Positions 1 through 57,998 of a stretch of 57,998 nucleotides of DNA are shown here, piece by piece. The notes beneath the pieces were generated by a model. It searched no databases and had not been told where the DNA came from. It saw only the letters and a program-made list of their open reading frames with translations. Position 1 is the stretch's first letter. Every line of letters begins with the position of its first letter. Made by a program: the position numbers and the translations under genes. The stretch lies in contig JAKPCG010000106.1 in assembly GCA_029553365.1 (NCBI GenBank), positions 67,130-125,127 on the forward strand, given 5' to 3'. This DNA comes from Acidobacteriota bacterium (GTDB taxonomy: Bacteria > Acidobacteriota > Aminicenantia > Aminicenantales > Saccharicenantaceae).

Positions 1-264
1 TTTCCTGTTGCCATTGGTAGCTACTTTGCCATCGAGGATATCCATCATGCCGGAAATCAACAGGAAAATTAAGGCCCAGGCTGGATAGCCCAGGGCATAA
101 AAAAGACCAACCAGTAAACCCGCTATCAATCCGGCCAGGCTGAGATGGTTTGGATTAATTTTTAACTGAACAAAAAAGAGAGACATCCGGTCAAAGATTT
201 TTAAAGTAAAAACAATCAGACCTCTAGGTAAAAATCTAAATCCCTTATTCTCGTAGGTGACCAT
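1..264 (-). CDS. CDP-alcohol phosphatidyltransferase family protein (N-terminal part; gene runs off the window edge)
   Basis: The reverse strand is open from ATG (264-262) to position 1, giving 88 codons in frame. My translation is MVTYENKGFRFLPRGLIVFTLKIFDRMSLFFVQLKINPNHLSLAGLIAGLLVGLFYALGYPAWALIFLLISGMMDILDGKVATNGNRK. It shows the 'NPNxLSL' start, TM-like stretches, and the beginning of the D-x2-D-G-x2-A signature. Confidence 0.6.
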   Translation of the reverse strand, partial: MVTYENKGFRFLPRGLIVFTLKIFDRMSLFFVQLKINPNHLSLAGLIAGLLVGLFYALGYPAWALIFLLISGMMDILDGKVATNGNRK

Positions 265-550
265 TGCCTATAGATTATAGGAGTTCAGACCATTAATATC
301 AATATTCTGTACGGTGATCGTTAGTAGTTTTTTTCGGCTTTGTTCCCTTTGATCGGGCTCCGATCAGGTGGCCGGGCTGTCCTGGACAGGATCGATCTGG
401 CCGGATGAGAGGAGCAGGATAAAGAATATCTGGGTCTGGCAAAGACCTCCGGCACTAGCTGATCTCAGTTCTTAAGTTGAAGAAAAAAGCGGCCTGTGAT
501 ATGTTTTTCTATTATTTTAGCCCAAAAATCTCTGCCTGGAGGACAAAGAT

Positions 551-1864
551 ATGAAAGATAAAATCGAGATCAAAAAACCGGAAGGCAAATTAGGCGTCCT
601 GCTGCCCGGACTGGGGGCGGTGGCCACGACTTTTATCGCGGGCACCATGCTTGTTCGCCGCGGGCTGGGCCAGCCTTTTGGTTCACTCACCCAGATGGGG
701 ACGATCAGGCTGGGTAAAAGAACTGAGAAGCGAGTACCCAGGATAAAGGATTTTGTCGAACTGGCAGAACTGGGTGATCTGGTTTTCGGTGCCTGGGATA
801 TTTTCCCCGATAATGCTTATGAAGCGGCTCTTAAAGCCGGCGTGCTGAGAAAGGAACACCTTGATCCCATTAAAGAAGAGCTGGAAAAAATCAAGCCCAG
901 CCCGGCTGTTTTCGACCGGAATTATGTTAAAAAACTGGACGGGCCTAACAAGAAAAAAGGTGCGACCAAGTATGATCTGGCTCTGCAGTTAATGGATGAT
1001 ATCAAAAGATTCAAAGAAGAAAACCAGGTCAACCGACTGGTCATGATCTGGTGTGCCTCGACTGAGATTTTTATGAAGCCTGATCCTGTTCATCAGACGA
1101 TCGACTCCTTAGAAAAAGCTATGAAAGAAAATCACCCGGCTATTTCTCCCAGCATGATTTATGCTTATGCCGCGCTTCAATCCGGTGTGCCTTTTGTCAA
1201 CGGAGCACCTAACCTGACAGTTGATATTCCAGCCATGGTGGAGCTGGCCAAACAGCAAAATTTGCCGGTGGCCGGTAAGGACTATAAAACAGGTCAGACT
1301 TTGATGAAGACCATTATTGCTCCCGGTCTCAAAGCGCGGCTGATCGGTCTGGACGGCTGGTTTTCAACTAATATCCTGGGTAACCGGGATGGCGAGGTTC
1401 TGGACGATCCAGAGTCTTTTAAAACCAAGGAGGAAAGCAAGCTGGGTTCACTTGAATATATTCTTCAGCCTGACGTTTACCCCGAACTTTATGGTCATTT
1501 TTATCATAAAGTCCGGATAAATTATTATCCTCCTCGCGGCGATAATAAAGAGGGCTGGGATAATATTGATATCTTTGGCTGGCTTGGTTATCCGATGCAG
1601 ATCAAAATTGATTTTCTTTGCCGGGATAGTATCCTGGCCGCGCCCATTGTCCTGGATCTGGTCCTGTTTATTGACCTGGCTCAGAGGGCAGGTTTTCGTG
1701 GTATTCAGGAATGGCTGTCATTCTATTTTAAAAGTCCGATGTGTGCTCCCGAGCTTTATCCAGAGCATGATCTGTTCATTCAATTAATGAAACTGAAAAA
1801 CACACTGCGCTATATGAAAGGCGAAGAGCTCATCACTCACCTTGGACTTGAATATTATGATTGA
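551..1864 (+). CDS. ino1: myo-inositol-1-phosphate (inositol-3-phosphate) synthase
   Basis: 437-aa ORF with an SD-like GGAGGA a few nt upstream of the ATG. The N-terminal 'LGVLLPGLGAVATTFIAG' looks like a Rossmann segment. 'FVNGAPN' and 'LPVAGKDYKTGQTLMKT' are typical of the bacterial/archaeal MIPS family. Confidence 0.88.
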   Translation: MKDKIEIKKPEGKLGVLLPGLGAVATTFIAGTMLVRRGLGQPFGSLTQMGTIRLGKRTEKRVPRIKDFVELAELGDLVFGAWDIFPDNAYEAALKAGVLRKEHLDPIKEELEKIKPSPAVFDRNYVKKLDGPNKKKGATKYDLALQLMDDIKRFKEENQVNRLVMIWCASTEIFMKPDPVHQTIDSLEKAMKENHPAISPSMIYAYAALQSGVPFVNGAPNLTVDIPAMVELAKQQNLPVAGKDYKTGQTLMKTIIAPGLKARLIGLDGWFSTNILGNRDGEVLDDPESFKTKEESKLGSLEYILQPDVYPELYGHFYHKVRINYYPPRGDNKEGWDNIDIFGWLGYPMQIKIDFLCRDSILAAPIVLDLVLFIDLAQRAGFRGIQEWLSFYFKSPMCAPELYPEHDLFIQLMKLKNTLRYMKGEELITHLGLEYYD

Positions 1865-1928
1865 ACCTCAAGGCAGCCTGCTCAAAATTTTTTAAATTGA
1901 GAAGAGGGAATTTTAATAAAAAAATTAA

Positions 1929-4900
1929 ATGAGGTTTACTATGCTCAGCTTTAAAACTTTTAAGGGCAGGAAGTCTGCCGTTTTATTTTTTGTCTTAATT
2001 CTGGTCGGTCTATCTCTGGCCTGGCCGCTTCTAACCCAGGCTCAGGGCAAGCCAGATTTAAGCCGTGATAAAATCCTGTTTACTGTTGGTTATGCCCACC
2101 TTGATACTCAATGGCGCTGGGATTATCAGAAAACGATCAGGGAATACATCTGGAACACGATGGTTGATAATTTTTCTCTCCTTGAGAAATACCCATATTA
2201 TGTTTTTAACTTCAGTGGTGCTAACCGCTATCGGATGATGAATGAATATTATCCAGAAGAGTATAAAAAAGTTAAAGACTATGTTGCTCAGGGGCGATGG
2301 TTTCCAGCCGGTTCTTCGATGGAAGAAAATGATGTGATGGCTCCCTCGGCCGAATCCATTATTCGACAGATTCTCTATGGAACTCATTATTTTCGCCGGG
2401 AATTCGGCTTCAGCAGCCGGGAATATATTTTACCTGATTGCTTTGGTTTCCCGGCTTCGCTGCCTTCCATCCTGGCCCACTGCGGCCTGAATGGTTTTTC
2501 TACGCAGAAGCTGTCCTGGGGATCGGCGGTCGGTATGCCTTTTAACCTTGGTGTTTGGGCCGGGCCTGATGGGCAATCGGTCATAGCTGCCCTTAATCCG
2601 GGCGATTATGTCAGCAAAATCACCGGTGATTTAACCAGGAATGAAACCTGGATGAACCGGGTGAAAGAAAATGGCCAGAAATATGGTGTTTATGCCGATT
2701 ATATGTATTATGGGACAGGTGACGTGGGTGGCGCACCGGATGAGGACTCAGTTGTTAATCTGGGAAAAAGTCTGGCCAGCAACCAGGAAAGCGAAATAAA
2801 GATAGCTGCTTCTAAGGCCGAGGAGCTGTTTGTGACCATCACTCCTGATCAGAAACAAAAATTACCTGTTTACCGAGGAGAATTCCTGCTGACCAATCAC
2901 TCGGCCGGATCTATCACTTCCCAGGCAGCTATGAAGCGCTGGAACAGGAAAAATGAATTTCTGGCTTACTCGGCTGAAGCGGCAGCTGTTATCGGCGACT
3001 GGACAGGTGGGATCAATTACGATCGGACCAGGCTGAACGAGGCCTGGCGGCTGGTTCTCGGGGCTCAGTTTCATGATATACTGCCCGGAACGAGCATTCC
3101 CCGGGCCTATGAGTTTTCCTGGAATGATGAAGTCCTGGCTGCCAATCAGTTTGAGCAGGTGCTGAAAAGTTCAGCCGGGGCGGTGATTGACGCTCTTGAT
3201 ACCAGGGTAACCGGACGCCCTCTGGCCATATACAATCCGCTGGCCTTTGACCGGGAAGATGTGGTCGAGGCTGAAATAGAATTTCCTGAGACAGTGACCA
3301 GCTGTCGTGTTTTTGGCCCCGATGGTCTGGAAACTCCTTCCCAGATCAAAGAAATTAAGGGAAACAGGCTCAAGGTCATTTTTCTGGCCAGAGTTCCTTC
3401 ACTTGGCTACAGCGTCTATGATATCAGGCCGTCGGCAGAGCCCTGCCGGTTGAGCACTGGCCTCAAAGTGGATAAAACCAGTCTGGAAAACCTGCGTTAT
3501 GTGATTAAGATTAACCGCGACGGGGACGTATCCAGCCTTTATGATAAGAAGGCCAAGAAGGAATTACTGGCCTCGCCAGCGCGCTTATCTTTTCACTATG
3601 AGAAACCACAGCAGTGGCCTGCCTGGAATATGGACTGGGAAGACAGAATCAAACCTCCGGTTGGCTATGTAGAAGGTCCAGCTGAAATAACCGTCCTCGA
3701 AAACGGGCCTGCCCGGATAGCCATCAAAATTGAGCGTGAATCGAGACATTCAAAGTTTATCCAGACAATAAGATTGGCAGCCGGCGAAGCCGGTGAGCGG
3801 GTGGAGTGGAGTAATCAAATTGATTGGGCCACAGCTGAATCCTCTCTTAAGGCAGTTTTTCCCCTGACTGTGGCTAATCCGATAGCCACTTATAACTGGG
3901 AGGTGGGTACTCTGGAAAGAGGCAACAATGATCCAAAAAAATTTGAAGTTCCGTCCCATCTGTGGTTTGATCTGACCGACAAAACCGGTTCCTATGGTGT
4001 CTCAGTTCTCGAAGATTGTAAATACGGCTCAGATAAACCGGCCGATAACATCCTCCGCCTGACTCTCCTCTACACCCCGGGTGTGAGAAGCTGGCCCAAA
4101 GAACAGGCCACGCAGGATTTTGGTCAGCATGAAATTCTTTACGCCCTTTATGGTCACCAGGGTGACTGGCGTCAGGGCCGAACAGGCGAGCAGGCGTTGA
4201 GGCTTAATCAACCGTTAATTGCTTTTGAAACTCAGGCCCACCCCGGGCCGTTTGGTAAAAAATTCAGCTTTCTGGCGGTTGAGCCAGAGGGGGTAAGACT
4301 TCTGGCGCTCAAAAAGGCTGAAAATTCAGAAGAGATCATTGTCCGCCTGGTGGAAACTAGAGGTCGGTCTGTAAAAAAAGCCAGTCTGACTTTTCCCTCG
4401 GCCATTAAATCTGCTAAAGAAGTTAATGGAGTTGAGGATAGATTAGGTGAAGTTCAATTTAAAGCAAATAAACTGACCTTTGATCTCGAAGCTTATGGTT
4501 TGAAAACCATAGCTGTAGAAATAAATCCTCCTGGTCAGCAACTGGCCAGGCCGGTCTTCAAATCGGTCGAGCTGCCTTATAATCTTGATGTCATGAGTTA
4601 TGATCATGACCGGACTGACGGCGGTTTTGGAGCCGACGGTTGGAGTTACCCTGCCGAATTAATGCCTGATTCAATCAAGGCTGGCCGGGTAAGTTTTCAG
4701 CTTGGACCGAAGTTTGATGGAGCCAAAAATGCTTTGACCTGTGAAGGTCAGGTCATTAGCTTACCTCCGGGAAATTTCAATTGCCTCTATATACTGGCGG
4801 CAAGTTCCGAGAAAAACCAAAAAGGAGTCTTCAGACTCGGCCAGAAAGAAGTAGAAATACCGGTTGGCTACTGGTCTGGTTTCATCGGCCAGTGGGATAA

Positions 4901-5978
4901 CCGGCTCTGGGCGGAAGGCCCGGCTGCCAGCCTTGATTTTGATCAGGATCGCTTTACTTATATTGGTGTCACTCCCGGTTATATCCGTCAGGACGAAGTA
5001 GCCTTTTTTACCACTCATCTGCATCGACCGGTGAGTGGCAAAGAAGGCAATGAACCTTATATCTACGGCTATGTCTTTAAATATCAAATCGACCTGCCGC
5101 TGGGAGTTAAAGAAGTTGTTCTGCCCCGAAACAGTTCAATAAAAATCCTGGCCTTAACTGTTGCTTTAAATGATCACAAGGAGCCGAAGCCAGCCCAAAA
5201 TCTGTTTGATCGTCTGGATCGCCAGCAGGAAGATTATGAGAGGTGGGCGGTGGTACCGGAACCGGTCATAAAGCCAGCTACCGCTCATGTCAGTCCGGGC
5301 CGACCAGCATCGGTCTCGATAACTGTCCCTCTGGACGGAGCTGAAATTCACTATACACTGGATGGCAGCGAACCAACTGTAAAATCACCACTTTATACAG
5401 AGGAACTGAGCCTAAGCGGGAATAAAATTCTCAAAGCGAGGGCTTTCCATCCGGTGAGATTGCCAAGTGTAGTAGCTACTGCTTATTACAGTCAATCGTT
5501 ACCGATAGCGGACATTATCTATTTCAATCCACCGGCTAAAAATAAAATTGGGGCCGCCGAGGAGAAGACATTAATTGATCTGGTCAGGGCCAGGCCGGAG
5601 GCTGCCGATGACAACTGGCAGGGTTTTGAGGGTGATGACCTGCAGGTAGTGCTTGATCTCGGGGAAAAGAAAGATGTGTATGAACTGGAGCTCAGTCTAT
5701 TAGAAGATAATAATGCCGGCATCTTTCTTCCAGCTGCGGTTAAAATTGAGCTTTCCCTGGATGGAAAAAAGTTTGAGACTGTGGTCGAGCAGCAATTACC
5801 ACAGCCGGAAGCAGGCAAAAGCCGCGACGCAGCTCTGAGGAGTCTGGCTTTCGGTCTTCGAGGCCGTCAGGCCCGGTTTATCAGGCTGACTGCGACCAAT
5901 ATCGGGACTGTGCCTGCTGGCTTCCGCCGGGCCGGTCGCAAGGCCTGGCTCCTGGTTGATGAAATTTATGTCAGATAA
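1929..5978 (+). CDS. secreted GH38 alpha-mannosidase with C-terminal chitobiase/Fn3-like and F5/8 type C (discoidin/CBM32-like) domains
   Basis: 1349-aa ORF with an N-terminal signal-like hydrophobic stretch (AVLFFVLILVGLSLAWPLLTQAQG). 'GYAHLDTQWRWDY' is the GH38 N-terminal metal-site motif. The C-terminus has 'AEIHYTLDGSEPTVKSPLY' and a discoidin-like 'ARFIRLTATN' end. The start could instead be the ATG at 1941. Confidence 0.85.
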   Translation: MRFTMLSFKTFKGRKSAVLFFVLILVGLSLAWPLLTQAQGKPDLSRDKILFTVGYAHLDTQWRWDYQKTIREYIWNTMVDNFSLLEKYPYYVFNFSGANRYRMMNEYYPEEYKKVKDYVAQGRWFPAGSSMEENDVMAPSAESIIRQILYGTHYFRREFGFSSREYILPDCFGFPASLPSILAHCGLNGFSTQKLSWGSAVGMPFNLGVWAGPDGQSVIAALNPGDYVSKITGDLTRNETWMNRVKENGQKYGVYADYMYYGTGDVGGAPDEDSVVNLGKSLASNQESEIKIAASKAEELFVTITPDQKQKLPVYRGEFLLTNHSAGSITSQAAMKRWNRKNEFLAYSAEAAAVIGDWTGGINYDRTRLNEAWRLVLGAQFHDILPGTSIPRAYEFSWNDEVLAANQFEQVLKSSAGAVIDALDTRVTGRPLAIYNPLAFDREDVVEAEIEFPETVTSCRVFGPDGLETPSQIKEIKGNRLKVIFLARVPSLGYSVYDIRPSAEPCRLSTGLKVDKTSLENLRYVIKINRDGDVSSLYDKKAKKELLASPARLSFHYEKPQQWPAWNMDWEDRIKPPVGYVEGPAEITVLENGPARIAIKIERESRHSKFIQTIRLAAGEAGERVEWSNQIDWATAESSLKAVFPLTVANPIATYNWEVGTLERGNNDPKKFEVPSHLWFDLTDKTGSYGVSVLEDCKYGSDKPADNILRLTLLYTPGVRSWPKEQATQDFGQHEILYALYGHQGDWRQGRTGEQALRLNQPLIAFETQAHPGPFGKKFSFLAVEPEGVRLLALKKAENSEEIIVRLVETRGRSVKKASLTFPSAIKSAKEVNGVEDRLGEVQFKANKLTFDLEAYGLKTIAVEINPPGQQLARPVFKSVELPYNLDVMSYDHDRTDGGFGADGWSYPAELMPDSIKAGRVSFQLGPKFDGAKNALTCEGQVISLPPGNFNCLYILAASSEKNQKGVFRLGQKEVEIPVGYWSGFIGQWDNRLWAEGPAASLDFDQDRFTYIGVTPGYIRQDEVAFFTTHLHRPVSGKEGNEPYIYGYVFKYQIDLPLGVKEVVLPRNSSIKILALTVALNDHKEPKPAQNLFDRLDRQQEDYERWAVVPEPVIKPATAHVSPGRPASVSITVPLDGAEIHYTLDGSEPTVKSPLYTEELSLSGNKILKARAFHPVRLPSVVATAYYSQSLPIADIIYFNPPAKNKIGAAEEKTLIDLVRARPEAADDNWQGFEGDDLQVVLDLGEKKDVYELELSLLEDNNAGIFLPAAVKIELSLDGKKFETVVEQQLPQPEAGKSRDAALRSLAFGLRGRQARFIRLTATNIGTVPAGFRRAGRKAWLLVDEIYVR

Positions 5979-6042
5979 ACCACGAGTGAGAAAGATCCAG
6001 CGAATCGCTGCCAGGAAATAATCTTATCTTCATTGCCTGAAA

Positions 6043-7626
6043 TTAAGTTTCTGAGGCCGGGGCGGCAACGGCAGGTCTATTCTCTTCAAGAAGCTTATCG
6101 TAGAGGCCGATAATTTTCTGGAAAATATTCAGCTCATAATCAGTGAGCAGTTTTTGAGCCGCTTTTTTGTCCCGGGTATAAAGAGTGGAGAACTTGTTTT
6201 CAAATTCCCGGCTGGTCTTCAGATATTCCTCTTCAACTGACCAGAAGTTTTTTCTGACCAACTCGATCATCTGACCATAATTGGCTTCAACCAGGTTTTC
6301 ATACTGCCGAACCCTGGTGGATAGGAGCTCGTGGCTCGCCGCCTTGATGTCAACCGGATCAAAATGCTGCTGATAAAGAAGTTCGTAATCATGGTGGTTG
6401 GGGCCAAAACCGGCTCCAGGAGGAAGTGTTTCCAGCCCAGAATAGAGCGGAAGATAAAGTGTCGTATCAGGCTTGCCAAAAGCCAGCCAGGTTAAAGCTG
6501 AGATTGGTTCTGGCTTCTGCTTGTTTAAACAGACTACGAAAGAATTGATAGTGGAAGAGGTACAAATTGTTCTGAATTTAGTTTTATTGGGGCTGCCCAG
6601 CTTATAGCCGTCGGTAGCATCATATTCTGTTCCTTCATAGTGATCGCGCAGTACAGACATCAGTTTCTCCACGGTGATCGGGTTGGCCGGTTCAAAAGAA
6701 AATGGAAAATCATCGGTTATCTCCCATTTTTGTCCGCTGAGCAGAGACAGCCCACGCCACATTCTCAGAGTGTTGCCATCAAAGACTGGCTCTCTTTTGG
6801 TCGGCCGGTTGAAAACTTTTTTAAAATCAAAAGGCCCGTCTCTTTTTTCATCATACCAGCCATTTTTCCGGGCATATTCAATCAGGTCGGGACTGCCCAG
6901 GAAGTTGTCCGGATCGTCAAGACGAATCTGCCTTATGGTGTAGAAATTAGGAATGACAGCCACTGCGTTGTCAGGCACTCTTTGTGCCAGCCAGTGTCGC
7001 CCCTTGATAACGGCCAGCATCCAGGCTTCATCTTTATCGGCAATGGAATAGGTCCGACCAGAACTGCGGTAGCCATATTTTTCAATCAGTTCTCCGGCCA
7101 GTTTGACTGCTTCTCGGGCACTGCCAGCTTTTTCGGCTACAATCCTTCGCAACATGTAACCGATTCCACCAGCGGTGAAATCTTCGCCTTCTTCCCGGGA
7201 AGGACAGCTATTGGAGGTGATGACCACTCCCTGATCATTGATGAAACTATCAGCAAATTCCTGTTCGGTAGCCTCAATCCAGAGAAAGCCATTGACCTGA
7301 CCGCTGGTCTCATAAACTCCGCCCTGGCCGAGATTTATTTTAACTTTCTGGCCATAATTTTTTGGAGCCATTTTTCTGACATTGACGACAATCTCACCGT
7401 AATCATCCTCATTATGGGCAATCATGACCGAGCCGTCGGCACTGGCCTTTTTTCCAACAAGAATGGTGTAGCAGTTGAACTGGTCCCGGTCAGGGTCAGC
7501 CTGATTAAGGGCGTTGACCCCCAGACCAGCAGCAACTAAAAAGATAAAAACAAGGATAAAAATAGAAATTATTTTCCTGTGAGCCTTCACCTCTAACCTC
7601 CTCGGAGTCTTAATTGACCTGAACAT
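6043..7626 (-). CDS. C69 family dipeptidase (secreted or membrane-anchored)
   Basis: 527-aa ORF with an N-terminal TM/signal segment. It is followed by 'CYTILVGKKASADGSVMIAHNEDD', which is the N-terminal nucleophile Cys context of peptidase family C69. Confidence 0.82.
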   Translation of the reverse strand: MFRSIKTPRRLEVKAHRKIISIFILVFIFLVAAGLGVNALNQADPDRDQFNCYTILVGKKASADGSVMIAHNEDDYGEIVVNVRKMAPKNYGQKVKINLGQGGVYETSGQVNGFLWIEATEQEFADSFINDQGVVITSNSCPSREEGEDFTAGGIGYMLRRIVAEKAGSAREAVKLAGELIEKYGYRSSGRTYSIADKDEAWMLAVIKGRHWLAQRVPDNAVAVIPNFYTIRQIRLDDPDNFLGSPDLIEYARKNGWYDEKRDGPFDFKKVFNRPTKREPVFDGNTLRMWRGLSLLSGQKWEITDDFPFSFEPANPITVEKLMSVLRDHYEGTEYDATDGYKLGSPNKTKFRTICTSSTINSFVVCLNKQKPEPISALTWLAFGKPDTTLYLPLYSGLETLPPGAGFGPNHHDYELLYQQHFDPVDIKAASHELLSTRVRQYENLVEANYGQMIELVRKNFWSVEEEYLKTSREFENKFSTLYTRDKKAAQKLLTDYELNIFQKIIGLYDKLLEENRPAVAAPASET

Positions 7627-7949
7627 ATTTTTGGTCTTTCCGTCTGCTTTAATATACTATTCAGTTGGTTAGTTATTCAAGTTGTCAGATTATTTCTGCT
7701 GGACTTAAGTCCGGACAGGGCTGGCTGGAGTCGGGCTGGCAGGAAGATTTACTGACTCATTAACTGGCGAAATTTATATTATTCCTATCGGATTTATGTA
7801 ATATAAGTTACAACCGACTTTGACTCAGGAGGTAAGTCTGCGAGCCGGTTAGTCTTCTGTTCAGCCAGGAGGCCTGCTGTCCACCCGGACAGGACATAAC
7901 AGGGGCGAAATAAATCTGGCTGAAAAGTTCCTTCTTCTGGTAAAATAAA

Positions 7950-8420
7950 ATGGGAAAAACAGTAAGGATGGCGTCAATGAGCTCTAACGATGATGATAAT
8001 AAAATCTCGATTGTAGCCGATTGGCTGGCAGGTCTGGCTTTTGAAGCCTCGGTGGGTGAACACCAGATAATAATGGACGTCCCTCCCGAGGCGGGTGGTC
8101 AGGGTCTTGGCCCGCCGCCCAAGCCATTGATGCTGGTGGCTCTGGCCGGCTGTACTGGAATGGATGTCATTTCTATTCTGGGGAAAATGAGGGTAGAGGT
8201 TGAAAAGTTCAGGATAACAGTCGAAGGCCTGGTGACAGAAGAACACCCGAAACAATTTTATAAGATGCACCTGGTTTATGAATTTACCGGGAAAGATTTG
8301 CCAGAAGATAAGCTGAAAAGAGCGATCGAGCTGTCCCAGGACAGATACTGCGGGGTCAGTGCCACTTACCGGAAGGCCTTAGAGGTTACCTGGGAAATGA
8401 AAATAAACAACAGCCATTAG
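7950..8420 (+). CDS. OsmC family peroxiredoxin / OsmC-like protein
   Basis: 156-aa ORF. The 'PKPLMLVALAGCTGMDV' and 'DRYCGVSATY' pair of conserved Cys motifs is characteristic of OsmC/Ohr-fold proteins. Several in-frame ATGs near the 5' end make the exact start uncertain. Confidence 0.82.
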   Translation: MGKTVRMASMSSNDDDNKISIVADWLAGLAFEASVGEHQIIMDVPPEAGGQGLGPPPKPLMLVALAGCTGMDVISILGKMRVEVEKFRITVEGLVTEEHPKQFYKMHLVYEFTGKDLPEDKLKRAIELSQDRYCGVSATYRKALEVTWEMKINNSH

Positions 8421-8668
8421 CCGGTAAAAGTCTAACGGATGCTTTCCAGGTAAATAGCCCCGCTCGCTCCTGAAGATAAAATGGGGAGAATGGTTGTAAA
8501 ATGGAATCGGGTATATGAGAGTGAAGAGAGGAAGCGACGGCACTCCTGGGAATTTTTTCTAATGTCGATGAGTTTGGCGGTGATGATCAGGTTACTTCTG
8601 ATGAAGCAGATAAATGGAAGAACTAACCCGGATAATAGCCTGGCCAGGGCAAGGTAGAGTTAATCAAA

Positions 8669-10114
8669 ATGAAACCAGAGTTTAACAGGCTGATTAATAC
8701 GATTAAAACTGAAGGCTGGAAGAAGATTCAAATTGAATTTGGCCCTGACTATCTGGAGATTGAAGTCCCGCCTGATTGTCAGGAACTGAGCATGAAAGAA
8801 GTTCCACCCGCGGCTCATCCCGGGCAGGTGGTGGAAGAAGCCCTTTCTTACCCGCTAGCCAGCCCCCGCCTGGAAGAAATTATCCAGGGAAAAAACAAAC
8901 CGGTGAGCAACCTGTCTGTGGCCATAGCAGTCTCTGATATTACCAGACCGGTTCCGTATCAGGGAGAAAGTGGCCTTCTGCCTCCACTCCTCAAAAGACT
9001 GGAAGCAGCAGGAATTCGAAAAGAAAATATTAAAATCATTGTCGCCACCGGTTTACACCGCCCGACTACAGGTCAGGAAAAACTGGCCATGTACGGGGCA
9101 GAAGTAGTCCGTAACTATCAAATAATAGATCATAAGGCTGATGATCCGGACCTTTTCCTCAGGCTGGGTGTGACCAGCCGGGGAACGGCGCTTTCGATTA
9201 ACCGCCACTTCTATCTTTCTGATCTCAAAATAGTTACCGGGCTGGTTGAGAGCCACTTTTTTGCCGGTATTTCCGGCGGTCGGAAAGCCATCTGTCCTGG
9301 TCTGGTCGATGTCAAAACCATAGAAAAATTTCATGGTCCTGAGTATCTGGAAAACCCGCTGGCCACCAATCTCATTCTTGACGGTAATCCCTGCCATGAA
9401 GAAGCCCTGGAGATCGCTCAGAGAGTCGGTGTAGATTTTTCTATCAACGTAACTCTGAATAAAGATTTGAAACTTACCGCTGTGTTCGCCGGAGATCTGG
9501 TTGAGTCCAACCTCCAGGCCTTCCAGTTTATCAAGAATTATGTAGCGATTCCTCTTGACAGAGAATACGACCTGGTTCTGACTCATGGCGGATATGTCGG
9601 GCAGAATCATTATCAAACGGCCAAAGCAGCGGCTGGAGCTTTGCCGGCAGTTAAAAAAGGGGGCACAATTATAATTGTGGCTAATAACAGAGATCCTTTT
9701 GACCCGGTTGGTTCACCCGAATATAGAACCCTCCTTCACCTCCTGAAGCTGCAGGGACCCGACGGCTACCTTAACTTGCTTCAGTCTCCTGGCTGGAAAT
9801 TTACCCGAGACCAGTGGGAGCCAGAAGTCTGGGGGAAGGTTTTAAGAAAAGTCGGAGAAGAAGGACTGATTTATTGTTCGCCGGAAATCAACCGAAAAGA
9901 TTACGATCTTCTGCCGGGGAGGAGTGGTCTGGAATTGCTGGAAGAAGATATTCCGATGACATTAGTGAAAAAAGCCACGGAGATGACCCAGAAGGCGGTG
10001 CTACTGGCGGTAGCCCGGCGGGAATCTTCAGGTCTTCCGCTGTCCATGGCTTTCATCCGGGAAGGCCCGTATGCTGTTCCCTATCTTCTTCAGACTGAAG
10101 CCGGGAGCCAATAA
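8669..10114 (+). CDS. LarA-like (nickel-pincer dependent lactate racemase family, DUF2088) protein
   Basis: 481-aa ORF. 'VSDITRPVPY', 'IIVATGLHRP' and 'HFFAGISGGRKAICPG' resemble conserved LarA N-terminal domain motifs. Confidence 0.75.
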   Translation: MKPEFNRLINTIKTEGWKKIQIEFGPDYLEIEVPPDCQELSMKEVPPAAHPGQVVEEALSYPLASPRLEEIIQGKNKPVSNLSVAIAVSDITRPVPYQGESGLLPPLLKRLEAAGIRKENIKIIVATGLHRPTTGQEKLAMYGAEVVRNYQIIDHKADDPDLFLRLGVTSRGTALSINRHFYLSDLKIVTGLVESHFFAGISGGRKAICPGLVDVKTIEKFHGPEYLENPLATNLILDGNPCHEEALEIAQRVGVDFSINVTLNKDLKLTAVFAGDLVESNLQAFQFIKNYVAIPLDREYDLVLTHGGYVGQNHYQTAKAAAGALPAVKKGGTIIIVANNRDPFDPVGSPEYRTLLHLLKLQGPDGYLNLLQSPGWKFTRDQWEPEVWGKVLRKVGEEGLIYCSPEINRKDYDLLPGRSGLELLEEDIPMTLVKKATEMTQKAVLLAVARRESSGLPLSMAFIREGPYAVPYLLQTEAGSQ

Positions 10115-10216
10115 TAGATATGGATGATGACGGTCAAGACGGTCAAAAGTTTTCTGGCTGGCCTGGGGTCGGTGAAAAGGGCAACATAAAAGCTAATATT
10201 TTCTGCTGAGTTAGAC

Positions 10217-10699
10217 ATGCTTGAAACAGTTTTGTTAGTTGCCGGTTCTTTGCTTCAGCTGCTTGGTTTAGCCGGAAGCATTTTACCCGTACTGGCCGGT
10301 CCTCCTCTTAATTTTCTGGGTATTATTTTGCTTGGCCTGGCCCGGGGCTGGGAGACTTTCAGCCGGCCACTATTGTTTAGCCTGGCAGCTCTGACCATTG
10401 TTTCTGTTTTTGTTGATTATTTTCTGCCAGTCAGGGGGGCGAAAAAATATGGTTCCACCAGCTGGGGAAGCTGGGGTGCCTTTTTTGGAATGGTTATCGG
10501 CGTCTTTTTCTTTCCGCCTTTTGGTTTGATCATTGGAGCCCTGGCCGGAGCTATCAGCGGCGAGTTACTGGCCGGCAAAAGTGAATCTTCTGCTCTGAGA
10601 GCCGGCTGGGGAGTTTTGCTGGGCTATTTTGTCTCTCTACTTGTAAGACTCATTGCTTCTGGCCTGATGACTTTTTTTTATTTCAGGGCTTTGTTTTAG
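10217..10699 (+). CDS. DUF456 family integral membrane protein
   Basis: 160-aa ORF that is almost entirely hydrophobic, with about 4 TM segments. It has 'GAKKYGS' and 'GLIIGALAGAISGE' glycine-rich helices typical of DUF456. Confidence 0.65.
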   Translation: MLETVLLVAGSLLQLLGLAGSILPVLAGPPLNFLGIILLGLARGWETFSRPLLFSLAALTIVSVFVDYFLPVRGAKKYGSTSWGSWGAFFGMVIGVFFFPPFGLIIGALAGAISGELLAGKSESSALRAGWGVLLGYFVSLLVRLIASGLMTFFYFRALF

Positions 10700-10957
10700 G
10701 TTAGATCAGATCAGATCAGAATGGATTTGCCCTGTGATAATTAGTTTTCTGGAGTGAGATTTCTTCTGAAGCCGGTCTTTTTGGGCATTTATTTGATCTA
10801 TAGGTTGAAAACGGGCGCCTTCTTCCCCGGGACTCCAAAGTCAATACCCTCACTTTCCCTGGCAAACTTTTTGATGTCTAAAAACAGGTACAGATAGAGA
10901 ATTGGCTCTAAGATTTCTGATGCCTTCTAAAACTACAGCGGAGGAGATGGAGCTCGA

Positions 10958-11872
10958 TTAAAGCAGCAGTTCTTGAGCCCAGCCCATGGTCCTTATCTCA
11001 ATATTTTCCAACTGGCTGTGCCCGAGCTTATAAATTTTATCAGCTGCTTCGATCGAAATCGGCGGGGGAGAGATTGGCCAGGGCTCCCCTCTGAGTTCGT
11101 CTCTTTTGGTCTGGATGATCTTCAACCCAACTGCATCGAGAGCAACCGGATCGGTTCCGGCCAGCAGCCCTTTATAAGGCCATCTGTATCTTGGATCAAA
11201 TTGCGGTCCCCGATCACAGACCGGAAGCAGAGCGTCAACAATTATTAACCTGGTTTTCCCTTTGACCGACGGCAGGTGCCAGATCTCGCCCAGCTTGGTG
11301 CTATCTTCATAATGATAATTTCGGGGGGCGCCAGAATACAGGATGTAATTTTTTATCACTGTGCCGATTCCGGTCAGCCAGTGGGCCTTTAGACCAGGCA
11401 GGGAAATCAAAGCGGTGATAGAGCCAAGATCAACTGAGCGTCCCTGGGCCAGCCTGATATTCGCCTCGGGCAGACCGATCGCCAGCAAAGATTCCTGGAC
11501 GATTTCCAGGAGTTCATTATGGGTCGGGTTCATGACCGAGGTTGGTACCAGCCCGACGACATCTTTTGGACTGAAAAGTTTTAACCAGGCCTTTTTCATT
11601 TCCTTTTCGCCCGTCAGAGCAGTCATGACCTCTCCAACCATGGCTTCCATAACTTTTTTATCTACTTTCTGGCTGCTGTCAAGAACATGTTCATTGCGGA
11701 CAACAAGAACCAGGCTTTTCTGGTCGGCAGCTGATTTGATCCCCATTTTTCCAGTCCCGGCTTTGAGCCAATCAGGCAGCACAGTCAGGCCCAGGGCCGT
11801 AGCTGCCGTCCCGCGCAGAAAGTCTCTCCTGGTTATAACTTCTTTTTTAATCTTCACTTTTCTTTCCTCCAT
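10958..11872 (-). CDS. Tat-signal DUF362 domain protein
   Basis: 304-aa ORF with an N-terminal 'ITRRDFLRGTAATALGLTV' twin-arginine signal. The body resembles DUF362. It lies 4 nt downstream of the preceding same-strand gene, so the two are likely an operon. Confidence 0.65.
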   Translation of the reverse strand: MEERKVKIKKEVITRRDFLRGTAATALGLTVLPDWLKAGTGKMGIKSAADQKSLVLVVRNEHVLDSSQKVDKKVMEAMVGEVMTALTGEKEMKKAWLKLFSPKDVVGLVPTSVMNPTHNELLEIVQESLLAIGLPEANIRLAQGRSVDLGSITALISLPGLKAHWLTGIGTVIKNYILYSGAPRNYHYEDSTKLGEIWHLPSVKGKTRLIIVDALLPVCDRGPQFDPRYRWPYKGLLAGTDPVALDAVGLKIIQTKRDELRGEPWPISPPPISIEAADKIYKLGHSQLENIEIRTMGWAQELLL

Positions 11873-11875
11873 TAC

Positions 11876-12922
11876 TCAGGTGCTTTTAATTGTTTTAAAG
11901 TTCAGCTGACTGAAAATATCAGTAACCGCTTTCTGGTCTGGACATTCAAAGGCAAAAGCCAGATAGTTACCGAACAATGTCCAGCCCAGCCAGCCATCTT
12001 CAACCCTGGTACTGCCTGTTTTGAGCAAACCCGGACTGAGGTCAACCTGATCTGTCTTTTCGGGCAAATACGATTGAAAGAAAGAGGTAAGAGCAGCCAG
12101 TGCAGCTGGAGCTTCGGGATAATGGATGACAATAAGTTTAGCCAGCTGGCTCCCGGGCTGTCTTTCCTTTTTTTCAAAGCAAATGAACAAGCCTTCGGTG
12201 GAGTGATTCAAATTTAGAATATTTTCATGACTCAGGTAATAAAGCGAGTTTAGAACCAGATGTGAATGAAAATAGGCGGTTCTATCCGGTCGTATTTTCC
12301 AGGCAGAGTCGGTGGAAGGAACAACGACGTCGAGTATAGCCGGTGGAGGCTGAGCGGGGCTTTTGCCGGCCAGGATTTTTCCCAGCTTTAAAATTGTCTC
12401 CCTGACATCAGGTGTTTCTCTCGAAGCTAATATTCGGAGATAAAGACTATCAGCTCTGGCCCGCAACAATCCCTCACCATATAAAGCGGTGTAATCCGGG
12501 CAAACGGGGTTTTCGGACCGGACAGCAGGAGCGGAGCTCAGGTTGACGGGTTCACCCGTCCAGTCGAGAGACAGCAGGCCAAACGTCTCATCAGGGGTTT
12601 CCATCTGGTAGATTTCGACCAGCATCTCTTCCTCGGGTTCCCTGTTATAACGGTAAACCAGGAGACTTTTGAATTTATAGGCCAGGTAAAGCTCGCCGCC
12701 GCCATCCATATAATCAAAGATGGTAGTGTGGTCAATTCTCTGAGGCGGTCCCTCCACCTTCCAGCCATCAATGGTTTCCGGCAGATTAATCTCCTGGTTA
12801 CTGTGCATCTCTGGAACTCCTCTTGCCCAGGTCGAAAATAGACAGAACAAAATTAAAAGAGTCAACAGGCGGGAACCAATGGGCAAATTATATATATGTT
12901 TGCTCCTCATGTCTGATTCCAT
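11876..12922 (-). CDS. hypothetical secreted protein
   Basis: Long minus-strand ORF. The start is probably ATG 12922 or 12910, giving a signal peptide (MRSKHIYNLPIGSRLLTLLILFCLFSTWARG). The ORF-track start at 13003 adds a non-signal extension. I recognise no family motif. Confidence 0.6.
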   Translation of the reverse strand: MESDMRSKHIYNLPIGSRLLTLLILFCLFSTWARGVPEMHSNQEINLPETIDGWKVEGPPQRIDHTTIFDYMDGGGELYLAYKFKSLLVYRYNREPEEEMLVEIYQMETPDETFGLLSLDWTGEPVNLSSAPAVRSENPVCPDYTALYGEGLLRARADSLYLRILASRETPDVRETILKLGKILAGKSPAQPPPAILDVVVPSTDSAWKIRPDRTAYFHSHLVLNSLYYLSHENILNLNHSTEGLFICFEKKERQPGSQLAKLIVIHYPEAPAALAALTSFFQSYLPEKTDQVDLSPGLLKTGSTRVEDGWLGWTLFGNYLAFAFECPDQKAVTDIFSQLNFKTIKST

Positions 12923-13112
12923 TCTAACTTGACTCAATTTTATAATCCAGAGAAATTTAAGAAACTTCCTGGATGGAATAAAGATAAAATTTCCGGTGGC
13001 CATCAGACTGCTTACTTATCTTGTTTATGGTCAAAGAATCATGTCTGTCCGGGTCTCTGATCTCCAGTGATGACGAGAACTCACCGGCCAAGCAAAAGCG
13101 AATTTGAGCTGC

Positions 13113-13364
13113 TCAGCGGGCCTTTCTTCTAAATAAGCTGATAATGAAAAGGATGATAAGAGCTCCGATTATAGCCCCGATAAAACCGGCCGTCTCTCCT
13201 GGCTCATAAATTTTCAGAAACTGACCCAGATAAGTGGATAAAAATGAGCCAGCAATGCCCAGCAAGGTGGTCATGATCCAGCCCATATTTTCTTTACCGG
13301 GAAAGATCAATTTAGCGATAACTCCGGCAGCCAGTCCAAGAAGGATTGTCCAGACAATGTGCAT
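13113..13364 (-). CDS. GlsB/YeaQ/YmgE family (transglycosylase-associated) stress membrane protein
   Basis: 83-aa ORF with three TM helices rich in glycine (GLAAGVIAK, LLGIAGSFL, GAIIGALIIL). Size and pattern are typical of the family. Confidence 0.78.
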   Translation of the reverse strand: MHIVWTILLGLAAGVIAKLIFPGKENMGWIMTTLLGIAGSFLSTYLGQFLKIYEPGETAGFIGAIIGALIILFIISLFRRKAR

Positions 13365-13421
13365 AACACCATCCTTTCTGGTCCAATTTTTCTTGTTATT
13401 ATTTACTTTGCCAGCAATATT

Positions 13422-13449
13422 TTGACCGGCCGGGCATTGGTTTTATAAT
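13422..13449 (+). promoter_or_regulatory. candidate sigma70-type promoter (TTGACC-16 nt-TATAAT)
   Basis: TTGACC at 13422-13427 and TATAAT at 13444-13449 with a 16-nt spacer. It sits about 90 nt upstream of the 13536 CDS. Sequence match only. Confidence 0.4.
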
Positions 13450-13535
13450 CTGGACTTTATCTGTTACAATAATCAAAAATCGGAACAGGTGGCGGTGCAT
13501 ATTGACATCGCCCTCAGATAAACAAGAATTGGCTG

Positions 13536-14132
13536 GTGAGGATGGCCATCTTCAAATCAACCAAACCGGAGAGCCTGGCTAGTGGAGCCAATCTGATTAC
13601 ACTTCTTCGCTTGTTTTCTTCGCTTCTGTTTTTCTTCCTGGCTGCTGTCTATCACCGTGAACTGTATAATTATCTCGGTCTCGGTCTTCACTGGCTGGGC
13701 GACTGGCTGGACGGCTTCTGGGCTAAAACCTTTAAACAGAGAACAATTCTGGGAGCAGAGATAGACATTATCGCCGATCGGGTGGAAAGCCTCTTTTTCT
13801 TTATCAACTTCATTTCTTTCCATCCAGCCCTGGTTTTGCCTGTTGCTCTTTACATGCTAAACTTTGCCTTTATTGACTTTTATTTGAGCTATCAATTTAT
13901 TAAGTTTGATCTAATTTCAGTTGATTTTTTTTATCTGGTTGACCAAAAAGTTTTCAAGTTTAATTTCAGTCAACCAGGTAAATTTGTTAATTCAACTGTT
14001 ATTCCCCTTCTCCTCATCTTTTTGCCGCAGCTCTGGCCCCTGACTCTAATTCTGACGGCCGGGCTGATCTGGATTAAAATTGATTCAATTCTTATTTTGA
14101 GAAAAAAGAAAATTCAGGCTATTCAGATCTGA
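13536..14132 (+). CDS. CDP-alcohol phosphatidyltransferase family membrane protein
   Basis: 198-aa hydrophobic ORF. 'GDWLDGFWAKTFKQRTILGAEIDIIADR' fits D-x2-D-G-x2-A-R...G-x3-D-x3-D. The start is GTG 13536 or ATG 13542. Confidence 0.65.
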   Translation: MRMAIFKSTKPESLASGANLITLLRLFSSLLFFFLAAVYHRELYNYLGLGLHWLGDWLDGFWAKTFKQRTILGAEIDIIADRVESLFFFINFISFHPALVLPVALYMLNFAFIDFYLSYQFIKFDLISVDFFYLVDQKVFKFNFSQPGKFVNSTVIPLLLIFLPQLWPLTLILTAGLIWIKIDSILILRKKKIQAIQI

Positions 14133-14271
14133 ATTAAGATTTAATTTCTGGTTGTAGCCACTGCTGGACTGATATCAAAGTATTAAATCCTCTTCTGTTT
14201 TTAGCCAGTTGTTGTTAGCAGCCCGACTGATTGAGGGGTAAGTCAGTTGACTGGCCTGGCTGACTTTTCTG

Positions 14272-16290
14272 CTAATCAATATAGCCGAGGGAGCGGAGTT
14301 TCTCTTTTTCAGCCGGGCTTATCCAGCGACGTTGACTTTTGAATACCTTTTGTCCCGCTAGATTTATTATTTTATGGAGAGAGGTCAGCAGCTTCATCGT
14401 TTCTTCGGGATAAGTGGCTGACAGATCGTTTTTTTCCTGAGGGTCATCGGCCAGATTATAGAGCTCCGTCACTTCCTCTGAACTAAAAACCGAATGGATG
14501 ATTTTCCAGGGGTAACTGACGAGCGACCAGGCCCGTTGAGAACCCTGAGTTAGTTCTGAACAGATTGGTTGTTTTTTCTCCGGCTCTCTTCCCTCACCAA
14601 GGGCCTGGCTCAAATCCTCTCCTTCCAGAGGATAAGCTAAGCTGATGACCTCATTCAGGCCAAGTAGATAGAATAAGGTTGGAAATAAATCCAGCAGGGA
14701 AACTGTTGTGCTGATTTTCAGGCCGGCAGGTAACCAGCCTTCTCCGCACATGATGAGTGGAACGCGAATGAGCTCCTGATAGAGGGAATGCCCATGACCC
14801 CAACCACGGTGATCAAAGAATTCTTCACCATGATCAGCGGTGACAAGGAGCAGCGTATCTTTTAATTTATCTTCAGTCTGGAGAAATTCAAGCAGCTGGC
14901 CGAGCCAGTAATCATGGTAAGCAATCTTGGCGTCATAAAAAGCTATCATCTTTTGCCGGTCGGCTTCAGCTATCTCCGGACCTGATCTAAATGGTAAAAA
15001 CAATCCCAGTCCTTGAGGAAAAGTCGTTGGCCAGCTCTGGCTTTCTGGTAGGTTTTCTTCTGGCCAGAATTTTTTGATGAAGGCAGTTGGAGCCAGATAA
15101 GGGGCATGTCCTCCTTCCAGATGAGCCAGCAGGAAAAATGGCTTATGGGCATGATTTTTAATCCAGTTGGTCACTCTCGAAGTCATGGCTTCCGGGTCAG
15201 TTGAGGCCAGCTCGGTTTCTCCAAAGCTAAGAGTAGCCAGTTTCTGGCTCAGAAGATAAACTGGTTTTAGTCCCTGGCTGACCACCGGCAGGCGCCTAGA
15301 GCGGTCGAGAATATGACCAAAAATCGTCTTATAGGCTTTTACGGAGAATTCGTCCGGGGCAAAAAAACGGTCCAGACCTTTATTGTATCCATAGGCCGGT
15401 GAGAAATATGGATTAAAGGAAAAAGCCGCCGTATTATACCCGAGGGTCTTAAAAACCTGAGGCATAATGATGAGGCTCGATGGAAGATAGGAGGTGATGT
15501 CATTCATCTGGTGGGAGGTGGGCAGTGTCGAGGAAAGAAGTGAAGGTATGGATTCGACTGTATGAGAAGAAGCAGCTATGGCCTGTTCAAACAATATTCC
15601 CCGGCTGGCCAGTTGATCCAGAAAAGGGGAAGTTTGGCGAGGATAACCATAGCAGCTTAAATGATCGGCTCGAACGGCATCCCAGACGACGAGGACAACG
15701 TTTTTAGCTGATTGTCCGGAAACAGGGGTTAAAGCCTGTTCTTCATTCCCCAGCCTGTGCTGGCGGATATTAGTCTGGGTCAAAAGTGCCACCAAACCAG
15801 CCAGTAAAACAGCCAGGTGAATAGCCAGATAACTTTTCCAGAAGAGATTAAATGATGGTGCCTTTTTTTTGAACTTTCGCCCGAGAAGAACAAGGCCAGC
15901 CACAGCCAGAATGAAAATAATGGCATTTAAGGCAATAGCCGACCGGTTCAGAATGCCTGCGAAAATATAAATATTGATAAAACCCTGGCCTAAAAGCCAG
16001 GCAGCAAAATAACAGAAGATAATAAACCAGGCTAAACAATTTGTTTCCTGTGGTCTTCTCCTGACAGCCAGCCAGATAGTCCAGGCCAGGCCGGCAGCCA
16101 GGCCGATGACCAGCCAGAGCAAACCGTGCCAGATGGCAATACCAGCCAGGTCGGTGAAATCAAAAATTGAGTTTCCCTTCAGCCTTTCAAGAAGAACATT
16201 CCATTCACCCAGACATATTCCGCCCAGCAAGCCACTTAAGGGACCTACCAGGAGCGGGGTGAAACCCAGATGCTGTCGTTTTGCATTCAT
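14272..16290 (-). CDS. membrane-anchored sulfatase-like (alkaline phosphatase superfamily) hydrolase/transferase
   Basis: 672-aa ORF with about 5 N-terminal TM helices. These are followed by 'VVLVVWDAVRADHLSCYGYPRQTSPFLDQL' (sulfatase N-terminal metal site) and 'VTADHGEEF...GHGHS'. Confidence 0.8.
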   Translation of the reverse strand: MNAKRQHLGFTPLLVGPLSGLLGGICLGEWNVLLERLKGNSIFDFTDLAGIAIWHGLLWLVIGLAAGLAWTIWLAVRRRPQETNCLAWFIIFCYFAAWLLGQGFINIYIFAGILNRSAIALNAIIFILAVAGLVLLGRKFKKKAPSFNLFWKSYLAIHLAVLLAGLVALLTQTNIRQHRLGNEEQALTPVSGQSAKNVVLVVWDAVRADHLSCYGYPRQTSPFLDQLASRGILFEQAIAASSHTVESIPSLLSSTLPTSHQMNDITSYLPSSLIIMPQVFKTLGYNTAAFSFNPYFSPAYGYNKGLDRFFAPDEFSVKAYKTIFGHILDRSRRLPVVSQGLKPVYLLSQKLATLSFGETELASTDPEAMTSRVTNWIKNHAHKPFFLLAHLEGGHAPYLAPTAFIKKFWPEENLPESQSWPTTFPQGLGLFLPFRSGPEIAEADRQKMIAFYDAKIAYHDYWLGQLLEFLQTEDKLKDTLLLVTADHGEEFFDHRGWGHGHSLYQELIRVPLIMCGEGWLPAGLKISTTVSLLDLFPTLFYLLGLNEVISLAYPLEGEDLSQALGEGREPEKKQPICSELTQGSQRAWSLVSYPWKIIHSVFSSEEVTELYNLADDPQEKNDLSATYPEETMKLLTSLHKIINLAGQKVFKSQRRWISPAEKEKLRSLGYID

Positions 16291-16354
16291 TATGTTTTAT
16301 AAATAACAAAACTTATTAAAAGAGACAAATTAAAAAATGGTGGAGAAAATATTC

Positions 16355-16381
16355 TTGACTTTTGTCAGGTATAAATATAAG
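16355..16381 (+). promoter_or_regulatory. possible promoter for the giant-ORF pair (TTGACT ... TATAAG)
   Basis: TTGACT at 16355-16360 and TATAAG at 16376-16381. The spacer is only 15 nt, which is suboptimal. It lies in an AT-rich 196-bp divergent intergenic region. Weak, sequence match only. Confidence 0.25.
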
Positions 16382-16486
16382 TAAGGCAGAGATCAAATTA
16401 AGTGCAGAATTTACACTGCAGAAGGGTTAGGGCATAACTTCCCAAATAAAAGAGAATTAGTCTGCTTATCTGTTGAGGAGGGCAAG

Positions 16487-19400
16487 ATGTCTGATGCTCA
16501 CCTTAAGAAAGCTGACCAGTCAGGCGAGAAGCCAAAGACGCCAGCTATAACCAGAAGAAAGTTTTTATCTTATGCCGGCGTATTAGGTGCTTCTCCTTTT
16601 GTCGCGCAGCTGCCAAAAGTTCAGAAAAAAATAGTCAGCCAGGCGAAAATTTATATCCAGCCGGCGGGGCTGATTTTTAATGTCCTGAGACCGGACGACT
16701 TACTCTGCCTGGATTTCGAGTTTATTAATTTTAAGGTACTCAATCTACCCAGGCCTCATCTGGTTAAAGAGAATCGTCAGCAGCCTGCTTATATGATTGT
16801 ACATTTCCCGCCGCAAAGTGTGGCTGAAAAAGTCTTCTATGAGACGACTCCGGAACTAAAAGATACCGGTCAGCCCGAACTCCCCCAGCCCCCTCCCATC
16901 TTTTCAAGGATATCAGGACCGGCTCGCCTGAGCTTCATCATTCCGGATGAAATCAATGAAATCCCGCTGACGCTTGAATCTCTTTTAGCCTGGCAGCTTT
17001 ATCAGCCCAGCCTGGTCCCGGTGGCACTGCCACCCGATGCTTCCTCCCGGATAACAAGGAGAGTTGCCACTTCTGGAAAAGGGAGTTCTAATTCTGCGGC
17101 CAGATCTGTTCTGGTTGCCAGCGGTCCAGCCGGTCAGAATCTTCATAGTCAGAGAGACCAGCTGGCCCGGGTCCAGTACAGCCAGCTAAACAGGTTGTTA
17201 CTTAAACCTGCTGCCCCGCAGAAAAATCAGACAGCTATTGAGATGCCTTACCGGCTCATCCTGTCACCAAATGTCTACAATATCTGGGTTCATGCGGTTA
17301 AGCCTGTTTCGATTAATGGTTGGACGGAGCTCTGGCAGACGAGACTGGCAGCTCTAAATCCTGATGGCTCGATAAGTGAATCAGATAATCCTTATTTAGC
17401 CCTGAGAGCGGTCTGGTCGCCAGATGTAGATCTGAATAACCTGACCGGCCCTCTTTCATCAGAGGAAGTCCGTCTGCCCCTGACCGCAAATGATCGTCAC
17501 CAGATCGTTCACCTCAGCAGTAATTTTACACTAAAAAAACCTGACCAGAGTCCTTACGAACCGCAGCCTATCCGGGTTAACAGAATGATGCTCAGCTCTC
17601 TTGGAGCCTGGCTTGATTCGATAGGTAACTGGTCTCCGGTTTCACCTCTATCGGTAGTTACCTGGCAACACCTGGCGACAATGGGCCGGGATCATTATGT
17701 CCGGGTTGTCTATAAGGGCTATCTGCTGCCTTTCGGTCATCGAGCCTCCCTTGTTAAGGTAACTGAGAGAAAATTTTATAAGGCCTCAGATGGCCAGAAT
17801 TTTGCCTACCTCCTGCAGAAAATGTATATTGCGGTCAGCCAGCCCGAGAAGACTTTTCCTGCTCCTTTTCAGCCCAACGAAGGTCGGGAAATACCATTTC
17901 GGCTGGTTAAAATTACCAGTCTCCAGACACCACCTCTCGACCGCCCTGAAGATAGCCAGGTTCTTTCCAATTCGGGCCAGAAGGCTTTCTGGCCAAAAGT
18001 CGGCAAAAAAGACTTTCAATTTCAGGTCACGGCAACTGATGTTGAAGGTCATGAAATTGAGTTTCAGCTGCCGATGATGTTTATTGACAATCAATATGCT
18101 TTTGATGTGACCAGCCTGAAGTCCTTAGTTGGAATTTATAATTCTGAGGATGAAGGGGCAGTTAAAAGAAGAAAACCTGACCTTCGCGGGCAGAGTCTAT
18201 CTCTGGCTGCAGAGCGGATGGAAAAAGATACAACCTTTGAGGCCGAGTCTATGACTTTCGAGTTGAGAGAAGCTGTCCAGGCTGGATCCAAACAGGCTTT
18301 TGAGCTGGCCGATCAGCCCATGTGTTTCCCGGCTATGGACAGGGCGGTTATAGCCATTCCGGCTCTGAAAAACCTGCTGGGTTTAGGCCGGACCACTGTC
18401 AGGTTTGCTGAGACGTATATCCAAAATGGTTTCAACCCTTCAGCCAATAAAGGGGAGATTTTTATCCAGATTCTCGAAAACCCACCATTGCTGGATTTTA
18501 CAGCTGGCGGCCGGGCAGAAAAATCAGGTGGCCTGGCTACGCCGAATTTTTATCTGGTCGGGCTATCCAGAATCCTGGGCCCGGTGGGTGGACAGATTGG
18601 TTCGGCTTCGGCTGAACCGCAGCCAGATTGGTCTTCTGGTCCACGAGCAGACGCTGACCAGAAAGTTCTGGATGAAAAGGATATAAAGGAAGCTCTTAAG
18701 GAGGCGGTTGAAGGTAAATTCTATCCGGAAAAATTCTTTGACAGCAAGGCCAAAATACTGGGCGGCATTTTGCTCAAAGATGTGGTTGATAAGGTCGAAG
18801 ATTTTGCCAGTCCAGTAAAAGACGCTCTTGACAAAGGGCAGCAGCTGGCCGGAGATTTGTCTCCGGCTCTCAAAATTAAAACCGAGCCGGTCTTTGAAGG
18901 TAGTGGTCAGCTGCCGGTTGGAGTCAAAACTTTTCTTAAGTGGACACCAGGTCTGCATGACTTTTCTATTTTCATAGCCAGCCGCGACAGGTCTAAATCC
19001 AGGCTCACCCTGAATGTCGAAGCAGTATCCTATTTCAATGGGAAAGAAGCAACTTATCAGGTCAAGGGTGAATTAACTGATTTTACGCTGGACTTGATTA
19101 AAGATATCAAGACTTTTGTCCGGGTCAAATTCTCTCGCTTTACCTTTACCGCCCAGAATGGACAGAAACCAGACGTTAACCCGGAAATTGCCTCTCTGGA
19201 ATTCAGTGGTCCTTTTAAATTCATCGAAGGTCTTCTCAAGGCAATTCCACTCCCTGGTAACTTCGGCAGCCGGTCGGGATTTGGTGGGAAGCCCGTGGTT
19301 AAGGTTGAACCGGAAGGAATTAGACTGGGTTATTCTCTTTCAGTACCTGATGTTGGTTTTGGCGTCTTTAGCCTGCAAAATCTCAAATTCGGCGGTGAAA

Positions 19401-19921
19401 TCAGCTTACCTTTTACGGGGGAACCGGTTTCTCTGAAGTTCGCCTTTAATGAAAAAAGCAATCGCTTCCTGGTGACAGTGGCGATGTTTGGTGGTGGTGG
19501 ATTTTTCTCCCTGGTCCTGGAGCCGAACGGTATTAAGCTGGTGGAAGGCTCACTTGAGTTTGGTGGTAGTTTTGCCATGAATTTAGGGGTGGCCAGCGGC
19601 GGGATGGCTTTAATGGCTGGAATCTATTTCAGATATGAAGAAAATGCCGTTAATATTTCAGGTTATGTGCGCTGTACAGGAGAACTTGATGTCCTGGGTC
19701 TGATCAGCATTTCAGCTGAATTCTATCTTGAGCTTAACTATGAGGAACTAAAAAATAAAGTCTGGGGTCAGGCTTCGCTCACCGTCAAAATCAAACTCTT
19801 ATTTTTCAGTACAAAGGTAACTCTGCATGTCGAAAGAGAATTTGGCGCCTCACCTCCACCGCTTTTCAGCGACCTGATGGAAGAGAATGACTGGCTGGCC
19901 TATTGTCAGGCCTTTGCCTGA
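16487..19921 (+). CDS. giant hypothetical protein A (1144 aa) with twin-arginine signal; no recognisable domain family
   Basis: Uninterrupted 3.4-kb ORF with SD GAGGAGG at 16476-16482 before ATG 16487. The N-terminus 'TPAITRRKFLSYAGVLGASPFVA' matches the Tat consensus (S/T-R-R-x-F-L). The C-terminus is glycine-rich and hydrophobic. I found no enzyme motif. Confidence 0.85.
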   Translation: MSDAHLKKADQSGEKPKTPAITRRKFLSYAGVLGASPFVAQLPKVQKKIVSQAKIYIQPAGLIFNVLRPDDLLCLDFEFINFKVLNLPRPHLVKENRQQPAYMIVHFPPQSVAEKVFYETTPELKDTGQPELPQPPPIFSRISGPARLSFIIPDEINEIPLTLESLLAWQLYQPSLVPVALPPDASSRITRRVATSGKGSSNSAARSVLVASGPAGQNLHSQRDQLARVQYSQLNRLLLKPAAPQKNQTAIEMPYRLILSPNVYNIWVHAVKPVSINGWTELWQTRLAALNPDGSISESDNPYLALRAVWSPDVDLNNLTGPLSSEEVRLPLTANDRHQIVHLSSNFTLKKPDQSPYEPQPIRVNRMMLSSLGAWLDSIGNWSPVSPLSVVTWQHLATMGRDHYVRVVYKGYLLPFGHRASLVKVTERKFYKASDGQNFAYLLQKMYIAVSQPEKTFPAPFQPNEGREIPFRLVKITSLQTPPLDRPEDSQVLSNSGQKAFWPKVGKKDFQFQVTATDVEGHEIEFQLPMMFIDNQYAFDVTSLKSLVGIYNSEDEGAVKRRKPDLRGQSLSLAAERMEKDTTFEAESMTFELREAVQAGSKQAFELADQPMCFPAMDRAVIAIPALKNLLGLGRTTVRFAETYIQNGFNPSANKGEIFIQILENPPLLDFTAGGRAEKSGGLATPNFYLVGLSRILGPVGGQIGSASAEPQPDWSSGPRADADQKVLDEKDIKEALKEAVEGKFYPEKFFDSKAKILGGILLKDVVDKVEDFASPVKDALDKGQQLAGDLSPALKIKTEPVFEGSGQLPVGVKTFLKWTPGLHDFSIFIASRDRSKSRLTLNVEAVSYFNGKEATYQVKGELTDFTLDLIKDIKTFVRVKFSRFTFTAQNGQKPDVNPEIASLEFSGPFKFIEGLLKAIPLPGNFGSRSGFGGKPVVKVEPEGIRLGYSLSVPDVGFGVFSLQNLKFGGEISLPFTGEPVSLKFAFNEKSNRFLVTVAMFGGGGFFSLVLEPNGIKLVEGSLEFGGSFAMNLGVASGGMALMAGIYFRYEENAVNISGYVRCTGELDVLGLISISAEFYLELNYEELKNKVWGQASLTVKIKLLFFSTKVTLHVEREFGASPPPLFSDLMEENDWLAYCQAFA

Positions 19922-19935
19922 AAGGGAAGACGAAA

Positions 19936-22900
19936 ATGCCAAAATCAACTGTTATATGGACGCTATGTCCTAATGGTATAAAAGATGGGAAATTGCAGTT
20001 GTCGGCGGTAGTCTCTATCCGCCTGGAAGAGGAGGGCAGAGGGAGAACGCCCAGCCTGAATTTATTTCCAGATATCCTGAACTGGCCGGAAACTGTTCGA
20101 GCTTTAAATTTCGGGGTGATCTATGATAAGAAAAAAAGCCGGGAGCCACTGGCGATAAAAAGAATTTCTCCCGAGCCTGAGCTGGAACTCTGGCAGGCCA
20201 TATTCAAGCCAGAGGCTCCGGTTTTCTCCTACCAGCTGGCTGACCTCAGTAAAAACCTGGTCATTTCCTATCCGGTGAGAAATGTTATGACCTTCGTGGC
20301 TGCTCAGTACCTGAATGTAGCAGCTGAATCTCCGGAAGAACCGCCGCCCATAGCCAGAGTTTTTCATACTGATGGACTGGCTCAGATTCGCCTGAAGCCA
20401 ATTACCGACCACCGCTATGCCAAGACCGTTCAGCTTAAAACAACCCAGCCGATTATGGCTCAGTCAGTCAGGCGCGAAGCCGAAGGCCAGAAATTCAAAG
20501 CTGTTCAGGTTTCTCCTTTGCCTCAGCCTCCCCGGGACTTTTATCTGCTCAGAGAATTTTACAAACCAAAAAACAGGGTGACCATTGATCCCAAAACCAG
20601 ACAACCGATAGCCCAACGAGTCCCTGTTACTCGACCTCAGCCCGATTTTCACCAGGTTCTGGCCTTCCTGACCAGCTATCCAGCTCTCGAAAGGTTACTC
20701 GGTTTGGTGCTCGACTTTGAACTGGAAGTCCCGCCTGACTTTCCAGCAGCTGGCTGGATTAAATTAATTCCAGAAGGAAGAAGTGATGAAACTCTAAGGA
20801 CTGCTTATAACTATGATGCCTCAGGTGGAATTTTTGAAGCTGCCAGCCACCAGCAGCCACCTGAAGTTGTCCATGGTTTTCTAAACCTGGCTGATGAGGA
20901 AAGATATGAGCTGATCCAGCTCGATGTTGACGCTGTTGCCCTCCAGACGGCTGAGCTGGCCGACACAGCTGAGACCAGGGAAAAGGCTGACCTTCCCGGC
21001 CTGCGTTCAAGTGGGCTGGGGGTGATCAGAAATGAACAGGCAAAAAATGTAGCTGAAATCCTGGTTAAAGCTGTCGAACTCAATAACGATTTAATCAGGA
21101 AGCAAGAAATCACACTTTTTGCTGAAGACCTGATCCAGGGCTATCGGATTGATGTCTGGGACGATAAGTCGCAAAAATGGCACTCTCTCTGCCAGAGAGA
21201 AGGAACTTATCGATTGGTCAGGCTAGATAAGGAAATCACTCTGGAGGATGAAGGCTTCCTGTCACCGGCTGTCACCCAGGCAGCTGATGAATCATCCAAT
21301 GAAATCTATGTTCACGAAGCTCTGTTTCACTGGGATGGCTGGAGTCTGGTAGCTACCAGGCCCGGCAAGACTATTGACCGGGATGATGCCCCCCAAACTA
21401 TAGAAAACAAAGCCCTGAGTGATTTTTTGCTCGAAACCAAATTCAAGCCTGTCTCCAGATCACTGCCGAAGCTGCGCTACGGCACCGGCTACCGGTTGAG
21501 AGCCAGAACGGTAGATCTGGCTGGAAACAGTCAGCCGCTTGAAAACAATGATGATCGGCAGGCAATCCCGGGGCCAGCCAATCCGCCTTTTATTTTCAGT
21601 CGCTTTGATCCTGTTGCTTCTCCAGTTATTATCCCCAGAGAAGAACCAAAAACAGGCGAGACGGTGAGCCATCTGGTTATCAAAAGCTTTAATGATTCTA
21701 TTGACGGGGACAATGAACCTACCTCTCAGACATCTGACCGGCATCTGGCTCCGCCCAAAATCTCTCAATTTGACTCTGAACTTCATGGGCTGTTTGATAG
21801 TCCTTCCGGTCTTAAGCCTGAGGTTTATTCTCTAATCTGTCAGAAAGATGCTGGTAGATTTAATGAACTCGAGCCGGGAGATGAGGTTGAGCTACCCTAT
21901 TTTCCAGACCCCTGGGCGAGAGGAGTTTGTCTGCGTGGCTTACCTTATGGAGCGCCGGATCCCTGGCTGATTCCTTTTGTCGGCGACTGGCCTGATTTCC
22001 GGCCTTTCCGCCTGAGACTGGAGGAAGGTAGCCAGCCTGCCCGCTGGTCTGATTCTTCGCGAGTGCTAACAGTCTATCTTAAAAAGGGAGAGTCGGTGAG
22101 GCTTCGTCTCAGCTGCTATTTCCCGGAGAGATATCTCGAAATTCAGGGGTTTTATCGCTGGCTGGAAAAGCCAGAAAGAATACTGCCACCCAAAGTGATG
22201 AAGCCACCACGTGGCTTGCCTGCAGGACAGGTACAGACATTAAAGACTCTTCAGGTACCAAGAATAGACCTGAACCGGCTCAGGACTATTTCTCTGCAGG
22301 GAAAAAACTGGCTGATAACACCTTTTGAAGAGATTACCCTGAGTCATGCCACTCTTCAGCCAGTGGGTCGCCCTCAAGCCAGATTTCTGGAGGCTCAGAA
22401 AAGTTATGGGCAGACCGCCGCTATTCTCTTCGGGGAATTTGGAATTCATGGCCAGAGTACTTCCAGAGTTGAGTTGATAGCCAGCTGGTCAGAGCCAGTT
22501 GACGATCTGAATGAACCGGAACCAAAAGTTCTTGAAAGCCGGGCTCATGTTCTCGAGTTGACCGTCACTCCCGAGATGAGCTCAATCTCACTTACTCCAA
22601 AGACAGGGGAGAGACGGATCGAGGATTCAGATAATCAGCAACAGGTACCCAGGCCGATAACCAGTGCGGCGGTCATTGGTCTGCCTACCCCCGTTTATCG
22701 GCAGGAGTTTGGAGATACCAGGTTCCGACGGGTTAATTACAGCCTGATAGCGACGACCAGATATCAGGAACAATTTCCAGCCAGCGAACTGCCCAGGGAA
22801 GCTATTTATACCAGAAGTAGCCAGCCAGTTGAAGTCAAAGTATTAAACTCAGCCCCACCGGCCATGCCCAAAGTTGCTTACGTTATTCCCTCATTTAAAT

Positions 22901-23946
22901 GGGAGAGGAAACGTGACCGAAATCAGATCCAGAGCACCAGAAAAAGCGCTTTGCGGGTTTATATCGAAAGGCCCTGGTATTCTTCGGGCGAAGGCGAACT
23001 TCTGGCCGTTATTCTGCCTCCCGGGCTGGGGGTTACGCCCAAAAAGCGTAGCGGGACCGTGGTGACAGGTGGAGTAAAAGATCAAACCGTCACTGCCGGG
23101 GGAACACAGCCGCCAGTCCAGGTCCGGCCCCAGGTCCAGAAAAAAATTACCCAGTCACCTGTTTCACTCCACTTTCCGGCTGTGGCTACGGAATACAGAC
23201 CATATGTTAGCATGTGGGGAGCTGATCCGCTCTGGAAATCAGGCAGCACCTGGCCTCCGGAATATCCATCACCCGAGGCTTTTCCGGCGGCAGTAGAAAT
23301 AATGGGGGAGCTGCCTCTGCTGGAAATGCCCGAAGAAAAAAAGTTCATCGCAGTTGGCCATGAAGTAGAATATGATAAGGAGCGGGGACTCTGGTATTGT
23401 GATTTAGAGCTTGACCCGGGTCAAGCTTATTTCCCATTTATCAGACTGGCTCTGGCCAGATTTCAGCCTGACTCAGTTCCTGGAGCTCATTTGTCGAAAG
23501 TGGTGGTAACTAATTTTGGGCAAATTCTGCCTGAGCGGGTGCTGGGCGTCACTTTTAATCCATCTAATCTGGCGGAGATAGGTTTTACTTTGTCCGGGAT
23601 TTCGTATAACAGGGGATACGGGGCTGACGGGCCGGGAGTGGTCGAAGTCTCTCTCGAAACGAGGAAACTCAATCTACCCGAAGAAATCGGCTGGGAAGAA
23701 GTTCCAGAAACTTCAATTACCCTTAAGCCCCAGAGCTCCGGGGCAAGGGAAAGCAGTTGGTATGTCTGGAAAGGATGTCTGAAACTGCCGAAGGAAATAA
23801 AAGTTCGGGACTATCGGCTGACCATAAGAGAATATGAAATTTTTGACACTGATGAACTGGACAGGACCACAGCCACCGTCACCGCTGTACCCAAAAAATT
23901 TAAGCGACTGGTTTATGCCGAAACCATCAAATTGGCTGATCTATAG
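19936..23946 (+). CDS. giant hypothetical protein B (about 1336 aa), no signal peptide; no recognisable domain family
   Basis: Uninterrupted 4.0-kb ORF. ATG 19936 lies 14 nt after the TGA of ORF A (19919-19921), with a purine-rich AAGGGAAGA just upstream. The ORF-track start at 19903 is a TTG inside ORF A. No TM segment or signal is visible. Confidence 0.85.
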   Translation: MPKSTVIWTLCPNGIKDGKLQLSAVVSIRLEEEGRGRTPSLNLFPDILNWPETVRALNFGVIYDKKKSREPLAIKRISPEPELELWQAIFKPEAPVFSYQLADLSKNLVISYPVRNVMTFVAAQYLNVAAESPEEPPPIARVFHTDGLAQIRLKPITDHRYAKTVQLKTTQPIMAQSVRREAEGQKFKAVQVSPLPQPPRDFYLLREFYKPKNRVTIDPKTRQPIAQRVPVTRPQPDFHQVLAFLTSYPALERLLGLVLDFELEVPPDFPAAGWIKLIPEGRSDETLRTAYNYDASGGIFEAASHQQPPEVVHGFLNLADEERYELIQLDVDAVALQTAELADTAETREKADLPGLRSSGLGVIRNEQAKNVAEILVKAVELNNDLIRKQEITLFAEDLIQGYRIDVWDDKSQKWHSLCQREGTYRLVRLDKEITLEDEGFLSPAVTQAADESSNEIYVHEALFHWDGWSLVATRPGKTIDRDDAPQTIENKALSDFLLETKFKPVSRSLPKLRYGTGYRLRARTVDLAGNSQPLENNDDRQAIPGPANPPFIFSRFDPVASPVIIPREEPKTGETVSHLVIKSFNDSIDGDNEPTSQTSDRHLAPPKISQFDSELHGLFDSPSGLKPEVYSLICQKDAGRFNELEPGDEVELPYFPDPWARGVCLRGLPYGAPDPWLIPFVGDWPDFRPFRLRLEEGSQPARWSDSSRVLTVYLKKGESVRLRLSCYFPERYLEIQGFYRWLEKPERILPPKVMKPPRGLPAGQVQTLKTLQVPRIDLNRLRTISLQGKNWLITPFEEITLSHATLQPVGRPQARFLEAQKSYGQTAAILFGEFGIHGQSTSRVELIASWSEPVDDLNEPEPKVLESRAHVLELTVTPEMSSISLTPKTGERRIEDSDNQQQVPRPITSAAVIGLPTPVYRQEFGDTRFRRVNYSLIATTRYQEQFPASELPREAIYTRSSQPVEVKVLNSAPPAMPKVAYVIPSFKWERKRDRNQIQSTRKSALRVYIERPWYSSGEGELLAVILPPGLGVTPKKRSGTVVTGGVKDQTVTAGGTQPPVQVRPQVQKKITQSPVSLHFPAVATEYRPYVSMWGADPLWKSGSTWPPEYPSPEAFPAAVEIMGELPLLEMPEEKKFIAVGHEVEYDKERGLWYCDLELDPGQAYFPFIRLALARFQPDSVPGAHLSKVVVTNFGQILPERVLGVTFNPSNLAEIGFTLSGISYNRGYGADGPGVVEVSLETRKLNLPEEIGWEEVPETSITLKPQSSGARESSWYVWKGCLKLPKEIKVRDYRLTIREYEIFDTDELDRTTATVTAVPKKFKRLVYAETIKLADL

Positions 23947-24013
23947 ACAAAAATTCAAATCCATCCATTCCGGGCTTTTGTGCAGTCCGAGCTGATCTTG
24001 CCACTCCAGTCCA

Positions 24014-24523
24014 TCAGCGATGCTGAACTATATTTTTTACAGTAATATAGGGATTAAAAATGTACCCGCTGCCAGTCCAGCTGTGAGAGCGTTCAGCATC
24101 AAAATCGAGGGTCAGCTTGGTGGTCGTATCTTTGGCAATCGTAAAGTGGCAGGGTAAGGCCACGGTTATCGCCGGTGTCATATCAATGGTAAAAGTTCTT
24201 TCAGTGGTGATAATCTCTACCCTGGAGATGACCAGCTTGAGACCGGAATAAGTTCCCTCGGGCAAATTCAGGACAGCCAGCCTCTCTTCTCGGCCGCGAA
24301 GAGGCAGGAGATCAATTCGCTTTGGTTCGGTTAAAAGATTATCTGTCCAGCTCTGGCGATCTTCATTCCGAAGATATATAGCCTCCAGGGTGATATAAAA
24401 GTTCTGCAGGTTAGGAGCTGGAGCATCTGTCAGATATAATTCAAAATTAGAAGAGGATTGTGGAGAACAGCCGAACTGACTGATAATAAAAACAAAAGCC
24501 AGGAACAGGCCAGCCTTTTTCAT
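24014..24523 (-). CDS. DUF4382-like small lipoprotein
   Basis: 169-aa ORF with signal peptide 'MKKAGLFLAFVFIISQFGC' (Cys after the hydrophobic core, lipobox-like). It is followed by 'LYLTDAP', which I associate with DUF4382. Confidence 0.6.
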   Translation of the reverse strand: MKKAGLFLAFVFIISQFGCSPQSSSNFELYLTDAPAPNLQNFYITLEAIYLRNEDRQSWTDNLLTEPKRIDLLPLRGREERLAVLNLPEGTYSGLKLVISRVEIITTERTFTIDMTPAITVALPCHFTIAKDTTTKLTLDFDAERSHSWTGSGYIFNPYITVKNIVQHR

Positions 24524-24787
24524 CGCCCACCTCCTTTTATTTTATATTTTAGCTAAACTGTCCTGCGCCTGTCAATTATTCGAATTGCCTCACTTAAAAT
24601 CTACTTAAAAGTGATTAGTTGCTTCACGAGAAAATCTACACGAGAATCTTTTGCCTTCTGGCTAAGATTGAAGCCAGATTCGATGGAGAGATTAGCCGGG
24701 AGTTGAAGCAATGGGTTTGGAAGTGAAGGTTAAGAAAGCGGTCGGGAAGAAACTTTTTACCTGGAATAATTAATCAACCAGCTACAG

Positions 24788-27700
24788 TCACTGATATTCG
24801 GCCCAGTGCTTGATTTTTAGGTCGTCTATCTTTTTTGAGACAAAAGCCTGAACAAAGGCTTCAGCCAGCTGCAGGTTGGTGATAACCGGTATTCCCAGGT
24901 CAACAGACAGGCGTCTCATTTTATAGTCTGAATCGAATTCAATCCTTTTACCGGTATGAGGAATAGAAATCAAAAAGTCAATTTTCTTTTCCATCAGGAA
25001 CTCTTTGAGATTTGGCTCTTGCTTCTGATGAATTTTAAAGAGCCTGGTAGTTTCGATTCCATTCCTTCGCAAAAATCTGGCAGTCCCTTCGGTGGCATAG
25101 ATTTTAAGTCCGGTGCCGGCCAGCTCCCGGGCTGCGGCCAAAAACCTCTGTTTATTTTCTTCGCCGCCCAGACTCAACAAAATTGACTTTTGAGGTAACC
25201 TGAAGCCGGCCGCCAGCATCGCCTTGAGCAGAGCCTCCTGGAGATCATCGCCCAGGCAGGCAACTTCACCGGTCGAGGCCATTTCGACTCCCAGGCAGGG
25301 ATCAGCTCCTTTAAGCCTCGAAAAAGAAAATTGTGGAGCTTTGACGCCAACATAATTTAGTTCAAAAATCGAGCGACTCGGGCTAACCGGCAGCCCCAGC
25401 ATGGATTTAACCGCCAGCTCAATAAAAGGGATCCGTGAAACCTTGGAAACAAAAGGCAAAGAACGAGAAGCCCGCAGATTGCATTCAATGACTTTAAGGG
25501 CATTGTCTCTGGCCAGCAACTGCAGGTTGAATGGCCCGGTTATTTTTAAAGCCCGGGCAATTTTTTCTCCGATTATTCTTATCCGGCGGACGGTTTCCAG
25601 ATAAAGCTTTTGAGGCGGAACAACCATGGTGGCATCGCCGGAATGAACCCCGGCATTTTCTATATGTTCAATGATGGCCGAAGCTACAATTCGGCCTTGA
25701 TTGGCCACTGCTTCCAGTTCAATTTCCTTGGCCCCGAGAATAAACTTGGAAATAACTACCGGGTGCTCGGGCGAGACCAGTGAAGCCCGCTTTAAATACC
25801 TGTCCAGAAATTTTTCTTCAAAAACCAGGCTCATGGCTGCCCCGCTCAATACATAAGAAGGACGGATTATGACCGGATAACCAATTTCCTGGCAGAATCT
25901 TCGGGCTTCTTCCAGGCTGGTCACTTCTTTCCAGGGTGGCTGGTCAATCTGGAGTTCATCTAAAAGTCTCGAAAACTGGCGGCGGTCTTCTGCCCGGTCA
26001 ATATCTTCCGGCGAGGTACCGAGAAGATGAAGACTTGCCCGGTGTAGTTTTAAAGCCAGATTGTTTGGTACCTGCCCGCCCATCGAGACAATGATCCCGG
26101 CCGGTTTTTCTTTCTGGTAAATATCGAAAACTCTTTCCAGACTGAGTTCATCAAAATAAAGTCGATCGCACATATCATAGTCAGTCGAAACCGTCTCTGG
26201 ATTGTAATTGACCATGATCGTTTGATAGCCCAGCTGTCGCAAAGCCAGAGAAGTATTAACGCAGCACCAATCAAACTCCACCGACGAACCGATACTATAT
26301 GGGCCAGAGCCCAGAACCATAATTTTTTTCTTTAAATGGTTGAAATTTAAATCATCTTCCTGGCCATTGTAGGTAAGATAAAGATAGTTAGTTCTGGCAG
26401 GATATTCCGCAGCTAAGGTATCAATCTGTTTGACTGCCGGTCGGAGTTTAAGACTCTCCCGTTTTTGACGGACTTCATCTTCAGTTGTCCGGCTAAAGAT
26501 AGCCAGCTGTTTGTCCGAAAAACCTTTCTTCTTGGCTTCCAGCCAGAGAGCAGCCGGCAATTCTTTGAGAGCATATTTTCTGATCCTTTCTTCCAGCTCG
26601 ACCAGACCTTTCATTTTGTATAAAAACCAGGGATCAATTTTAGTCAGAGCAGCTACTTTTTCGACTGACCAGCCTTTTTTAAAGGCCTCGGCCAGACCGA
26701 AAAGTCTTTCATCTGTTGGTTGATAAAGCTCTTTCTCCAGGTTTTGGAAAGAATAGTTTTCATTGCCAACAAAGCCATACATGCCGACCTGAAGCATGCG
26801 AATTGCTTTTTGCAGGGCTTCTTCAAAGCTCCGACCAATGGCCATGACTTCACCCACCGATTTCATTTCAGAGCCTATTTTCTTGGAAACCCTGGCAAAT
26901 TTTTTCAGGTCCCAGCGAGGAATCTTCACCGTGACATAATCGAGGGCCGGCTCAAAGCAGGCGGTGGTTGTTCCCGTCACCGAATTTTTCAGCTCAGGGA
27001 GGGTATAGCCCAGCATCAACTTGGCAGCGATGAAAGCCAGCGGATAGCCGGTAGCTTTGGAGGCCAGGGCTGAGGAGCGGGATAGCCTGGCATTGACCTC
27101 AATAATCCGGTAATCGCTATTGACCGGATTTAAGGCAAATTGAATATTGCATTCTCCGATAATGCCCAGCGTCCTGACAGTTTTAAAGGCAATCTCCCGC
27201 AGGCCGTGATATTCGCGATTGGTCAGGGTTTGAGAAGGGGCTACAACCACGCTTTCACCGGTATGAATCCCCATTGGATCAAGATTTTCCATGTTGCAGA
27301 TAGCCAGGCAATTATCAGCCTGGTCACGGATTATTTCATATTCGATTTCCTTCCAGCCCTCAAGATACTCTTCGATTAAAACCTGATTGGACCGGGACAA
27401 AGCCAGGAAAAGTTTTTCGGTGAGTTCTGCCTGATTAGAGCAAAGAGAGCTGCCCTGACCGCCGAGAGCGAACGCTGACCGCAGCATTACCGGAAAACCA
27501 ATCTTTTGAGCGGCAGTCAATCCTTCCGCCAGCGAAGAAACGGCCTGACCGCGGGGAGTCTTGAGAGAAGCTGAGGCCAGAACTGCATTAAATAGACCGC
27601 GATCTTCGGTGATTTCTACCGCTTTGAGTGGCGGGCCAAGGACCCGGATTTTATACTTATCAAGGAGACCATCCCGGGCCAGCTCCAGTCCGCAGTTAAG

Positions 27701-27976
27701 AGCAGTTTGACCGCCGAAAGATATCAACAAAGCCTGCGGTTGTTCTCTGGCGATGATTTTCTCCACCAGCGATGACTCCACCGGCATAAAATAAACTTTA
27801 TCAGCCAGGAAATCTGAAGTCTGAAAAGTAGCTATGTTGGGATTGACCAGCACTACTTCGATATTTTCTTCTTTAAGAGCTTTGATGGCCTGGCTGCCAG
27901 AGTAATCAAACTCACCGGCTTCACCGATTTTGATCGCCCCACTGCCCAGCAGGAGGACTTTCTCCGGCTTTTTCAT
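24788..27976 (-). CDS. carB: carbamoyl-phosphate synthase large subunit
   Basis: 1062-aa ORF with duplicated ATP-grasp halves. It opens 'KVLLLGSGAIKIGEAGEFDYSGSQA', has a second 'KIMVLGSGPYSIGSSVEFDWC', and ends in an MGS-like domain. It overlaps the carA stop by 4 nt. Confidence 0.95.
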   Translation of the reverse strand: MKKPEKVLLLGSGAIKIGEAGEFDYSGSQAIKALKEENIEVVLVNPNIATFQTSDFLADKVYFMPVESSLVEKIIAREQPQALLISFGGQTALNCGLELARDGLLDKYKIRVLGPPLKAVEITEDRGLFNAVLASASLKTPRGQAVSSLAEGLTAAQKIGFPVMLRSAFALGGQGSSLCSNQAELTEKLFLALSRSNQVLIEEYLEGWKEIEYEIIRDQADNCLAICNMENLDPMGIHTGESVVVAPSQTLTNREYHGLREIAFKTVRTLGIIGECNIQFALNPVNSDYRIIEVNARLSRSSALASKATGYPLAFIAAKLMLGYTLPELKNSVTGTTTACFEPALDYVTVKIPRWDLKKFARVSKKIGSEMKSVGEVMAIGRSFEEALQKAIRMLQVGMYGFVGNENYSFQNLEKELYQPTDERLFGLAEAFKKGWSVEKVAALTKIDPWFLYKMKGLVELEERIRKYALKELPAALWLEAKKKGFSDKQLAIFSRTTEDEVRQKRESLKLRPAVKQIDTLAAEYPARTNYLYLTYNGQEDDLNFNHLKKKIMVLGSGPYSIGSSVEFDWCCVNTSLALRQLGYQTIMVNYNPETVSTDYDMCDRLYFDELSLERVFDIYQKEKPAGIIVSMGGQVPNNLALKLHRASLHLLGTSPEDIDRAEDRRQFSRLLDELQIDQPPWKEVTSLEEARRFCQEIGYPVIIRPSYVLSGAAMSLVFEEKFLDRYLKRASLVSPEHPVVISKFILGAKEIELEAVANQGRIVASAIIEHIENAGVHSGDATMVVPPQKLYLETVRRIRIIGEKIARALKITGPFNLQLLARDNALKVIECNLRASRSLPFVSKVSRIPFIELAVKSMLGLPVSPSRSIFELNYVGVKAPQFSFSRLKGADPCLGVEMASTGEVACLGDDLQEALLKAMLAAGFRLPQKSILLSLGGEENKQRFLAAARELAGTGLKIYATEGTARFLRRNGIETTRLFKIHQKQEPNLKEFLMEKKIDFLISIPHTGKRIEFDSDYKMRRLSVDLGIPVITNLQLAEAFVQAFVSKKIDDLKIKHWAEYQ

Positions 27977-29103
27977 CGCAGCTGCTCCACCAGGAGATCA
28001 AAAATGAATTCAGTATCAGTCGGGCCTGGACAGGCCTCGGGATGAAATTGAACACCAAAAAAGGGCTGGCGTTTGTGCTTTATGCCTTCATTGGTTCCAT
28101 CATTAGCATTGACCAGCCAGGGCTGCCAGTCAGCTGGTAGTGACTTTTGATCGACGGCATAACCATGATTCTGGCTGGTTAAATAGCAACGCTGGCTGCC
28201 CATCTCCAGACAGGGTTGGTTCTGTGAACGATGACCGAATTTAAGTTTATAAGTTCTGGCCCCGGCCGCTAAAGCCAGTATTTGATGCCCGAGACAGATG
28301 CCCAGCATGGGCAGATTTTCTGTTAATAAAGCAGCAACAGTTTTCACTGCCAAACAGAGCTCAGGATTACCGGGACCATTGGAGATGACCAGGCCGCTGG
28401 GTTTAAAGGACAGGATAGTTTCGGGACTGGTATTGTGAGGAACCCTGATGACACTCAGCCCTCGCCTGGTAAGCTGGCTGATAATGCCCAGTTTTGTTCC
28501 GCAGTCAATAAGAACTATTCTCTTTGTCCGGCCAGGCTGATAAACATGGAGATCTGGACTGGAGACTTCTGCCACCAGATTGGCCGCATTTGGATCGGGC
28601 AGCTGTCTGGCTTCACGAACCAGGGGTGACAGCTTGAGTGGTTTATCTGACACAACCAGGAGACCCGGAATTACCCCGTCTTCGCGCAGGCGTTTAACCA
28701 GGGCTCTGGTGTCAAGACCGGAAATGGCTGGAATCCGACTGGCTTCTAACCAGTGATCAATAGACAGGCGTGAGCTATGATGTGATGGCTTATCAGTATA
28801 TTCAGCGACGACATAGCCTTTTATCCGGGGGTGGGAAGATTCAAAGAAGTCTGGATTAACTCCATAGTTTCCAATGAGAGGATAAGTCTGAACGAGAATC
28901 TGACCATGATAGGAGGGGTCAGTAATAGATTCTACATAACCGACCAGGCCGGTATTAAAAACAACTTCCCCCCATGTTCTGCCACTGGCGCCAAACCCTT
29001 TACCCTCAAAAACCGTACCGTCTTTGAGGACTAAAACTCCGTATTTCGTCTGTGTATCCTTTAAAATTTTTTTGACTTTAGCACATTTTATTGGCTGAGG
29101 CAA
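27973..29103 (-). CDS. carA: carbamoyl-phosphate synthase small (glutaminase) subunit
   Basis: 'GVLVLKDGTVFEGKGFGASG...GEVVFNTGLVGYVESITDPSY' is the CarA N-domain. 'LGICLGHQ' and 'FGVQFHPE' are the class-I amidotransferase triad motifs. The start is uncertain because there is no in-frame ATG. The candidates are TTG 29103 (chosen) and TTG 29190 (maximal ORF). Confidence 0.9.
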   Translation of the reverse strand: MPQPIKCAKVKKILKDTQTKYGVLVLKDGTVFEGKGFGASGRTWGEVVFNTGLVGYVESITDPSYHGQILVQTYPLIGNYGVNPDFFESSHPRIKGYVVAEYTDKPSHHSSRLSIDHWLEASRIPAISGLDTRALVKRLREDGVIPGLLVVSDKPLKLSPLVREARQLPDPNAANLVAEVSSPDLHVYQPGRTKRIVLIDCGTKLGIISQLTRRGLSVIRVPHNTSPETILSFKPSGLVISNGPGNPELCLAVKTVAALLTENLPMLGICLGHQILALAAGARTYKLKFGHRSQNQPCLEMGSQRCYLTSQNHGYAVDQKSLPADWQPWLVNANDGTNEGIKHKRQPFFGVQFHPEACPGPTDTEFIFDLLVEQLR

Positions 29104-29169
29104 GCTATGTTGCCAGGCTCCACGCCTTTTTTTATAATTGAGGGGAAAATTTCCGGAAAGAAGGTCAGA

Positions 29170-30201
29170 ATGAAAGTTGGTAATTTGCAAAAATATCTTT
29201 TATCCGGGGTCTCTTATGCTATTCCCTTTGTCGCTTCAGGCGGAATATTAATTGCTCTGTCGATAGCTCTGGCTCCGATGGGCCCCGGCGGACCGGATTT
29301 CAGCCAGGCTCCTTTTCTAAAGTTAATAAATGATATTGGCACAGCCGCTTTTTCTTTGTTGATTCCTGTTCTTTCTGGCTATATTGCTTTTGGGATCAGC
29401 GATCGACCCGGTCTGGTACCGGGCTTTGTCGGCGGCTATATCGCCAATCAGGTTGGTGCCGGTTTTCTGGGCGGTCTGGTTTCAGGTTTGCTGGCCGGCT
29501 TTCTGGTCTTCTTTCTCAAGAAAATCAAAGTCCCGAGCTATATCCGACCGGTTATGCCTATTTTGATTTATCCGGTTATTTCCTCATTAATTGTCGGGAT
29601 AGTCATGTATCAGGTGGTTGGTGCTCCTATTCATGATTTAATGGCCAGTATTACCAGCTGGTTACAGGTCATGCATACCGGCAATAAAATTATTCTGGGA
29701 ATTATCCTTGGATCGATGATCGCCTTTGATATGGGTGGACCGGTCAACAAGGTAGCTTTCTTTTTCGGGGCGGCGATGATTCAGCAGGGAAATTATCTGA
29801 TCATGGGGGCCTGCGCCTCAGCTATCTGCATCCCACCTCTTGGCCTTGGCCTGGCCACCCTGATCAATCGAAAGCTGTGGACCGAGCAGGAACGAGACGC
29901 TGGCCTGGCGGCTCTGGCCATGGGAGCTATTGGTATAACCGAGGGGGCCATTCCTTTTGCCGCCGCCGACCCCTTCCGGGTAATTCCAGTCATTATGGCG
30001 GGTTCGAGTCTTGGTTCTGTGCTGGCCATGCTGGGACAGGTTGGAGATCATGCTCCTCACGGCGGGCCAATAGTTTTGCCGGTCGTTGATAATAAACTTA
30101 TGTATATCGTGTCTATAATTGCCGGCACTCTACTGGTAGCTGGTTTGATGACATTAATTAAGGCCAGGAGCAGAAGGTCAGGGGGAAGTTCTCCAAAATA
30201 A
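29170..30201 (+). CDS. PTS fructose-family EIIC permease component
   Basis: Polytopic membrane ORF. 'GGILIALS', 'AFDMGGPVNKVAFFF' and 'ITEGAIPFAAADP' are typical of fructose/Fry-type IIC. ATG 29170 is preferred over the upstream ORF-track start at 29107. Confidence 0.85.
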   Translation: MKVGNLQKYLLSGVSYAIPFVASGGILIALSIALAPMGPGGPDFSQAPFLKLINDIGTAAFSLLIPVLSGYIAFGISDRPGLVPGFVGGYIANQVGAGFLGGLVSGLLAGFLVFFLKKIKVPSYIRPVMPILIYPVISSLIVGIVMYQVVGAPIHDLMASITSWLQVMHTGNKIILGIILGSMIAFDMGGPVNKVAFFFGAAMIQQGNYLIMGACASAICIPPLGLGLATLINRKLWTEQERDAGLAALAMGAIGITEGAIPFAAADPFRVIPVIMAGSSLGSVLAMLGQVGDHAPHGGPIVLPVVDNKLMYIVSIIAGTLLVAGLMTLIKARSRRSGGSSPK

Positions 30202-30320
30202 AAGCAAAGCCGAAAGGCAGATGAGAGGCGGCCGACAGAAAAGGCGGCCAGACTTTTAAATTAGCGGATAAATGTTAAAATAAAAGTTAATCATTTAGAA
30301 TGTAACAAATGGAGGCGGAC

Positions 30321-30632
30321 ATGAAACTGGTGGCGGTTACTGCCTGTCCAACAGGCATTGCTCACACTTATATGGCAGCTGAGCAACTGGAGCGGGTGGC
30401 CAGGAAGATGGGTTTGTCAATTAAAGTTGAAACCCAGGGGGCCATGGGTATTGAAAATGAGCTTGATCCTGACGAGATCAGGGAAGCAGCGGCGGTGATC
30501 CTGGCTACCGGTATTCCCATTCAGAAAAGCGAAAGATTCGAAGGGAAAAAAATCTTTGAGTTTTCTGTTCAGGAAGCCATTAAAAATACTGAGGGGATTT
30601 TGCAGAAGGTAAAGGAACAAATTGGCGGTTGA
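30321..30632 (+). CDS. PTS fructose-family EIIB component
   Basis: 'MKLVAVTACPTGIAHTYMAAE' contains the phospho-Cys motif of fructose-type IIB. GGAGG at 30311-30315 precedes ATG 30321. ATG 30309 is also possible. Confidence 0.88.
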   Translation: MKLVAVTACPTGIAHTYMAAEQLERVARKMGLSIKVETQGAMGIENELDPDEIREAAAVILATGIPIQKSERFEGKKIFEFSVQEAIKNTEGILQKVKEQIGG

Positions 30633-33144
30633 ATTTACTTTTGACTTCCCTCTGCCCCTGGGGCTCCATGCTCGCCCAGCTGCTTTTATTCAGGACTATT
30701 GCCAGAGTTTTTCTGGCCAGATTGTCCTGGAAAACAAGCGTAATGGAAGGGCCGCCGACCCGAAAAGCATTCTGTCCCTTATAACCTCAGACACTCAGTT
30801 TGGCGATCCCTGCCGGCTTGTTATTTCCGGCGAAGGCGAGAAAGAGTTCGCCGCCAGTTTTAAGCGTTTTCTACTTGAGGACTTAAAGTTAAAAGAGGAA
30901 AAAGCACTGGAGATCGTGCCGTCAGCTGCTGCTCTTATTCCCAGACTGGTGCTGGCTGAGAAAGAAATCTATCTGACCGGCCAACCGGCCTCGCCCGGTC
31001 TTGCTTCAGGGAAAACTTTTCTCTTCGCCACTGCTTTTGACTGGGATAATCTTTTAAGTGAAGAGGCCGGGCTTGAGCCTTTTTCTCCCCAGGCCGAGAA
31101 GGAAGCTTTTCGACGGGCAAGCCGACAGGTCCAGCAGGAAGTAGAACGTCTTCTTCTCGACAAAAACGGGGTCGAAAGGAATATTCTTCAGGCTCATCTG
31201 TCGATCATCACTGACCGGACTTTTATCGAACGGGTGATAAACCTCATCGACCAGGATAAATGTCGAGCCAGTCGGGCGGTCTATCGGGCTGCTAAAGAAT
31301 TCAGTCAGCAACTGCTGGAGGCCAAAAGCCAGTATTTGCGAGAAAGGGCAGCTGACATTCAGGATGTCACCGAGCGGCTTTTAGAACATCTGGGTGGCCC
31401 AGCCCCGATCAGGTTAAAAGCCAGACTGAGTCAACCGGCTATCATTGTAGCGGAAGACCTTTTTCCTTCGGACTTCTTAAGTCTTAAACCAGAACTGGTG
31501 CTGGGATTAATCCTGGAAAAAGCCGGACAGACCTCCCATACCCTGATTATGGCCAGAAGTCAGGCCATACCGGCCGTAACTGGTGTGGATCAGGCCTGCC
31601 GCCGGTTACGAGCGGCTGAAGAAGTAATTCTTGACGGAAATCGGGGAGTCATCGTTGTTTCACCGGGTGAAGCGGTGAGGAGATATTATCAGAAGGAGAT
31701 GGAAACTGAAGACCTCCTTCGTCAGCGACACCGACAGCTGGCTGCTCTGCCCGGTCTGACCGCGGATGGCCAGAAAATAGAAATAGTGGCTAATATCGGA
31801 CGGCCGGAAGAGCTGTCAAAGGCCTGGCGAGATGGAGCAGAAGGGATAGGAATATTCCGCACCGAACTCCTCCTCTACGGTAAATCGACGCTTCCGACCG
31901 AAGAAGAGCAATATTTGCTTTATAAAAAAATAGCAGAAGAAGCTTCTGGCCGGCCGGTAATTATCAGGACTTTTGATATCGGTGGAGATAAACCCATACC
32001 TTCTCTCCACCTGCCGCCGGAACCGAATCCTTTTCTTGGCTACCGGGGAATAAGAATTTATCAGGAGAATTATGATCTTTTTCGCCATCAGGTCAGAGCT
32101 ATCCTGAGAGCGGCTGCCTCTGGCCAGCTTAAAATCATGTTTCCGATGGTCAGTCTGATTGAAGAAGTCCGCTGGCTTAAAGAAAAAATAGCAGAACTGG
32201 CTGAGGAACTTAAAATGGAGGGCCTACCTTTTCAAGGCCGGATTGAAACGGGCATTATGCTGGAAGTACCTTCAGTTGCCCTTCTGGCTGATAAGTTTGC
32301 TCAGGAAGTTGATTTTTTCAGTGTTGGCTCGAATGATCTTATGCAATACTTTTTTGCCGCTGACCGGAGTAATCCGAAGGTCAGATATCTAAGTCAGCCA
32401 TTAAATCCGGCATTGTTGAGGCTTTTAAAAGGGGCAATCGAGCAGGCTCATAAAAAAGGCAAGTGGGTTGGACTGTGCGGAGAAATAGCCGGTGATTCCA
32501 GACTGGCTCCGGTTTTTGTTGGTCTGGGTTTTGATGAGCTGAGCATGAGTTCGGGTTTTATTCCGCAGGTCAAGGCGGTTGTTTCCAGATTGAAGACCGA
32601 TGACTGTCAACAACTGGTGAGAAAAGCCATCGAAGCAGCTACAACCAGCGAAAATGAGAGACTCCTTCAGCAATTTTATCAGGAACATTTCTCTCAAGAA
32701 GTTATAAGTCGCGAGCTGGTTGAGCTTCGGGCAGACTGTCGGTCGAAGGCTGAGGTCCTGCAAGACATAGCCATCAAACTTCAACTGGCCGGGCGGGTGG
32801 ACAACCGAGCCAGATTGGAACAGGCTCTGTGGAAAAGGGAAGATGATGTTGCTACCGATATTGGCTTCGGGCTGGCCATCCCGCACTGCCAGTCAGAAGC
32901 AGTCAGGACGCCGAGCATCGTAGTCCTCCACTTAGCTCAACCGGTGGACTGGCAATCGAAAGAGGGGCTGCCGGTTGATCTTATTGTCTCTCTGGCCATT
33001 CCAGCTGGCGACAGAGTAAGTCAACAGCTGTCGCTTTTGCCCCAACTGTCAAGGAAGCTAATCCATGAAGACTTTCGAGAAGCCCTGCGGCAGGCTCAGG
33101 ATCCGGGCGAAGTTGTTTCTCTCATAAAAGAGGCCATGAGCTGA
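30622..33144 (+). CDS. multiphosphoryl transfer protein: HPr - Enzyme I - EIIA(fructose/mannitol type 2) fusion (E. coli FryA/PtsA-like architecture)
   Basis: 840 aa. The TTG start overlaps the IIB stop by 11 nt. The N-terminus 'GLHARPA' is the HPr His site. 'GQTSHTLIMARSQAIPAV' is the EI phospho-His. 'GSNDLMQY' and 'GLCGEIAGD' belong to the EI C-domain. The C-terminal 'GFGLAIPHCQ' is the EIIA type-2 His. Confidence 0.9.
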   Translation: MAVEFTFDFPLPLGLHARPAAFIQDYCQSFSGQIVLENKRNGRAADPKSILSLITSDTQFGDPCRLVISGEGEKEFAASFKRFLLEDLKLKEEKALEIVPSAAALIPRLVLAEKEIYLTGQPASPGLASGKTFLFATAFDWDNLLSEEAGLEPFSPQAEKEAFRRASRQVQQEVERLLLDKNGVERNILQAHLSIITDRTFIERVINLIDQDKCRASRAVYRAAKEFSQQLLEAKSQYLRERAADIQDVTERLLEHLGGPAPIRLKARLSQPAIIVAEDLFPSDFLSLKPELVLGLILEKAGQTSHTLIMARSQAIPAVTGVDQACRRLRAAEEVILDGNRGVIVVSPGEAVRRYYQKEMETEDLLRQRHRQLAALPGLTADGQKIEIVANIGRPEELSKAWRDGAEGIGIFRTELLLYGKSTLPTEEEQYLLYKKIAEEASGRPVIIRTFDIGGDKPIPSLHLPPEPNPFLGYRGIRIYQENYDLFRHQVRAILRAAASGQLKIMFPMVSLIEEVRWLKEKIAELAEELKMEGLPFQGRIETGIMLEVPSVALLADKFAQEVDFFSVGSNDLMQYFFAADRSNPKVRYLSQPLNPALLRLLKGAIEQAHKKGKWVGLCGEIAGDSRLAPVFVGLGFDELSMSSGFIPQVKAVVSRLKTDDCQQLVRKAIEAATTSENERLLQQFYQEHFSQEVISRELVELRADCRSKAEVLQDIAIKLQLAGRVDNRARLEQALWKREDDVATDIGFGLAIPHCQSEAVRTPSIVVLHLAQPVDWQSKEGLPVDLIVSLAIPAGDRVSQQLSLLPQLSRKLIHEDFREALRQAQDPGEVVSLIKEAMS

Positions 33145-33204
33145 TTAAAATTCTGTCTCCACTTCTTGGCTTTAAGCCTGCTACTCAGCAAAAGAGGCTG
33201 GAAC

Positions 33205-35355
33205 TTATTTTTGATCAGGTTCTTTTTTATCCATCTTTTTGAAGTCAAAAACTCCATTGGGCTGGATGGTTTCAAGCCCGGTCACTTCGCCCTTTGGCCC
33301 GAAAATAAAGCGAACTCTGATCACCGGAACCTGTTTTAAATAAAACTCATCTCCAAGATCAGGAACGAGCTCATACAGCGGTTGTCCGGGAACATAGAAA
33401 GTCAGGGTATTACCCTGTAAGCTAACTGTCGATGCCTGATTCAACAGAACATAATTACCGGTGAGCTTTTTAAGAAATTCCGGATCATAATAGCGCGCCT
33501 CCGGTCTTTTTTTGAAAACGATATCATCAGCTGTTGGCTCCAGAGGAACGGTGAGGCCAGCCACCCGACCATTGGGGTCAGTCTGAAATGTCAGTTTGGT
33601 ATCTTCAAAAACCGGATCAGCGCCTTTCAAGCCATTAAAGGTATCATAATGCCAGTGGTCAAGGGGAGTGGTAATCTCGTTATAAGTGAATGACAGTTTG
33701 CCATCTTTGAGGTTGACCTTAAGTTCGCCATAACCGGGGTGAAAGTAAGTTCCAGCATAGTCAGTCAGGGGATGAGAAGGCCTGGTGCCAGCTATCCTCC
33801 TGGCCGCAGCTTTTTCTCCGGCCTTTTTTCCGAGTTCTTCCCCCTTAGCCTGGTTTTTGACAGCTTCGCCAATCCAGTCCACAGGTTCAAGACCCAGCAA
33901 TTTATCGGTTATGGTCTCGAGGAGAAGATCGGGCAGGACACTGCCGTTTCTGTTGGTCAGGACAACAAAGCCATAGCCATCTTGAGGGAGGAAACTGACC
34001 AAAGCCGAAAAGCCATCAATGTTGCCTCCATGATAAACCCGCTGGTGGCCGCGATAATAATCAACAAACCAGCCCAGAGCATAACTGGCTGGACTGAGAT
34101 AAGTCGTGACTGGAGCCCCGGCGATAGGAGTATAAGGCAGATGGAGGTCTTCGAGGCTGGCCGGAGCCAGAAGCTGTTTTTCTCCGAATTTTCCAGAATT
34201 GAGATGGACAATGACCCAGTTTGCCATCTCACGAACAGTCGAATTTATTGAGCCGGCCGGTCCCATATTGGTCAGCTGGCGGAAGGGGACTTTTTCAATC
34301 TTACCATCACGATATGCATAGGGCTGAGCATAGTCTTTATCCTGCTGGGAAACCGAAACTGAAAAATTAGTTCTGGTCATCCCTAATGGTTCAAGGACCA
34401 GCTCCCGTATCGAATCCTCCCAGGGTTTTCCGCTTAAAACTTCAAGGAGATAGCCGGCCGTCAAAAACATCAAATTGTTATATTGAAATCTTTCCCTGAG
34501 ATCGGCGGTAAACTGAAGATAAGCCAGACGCCTGACCAGCTCTTCCCGTGAAGAGCGATAGTTGTTATACCAGAGGAGATCGTGACGCGGCAGACCGGAG
34601 CGGTGAGTGACCAGATCCCGGGGTGTAATTCTTTCAGTAATAACCGGATCGGACAATTTGAACCAGGGAATATAACTCCGGACCGGTTCGTCCCAGATCA
34701 TCTTACCTTCATCTACCAGCCTGGCCAGGGCAAAGGTGGTGAAAGCTTTGGTGGTAGAACCGATGGCCAGTAGAGTATCAGGCGTCATCGGCAATTTGTT
34801 TTCCACATCCCGGAGTCCATAACCCTGAAGAAAGATCACTTCTTTATTCTTAACGACAGCCAGAGCTAAACCCGGGACTCTCAAATCAGCCATGGCTTTA
34901 TTAATGGTTCCGTCGAGAGAAGCCAGCATATTTCTGGCTTTAGCTACCGGATCTTCGCCTTTATTAAGATAAAAGGGAAAAGTCTGACCAGACTGAGTAA
35001 ATTGGCCGGTAATTTTCTGTCCTCGGTCATCGAGCCTTCCCTTAAAAACTGCATTGCCGGGGACGCCAGAAATGGCAAAAGTTATCTCTTTATCAGATAC
35101 AGCTATATCAGTCAGTCGGAGGTCAATGGCTTTCTGGACAGGAATCGAAATCAGCCCTTCCAGTTTTTTATCGGGTGACAATTTAAAATCAACCAGGATC
35201 TCAAGCTTCATCCCGGGAAGCTCAATGGCTCCTTCCCAGTGAGCGGCCAGTTGTTGACTGAGATCGGCAGACTGAGAAAGAAGGCTGGGAAGGGCGGCCT
35301 GAAAAATAATCAAAAATAAAATTAAAATTTTAACTTTGATTTTTCGGTATGTCAT
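33205..35355 (-). CDS. secreted beta-lactamase-related serine hydrolase (class C / PBP4*-like) with extra N- and C-terminal domains
   Basis: 'IGSTTKAFT' is an S-x-x-K motif, with 'YNN' (Y-x-N) downstream. The signal peptide starts from ATG 35355, which is preceded by GGAGGA. The ORF-track start at 35397 is less likely. Confidence 0.8.
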   Translation of the reverse strand: MTYRKIKVKILILFLIIFQAALPSLLSQSADLSQQLAAHWEGAIELPGMKLEILVDFKLSPDKKLEGLISIPVQKAIDLRLTDIAVSDKEITFAISGVPGNAVFKGRLDDRGQKITGQFTQSGQTFPFYLNKGEDPVAKARNMLASLDGTINKAMADLRVPGLALAVVKNKEVIFLQGYGLRDVENKLPMTPDTLLAIGSTTKAFTTFALARLVDEGKMIWDEPVRSYIPWFKLSDPVITERITPRDLVTHRSGLPRHDLLWYNNYRSSREELVRRLAYLQFTADLRERFQYNNLMFLTAGYLLEVLSGKPWEDSIRELVLEPLGMTRTNFSVSVSQQDKDYAQPYAYRDGKIEKVPFRQLTNMGPAGSINSTVREMANWVIVHLNSGKFGEKQLLAPASLEDLHLPYTPIAGAPVTTYLSPASYALGWFVDYYRGHQRVYHGGNIDGFSALVSFLPQDGYGFVVLTNRNGSVLPDLLLETITDKLLGLEPVDWIGEAVKNQAKGEELGKKAGEKAAARRIAGTRPSHPLTDYAGTYFHPGYGELKVNLKDGKLSFTYNEITTPLDHWHYDTFNGLKGADPVFEDTKLTFQTDPNGRVAGLTVPLEPTADDIVFKKRPEARYYDPEFLKKLTGNYVLLNQASTVSLQGNTLTFYVPGQPLYELVPDLGDEFYLKQVPVIRVRFIFGPKGEVTGLETIQPNGVFDFKKMDKKEPDQK

Positions 35356-35516
35356 TACTTCCTCCAGACAGCAGGCTGCGAATTTAATTTCAGCCAAATT
35401 AAACTTAATCTATTTACGATGGGAATTCAAATATAAAACAGCGACCAATGAACTTTTTTCTGACGATTTTCGTTTAAGATCATATAAGGGCTTGATTATT
35501 TTTAGGAGGAAGAAGA

Positions 35517-36365
35517 ATGCCAGCCGACAAGAAAAGCTTTAATAAGCAGAGAGGAAAGAGTTTTGTACTGATTGCCTTAATGCTGCTTATGATTTCAACC
35601 CTGCTTATCAGCTGTGATGAATTTATTGATTCAGATTACAGATTTGAGGAAACTTTTTCTAAAACGATTGCTCTTAAAGAAGCTGGCTCTTTTTCGCTGG
35701 AAAATGTTAACGGCTCGGTAACTATCACCACCTTGCCCTCCAGAGAAGTAGTTATCAAAGCTACCAAGCACGCCAGACGAGAAAAGAGCGACCTCGATAA
35801 AATCAAAATTGAGGTTATTCAGGGGGAAAGAGCAGTCAAAGTTAATACCATTTATGAGAAAAAAAATCTCCGGGTAAAAGTTGATTATGATATTACTGTG
35901 CCCGAAGGCCTATCCCTGGAACTGGTCAGGACTGTTAACGGTAAAATTGTGATCTCGGGTAAATATGACCGGGCTCAGCTTAAAACGACCAATGGCAGCG
36001 TCGAAGCCAGAGGAGATTTCAGCTGGCTGGACATCAGTACGACCAATGGTTCGATTGCGGTGATTGGAGTTAAGGGGAAGGTTGATTTGAGAACTACCAA
36101 TGGCAGCATAAAGGCTGAACTCCATGAACTTTCAGCTGACTTCAGAGCCCGGACGACTAACGGCAGTATCAGACTGGCTCTGGGCCACGAAGCTGATGCC
36201 CGGCTTGTGGCCAGGACAACCAACGGCAGTATCAAGGTTGAATATCCGGTAACGGTAGAAGGTACGGTGTCCAGAAGAAGACTGGAAGGCAAGCTGGGTC
36301 AGGGTGGTGAAATCACAGTTTCTCTCGAGACGACCAATGGCTCGATCAGCCTGCTGAAGCTATAA
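35517..36365 (+). CDS. DUF4097-like putative adhesin/beta-helix repeat protein (membrane-anchored or lipoprotein)
   Basis: 282-aa ORF with SD AGGAGGA. The N-terminal TM/signal ends 'LLISC'. There are six 'TTNGS[IV]' repeats at a spacing of about 18-21 aa. Confidence 0.7.
   Translation: MPADKKSFNKQRGKSFVLIALMLLMISTLLISCDEFIDSDYRFEETFSKTIALKEAGSFSLENVNGSVTITTLPSREVVIKATKHARREKSDLDKIKIEVIQGERAVKVNTIYEKKNLRVKVDYDITVPEGLSLELVRTVNGKIVISGKYDRAQLKTTNGSVEARGDFSWLDISTTNGSIAVIGVKGKVDLRTTNGSIKAELHELSADFRARTTNGSIRLALGHEADARLVARTTNGSIKVEYPVTVEGTVSRRRLEGKLGQGGEITVSLETTNGSISLLKL
35985..36347 (+). repeat. intragenic coding repeat: six TTNGS(I/V) units
   Basis: ACNACNAAYGGNAGY/TCG-type units are read at about 35985, 36039, 36093, 36153, 36216 and 36330. 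The repeat is at protein level, and the DNA copies are degenerate. Confidence 0.7.
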
Positions 36366-36725
36366 TAAATAGAAATCGCCCTACAGCCTATCCAGAGAAA
36401 GCCAGAAATTATCTTTGTGAACCATCTTCTCTACTTTGAATTGATCTTTTCCGCTTGAAAAATGCTATATGCCTATAATTTATCTTGATCATGGCGGCCA
36501 GATTTCATCCTCTAGAGATATAAAATAGGTTCCTGCTCCTCGACTTTATGTTTCTTTTCGTTAATCGCTTACCTACCTCAACCATCCAGAGTGACTGCCT
36601 ATTGACTTTGTCGGCAATGTTCCAGGTCTCCGGCATTCTTTTCAAAGCCAATGATAGCTGTTGGTTAATACTCGGCTTGAATAAATAATCCTTTAATCCT
36701 TCGATCGAAATTGCCACAGGAGCAA

Positions 36726-37898
36726 TTATTGAGCTGAACTGGCCGACGAAAAAGGCGAGATGTCACGCAGTTTTTTGATAACGTCAGGCAGGATCTCAAG
36801 GACATAATCCACTTCTTCTTCAGTGTTATAAATACTGAGAGAAAATCTGATGGTGCCATGAGCAAAAGTGAAAGGAATCTTCATGGCCTGTAAGACATGG
36901 GAAGGCTCAAGTGACCCGCTGGAGCAGGCTGAGCCGGTGGAGGCACAGATGCCATAATCGCTTAAAAGGAGCAAAATGGATTCACCTTCGACGAACTCAA
37001 AACTGACACTCAGAGTATTTGGCAGGCGCCGAGCCCGGGCCCCATTTATTTTTATATCTGGAATCCTTTCTAACAATCCTCTCTCCAGCCTGTCTCGCAG
37101 CTGGGCGACATAGGCCTGCTCCTTTTCCAGGTTGTTCAGGGCCAGTTCGCTGGCTTTGCCCAGACCAATTATTCCGGGAACGTTTTCGGTTCCCGCCCGC
37201 CGTCCATTTTCCTGATGACCGCCCCGCAAAAAAGGCACAAATTTAGTTCCCTGTCTCACATAGAGAACTCCTATCCCCTTTGGAGCATGAAGCTTGTGGC
37301 CTGAGATGGAGAGCAGATCAATCCGGCTACTCGCCAGGTTAATTGGGATCTTACCGGCCGCCTGGACGGCATCTGTATGGAAAAGAACGCCTTTCTCGTG
37401 AGCTATTTCCGCTGCCATTTCCACCGGCAGAACAACGCCCGTTTCATTATTAGCCCACATGATGGAAACAAGGGCCGTTTCCGGTCCGATCGCCTCCTTC
37501 AGTTCATCGAGATTAAGCTGACCTTCTTCGTCAACGCTTAAATAAGTTACCCGGTAGCCCTGCCTTTCGAGATATCGGCAGAGATTGTAGATAGCCGGAT
37601 GTTCAACAGAAGTCGTAATAATGTGTTTTTTTTCAGGAAAAGTGTTTAGAGCTGAATAAATGGCGGTTGAATCGCTTTCAGTACCACAGCTGGTAAAGAT
37701 GATTTCTTCCGGCTGACAGCCCAGCAGGCTGGCCACCTGACCTCTGGCCGCTTCCAGGTGTTTTTTTACCTGGCCTCCGAACTGATGCATGCTGGATGGG
37801 TTGCCATAAAGTTCGGTCAAAAATAAGTCCATAGCTTCCTTGACTTCGGGACTGACCCGGGTGGTGGCATTATTGTCAAAATAGATAATTTTATTCAT
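36726..37898 (-). CDS. nifS: cysteine desulfurase, NifS type
   Basis: 'IYFDNNATT' is present. 'SGHKLHAPKGIGVLYV' is the PLP-Lys motif and 'ASTGSACSSG' is the active-site Cys loop. ATG 37898 is preceded by GAGAGGAA. The ORF-track start at 37931 is less likely. Confidence 0.9.
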   Translation of the reverse strand: MNKIIYFDNNATTRVSPEVKEAMDLFLTELYGNPSSMHQFGGQVKKHLEAARGQVASLLGCQPEEIIFTSCGTESDSTAIYSALNTFPEKKHIITTSVEHPAIYNLCRYLERQGYRVTYLSVDEEGQLNLDELKEAIGPETALVSIMWANNETGVVLPVEMAAEIAHEKGVLFHTDAVQAAGKIPINLASSRIDLLSISGHKLHAPKGIGVLYVRQGTKFVPFLRGGHQENGRRAGTENVPGIIGLGKASELALNNLEKEQAYVAQLRDRLERGLLERIPDIKINGARARRLPNTLSVSFEFVEGESILLLLSDYGICASTGSACSSGSLEPSHVLQAMKIPFTFAHGTIRFSLSIYNTEEEVDYVLEILPDVIKKLRDISPFSSASSAQ

Positions 37899-37998
37899 TC
37901 TCGTTCCTCTCTGGCTCTGACCTGGAGCCATTTAATTTCAAACTGACCATGGCTCGAACCTTCCCGGTCGGCTTTTAATGAGCTCCAGCTACCGGCCT

Positions 37999-38832
37999 TC
38001 AGAGAAGGACTATTTCCAGGTCTTCTGCCGCCTTTTCTCTTAAAGCTTTTTCGACCACTTCTTTAAAAGTCTGACTGGCCAGCTGGCAACCGGAACAGGC
38101 TCCTAAAAACCTGACTTTGACCGTCTGGCCTTCGAGATCTACCAGCTCCAGCCAGCCACCATCCTGCCTCAATTTCGGATTTATTTCTTCTTCAAGTATT
38201 CTCTCGATGAGTTTAATTTTTTCAACGGTCGTTAATTGCTGAAAAGGCAGCTGTCCTTGCCTGGCCCAGTAATCTTTAAGGATTTTTTCAATTTCTCCTC
38301 GGCACTGCCCGCAGTTCCCGCCGGCTTTGGTATAGTCGGTGACCTGTTCAACGGTCTTCAAACCATTCAATTCGATCGCCTTTAAAATTGTTTTCTCAGA
38401 GACCTGGAAGCACTTGCAGATTATTTTTTCCTGCTCCCCGGGGAAAACTTTTACGCCTTTTTTGGTGTTATAATTTTCAATAGCTGCCTGCAGAGCTTCC
38501 ATGCCCATCACCGAGCAATGCATTTTTTGCTCGGGAAGTCCACCCAGATAATCAGCAATGTCTTTGTTGGTTATTCTGGCTGCTTCTTCCACTGTTTTCC
38601 CTTTGATCATTTCGGTCAGAACACTGGAAGAAGCAATGGCGCTGGCACAGCCAAAGGTCTTAAACTTAGCATCTTCTATTAAATGATTTTCAGGATTAAT
38701 TTTCAGGGTGAGTTTCAAAACGTCGCCACAGACAATACTGCCGACTTCGCCCACGGCATCAGGGTTTTCAATTTCCCCGACGTTGCGCGGATTTTTGAAA
38801 TGTTCCATAACTTTATCGGTATAATCCCACAT
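37999..38832 (-). CDS. nifU: Fe-S cluster scaffold NifU (IscU-like N-domain, central BFD-like [2Fe-2S] domain, C-terminal NifU domain)
   Basis: 'GSIVCGDVLKL', 'FGCASAIASSS' and 'KMHCSV' are the IscU Cys ligands. 'CKCFQV...GGNCGQC' is BFD-like. The C-terminal 'GACSGC' is the CxxC of the NifU domain. Confidence 0.9.
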   Translation of the reverse strand: MWDYTDKVMEHFKNPRNVGEIENPDAVGEVGSIVCGDVLKLTLKINPENHLIEDAKFKTFGCASAIASSSVLTEMIKGKTVEEAARITNKDIADYLGGLPEQKMHCSVMGMEALQAAIENYNTKKGVKVFPGEQEKIICKCFQVSEKTILKAIELNGLKTVEQVTDYTKAGGNCGQCRGEIEKILKDYWARQGQLPFQQLTTVEKIKLIERILEEEINPKLRQDGGWLELVDLEGQTVKVRFLGACSGCQLASQTFKEVVEKALREKAAEDLEIVLL

Positions 38833-38992
38833 TTTTTTCTCCTGAGGCCGGTGTTGTTTCTCCTCTTTCCAGTATAGAGTCGGCTGGCTGAACTGTCAAT
38901 TTACCATCAGCCGGTTTTCCTCCCGGCCTCGAGGTGAACCCGTAAATAGAGACCAGAATTTAAGGTCAGAAGAATAAATTGCGAGGAATATT

Positions 38993-39724
38993 TTATCTGG
39001 CTTCTGACAGCTGGCGCAGGGTTTCCTGCAGCTTCTTGACGATGGGGGGAGTCGGGAGGACTTCGTAAAGAATTTTCTGGCCAGCAAGGTCACTATCATA
39101 AAAATTTCTGGTAGCTTTTTTATCAAACTGGAGAGAACCACCCTTGAGAGCCAATCCGGCAAAGAGCCCTTTGCTTTTTGAATAAGAATAGATTTCAGCT
39201 TCCATTTCGAGATCGGTGCTGGCTTCAGCGCTGCGACCAATCGGGCCGGCGGTGACGCTGAGATCGGCACCCAGAGTAATCTTATTTCCAGCTATTTCTT
39301 CCACTCCCCGGCGGTTTTTAAAAACCAGGACAAGGTCGGCTTTCTGAACGCCCAGCTGCAGGCCAAAACTTCCTCCGGCCAGCTTGATAAAAATAGGGTT
39401 GCTCCAGCTGCCATCTTCCTTTTTAACTATGGCAATTCCACTTCCGTACTGTCCGCCCAGAGCCCAGGCAGCCTTAACCACTCCGGGCAGGATGGCCAGG
39501 CCTTGAGCTTTTTTCAACAGGCTGATGGGAATTCCCTCATCTTTCATAGTGGCCAATTCTCTGATCACTTCGAGAGATCTTTCAATTTTGTCTTCTCCGG
39601 GACGGGAGGCAGATTGGTCATCAGCCAGAAGGGGATTGAAGACCAGAAAAAGAAAGGCTAGTGACACAGCCAGAGATAAAAGGAGAGACTTCGTTTTCTT
39701 ATCCATATTTTTCCCTTTCTTCAA
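38993..39724 (-). CDS. SYLF (Ysc84/DUF500) lipid-binding domain protein with signal peptide
   Basis: 243-aa ORF with a signal-like N-terminus. 'LAILPGVVKAAWALGGQYGSGIA', 'GGSFGLQLG' and 'GLFAGLALKGGSL' are typical of the SYLF fold. Confidence 0.7.
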   Translation of the reverse strand: MKKGKNMDKKTKSLLLSLAVSLAFLFLVFNPLLADDQSASRPGEDKIERSLEVIRELATMKDEGIPISLLKKAQGLAILPGVVKAAWALGGQYGSGIAIVKKEDGSWSNPIFIKLAGGSFGLQLGVQKADLVLVFKNRRGVEEIAGNKITLGADLSVTAGPIGRSAEASTDLEMEAEIYSYSKSKGLFAGLALKGGSLQFDKKATRNFYDSDLAGQKILYEVLPTPPIVKKLQETLRQLSEAR

Positions 39725-39827
39725 TCATCTTATACCGGTCGAAAAAAATCGGCAATAAAGAATTTTCACCCAGCTTTCAGCAGCCAGGGCAGAAGCTTAC
39801 CCGGGTTATAATTTTATAAGCTATGAA

Positions 39828-41183
39828 TCAATTTTGTCTGTTGGGTGGCGGTTTTTTCTCTGGGGAGCGAGGACTTAAATAATAAAAAATCAATCCGGAT
39901 AAAGTCAGCAGTACCCCGGCCAGCGATTCTTTTGGGCGGTAAATCAGACCGTAGATCAGGATCCAGGCCTGAAAGGTCAGAAAAATGATCGGCGTCAGCG
40001 GGTAACCCCAGGTGCGATAGGCGAGCTTCACTTCGGGCTGAGTCTGCCTGCTCTTCATGACTCCGAGGACAGTCAGGAAGGTAAACAGGTTAAGAGTGAA
40101 GCCGGTAAAGATGATCATTTTTTCAAAACTGGAGGTCAGTATATAAAGAGTAGAAATCAGTCCCTGGATCAAAACCGCCAGATAAGGAACCTCTCTCGAA
40201 TTAAGTCTGGCCAGCCAGCGAAAGTAGTGATAATCTTCTCCGACTGTCATTGAGACCCTGGGCCCGGCCATGGTCATAGAAGAGATTGAAGCCAGCAGAA
40301 GGAGCGAGATAACAGCCGACATAATGGCTCCTCCCTCCGGCCCGAAGATGGCTGAGGCAAAAAGGTGACCGACCTCGACTTTACCAGCCATAACTCTAAT
40401 CGGGATATTTTTCAGAAAGACATAGTTGAGGAGAACATACAGGATGATGACCAGGCCGGTACCGGAAATCAAGCTGAAGGGCAGATTTTTTTCTGGCCTT
40501 TTCACCTCGCCGGCAATGTAAATAGCGGCGTTCCACCCCGAGTAGGAGTAGGTGACGAAGTACATTGAAATAGCAAAAGCGGGGCTCAAAATATCTTTGA
40601 TAGCCCGGTCATCCAGGGCGAAACTGACCAACCCGGGCTGAGCATGTCGCAGGCCGATAAATATCAGGAAAGCAATAACTGAAATATCGACCAGGGTAAA
40701 AATCAGTTGAACTCGCCCGCCTAAAACTTTATTCAAAGAATGAATGAGGGTAAAGATGAGAACCACGGCTACCGCTAAAAATTTGGCATTGTTCAGGCCA
40801 GGTAGCCAGCTGTTCATCCTGGCCTGGAAGGTTTCCCCGGCTGCCCTTTGAAAATAAGCGGCAAAAGCCATGGCCGAGGCAGCGACCGGGGCGGCAAAAG
40901 TCACCAGGATGGATATCCAGCCGGCCAGAAATCCCAGTGGCCGGCTAAACATGGTGGACAGCAGATGATATTCACCGCCACAGCGGGGCCATCTAACGGC
41001 TGCTTCGGCATAGGTCAGAGCCCCGGTTAAAGCCAGGACTCCACCCAGAATCCAGAGCAGAATAACAGCCAGACCGGAGGAAAGGCTGACCACCTGAAAA
41101 CCAAGGCTGGTGAAGACACCTGTCCCCACCATGCTAGCCACGACCAGGGCGGCGGCTGTCCAGCCACTGAATTTATTTTTCAT
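39828..41183 (-). CDS. APC superfamily amino acid permease
   Basis: 451-aa ORF with about 12 TM segments. The N-terminal 'VVASMVGTGVFTSLG' is the characteristic APC TM1 glycine-rich motif. Confidence 0.8.
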   Translation of the reverse strand: MKNKFSGWTAAALVVASMVGTGVFTSLGFQVVSLSSGLAVILLWILGGVLALTGALTYAEAAVRWPRCGGEYHLLSTMFSRPLGFLAGWISILVTFAAPVAASAMAFAAYFQRAAGETFQARMNSWLPGLNNAKFLAVAVVLIFTLIHSLNKVLGGRVQLIFTLVDISVIAFLIFIGLRHAQPGLVSFALDDRAIKDILSPAFAISMYFVTYSYSGWNAAIYIAGEVKRPEKNLPFSLISGTGLVIILYVLLNYVFLKNIPIRVMAGKVEVGHLFASAIFGPEGGAIMSAVISLLLLASISSMTMAGPRVSMTVGEDYHYFRWLARLNSREVPYLAVLIQGLISTLYILTSSFEKMIIFTGFTLNLFTFLTVLGVMKSRQTQPEVKLAYRTWGYPLTPIIFLTFQAWILIYGLIYRPKESLAGVLLTLSGLIFYYLSPRSPEKKPPPNRQN

Positions 41184-41195
41184 TTTTATTTTATT

Positions 41196-42425
41196 TTATT
41201 CGACCTGGCGTCCACCGGACGGGTTTTTTTCAGCAATAATCAAGCTGTCCAGGTGGCTTCGCCAGTGATAGCCAAAATGAAAAGGCAGAGGCTTGACCCG
41301 GTCTTTATTTTCATAAGCAGCCTGAAGTTCTTTCTGTTCCATTTTAGAAAAATCCTTAACCGGGGCACCATAGCGTCCATAAAGTTTGATCTGCCGGTGG
41401 TCGGCCAGTAAGTCCTTATAAGGAACGCCGGTATCATCCTGAATAATAATCTGGCTCTTGTTGAGCAACAACTGTCTCAAGTGTTGAAAATTTTTGAAGT
41501 GCAGCAGGTAGGAGGCCGATTTAATCAGGCAGGACCAGTGGTCGAGGCTGTTCAGATATGAAAAAAACTTAGTTCCTGGACCGAAACGTTCATCGGATAG
41601 ATCGCAGGAGATATAATAAACTGCCTGGCTCTGGCCCGAGTCGGTCTGAAGGCAGGTCAGCTTGAAACCTACTGGCCTTTTTATCCTCTGTTTGGGAATA
41701 GCATATTCAGATTCAAAGAGCTGACCCTGCTCATCGAATTCAACTCTTTTCAGGTCGGTTAGTGTATGACCGGTCCTTTCCAGAAACAGGCAGAGAAGCG
41801 GCAGAACACCGTTGATCCTGCCCGGGTTGAGGTCTTCAGTCATTTCTCTGGTGATAAAATAACCTTTCTGAAAATAGTCAGATAAAATTGTTTGCAGATC
41901 GGAAAAATAGGAGGCCAGGGACCTGGTCTGAAAGTCATCTGGTCCTGGAAGATAACCACCCGGCTCCAGTCCCACCAGCAAATACACCTTGGTTTGCGGG
42001 AAGAAAGCCAGGGCGGTAACCAGATCCGGTCCGCCAAAAGGGTAAAAAAGGAAATCAGTTTTTTCTCGCTCACTGGATAGTTCGGATTTCGACCAGGCTT
42101 CTATCAGGCTGAGTTGTTGAGTTTCGAGCTTTTTCCAGGCTTGATCTAAAAAGGCCCGGTATTTAATCCAGGCCTGGTCCTCTTCGATGGCCTTGAGAGC
42201 TGGCTGTCCGGTTGGCAAGCCGCTGACCAGCCTGGCCAGATCATTCAGGGACAAAGCGGCAGGCGAGGTGCTGACTGGAAAGAGAGTCGGTAAAACTGCC
42301 GGCTCAAAACCGGAGGCCTCCTGCCAGTTTTGCTCCTCTTTGGCCCAAAGTGAAAAAGCGCTATTTATTAGTAAATAGATAAGAATAATAGACTTAAAAA
42401 GAACTGTTCTTGACCTCCTGCTCAT
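41196..42425 (-). CDS. hypothetical secreted protein
   Basis: Long ORF ending 12 nt upstream of the permease gene. The signal peptide starts from ATG 42425 (MSRRSRTVLFKSIILIYLLINSAFSLWA). I recognise no family. ATG 42455 is an alternative start. Confidence 0.6.
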   Translation of the reverse strand: MSRRSRTVLFKSIILIYLLINSAFSLWAKEEQNWQEASGFEPAVLPTLFPVSTSPAALSLNDLARLVSGLPTGQPALKAIEEDQAWIKYRAFLDQAWKKLETQQLSLIEAWSKSELSSEREKTDFLFYPFGGPDLVTALAFFPQTKVYLLVGLEPGGYLPGPDDFQTRSLASYFSDLQTILSDYFQKGYFITREMTEDLNPGRINGVLPLLCLFLERTGHTLTDLKRVEFDEQGQLFESEYAIPKQRIKRPVGFKLTCLQTDSGQSQAVYYISCDLSDERFGPGTKFFSYLNSLDHWSCLIKSASYLLHFKNFQHLRQLLLNKSQIIIQDDTGVPYKDLLADHRQIKLYGRYGAPVKDFSKMEQKELQAAYENKDRVKPLPFHFGYHWRSHLDSLIIAEKNPSGGRQVE

Positions 42426-42798
42426 CGAAGTGCTCTCTTTCTTCCAGATCAACATTAATGTTTAAGAATTATAATCTAATCAGGAGCGAGATCAAAGCCG
42501 GACAGCCGCTATCATCCTCAGCAGGTGTCAGTCGGGCGGGTTTTTCAGCGCTTAACCCTATTGGATTGATTTCCGGAGTCAAAGATCGCCAGTTGCTTTC
42601 AAATTTTATTGATAAGAAAATCGGGACATGATAACATTTGCTTAAGTTACTGCTGCCACTGATTTCCCGCCGATGGAGGAAAGAGACAGCCAGCTAATCA
42701 ATTATAAAAAATAATAAAGATTTCAGCCTGTTTTAGATGATAGGAAGTGAGTCCCGCTTGAAATTGACTTTAAATTTATAAAGGGAGTCGGAGCTTAA

Positions 42799-43929
42799 AT
42801 GCACTTAAGAAAGCATTCTGGTTTATTTACCTTCCTGGCTTTAATCCTCCTCCTGGCCGGCGGGCTGGCCGGTCAGAAGGCAGGAAGAAATTTTAATCCC
42901 AAAAGGCCTGCTCAGACCAGACCGCCCAGGATGGAAAAAGTAATTATCGGCTATTATCCGTGCGAGAAAAGGGCAGTAGTTGATTATCGCCAGATTAACT
43001 TTGATTACCTTACCCATCTGGCTGAAGCTTTTGTCTGGCCGGACCGCGATGGCCATTTGATAGTCAGCTCTAAGTTTATTTATCCCGAGCTACTGGCTGC
43101 TGCCCACAAAAATGGGGTTAAGGTGATTATGAGCATTGGCGGCTGGGGGAATTGTGATGGTTTCCCGCCTATGGCCACTTCCAGCGAAAAACGAGCACGC
43201 TTTATTTCGGAGGTTTTAGACTTCTGTCTCCTACATGGTTATGATGGCGTTGATCTCGACTGGGAATTTGTCTCCAATGAAGAAGAGAAGGCTGGCTTCT
43301 CTTCACTGGTCAAAGAACTAAGTGTTCTTCTTAAGGCGCAAGATCCACCGCTTCTTCTCACTATGGCTGCTCCCGCCGGTCCCTACTGGGGTCGCTGGAT
43401 TGATTTTGAAGAGCTTCATCCTTATTTTGATTTTATCAGCTTCATGACCTATGACTTTCATGGTCCCTGGACGGATCATGCCGGGCATAATTCGCCTCTT
43501 TATAACTGTGGAGGTGACAGCTGTGGCTCGGTTGATGATACTTTTAGTTATGCCTTAATCAGGGAAATTCCTTTAAAGAAAATTCTGCTGGGCATTCCCT
43601 TTTACGGGAGATCATTCGAGGCGGCTGGCCTCTATAAGCCGGCGACTAACAGTCAATATTACGTCTATTCTGAAATTAAAAAGCTCATCGCCTCCGGCTG
43701 GAAATACAACTGGGACAGCTGTGCGGAGGTCCCTTATCTTCTGAGTCCTTCGAAAAAGACACTGCTCTCTTTTGATGATAAAAAATCCATTCAAAAGAAA
43801 GCACAATACCTGCTGGCTAAGAAGGCGGCTGGCTTTATCATCTGGGAAATTACTGCTGATGTGGTCAATGGTCGAGCGGAATTACTGCCGGTAGTTTATC
43901 AGTCCATTAATTATCAAGGAGATAAATAA
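42799..43929 (+). CDS. secreted GH18 chitinase / endo-beta-N-acetylglucosaminidase-like glycosidase
   Basis: Has a signal peptide. 'YDGVDLDWEF' is the intact DxxDxDxE catalytic motif. 'MTYDFHGPW' is also typical of GH18. Confidence 0.85.
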   Translation: MHLRKHSGLFTFLALILLLAGGLAGQKAGRNFNPKRPAQTRPPRMEKVIIGYYPCEKRAVVDYRQINFDYLTHLAEAFVWPDRDGHLIVSSKFIYPELLAAAHKNGVKVIMSIGGWGNCDGFPPMATSSEKRARFISEVLDFCLLHGYDGVDLDWEFVSNEEEKAGFSSLVKELSVLLKAQDPPLLLTMAAPAGPYWGRWIDFEELHPYFDFISFMTYDFHGPWTDHAGHNSPLYNCGGDSCGSVDDTFSYALIREIPLKKILLGIPFYGRSFEAAGLYKPATNSQYYVYSEIKKLIASGWKYNWDSCAEVPYLLSPSKKTLLSFDDKKSIQKKAQYLLAKKAAGFIIWEITADVVNGRAELLPVVYQSINYQGDK

Positions 43930-44142
43930 AAAACCATCCGGCCAAAGGCCTGTTACTTTCAGTCTCGAAAGAAGAACGGTCGGTGGAAAGTTAGCTGGAG
44001 TAAATGGCAAGTGAGCCAGGAAAGGTTTTTGAGCCGGGAAGATGATGATAAAGTTCTTATGAAGAATAGTAAACGGCGAGATTGGCTGGCCAGGTCAGGA
44101 CAAAAGGCTGGCTTTAGCCATATGCCAGGAGGAGTGTGATTT

Positions 44143-46497
44143 ATGAGGAAAAAATTTATGAAAAAAATTATTTTGATTTTAGGCTGTCTGTTTCTCGCCC
44201 TGTTTATCTGGCCATTATTAACTGCTGCCCGACAAGCCGGCGCCGCGGGCATTGAACCTCAGAGCTCAAAGCAGAAGGCTGATTTCTTTCCCGTCTCGGT
44301 CTGGTATACCGGTGGGAAAGTCCGCGCTCCCATGATAGAAAAAGTCACGCCAGCTTCGGCCGCTATCTGGAAAAAGGATCTGGAGCAAATCAAAAAACTT
44401 GGTTTTAACACCGTCCGCTGCTGGCTGGAATGGGCTTACAATGAAAAGGAGGAAGGACATTATGATTTTTCTGCCCTGAGTCTCCTGACCGATTTAGCCG
44501 GGGAGGTTGGGCTCAAAGTTATCTGCCAGGTTTATATTGATTCTGCTCCTGACTGGGTCGGGCAGAAATATCCGGACTCAGCTTTTGTTGCTTCCAATGA
44601 TTTAAAAGTTCACTCCCAGGCGGCTCCCGGTTATTGTTTTGATCACCCCGCTGTTCAGGCTAAAATTCTTAACTATTTTAGTGCTGCGGCCAGAGCGGTC
44701 AAAGGAAAACCGGCCTTTTATGGCTGGGATCTGTGGAGCGAGCCCCACCTTATTAACTGGTCGGAAGTTTATCATCTGGGCAACCTGAATTATCTTCAAT
44801 TTTGCTACTGTCCTTCGAGCCAGGCCAGGTTCAGACTGTGGCTGGAAAAGAAATATGGAACGATTGAAGCGGTCAATGAAGCCTGGCATCGCACCTTTAA
44901 ATCCTTCTCCGAAGTTGAGCCGCCTCGCTTTGGTACCATTCTGACCTACACCGACTATCTTGACTGGCAGGAATTTATTACCGATAAGCTGGCCGAGGAT
45001 CTGGCCCTTAAAGCCCGGGCTATCAAGCAGGTTTTGCCGGAAACAGTGGTGACCAGTCATTCGGCCATACCCGGGCTCTTCAGCCAGCCCTCCTGGGACG
45101 GAACCCCTGATGACCGTAAGATGAATAACAGCGTTGATTATTATGGCGTTTCCATCTATCCGAAGCACGCTGGCGCACTGCGTCCCTGGTCACCTTTTTT
45201 CCGAGCGGCTGGAATTGATTTTGTCCGCTCGATGGCCTGGGAAAACAGTGGCTTTTATGTGGGCGAGCTTCAGGCTGGCTATGGCGTTTTTGGACTCAAA
45301 GTCAGCGTACCGGTGACAGCTGATGATCTTCGCGACTGGATGTGGAGTCTCATCGGAAGCGGAGCCCGGGCTATTAATATTTATGCCTACTATCCTATGT
45401 CTACGGGCTATGAAGCCGGCGGTTACGGGCTGGTTGATCTTGATGGCAGGATCACGCCCCGAGCGGAGGCAGCGGGGAAAATTGCCAGCCTTGTTGACCG
45501 GAACATGGATTTATTTTTACAAGCCCAACCGCCCCAGGCCGAGGTGGCCCTCATTTATAACCGTCTGTCTCAACTGGCTGGCGGCCAGCAGTCTTTTACG
45601 TCTGAAGGCCGACCTGTCGGCTATAACAGTTTGAGCGAATCTCTCCAGGGTCTCCATCGGGCCTTTTATGAGCAGGGAATTAAGGTTGATTTTCTGGATG
45701 TGAGTGATTTGAAAGAAAGGGCAAAAAACTATCGTCTGATGATTCTGCCTTATCCCATCATGATTTCCCGTCCTTATATCAGTGAATTGATCAAATATGT
45801 GGAAGGCGGCGGGACACTTCTGTCTGAAGCCAGAGCCGGCTGGCTGGATGAAAAAGGACAGGCTTTCCCCGTTATTCCGGGCGGCGATCTCGACCGGGTT
45901 TTTGGCTGTCGGGAGGCAAGGCTTTTGCCGGTAGAAAAAACCGGTCGAATGATTGTCAGTCAGAATCATCCGGCTTTACCTTATCTTAAAAAAGGTGATG
46001 AGCTGGACACGGTCTTTTTTGAAGAGAGTTTTGAGGTTAATGATCAAAAAGCTGAGGTCCTGGCCAGAAGTCAGGATGGTCAGCCACTTCTTGTTTTAAA
46101 ATCACAGGGACAGGGCCGGGCTCTTCTGGTCGGCTCTTTCCCGGGTCTGGCCTATCATCATTTTGGGAACAAGAATAATCAGCGTTTTCTCGCCGGACTG
46201 GCGGCCTGGCTGGGAATAAGACCAGAGCCGGAGATAAAAGCTTCTCCGGCCGGTTCAGCGGTCGAAGCCCGCTACCTCTATGGACCTGATTATCGTCTGC
46301 TCTTTGTCTTCAATCGCAGTGCAGAAAAAGTTAAGAGCGAACTACTGATGAGTCTTCCCTGGAAGGAAACCAGCTGTAAAGATCTGGAAACGGACCAGGT
46401 AGTGACGGCCAGCCAGCAGGGCAATCGTACTTCTCTGGACCTGGAGCTTGAGCCTCAGCAGGTGCGGGTTTTTCTGGTTGGAAAGGTAGGGAAATAA
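44143..46497 (+). CDS. GH42 family beta-galactosidase with N-terminal signal/anchor
   Basis: SD GGAGGAG lies upstream. 'GFNTVRCWLEWAYNEKEEGHYDF' and 'GWDLWSEPH' are GH42 catalytic-domain motifs. Size (784 aa) and a C-terminal trimerisation-type region are consistent. Confidence 0.8.
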   Translation: MRKKFMKKIILILGCLFLALFIWPLLTAARQAGAAGIEPQSSKQKADFFPVSVWYTGGKVRAPMIEKVTPASAAIWKKDLEQIKKLGFNTVRCWLEWAYNEKEEGHYDFSALSLLTDLAGEVGLKVICQVYIDSAPDWVGQKYPDSAFVASNDLKVHSQAAPGYCFDHPAVQAKILNYFSAAARAVKGKPAFYGWDLWSEPHLINWSEVYHLGNLNYLQFCYCPSSQARFRLWLEKKYGTIEAVNEAWHRTFKSFSEVEPPRFGTILTYTDYLDWQEFITDKLAEDLALKARAIKQVLPETVVTSHSAIPGLFSQPSWDGTPDDRKMNNSVDYYGVSIYPKHAGALRPWSPFFRAAGIDFVRSMAWENSGFYVGELQAGYGVFGLKVSVPVTADDLRDWMWSLIGSGARAINIYAYYPMSTGYEAGGYGLVDLDGRITPRAEAAGKIASLVDRNMDLFLQAQPPQAEVALIYNRLSQLAGGQQSFTSEGRPVGYNSLSESLQGLHRAFYEQGIKVDFLDVSDLKERAKNYRLMILPYPIMISRPYISELIKYVEGGGTLLSEARAGWLDEKGQAFPVIPGGDLDRVFGCREARLLPVEKTGRMIVSQNHPALPYLKKGDELDTVFFEESFEVNDQKAEVLARSQDGQPLLVLKSQGQGRALLVGSFPGLAYHHFGNKNNQRFLAGLAAWLGIRPEPEIKASPAGSAVEARYLYGPDYRLLFVFNRSAEKVKSELLMSLPWKETSCKDLETDQVVTASQQGNRTSLDLELEPQQVRVFLVGKVGK

Positions 46498-47546
46498 TGA
46501 CCGTTAATAAGGGCTCGGGCAAAACTGGAAAAAGAATAGAAAATGGGAGACCAGCCCTGGGTGCTATTGATATTGGCGGGACAAAAATTGCTTCGGGGCT
46601 GGTCAGTACTTCCGGCCGGGTCGTTTACAAGGCTCAAATCGAAACTCCTCCTGCCGGAGGAAAAGAAGCGGCCGAAGCTATTATTTCCCTGGCTCTTCAG
46701 CTTCAAACCGAGGCGAAAAAACGGAAACTCCGGGTTGGGGCTATCGGCCTCTGTATTCCTGGTCTGGTTAACCCGGCTTCAGGCCTCATCTGGGCGCCAA
46801 ATATCAAAGGCTGGAAAAATTTTAAGCTTCTGCCCTGGCTCGAGAAAAAAGTCGATAGCCAATTCTCCGCCGTGAGCGACAGGACTGCCTATGTCGAAGG
46901 TGAGGCCTGGCGTGGTGTGGCTCGCGGTAAGAAAAACGTCATCTATCTGGCCGTTGGCACAGGCATCGGGGCTGGTATCATGGTTGATGGCCGTGTCATC
47001 CATGGTCAGTCTGACCTGGCTGGTGCAGCCGGCTGGCTGGCGCTTAATCCGGAGTTTAAACCGGCTTATAAAAGAACAGGCTGTTTTGAAGCTGAGGCCA
47101 GTGGCCGCGCTCTCTTTCAAAAATCAAAGGAATTTATCCGGAAGCAGCCTGAACTTTTTGCCAGTCAGCACTCACGCCCGTCCGCGGCAGTTAAAAACCC
47201 GGTTGAAATTTTGTGTGAGGCAGCGCGGGCCGGCCAGACGGAAGCGGTCAAGGTGGTCGGTGAGATTCAAAAGTATCTGGCCATGGGAGTAGCCAACCTG
47301 GTCAGCCTGTTTAATCCGGAAATGATTGTTCTGGGTGGTGGTCTCTTCCGGTCAGCCGATCTTTTTTTTGAGCCGGTTAAGAAAAAATTCAAGCTCTGGG
47401 CTCAACCGCTGGCCGCCCGTGAAGTGGAAATTGTCCTCTCCTCGCTCGGGCAGGAGGCAGCCCTACTCGGTTGTGCCCGCTCGGCTTTAGTCTTGCTTGA
47501 TGAGAAGGCGCTTAAAGGCAGGAAGGAAGAAAGACGTAAAGTATAA
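46497..47546 (+). CDS. ROK family sugar kinase (glucokinase / N-acetylglucosamine kinase-like)
   Basis: The ATG overlaps the GH42 TAA (TAATG). 'LGAIDIGGTKIASGLV' is the ATP-binding motif and 'YLAVGTGIGAGIMVDGRV' is typical of ROK. Confidence 0.82.
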   Translation: MTVNKGSGKTGKRIENGRPALGAIDIGGTKIASGLVSTSGRVVYKAQIETPPAGGKEAAEAIISLALQLQTEAKKRKLRVGAIGLCIPGLVNPASGLIWAPNIKGWKNFKLLPWLEKKVDSQFSAVSDRTAYVEGEAWRGVARGKKNVIYLAVGTGIGAGIMVDGRVIHGQSDLAGAAGWLALNPEFKPAYKRTGCFEAEASGRALFQKSKEFIRKQPELFASQHSRPSAAVKNPVEILCEAARAGQTEAVKVVGEIQKYLAMGVANLVSLFNPEMIVLGGGLFRSADLFFEPVKKKFKLWAQPLAAREVEIVLSSLGQEAALLGCARSALVLLDEKALKGRKEERRKV

Positions 47547-47610
47547 AAAAGCTAATATCAGAAAACAAAGATGATTAGAAAATAAAGATAAAAAAAGGAA
47601 GGAGAAAGTC

Positions 47611-48450
47611 ATGGCAGGAATTGAATATTTAGAAAAAATCAAAGCTATTATTTCAAAAATTCAGAAAACACAGCAGGATAAAATTCAGCAGGCGGCGGAA
47701 CTCATGGCCGAGGCGATTGGTAGTGGTCATCGGGTCTATCTTTTTGGCAGCGGCCATTCAGTCCTGCCGGTCATGGATGTTTTCCCGCGCTACGGTAGCT
47801 TCGTTGGCTTTTATCCTCTCTATGACCCGAGACTCATGTGGCATAATGTCATCGGGCCAGGTGGAGCAAGAGAATTGCTCTGGATTGAAAGACAGGAAGG
47901 CTATGAAAAGATTTTCCTGCAAAGCTATGATTTCAGGCCGGGCGATGTGATTATCATCTTCTCTCATGGCGGGCGAAATGCCGCTCCGATTGAAGTTGCT
48001 CTGGGGGTCAAAGCTAAGGGAGTTAAAGTCATCAGTGTCTCCAGTCAGGCCAATATGAAGGTTTCCAGACCATCACATTCTTCCGGCAAATTTTTGTCGG
48101 AGCTGGCCGATATTGCTATTGATAATTGTGTTCCGCCCGAAGATGCTTTGATCGATGTGGGCCAGCCGGAAAAGGTCGGGGCAGGTTCGACTGTAGCGGC
48201 TGTGTCGGTGGCCATGTCGCTCGTCGCTGAGACCGGCGCCCGGCTGGCGAAGCAGGGCAAGCTGACCCCCACCTTTGTTTCTCCCAATGTGCCGGGAGTG
48301 GCACCTGACCACAATGACCGGGTTTATGAGGCCTTTACCCGCTTTTTCTACAGCCGACCGTTAAAACCACTGGATAGCAAACGGCCGCCTGAAGGTCAAA
48401 AGGGATCCGGACGTTCAACAGGGAAAGGCAGAAAAACGAACAAGGTTTGA
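47611..48450 (+). CDS. SIS (sugar isomerase) domain protein with basic low-complexity C-terminal tail
   Basis: SD GGAAGGAG lies upstream. 'RVYLFGSGHSVLP' and 'IIIFSHGGRNAAPIE' fit the SIS phosphosugar-binding fold. The tail is 'PPEGQKGSGRSTGKGRKTNKV'. Confidence 0.7.
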   Translation: MAGIEYLEKIKAIISKIQKTQQDKIQQAAELMAEAIGSGHRVYLFGSGHSVLPVMDVFPRYGSFVGFYPLYDPRLMWHNVIGPGGARELLWIERQEGYEKIFLQSYDFRPGDVIIIFSHGGRNAAPIEVALGVKAKGVKVISVSSQANMKVSRPSHSSGKFLSELADIAIDNCVPPEDALIDVGQPEKVGAGSTVAAVSVAMSLVAETGARLAKQGKLTPTFVSPNVPGVAPDHNDRVYEAFTRFFYSRPLKPLDSKRPPEGQKGSGRSTGKGRKTNKV

Positions 48451-48595
48451 AGCGTCTAGTGCGATGTAAAATTGACTCGCCAGCCACCGTGAGCCAGAGG
48501 ATAATGGAAGGGCTGATAAAAAATAAAAAAGAGAATAGAGAAGGGGTATCAGCCCATTTTAGGCTGTGAGGTTTTTACTTCAGGGAGGAGAAAGA

Positions 48596-49843
48596 ATGAA
48601 TAATCTCCAGAATGACGAAGAGAAAGAGATCCGGGAAGAAGCTGAAAAAGAAGAAGAGAACAATCACCTTCAGGACTTAGCCCGAAAGTTAACCATGGCC
48701 AGCTCAGCCGGCATTTTTATTTTCGGCATTATTATGGCTATTCTGGGCGCCATTTTACCCCAGCTGACCTCGCTTCTTCATCTGGATAAAGCCCAGGCTG
48801 GCAATCTTTTCTTTTTTATGAACCTGGGAATGCTGGCTGCTTCTATTGTTTTTGGCCCGCTGGTGGATAGATTTGGTTTTAAAATCTTTTTAGCCGGAAG
48901 CTCACTTCTGGTCAGTCTGTCTTTTGTCGGTCTGGCTTTTTCAGGCGGTTATTATGCTGTGCTTTTATCTGTTATTGTTCTCGGTCTGGCCGGTGGGGTG
49001 ATCAATGGTGGTAGCAATGCCCTGATTAATGATCTTCATCCCTCCCGGCGAGCAGCTGCTTTGAACTTCCTGGGAATTTTTTTCGGCATCGGGGCCATGC
49101 TCATTCCCCTCATTATCGGCACTTTTCTCCATCAGCTGGGATTGCGCTCTGTTATTCTGATGGCCGCTGGTTTGAGTCTTATTCCTTTTGTGCTTTTTTC
49201 TATTTTTTATTTTCCCCGGCCCAAGCAGCCTCAGGGCTTTCCTTTAAAAGAAATTAAAAAAATTGCCAGTTCCAGGCTTCTCTGGCTGGGAGCTTTTATT
49301 CTTTTCTTTGAATCAGGTAATGAATTTGCCATCGGCGGCTGGCTGACCACTTTCCTTCAGGAAAAATTTCAATTGGGCCTCGATCAAGCGGCTCTGATTC
49401 TTTCTGGCTACTGGTTTTTTCTGATGGTGGGACGCCTGACTTTTCCGCTTCTCAACCGCTGGCTGAAGAGAGACACCATCGTTTTTATCAGCGCTGCTCT
49501 GGCCCTGGTCTCAGTCAGTGGCTGGTTGCTTTCGCCTCTTAAAGGCCTGGCCGTGGTTTTTTCTCTCCTCACCGGTTACGGCCTGGCCGCCATCTATCCA
49601 ACCACTCTGGCGGTTATCGGCGATGAGTTTCCGGCTTTTTCAGGAACAGCTTTTTCTCTGGCCATCAGCACCGGCCTGGTCGGTGGCATGATTTCTCCCT
49701 GGCTGGTCGGTCAGCTCAGCCAGCATTATTCACTTCAGATTGGTTTGCTTGTCCCTGTTTTCAGCCTGTTTTTAATTATGGTTCTTCAGACCATTCTCAG
49801 CAGGGATAGGTCGAGCCAGAAAATATCTGCGGCGAAAAATTGA
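48596..49843 (+). CDS. MFS sugar transporter (fucose/glucose-galactose permease-like)
   Basis: GGGAGGAG precedes ATG 48596. There are about 12 TM segments. 'GPLVDRFGFK' is an MFS loop 2-3 motif. Confidence 0.78.
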   Translation: MNNLQNDEEKEIREEAEKEEENNHLQDLARKLTMASSAGIFIFGIIMAILGAILPQLTSLLHLDKAQAGNLFFFMNLGMLAASIVFGPLVDRFGFKIFLAGSSLLVSLSFVGLAFSGGYYAVLLSVIVLGLAGGVINGGSNALINDLHPSRRAAALNFLGIFFGIGAMLIPLIIGTFLHQLGLRSVILMAAGLSLIPFVLFSIFYFPRPKQPQGFPLKEIKKIASSRLLWLGAFILFFESGNEFAIGGWLTTFLQEKFQLGLDQAALILSGYWFFLMVGRLTFPLLNRWLKRDTIVFISAALALVSVSGWLLSPLKGLAVVFSLLTGYGLAAIYPTTLAVIGDEFPAFSGTAFSLAISTGLVGGMISPWLVGQLSQHYSLQIGLLVPVFSLFLIMVLQTILSRDRSSQKISAAKN

Positions 49844-49954
49844 AACAAATGAAAGGTAAACGGTGGCCGATAATACTTAATATTTCTATTAAATAGCCAG
49901 GGATAAAGGCAGAATGAAAAATAAATTCAGTCTCTGAACAGAAAGAGGAGGAAG

Positions 49955-50872
49955 ATGGCACCAAGATCAATAAAAGGGATAGGATCAAAGAGAGCCAGCC
50001 GGCTGGGTAGCAGCTTAATTTTAGGCTTGCTTCTCGTTTTCTCTCTGCTGGCGGCCGGGCTGGTTGAAGCTCAGAAGCCGGCGGTAGAGCTTATCGTCCG
50101 TGGAGACGACCTGGGCATGACCCACTCGGCCAATGAAGCTTTTGAGCTGGCTTTTAAGCGGGGGATTATCACCTGCGGTGGGTTAATTGTTCCCTCTCCC
50201 TGGTTTGAAGATGCGGTCAGAAGATGTCTCGAACATCAGGATTGGTCAGTGGGCATACATCTGTGCGTCAATGCTGAATGGAAAAACTACCGCTGGCGGC
50301 CGGTTCTACCTTATGATCAGGTTTTGAGCCTGGTTGACAGGAATGGGTTTTTTTATCCAACAGCTGAGGCTTTTCTGGCGGCGGGACCGAAAGTGGAAGA
50401 AGTGGAAAAAGAGCTCAGGGCGCAAATTGAACTGGCACTATCCTTCGGACTTAAACCTGATTATCTTGACACCCACATGGACAGTCTGGAAACAAAAGAA
50501 GAATTCAGGCAAGTGGTCAAAAAACTGGCGCGTGAATATGACTTACCTGTCTCCGGCTGGTGCGGTGAAGACCGAGAATTTTTTGATATTTATAATGTTG
50601 TGCCAGAAGAAAAAGAAAAGGTCTTAATCGAAAAACTAAAAAGCGCTAAGCCAGGACTTTATCTTCTCGTTGTTCATCCCGGGCTGGATACACCGGAGGA
50701 AAGGGCTCTGGTTGATCAGAATCCTGACGGCCTCAAAAATGTTTACCGCTACCGTTCAGCTGAAGTCAGAGCGATAACCAGCCCGAAGGTCAAAAAAGTT
50801 ATCAGCCAGAGAAAAATCAGATTGTTGAATTACCGCCAGCTAAAGGCTGAAGGCCGGGCAGTGGTCAGGTGA
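49955..50872 (+). CDS. YdjC/ChbG family carbohydrate deacetylase with N-terminal signal/anchor
   Basis: 'LIVRGDDLGMTHSANEA' is the YdjC metal/Asp motif, and 'DYLDTHMD' is also present. It is preceded by hydrophobic 'LILGLLLVFSLLAAGLVEA'. Confidence 0.78.
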   Translation: MAPRSIKGIGSKRASRLGSSLILGLLLVFSLLAAGLVEAQKPAVELIVRGDDLGMTHSANEAFELAFKRGIITCGGLIVPSPWFEDAVRRCLEHQDWSVGIHLCVNAEWKNYRWRPVLPYDQVLSLVDRNGFFYPTAEAFLAAGPKVEEVEKELRAQIELALSFGLKPDYLDTHMDSLETKEEFRQVVKKLAREYDLPVSGWCGEDREFFDIYNVVPEEKEKVLIEKLKSAKPGLYLLVVHPGLDTPEERALVDQNPDGLKNVYRYRSAEVRAITSPKVKKVISQRKIRLLNYRQLKAEGRAVVR

Positions 50873-51007
50873 TGATCATCTCATTAAAGACAAAGATAAA
50901 TGGTCAGGCACGGGCTGGACGATCTTAAAATTCAAGTCTCCTCGACAAAAGTGGTAAAGTGGTAAAATAGAAATCGGCTGAGATTTAAGTAAGAATGGAG
51001 TGAGAAT

Positions 51008-52186
51008 ATGACCAGACGAGTCATTAAAGGCAATCTGGTTTTGCCAGAAAAAGTGGTGGAAGAAGGCCTTCTTGTCATGGAAGATGCCCGTATAGCTGAG
51101 ATGCTCGGAGCCAGCCAGGCTTCCAAGCTGTTTGGTCCATCTGAAATCATTGATTACAGTGGCTTCTGGGTCACACCGGGCCTCATTGATGTTCATCTTC
51201 ATGGGGCGAGAGGCAAAGAAGCCATGGATGGTGAGGTGGAAAGCATCAGAGAAATGGCCAGGCATCAGGCCTCCTGCGGTGTGACGGGCTTTTTCCCGAC
51301 CACCCTGACCGCCAGTCAGGAAGCGCTTCTTCGGGCCGTCGAAGCGGTGAGAAAAGCCAGCGAGGAAAGCTTGCCGGCGGAAGTTCTCGGCATTCATCTG
51401 GAAGGTCCTTATATCAGCCAGAAGAGGAAAGGCGCTCAGGACCCAAATTATGTCCGGGAAATCGAAGAGAAAGAAATTCGGGAGTTTCAGTCTGCTCTGC
51501 AGGGCTTTAAAACCATGATTACCTTAGCCCCGGAGGTCGGTCAGAATTTAAACTATATACCAGAACTGGTTAAGGCCGGCTGGACGGTTTCGATCGGTCA
51601 CAGTGATGCCACCTATGATGAGGCGCGCAAGGGCTTTGCGGCTGGCGCCAATCATGCTACCCATCTTTTTAACGCCTGGCGTGAATTTCATCATCGCGAG
51701 CCGGGAGGAATAGGAGCAGCTCTTGACGAAGATCACGTCCTGGTGGAGTTAATTGCCGATGGAGTTCATATCCATCCTTCTTTCATCAGGCTGGCTGTTT
51801 TCCGTAAAGGTGTTGATCGTGTCTGCTTGATCACTGACTCTCTCAAGGAAGTTGGCCTGCCTGATGGCACTTATCCCTGGGGTGAGCTGCAGGTAGTTCT
51901 CAAGGGCCGGGAAATAAGACTCAAGGATAGCGGCGTTCTGGCCGGCTCGGTGCTTCATCTCAATCATGGGGTGTGGAATGTCCTTAACTGGACAGGGCTG
52001 TCTGTGCCGGAGGTGGTTAGAATGGCGACTTTAACCCCGGCCAGGAGTGTCGGATTGGAAGAGCTGGTCGGAAGTCTTGAGCCGGGTAAAAGAGCCAATG
52101 TGGCTGTCTTTGATAGAAATTTTGAGACGGTAGCCACTTTTGTGCGCGGAGAGAAAGTTTATTCAGCAGAAGGCGGCCATCTCTAG
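51008..52186 (+). CDS. nagA: N-acetylglucosamine-6-phosphate deacetylase
   Basis: 'GLIDVHLHGA', 'HLEGPYIS', 'SIGHSDATYDEA', 'NHATHLFNA' and 'LITDS' are the conserved NagA amidohydrolase motifs. Confidence 0.9.
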   Translation: MTRRVIKGNLVLPEKVVEEGLLVMEDARIAEMLGASQASKLFGPSEIIDYSGFWVTPGLIDVHLHGARGKEAMDGEVESIREMARHQASCGVTGFFPTTLTASQEALLRAVEAVRKASEESLPAEVLGIHLEGPYISQKRKGAQDPNYVREIEEKEIREFQSALQGFKTMITLAPEVGQNLNYIPELVKAGWTVSIGHSDATYDEARKGFAAGANHATHLFNAWREFHHREPGGIGAALDEDHVLVELIADGVHIHPSFIRLAVFRKGVDRVCLITDSLKEVGLPDGTYPWGELQVVLKGREIRLKDSGVLAGSVLHLNHGVWNVLNWTGLSVPEVVRMATLTPARSVGLEELVGSLEPGKRANVAVFDRNFETVATFVRGEKVYSAEGGHL

Positions 52187-52231
52187 AGCTTCAACTACCA
52201 TGGACTTTAAAAAACAGGAGAGGGGTAAATA

Positions 52232-54835
52232 ATGAGGAAAAAAATAAAATGGGCAGCGGGTTTTGTTCTATTTACCGGGCTCCTTTTTATCGGGCTCATC
52301 AGCTTAACCCGGTTAGCGGCGGCGGTGGAGCCACCTGAGTCGGCTAAAGCTGCAGGTAGAGATCCCTGGTCTGATTTTAAATTTCAGCCGGCTGGTCCCA
52401 ACCTGGCTGGATTTCCGGCCTGTTCTTTTACCCGACCATTTGGCTTTAAAATGAACTCTTTTGGCCACACCACAGCCGCCGGCAATATTGATAATAATGC
52501 CGAAGGCAGTGCTTGTCCGGTAGGAGGGCTGGGTGCCCCCGGCTTTGAGTGGACGATAAGCGGTAATTTCCGTTACTGGTTTTTAAAATCTGGCTGGTAT
52601 GTTGACGATAATCTGCCCGCTGATGCCTTCCATGTCTATCTAAAAAAAGGCAGACAGACAATTGTCAGGACGATAGCTACTGACCGTCCAGCTTCAGTTC
52701 TTCAGAGCTGGCCTTATCTGGGAGCAACCGGTCAGGCAGATTATTATGCTCTTTATCCTCGAAGCGGTATTTCGCTGGAAAGAATGAAGGACTGGCCGGT
52801 CAAGCTGGCTGTAGTCCAATTTTCGCCTGTTATTCCCCATAACTATAAAGAATCGAGCTACCCGGTGGCCATTTACAAATGGCTGGCCAGGAATACTTCC
52901 TCTGAGCCGGTTGAAGTTTCCATCATGCTGACCTGGGAAAATATGGTCGGCTGGGAAGCTTACTGGCCGGGAGGGATGGTTCCTGCCACTCAATTTGTCT
53001 GGGATAAGAAGAGCGGCGGCAACTACAGCGAATTTATGGCTGATGGCCAGAAGCAGGGCATAATATTCAGGGGACAGGGGCTGGATGTCAGGCGCGATTC
53101 AGGATTGGTAGGAACCATGGCCATTGCCACTTGGCAGGTGCCGGGAAGCGAGGTGACCTACCTGACTGATTTTGATCCGACCGGCGATGGCCGGGAAGTT
53201 ATGGGACCTTTTTCCTCGTCAGGAAGATTGCCTTCGAAAGAGGCAGGCAGCAGTAAAAATTCAAGAGTGGCTTCAGCTCTCTGCCTCAGCTTGAAATTGA
53301 GACCCGGCCAACAGCTGGAAATTCCTTTTGTTATCAGCTGGGATTTTCCCTATGATGAATTCGAGAAAGGCGTGAAATACAGGAAAAAATATACGGAATT
53401 TTTCGGCTCCGATGGGCAGCGGGCCATGAATATTGCCTTTGAAGCACTGGATAAATATCAGGAGTGGGAAAAGGCCATTGTCAGCTGGCAGAAGGGAATT
53501 GTCGATCGAAAAGATTGGCCACCGTGGTTCAAACAACTCCTTTTTAACGAACTTTATGTTTTGAGTGAGACCAGCCTGTGGGAAGCGACGACTGATTTAT
53601 TTACCTATCTCGAGAGTGCTGATTATTTAATGTACGGGACCTTTGATGTTGACTCCTATTGCTGGCAGATACTGGAGCTCTGGCCCGAACTCGAGATGAG
53701 AAATATTCGCTTTTTTGCTGAGGCTTTAAACCAGTTTGACCCGGCCTATAAGATTTATCAATACAACGAAACTTATCCCAATGAGGTCCCGGCCAGCAAA
53801 AAAGGTTATTACTGGAATATCAATAAAGAAAAGGGCATGATTCCTCATGACCTGGGCTCCCCTCGAGTTCGCCCTTTGGTTGTTCTCAATGCTTTTGACT
53901 GGCAGAATGGCAATGTCTGGAAAGATCTCAATCCGAAGTTTCCCCTGCGCGCTCTGCGTGACTATCTGGCTTCAGGCCGGCAGGATATTGATTTGCTGGC
54001 AGAACTGATGTCGGCTTCGGTCCTGGCTCTGGATACGCTTGAAAAAAAATTCGGCGATCCAGTCTCTCATCTTCCACAGAACGAAGGGATTCCCGATCAA
54101 ACTTATGACACCTGGCGAATGAAAGGGACCAGCGCCTATGTTGGCCTTCTCTGGTTGAGTTCTCTTCAGGCGGCAAACAAAATGGGCGAGCTGCTATTGG
54201 CCAGTGGCGTTGAAGAAATAGGGCGTCAAAAAATTAAAGATATCAGAAAAAGGTATGAGCAATGGATTGAAGCGGGCCGGAAAGACCTGGCCGGACTCTG
54301 GGATTCCGAGCGCCATTATTTTCATATTGACGCGGAAACCGATGATATTATGACTGACCAGCTTTTCGGGCTCTGGTATGGAGCGATGATTGGCCTCAAT
54401 AAACCTGAACCTTTATTCCCGGTTGAACAGGTTAAAGCCTGTCTCCAGACGATTTTTAAAAATAATGTTGCTGGTTATGGCGACGGACTGATGGGGGCGG
54501 TTAATGGCCGCCGCTCAGATGGCAGTCAGCTTTTGAGTCAGCAGGGTGATGAGGTCTGGGTTGGAACAGCTTATGCTTTTGCTGCCAACTGCTTCCTCCA
54601 CGGGCTGAAGAAAGAAGGCTGGCAGACCATCTACGGGCTTTACCGGGTTGTCTGGAGTCCCGAGGGACAGGGCTATTTTTTTAAAACGCCCGAGGCTTAT
54701 CTTAATCCGGAGGAAAAGCTCTGGAATGATCCTGCTAAAAATTATGGCGAGAATCTATTCCGGGCAATGAAATATATGAGACCGGGGGCAGTCTGGGCAG
54801 TTTACCGGTCTCTCCTAAGTTCTGAAGCCAGATAA
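52232..54835 (+). CDS. secreted GH116 family beta-glucosidase (GBA2/glucosylceramidase-like)
   Basis: 867 aa with a signal peptide. The N-terminal 'GLGAPGFEWTISGNF' belongs to the GBA2-type beta-sandwich. The C-terminal (alpha/alpha)6 region has 'DQTYDTW' and 'DQLFGLWY'. Confidence 0.75.
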   Translation: MRKKIKWAAGFVLFTGLLFIGLISLTRLAAAVEPPESAKAAGRDPWSDFKFQPAGPNLAGFPACSFTRPFGFKMNSFGHTTAAGNIDNNAEGSACPVGGLGAPGFEWTISGNFRYWFLKSGWYVDDNLPADAFHVYLKKGRQTIVRTIATDRPASVLQSWPYLGATGQADYYALYPRSGISLERMKDWPVKLAVVQFSPVIPHNYKESSYPVAIYKWLARNTSSEPVEVSIMLTWENMVGWEAYWPGGMVPATQFVWDKKSGGNYSEFMADGQKQGIIFRGQGLDVRRDSGLVGTMAIATWQVPGSEVTYLTDFDPTGDGREVMGPFSSSGRLPSKEAGSSKNSRVASALCLSLKLRPGQQLEIPFVISWDFPYDEFEKGVKYRKKYTEFFGSDGQRAMNIAFEALDKYQEWEKAIVSWQKGIVDRKDWPPWFKQLLFNELYVLSETSLWEATTDLFTYLESADYLMYGTFDVDSYCWQILELWPELEMRNIRFFAEALNQFDPAYKIYQYNETYPNEVPASKKGYYWNINKEKGMIPHDLGSPRVRPLVVLNAFDWQNGNVWKDLNPKFPLRALRDYLASGRQDIDLLAELMSASVLALDTLEKKFGDPVSHLPQNEGIPDQTYDTWRMKGTSAYVGLLWLSSLQAANKMGELLLASGVEEIGRQKIKDIRKRYEQWIEAGRKDLAGLWDSERHYFHIDAETDDIMTDQLFGLWYGAMIGLNKPEPLFPVEQVKACLQTIFKNNVAGYGDGLMGAVNGRRSDGSQLLSQQGDEVWVGTAYAFAANCFLHGLKKEGWQTIYGLYRVVWSPEGQGYFFKTPEAYLNPEEKLWNDPAKNYGENLFRAMKYMRPGAVWAVYRSLLSSEAR

Positions 54836-54967
54836 AATTAGATAAAAGGAGGGAAGAAAATAAGATTGATAAAATAAGGGAAATAAGAAGATCAGTTAAC
54901 TATGAGTCGCCGCCGTTTCATTTTATAATTTGGTGGCCATATGTGGCTAATTGATGGAGTTTGGTAG

Positions 54968-57382
54968 ATGAGCCAGAAAAAGGCTAATAAAAGTCGAGCC
55001 AAAGCACCTCTTGAGAAAGTTGTCTGGAGGAGGAAAAGAAAGCTTGCTTTCCTGTTGTCAATTATTGCTCTGGTCGTGATCGGTGTTTTTTTATATCAAC
55101 GTGTTTTTCATCCCTCATCCTCTCTTCTGGATTTCTGGAAAAAGAGAGGAGTTAACCAGCCAAATATTCTGCTGGTGACCATGGATACGACCCGGGCTGA
55201 TCATCTGTCTCTCTATGGGTATTCTGCCGTTGAAACGCCGAATCTCGATGAGATTGGCTCGAAAGGGGTGGTCTTTGAGCAATGTGCTACCGTTTCTCCT
55301 CTGACCCTGCCGGCTCATTGTTCGATTCTGACCGGCTTTTATCCTCCTTACCATGGTGTCAGGGTTAACGGCAATAATGCCTTGAGAGATGACCTGACCA
55401 CCCTGGCTGAAGTTTTTTCGTCTGCCGGTTATGGGACTGCGGCTTTTATAGGCGCTTTTGTTCTTGACGGTCGCTGGGGTCTCAAACAGGGCTTTAATTA
55501 TTATGATGACCACTTTGATTTGAAAAAATACAAGCAGCTTGACCTTGGCCTGGTTCAGAGGCCGGGTAATGAGGTGGTTGACTCGGCACTGAGCTGGCTC
55601 GAAAAGAATCAGAGGGAGCCTTTTTTTGCCTGGGTTCATCTTTATGATCCTCATCTCCCATACCAGCCGCCTGAACCTTATTTTTCCAGATATAATTATT
55701 CACCGCCGGTCAGCCTCTACGATGGGGAAATTGCCTTCATGGATGAACAGATTGGCCGCCTTTCTAAGTGGCTGAAAGCCAACGGACTCGAAGAGAAAAC
55801 CATTATCGTTCTGGTCGGCGATCATGGCGAAGGTCTGGGCGAACACGGTGAACTGGCCCATGGCTACTTTATTTATGATTATGCTGTCCACGTTCCGCTC
55901 ATCATTTCTACTCCCGACCAAAAGTTTCAGGGTAAACGGGTCTCTCTCGAAGTCAGTACAGTTGATATTTTCCCGACGGTAATCGAACTGGCCGGTTTGA
56001 AAGGCAGGGCTGCTCAGGGGCGTTCTCTGGTTCAAATGATGGCGGGCCGGAAAGAAAAGGAAATCCCTGCCTACTGCGAGTCAATGAGCCCTAGCTTGCA
56101 TTATGGTTGGAGTCCTCTACTGGGCTTAAGAACCAGCCAGTTTAAGTTTATAGATGCTCCACGGCCAGAACTTTATGACCTTAAAAATGACCCTGATGAG
56201 TATGTTGATGTTCAGAATAAATTTCCTCAAGCTGGACTCAATTTTAAGAAAGACCTGGATTCTTTGCTGGAAAAGATTAGCCAGGGGGCGCCTGAACCGC
56301 AGGCCGCTGACCTCGATGCTGAAACCGTCCAGCGGCTGGCGGCTCTGGGTTATATTGGGGCCTCGGTTAAGCTCAAAACGAGGCCGGCAGGAGAACTGGC
56401 TGATCCAAAAGACAAGCTGGAGGTTTATGAATTAATTCAAAGGTCAGGTGATTTGATCAATCAGGATAAATACCAGGAAGCTGCTGCCTATCTGGAAAGG
56501 GCTCTCAGCCTTGATTCAGCTATCCCTCAGGCCAGGCTGCTGCTTTCTACCTGTTATGCTGAACTGGGCCGAAGAGATGAAGCCAAGAGGCTTCTCGACA
56601 CTATCCTGAAAGAAGATCCCGATTCTATTCAAGCTCTAATTGGATTGGCCAACCTGTTGCTGGCAGAAGGGCGCGATGAAGAGGTTATTTCTTTAAGCAA
56701 GAAAGCTCTGTCGCTTGATGACAGAAATATCCAGGCTTATACGCTGATAGGCGAAGTGTATCTGAAAAAAGAAGAGCCGGATAAAGCCTTACCCTACCTG
56801 GAAAAAGCTCTGGAGATTCAGCCTAAGATTACCAGAAATCAATTTAATTTAGCCTTATGTCTAGCCGGCCTCAAGCAGTATGATCGAGCCGAACCTTTAC
56901 TGCAGCAGGTTCTTAACGACTATCCTCGCTTTCCGCTGGCCAATTATCATTTAGGCTTGCTCTATGAAGAGCAGGGCAAACTGGCTGAAGCCCAGCAGGC
57001 TTATGAAAAGGAGATAGAATATTATCCGAATCATTTCCGGGCCAGGTTTAACCTGGGTAAGATCCTGCTGGCGCGGGGAGATTTCGATGGGTATATGCAG
57101 CAAATGGAAAAAGTTATAGAACTCGCTCCGGAGGAAGCGGAAGGGTATCTTTTTTATGCTCGGGGAAAACTTCTTCGCCAGGACAATCCTGATGACATTC
57201 TCAAGCTGATTAATACCGGTTTAAGTCGAGCTAAAACCCCCGAGTTGAAAGCCCTGGGCTATTATCTTCTGGCCGATGTTTATAACCGGCTCGGTCAGAC
57301 GCTAGGAGTGCAAGAAGCTCTGGCCAGAGCCAATCAATATAAAAATCAAACGGAGAATAAAAAAAATGAAAAGACCGATTAA
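54968..57382 (+). CDS. membrane-anchored sulfatase-like domain fused to C-terminal TPR repeats
   Basis: There is an N-terminal TM segment. 'LLVTMDTTRADHLSLYGY' and 'LVGDHGEGLGEHGELAHG' are sulfatase-fold motifs. The C-terminal roughly 330 aa are multiple TPR-like units (for example 'AYTLIGEVYLKKEEPDKALPYLEKALEIQP'). Confidence 0.82.
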   Translation: MSQKKANKSRAKAPLEKVVWRRKRKLAFLLSIIALVVIGVFLYQRVFHPSSSLLDFWKKRGVNQPNILLVTMDTTRADHLSLYGYSAVETPNLDEIGSKGVVFEQCATVSPLTLPAHCSILTGFYPPYHGVRVNGNNALRDDLTTLAEVFSSAGYGTAAFIGAFVLDGRWGLKQGFNYYDDHFDLKKYKQLDLGLVQRPGNEVVDSALSWLEKNQREPFFAWVHLYDPHLPYQPPEPYFSRYNYSPPVSLYDGEIAFMDEQIGRLSKWLKANGLEEKTIIVLVGDHGEGLGEHGELAHGYFIYDYAVHVPLIISTPDQKFQGKRVSLEVSTVDIFPTVIELAGLKGRAAQGRSLVQMMAGRKEKEIPAYCESMSPSLHYGWSPLLGLRTSQFKFIDAPRPELYDLKNDPDEYVDVQNKFPQAGLNFKKDLDSLLEKISQGAPEPQAADLDAETVQRLAALGYIGASVKLKTRPAGELADPKDKLEVYELIQRSGDLINQDKYQEAAAYLERALSLDSAIPQARLLLSTCYAELGRRDEAKRLLDTILKEDPDSIQALIGLANLLLAEGRDEEVISLSKKALSLDDRNIQAYTLIGEVYLKKEEPDKALPYLEKALEIQPKITRNQFNLALCLAGLKQYDRAEPLLQQVLNDYPRFPLANYHLGLLYEEQGKLAEAQQAYEKEIEYYPNHFRARFNLGKILLARGDFDGYMQQMEKVIELAPEEAEGYLFYARGKLLRQDNPDDILKLINTGLSRAKTPELKALGYYLLADVYNRLGQTLGVQEALARANQYKNQTENKKNEKTD

Positions 57383-57998
57383 AATTTTTCTGGCCGTGTT
57401 AATGTCTGTTCTCAGTGCTGGTTTTCTTTTCGGGCAATATCGAGAATATCATCTTTTTGGTCTGGTTATCGATTCCCAGCAGCAGCCACTGGCCGGGGTG
57501 GAGCTCCTTCTCCAGGATGTAAATACCAGCCGGAACTACCGGGTTAAGACCGATAAGAACGGCAAGTATGTTTTATCAGGACTACCCCATGGAAAATATC
57601 ATGTGACTGTAAAAAAAGATGGCTATGAAACCAGGACTTTTGACTGGGATTTTTCTGCTCCTCAGGAAAGGATGCAAAAGGTCGAAATGGAGACCATTGT
57701 TCTGGCCAGCGAGCAACAGGTCAAATTAGCCAGCCGGGCTAAGGAAGCCCAGCAGGCAGTGAATGAATCAATGGAAAAGATAAAAAAGGGGGATCTGGAA
57801 GGTGCCCTGAAAATATTGAGTGAGCTGGCCAGGGATTATCCTGATGATTCTAATGTCCGCTATTTACTCGGGCTAACCTACGGCCGGCTGCAGCGATATC
57901 AGGAAGCGGTGGTGGAATTGACCAGGGTGACTGAGCTGGTGCCAGAATTTGCTCCGGCCTATCTTCAGCTTGGCTATTGCTATCAGAACCTGAATGAT
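57366..57998 (+). CDS. CarboxypepD_reg-like domain + TPR protein (5' part; runs off the window)
   Basis: This ORF is not in the ORF track because it has no stop in the window. ATG 57366 overlaps the upstream stop by 17 nt. My translation is MKRPIKIFLAVLMSVLSAGFLFGQ...GLVIDSQQQPLAGVELLLQDV...TDKNGKYVLSGLPHGKYHVTVKKDGYE (carboxypeptidase-regulatory-like fold). TPR-like 'YLLGLTYGRLQRYQEAVVELTRV' follows. Confidence 0.7.
   Translation, partial: MKRPIKIFLAVLMSVLSAGFLFGQYREYHLFGLVIDSQQQPLAGVELLLQDVNTSRNYRVKTDKNGKYVLSGLPHGKYHVTVKKDGYETRTFDWDFSAPQERMQKVEMETIVLASEQQVKLASRAKEAQQAVNESMEKIKKGDLEGALKILSELARDYPDDSNVRYLLGLTYGRLQRYQEAVVELTRVTELVPEFAPAYLQLGYCYQNLND

Follow-up and report, generated by a model that had tools for sequence, protein, structure and literature searches.

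A widespread, co-inherited pair of giant beta-rich proteins, one with a Tat-type leader, encoded in a Saccharicenans genome

What kind of two-protein system do two very large, adjacent and unannotated genes of a Saccharicenans genome encode, and on which side of the membrane would it act? The genes, here called A and B, lie in a 57,998-nucleotide window (the whole stretch of DNA analysed) in which the other large genes are assignable, as the initial annotation had stated; their products are GH38, GH42 and GH116 enzymes, CarB, a sulfatase and a protein of the beta-lactamase family. Its description of A and B as real ORFs 14 nt apart, with GAGGAGG ahead of A, is confirmed by re-reading of the sequence. 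The operon is laid out as follows.

16291..16486, + strand: intergenic region upstream of A, shared with a divergent LtaS-like sulfatase gene (ORF map)
16472..16478, + strand: Shine-Dalgarno sequence GAGGAGG of A, 8 nt ahead of its ATG (direct reading)
16487..19921, + strand: gene A, ATG start, 1144 aa, 126.5 kDa (ORF map and direct reading)
19922..19935, + strand: 14-nt spacer between A and B, containing a weak ribosome-binding site, AGGGAAG
19936..23946, + strand: gene B, ATG start, 1336 aa, 150.7 kDa, N-terminus conserved from residue 1
23947..24026, + strand: operon end, a short gap followed by a convergent DUF4382 gene

A stops at a TGA (19919-19921), 14 nt before the ATG of B at 19936. 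The ORF-calling program begins B at a TTG (19903); since B homologues start with MPKST or MAKST, the ATG at 19936, which yields 1336 aa, is the real start. The frames of A and B differ, so a read-through fusion of the two is impossible. The promoter of A presumably lies within 16291..16486, where no Rfam element was found and no sigma-70-like site rose above chance; downstream of B, a terminator-like hairpin at 24014-24026 was recognized by consensus match only.

Searches of A and B against Pfam, NCBIfam, PADLOC, PHROGs and PDB sequences returned zero matches. Walker A, HExxH and CxEQ are absent from both proteins, as are ATPase, nuclease and nucleotide-binding motifs; YD dipeptides number 0 in A and 3 in B, every cysteine (4 in A, 7 in B) is isolated, and neither tandem repeats nor internal profile repeats were detected in either protein. 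The negatives first read by eye (no Walker A, HExxH, Cys clusters, repeats or RHS/YD) all hold on recheck, and the pair is indeed undescribed: the profile and PDB-sequence searches are empty, Foldseek on the AF2 models gives no convincing fold match, and it is absent from Pfam and NCBIfam models, solved structures and papers alike. The term "orphan" is true of the annotation only, both proteins having hundreds to thousands of homologues. A is the founding member here of one uncharacterised family and B belongs to a second, with no homology between the two. RHS/Tc toxins, two-partner secretion and haemagglutinin-type adhesins were rejected on the lack of any Pfam or NCBIfam match, the YD counts and the absence of repeats; a known anti-phage defence system was rejected on the lack of a PADLOC match and of defence-family enrichment among the flanking genes.

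The pair is widely distributed and inherited as a unit. A has more than 1,572 homologues, and its C-terminal domain occurs in at least 569 species genomes; the family spans Acidobacteriota, Chloroflexota, Armatimonadota, Bacillota, Actinomycetota, Cyanobacteria and Pseudomonadota, and among the carriers are Bacillus cereus-group plasmids, Cupriavidus metallidurans CH34, Cohnella and Cyanobium. The gene immediately after A is B in 74 of 80 loci, the contig ends in four more, and the pair is present in each of five further loci (L081-L085). Counting the stop codon, the last sense codon of A and the first codon of B are 13-40 nt apart in most of these 74; this A-then-B order with a short gap, kept across many phyla, bears out the proposal of a tightly linked operon. 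Pairwise distances of A and B are correlated (r = 0.964, Mantel p ≤ 0.001; r = 0.60 among distant pairs), and the two have thus diverged together. Conservation does not extend to a third gene: any Pfam or PADLOC family appears in at most 3 of 141 flanking ORFs, no glycan-related gene recurs among these ORFs as a partner of A/B, and phage genomes hold no counterpart of the pair. The roles suggested at the outset (a toxin or pore, an S-layer, a glycan machine) gained no specific support, since enzyme motifs, repeats and a conserved glycan-related partner were not found. The view that the operon does not look like a mobile island stands in this genome, where its GC content (0.47-0.51) is like that of its flanks and no tRNA lies within the window; in other genomes, the module sits on plasmids and a chromid and is prone to transfer.

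The N-terminus of A carries the one candidate export signal of the pair in this genome.

16550..16606, + strand: Tat-type leader core of A, TRRKFLS at residues 22-28 and then the h-region YAGVLGASPFVA at residues 29-40

TRRKFLS agrees with the Tat consensus S/T-R-R-x-F-L-K near the N-terminus and recurs in most homologues. It is followed by an h-region of moderate hydrophobicity (best 12-mer Kyte-Doolittle mean, 1.32) and, directly after this, by the basic c-region QLPKVQKK. With the Tat model TIGR01409, whose cutoff is 16.7 bits, the isolated N-terminus reaches 15.7 bits and the full-length protein 12.7 bits; a Tat model is the top NCBIfam match in 8 of 10 diverse A N-termini, with TIGR01409 scores of 12-18 bits and one of the ten homologues above the cutoff. 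A clean AxA cleavage site is absent from the leader in this genome, and the region is helical, at low confidence, in the AF2 model. The window contains another Tat-signal protein, DUF362 (PF10518, E 2.2e-4).

Across the family, an export signal is present on A in 48 of 66 complete loci and on B in none of 76, placing it on one subunit with a signal-less partner. In the other 18 of the 66 (~27%), A lacks any signal, and export is therefore not universal in the family; with neither A nor B bearing a signal in these loci, Tat hitchhiking was rejected as a family-wide property. The A proteins without a signal are spread over at least 8 distinct sequence clusters (Anaerolineae, Thermoanaerobaculia, Cohnella, Bacillus, Cupriavidus CH34, Cyanobium, Geobacter), so the core function must also work without Tat export. 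Two A variants (P0080 and L039) have a Sec-like leader and a cohesin-like domain in place of the Tat leader, the domain being assigned by a Pfam Cohesin match on P0080 and by reading of the same region in L039; cohesin is an extracellular module. In one locus (L001), tatA directly follows B. The cohesin variants, this tatA gene and the extracellular fold matches of B described below are pointers to an extracytoplasmic location. The initial annotation had put the pair forward as a candidate exported system; export is plausible for A, given TRRKFLS, the h-region, the basic c-region and the leader in most relatives, and the proposal needs qualifying for the signal-less B and the 18 signal-less A proteins.

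Structural modeling gave good models of both proteins and divides A (AF2 pLDDT 79.3, pTM 0.67) into two parts after the leader.

16664..18853, + strand: core of A, residues 60-789, several beta-rich domains with long hairpins at 362-450, pLDDT mostly >85
18854..19918, + strand: C-terminal domain of A, residues 790-1144, arrayed beta-hairpins that are long (12-19 residues), amphipathic and rich in glycine and have short turns

The core carries, among other invariant motifs, VLRPDDLL, HFPPQ, TELWHTRL and GRDHYV..VYKGYL.PFGHRASL.K.TERKF. The C-terminal domain is the best conserved part of A; it contains FGGGGFF (1001-1007) and GVASGG (1034-1039), and closes with an invariant helix and the tail W..YC.AFA. 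Exhaustive phmmer finds it in 3,248 protein clusters formed at 50% identity, and in every case it makes up the very end of the protein. Foldseek returned only generic likeness of A to large beta-sheets or barrels (E 2e-4 or weaker), with porins, LptD, SlpA and MTP matching the C-terminal domain at TM ≤ 0.13 normalised to the query. An outer-membrane beta-barrel was rejected for this domain on these TM values, on the Tat-type leader and on the presence of the family in Bacillus, Cohnella, Chloroflexota and Actinomycetota.

B was modeled over residues 137-1336 (AF2 pLDDT 82.4, pTM 0.66) and has an invariant motif and two variable linkers.

21463..21531, + strand: invariant motif LPKLRYGTGYRLRARTVDLAGNS of B, residues 510-532, with R514, R522, R524 and D527 invariant
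22609..22683, + strand: variable linker of B, residues 892-916, pLDDT <50 (model residues 756-780), gapped in pairwise alignments
23053..23166, + strand: variable linker of B, residues 1040-1077, pLDDT <50 (model residues 904-941), variable in alignments

Here too, Foldseek gave only generic likeness, to chains of beta-sandwich domains, with alpha-2-macroglobulin, complement and cytokine receptors as best matches (E 4e-7 to 1e-4, TM ~0.09). Assignment of B to the alpha-2-macroglobulin/complement proteins was rejected, as B has no CxEQ thioester motif, the model of residues 137-1336 shows no long helical thioester-like domain, no A2M Pfam domain was found in 30 diverse B members, and TM stays at ~0.09 even where E reaches 4e-7.

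The best explanation, which we favor tentatively and well short of even confidence, is that this autonomous, co-inherited two-gene operon supplies, in about equal amounts, two very large proteins that are mostly beta and free of repeats, for joint Tat export and action at the envelope. We propose that A would bring the twin-arginine leader and B no signal; that both would fold and then associate 1:1 in the cytoplasm; and that the ~273 kDa complex would be exported folded via Tat, with B as a hitchhiker, to act at the cell envelope. There, the invariant glycine-rich amphipathic beta-hairpin module at the C-terminus of A may contact the membrane or another hydrophobic surface, and the beta-sandwich chain of B may serve as a binding scaffold; with fold-match TM values of ~0.1, these putative roles rest on generic features. 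Joint travel is the parsimonious reading: an obligate pair should share a compartment, and therefore B should travel with A where A is exported. The model is limited by the ~27% of family members without any signal. An upper limit of roughly 150 kDa has been quoted for Tat cargo (PMC6708511), and a complex of nearly twice that size counts against joint export, as does a leader that in this genome scores just below the curated Tat threshold and lacks a clean AxA site. That A and B cross the membrane together via Tat as a folded heterodimer is somewhat unlikely; if they do, it would be the largest Tat cargo known by far and the founding case of a widespread, redox-cofactor-free envelope machine built from two new families.

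The size limit poses no difficulty if the leader exports or anchors only A and B stays in the cytoplasm, as an assembly or holding factor or as a partner acting across the membrane. This would accord with the lack of a signal on B in every locus, and the short conserved gap would favor an encounter between B and the C-terminus of nascent A; we nevertheless judge it unlikely, because B, at 150 kDa, highly conserved and multi-domain, is far bigger than any known Tat chaperone, because its beta-sandwich chain looks like extracytoplasmic proteins, and because A and B share a compartment in signal-less lineages, such that Tat lineages would need a second mode of action. Also to be weighed, though quite unlikely in our estimation, is a two-component secreted toxin or membrane-attacking complex in which hairpins of A would insert in a target membrane and B would bind or deliver, with release by Tat or, where signal-less, by lysis or another route. 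Its appeal lies in the patchy, transfer-prone module (Bacillus cereus/thuringiensis-group megaplasmids, Rhizobium plasmids, Streptomyces), the long amphipathic hairpins of A with short turns and invariant glycines, the barrels and porins among the Foldseek matches of A, and mixed signal states that recall large leaderless toxins; yet no conserved immunity-like or lysis gene lies nearby, no known toxin family resembles the pair (Pfam, NCBIfam, Foldseek), and the putative membrane-inserting domain is better conserved than the rest of A, a pattern uncommon in toxins. The host, moreover, is an anaerobic sediment or digester organism in which the operon has the base composition of the chromosome.

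A cytoplasmic, membrane-associated stress or anti-phage defence module, with the Tat-like N-terminus as a membrane anchor and not a true export signal, appears improbable. PADLOC is empty for A and B, their flanks lack defence enrichment, ATPase, nuclease and nucleotide-binding motifs are missing from both proteins, phage genomes contain no counterpart, and the cohesin-fused variants point outside the cell; these observations stand against an autonomous, horizontally spread two-gene cassette, the Bacillus tropicus copy among HNH endonuclease, helicase, HD and DUF4143 genes, and the signal-less 27% of the family, all of which defence would suit. We give similarly little credence to a structural envelope or surface assembly (S-layer-like or a periplasmic scaffold), or a carrier of lipids or hydrophobic ligands in a beta-sheet groove of A. 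Both proteins are large, beta-rich and Cys-poor, and the Foldseek matches of A include Deinococcus SlpA/SDBC, LptD, TamAB, MTP, ApoB and P47, all of them large sheets with a part in lipid handling or in envelope layers; however, query-normalised TM does not exceed 0.13, Pfam finds neither SLH nor any other anchoring domain, the module occurs in single- and double-membrane lineages and also in signal-less form, and a core envelope component would not usually be so sporadic.

The pair amounts to a sizeable block of conserved biology that carries no annotation: each of its two proteins weighs 125-200 kDa, and the protein clusters run into the thousands. It is present in tractable organisms (C. 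metallidurans CH34, Bacillus cereus-group strains, Cohnella cellulosilytica), and its function is therefore directly testable. How large a cargo the Tat pathway can take is an old mechanistic question, which the Tat-leader forms would put to the test if A is really exported in them, on its own or together with B; the natural signal-less variants would be built-in controls. Long-form A homologues reach 157-197 kDa, and with these the A+B complex would exceed 300 kDa if joint export is true.

Among known systems, Tc/ABC toxins and TpsA/TpsB also have adjacent genes for very large beta-rich proteins, are sporadic and plasmid-linked and include some signal-less members, but A/B has no RHS/YD repeats, no TcA, TcB, TPS, POTRA or haemagglutinin domains, and no fold match to them. 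Alpha-2-macroglobulin and complement C3-C5 (including bacterial ECAM, PDB 4rtd) resemble B in size and in their beta-sandwich chain; B differs in its TM of ~0.09 and in lacking CxEQ, an A2M Pfam domain and detectable internal repeats. The C-terminal 350 residues of A share long antiparallel amphipathic strands with porins, LptD, Omp85/TamA, Deinococcus SlpA, MTP and ApoB, whereas A has short turns on either side and matches no Pfam barrel family, its family also occurs in single-membrane bacteria, and the leader is of Tat type, in contrast to the Sec leaders of outer-membrane barrels. Known Tat hitchhiker complexes are cofactor-containing redox enzymes of up to ~150 kDa (PMC6708511, PMC4273604); A/B, from unrelated families, has no cofactor motifs, very few Cys, a predicted complex of ~273 kDa, ~27% signal-less members and an export that is predicted. 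Like E. coli HybO/HybC, DmsA/DmsB and PaoABC, however, A/B bears its signal on one subunit, with a signal-less partner encoded alongside in the same stoichiometric operon arrangement.

Rechecking of the coordinates, starts and spacer confirmed that A and B are both real ORFs and that the initial annotation had described the feature accurately, with the following layout:

16472-16478, + strand: GAGGAGG ahead of A, read in the sequence
16487-19921, + strand: ORF A in the ORF map, ATG start, 1,144 aa, TGA at 19919-19921
19936-23946, + strand: ORF B, ATG at 19936, 1,336 aa, start set by homologue N-termini

The TGA of A and the ATG of B are spaced by 14 nt, with AGGGAAG within the spacer. The mechanical ORF of B opens earlier, at TTG 19903; the true start is the ATG at 19936, since all homologues begin with MPKST or MAKST. 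Because the reading frames differ, A and B are two separate proteins, of 126.5 kDa (mature ~122 kDa) and 150.7 kDa, respectively, summing to ~273 kDa. The Cys counts first reported (4 in A and 7 in B) were right, and a motif scan bore out the absence of Walker A and HExxH from both proteins, with CxEQ likewise absent; the claimed lack of repeats also held, both for tandem repeats in the DNA and for internal profile repeats in either protein. No Rfam element was found in the window, including any riboswitch or other RNA upstream, and promoter and terminator signals at the locus did not rise above chance.

The operon is flanked by unrelated housekeeping and envelope genes, which encode a DUF362 protein, DUF6599, a CDP-alcohol phosphatidyltransferase, an LtaS-like sulfatase, DUF4382, CarAB and PTS components. 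Several neighboring features deserve individual mention:

10958-11872, - strand: DUF362 protein, for which PF10518 gives a Tat-signal match slightly below cutoff (E 2.2e-4)
14272-16290, - strand: LtaS/sulfatase-family membrane protein, 672 aa, divergent from A, with 196 nt of intergenic sequence between the two
29107-30201: EIIC-like gene, just upstream of the PTS fusion gene
30622-33144, + strand: HPr + Enzyme I + EIIA(2) PTS fusion, a single 840-aa protein
41196-42452, - strand: 418-aa ORF adjoining an amino-acid permease gene, with no Pfam match at E ≤ 1e-5 and thus likewise unassigned

The remaining large genes in the window (GH38, GH42, GH116, a sulfatase-TPR protein and a beta-lactamase-family protein) are readily assigned, as originally noted, and the window shares 98% protein-level identity with a Candidatus Saccharicenans MAG (Aminicenantes, Acidobacteriota). 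The locus does not look like a mobile island, a reading that had already been doubted and that we reject on the uniform GC content (0.47-0.51 in the operon, equal to the flanks) and the absence of tRNA genes from the window.

The pair had been proposed as undescribed, and profile and PDB searches found no characterized family covering either protein. Neither A nor B had a match at E ≤ 1 in Pfam, NCBIfam, PADLOC or PHROGs, apart from a sub-threshold Tat-signal match on A; Pfam searches with 30 diverse members per family brought up a single domain, a cohesin in one variant of A; and the PDB, queried by sequence and by family profile, yielded no match to A or B. A common ancestry of A and B was rejected by hhalign, which detected no relationship, and literature searches with accessions and locus tags retrieved no paper mentioning any of those tried. 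One Cupriavidus record labels A an "ABC transporter substrate-binding protein," a label that finds no support here.

AlphaFold2 models built from the family alignments reached pLDDT 79.3 and pTM 0.67 for A, and pLDDT 82.4 and pTM 0.66 for residues 137-1336 of B. Foldseek comparison of these models, a check suggested at the outset, revealed generic similarity only for both proteins. The best PDB matches to A were MTP, Deinococcus SlpA, LptD and porins, at E ≥ 2e-4 and query-normalized TM ≤ 0.13, and the viral structure library BFVD gave nothing beyond a generic TM of ~0.1. For B, the top PDB matches were A2ML1/alpha-2-macroglobulin, complement C3-C5, mastigoneme, arrestins and cytokine receptors, with E down to 4e-7 and TM of only about 0.09-0.13. 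Based on these matches and on the absence of a thioester motif and of a thioester domain, B is predicted to be a chain of beta-sandwich domains without thioester features; the same absences rule out its identification as an alpha-2-macroglobulin. The model of A depicts a set of beta-rich domains ending in an array of amphipathic hairpins, each 12-19 residues long with short turns. Conservation within A is highest in this C-terminal domain, which carries FGGGGFF, GVASGG and an invariant terminal W..YC.AFA. Both proteins are thus beta-rich, non-repetitive, Cys-poor and without enzyme motifs.

The description of A and B as orphans does not survive the distribution data. Homologues of A form more than 1,572 clusters and those of B at least 182 clusters at 90% identity, all named "hypothetical" and none with a Pfam domain. 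An exhaustive HMMER scan with the C-terminal domain of A, which in homologues always lies at the extreme C-terminus, recovered 3,248 clusters (50% identity, E ≤ 1e-3), 1,546 of them at E ≤ 1e-30, and at least 569 species carry A homologues when one genome is scanned per species. The carriers listed include Acidobacteriota, Symbiobacteriaceae, Armatimonadota, Chloroflexota, Actinomycetota, Ignavibacteria, Bacteroidota and Geobacter, with Cyanobium sp. CH-040 and Cohnella cellulosilytica among cultured strains. Homologues also occur in 22 plasmid or chromid records, including Bacillus cereus-group megaplasmids, Rhizobium, Streptomyces and the C. metallidurans CH34 chromid. A phage-borne module was rejected, given 0 matches in GenBank phages and the pair in 1 of 2.9 million IMG/VR contigs. 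Some carrier labels are implausible, namely "Helicobacter pylori" GAA7764178.1 (within a Cupriavidus cluster), a "Mycobacterium leprae" MAG, and MAGs labeled Nitrososphaerales, Methanomassiliicoccaceae and Methanothrix; such labels probably stem from binning or contamination, and archaeal presence of the module is therefore not to be assumed. On the Rhizobium ruizarguesonis plasmid pRlX2 (9875-14117 of locus L084), the A homologue is probably disrupted, since its annotation is split into two CDS (838 + 520 aa); B is intact there (1,569 aa), and IS630 and IS6 transposases and a patatin-like phospholipase lie near A.

Co-occurrence and adjacency of the homologues, which the initial annotation had singled out as a check, were borne out: of the 80 loci, 74 have B as the next gene after A, read from the same strand, and a contig end intervenes in four of the remaining six. 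The A-to-B gap, counted from the last sense codon of A to the first codon of B, is 0-340 nt and mostly 13-40 nt. The other two loci, L046 (A at 8504-13588) and L054 (8525-13588), are closely related to each other and are the only ones with downstream room yet no adjacent B; their A is ~1,690 aa long, an M3-family peptidase gene (572 aa) follows 500-800 nt further on, and their B may be elsewhere in the genome or lost. The pair was present in all five of a further set of loci (L081-L085), and pairwise alignments show B to be homologous over its full length, at 29-34% identity, in Symbiobacteriaceae, Pyrinomonadaceae and a third MAG. Across 66 loci, A and B have diverged together, their pairwise distance matrices correlating at r = 0.964 (Mantel p ≤ 0.001), with r = 0.60 for distant pairs alone. 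A conserved third gene was sought by BLAST clustering of neighbors and rejected, as the clusters reflect merely local synteny among close relatives; the LtaS-type neighbor recurs in just five loci, of which four belong to the closest relatives. Among 141 ORFs flanking the pair in distant loci, Pfam and PADLOC searches placed any one family in at most three, with no enrichment. A and B therefore constitute an autonomous, co-inherited module, conserved as a 1:1 operon.

The main functional clue to the pair is its export signal, a Tat-type leader on A only. The N-terminus of A comprises an n-region of 22 residues, T-R-R-K-F-L-S, the h-region YAGVLGASPFVA and a basic c-region; in isolation it scores 15.7 bits against TIGR01409 (cutoff 16.7). 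Among diverse homologue N-termini, a Tat model is the best NCBIfam match in 8 of 10 and above cutoff in one. With signal states scored by a refined Tat-motif pattern and inspection of the sequences by eye, A bears an export signal in 48 of 66 complete loci. Two within this set, L039 and the related protein P0080, have a Sec-like leader and a cohesin-like domain in place of the Tat leader (in P0080, the signal MKETRRVLVLALLVMSSCLLAALVLIPQTAEA and Pfam Cohesin at E 1.4e-4); cohesin is an extracellular module. The other 18 loci lack a signal and fall into at least eight separate sequence clusters (including Anaerolineae/Thermoanaerobaculia, Cohnella/B. bombysepticus, Cyanobium/Geobacter, Cupriavidus CH34 and B. 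tropicus), so the leader has been repeatedly gained or lost. Named carriers of the signal-less form are C. metallidurans CH34 (WP_011519122.1), Bacillus tropicus (WP_071680225.1 and WP_248140061.1) and Cohnella cellulosilytica. For B, none of 76 loci shows a signal, and conservation of the N-terminus begins at residue 1. The initial interpretation of an exported pair is partly supported: export is plausible for the leader-bearing A proteins, does not extend to the family as a whole, and B has no signal of its own. The PF10518 match of the DUF362 protein suggests that the host uses the Tat pathway. In L001, a Symbiobacteriaceae MAG, a tatA (TatA_B_E) gene at 18280-18456 directly follows B, which may be coincidence since it was met in one lineage only.

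A-family proteins fall into two size classes, ~1,000-1,150 aa and ~1,400-1,800 aa. The long form (L001-L003, L024-L053 and others; P0062-P0120) has an extra N-terminal domain of 400-600 aa between leader and core, with the consensus ..R.AFKLGG.ERWVID.RRFGGSP.L.., and a conserved R(L)NL.ALR ahead of the RR pair. Tat n-regions are normally not conserved. A related motif (ELNTTFLKQ, RLSFGTL) occurs in the signal-less A of Cyanobium, Geobacter, Cohnella and B. bombysepticus.

We propose that, in leader-bearing lineages such as this one, A and B assemble in the cytoplasm and the folded complex is exported by Tat, with B carried as a signal-less hitchhiker. The obligate pairing leads us to expect both proteins in the same compartment, for which cytoplasmic assembly and Tat co-export would be the simplest route. 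At the envelope, the invariant glycine-rich amphipathic sheet modeled in A would be the best candidate for contact with a membrane or hydrophobic ligand, and B the best candidate for binding or scaffolding. Judged from its leader, A is probably a true Tat substrate in this genome; passage of B along with it is a tentative proposal, and a membrane role is more doubtful still. Folded-complex export with a hitchhiker subunit is described for HybOC, DmsAB and PaoABC (PMC4273604, PMC6708511). Tat cargo is quoted as up to 150 kDa (PMC6708511), which the ~273 kDa of A and B exceeds, as do the long-form leader-bearing A homologues alone (157-197 kDa).

Export of A alone would accord with a leader confined to A and would lessen the cargo; it would also part two proteins whose pairing leads us to expect one compartment, and we regard it as unlikely. 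The signal-less 27% of the family is the main fact for any model to absorb. A cytoplasmic or membrane-anchored defense or stress module would accommodate those members, with the leader of other lineages serving as a membrane anchor; we consider it improbable. Equally improbable is a structural or lipid-handling envelope component, to which the predicted sheet would lend itself and the signal-less loci would not. A two-component membrane-attacking toxin, in which the same sheet would meet the membrane, seems only slightly less remote than these. Defense, toxin, two-partner secretion and adhesin families were all considered and none fits the pair, which we therefore rate outside every known kind; the rating expresses a gap in knowledge, not a proven new mechanism. 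Widespread and uncharacterized, the module also occurs in tractable organisms and could have a direct bearing on how large a Tat cargo can be.

Among known systems, alpha-2-macroglobulin has no more in common with B than the chain of beta-sandwich domains, and barrels and lipid-binding sheets resemble the C-terminal domain of A only generically. An outer-membrane barrel or two-partner secretion transporter was ruled out for A on account of the Tat-type leader and of the presence of family members in single-membrane bacteria. Closest in working to the proposed A-B export would be the Tat hitchhiker pairs, although the label fails family-wide, size and ancestry differ, and A and B are without cofactor motifs.
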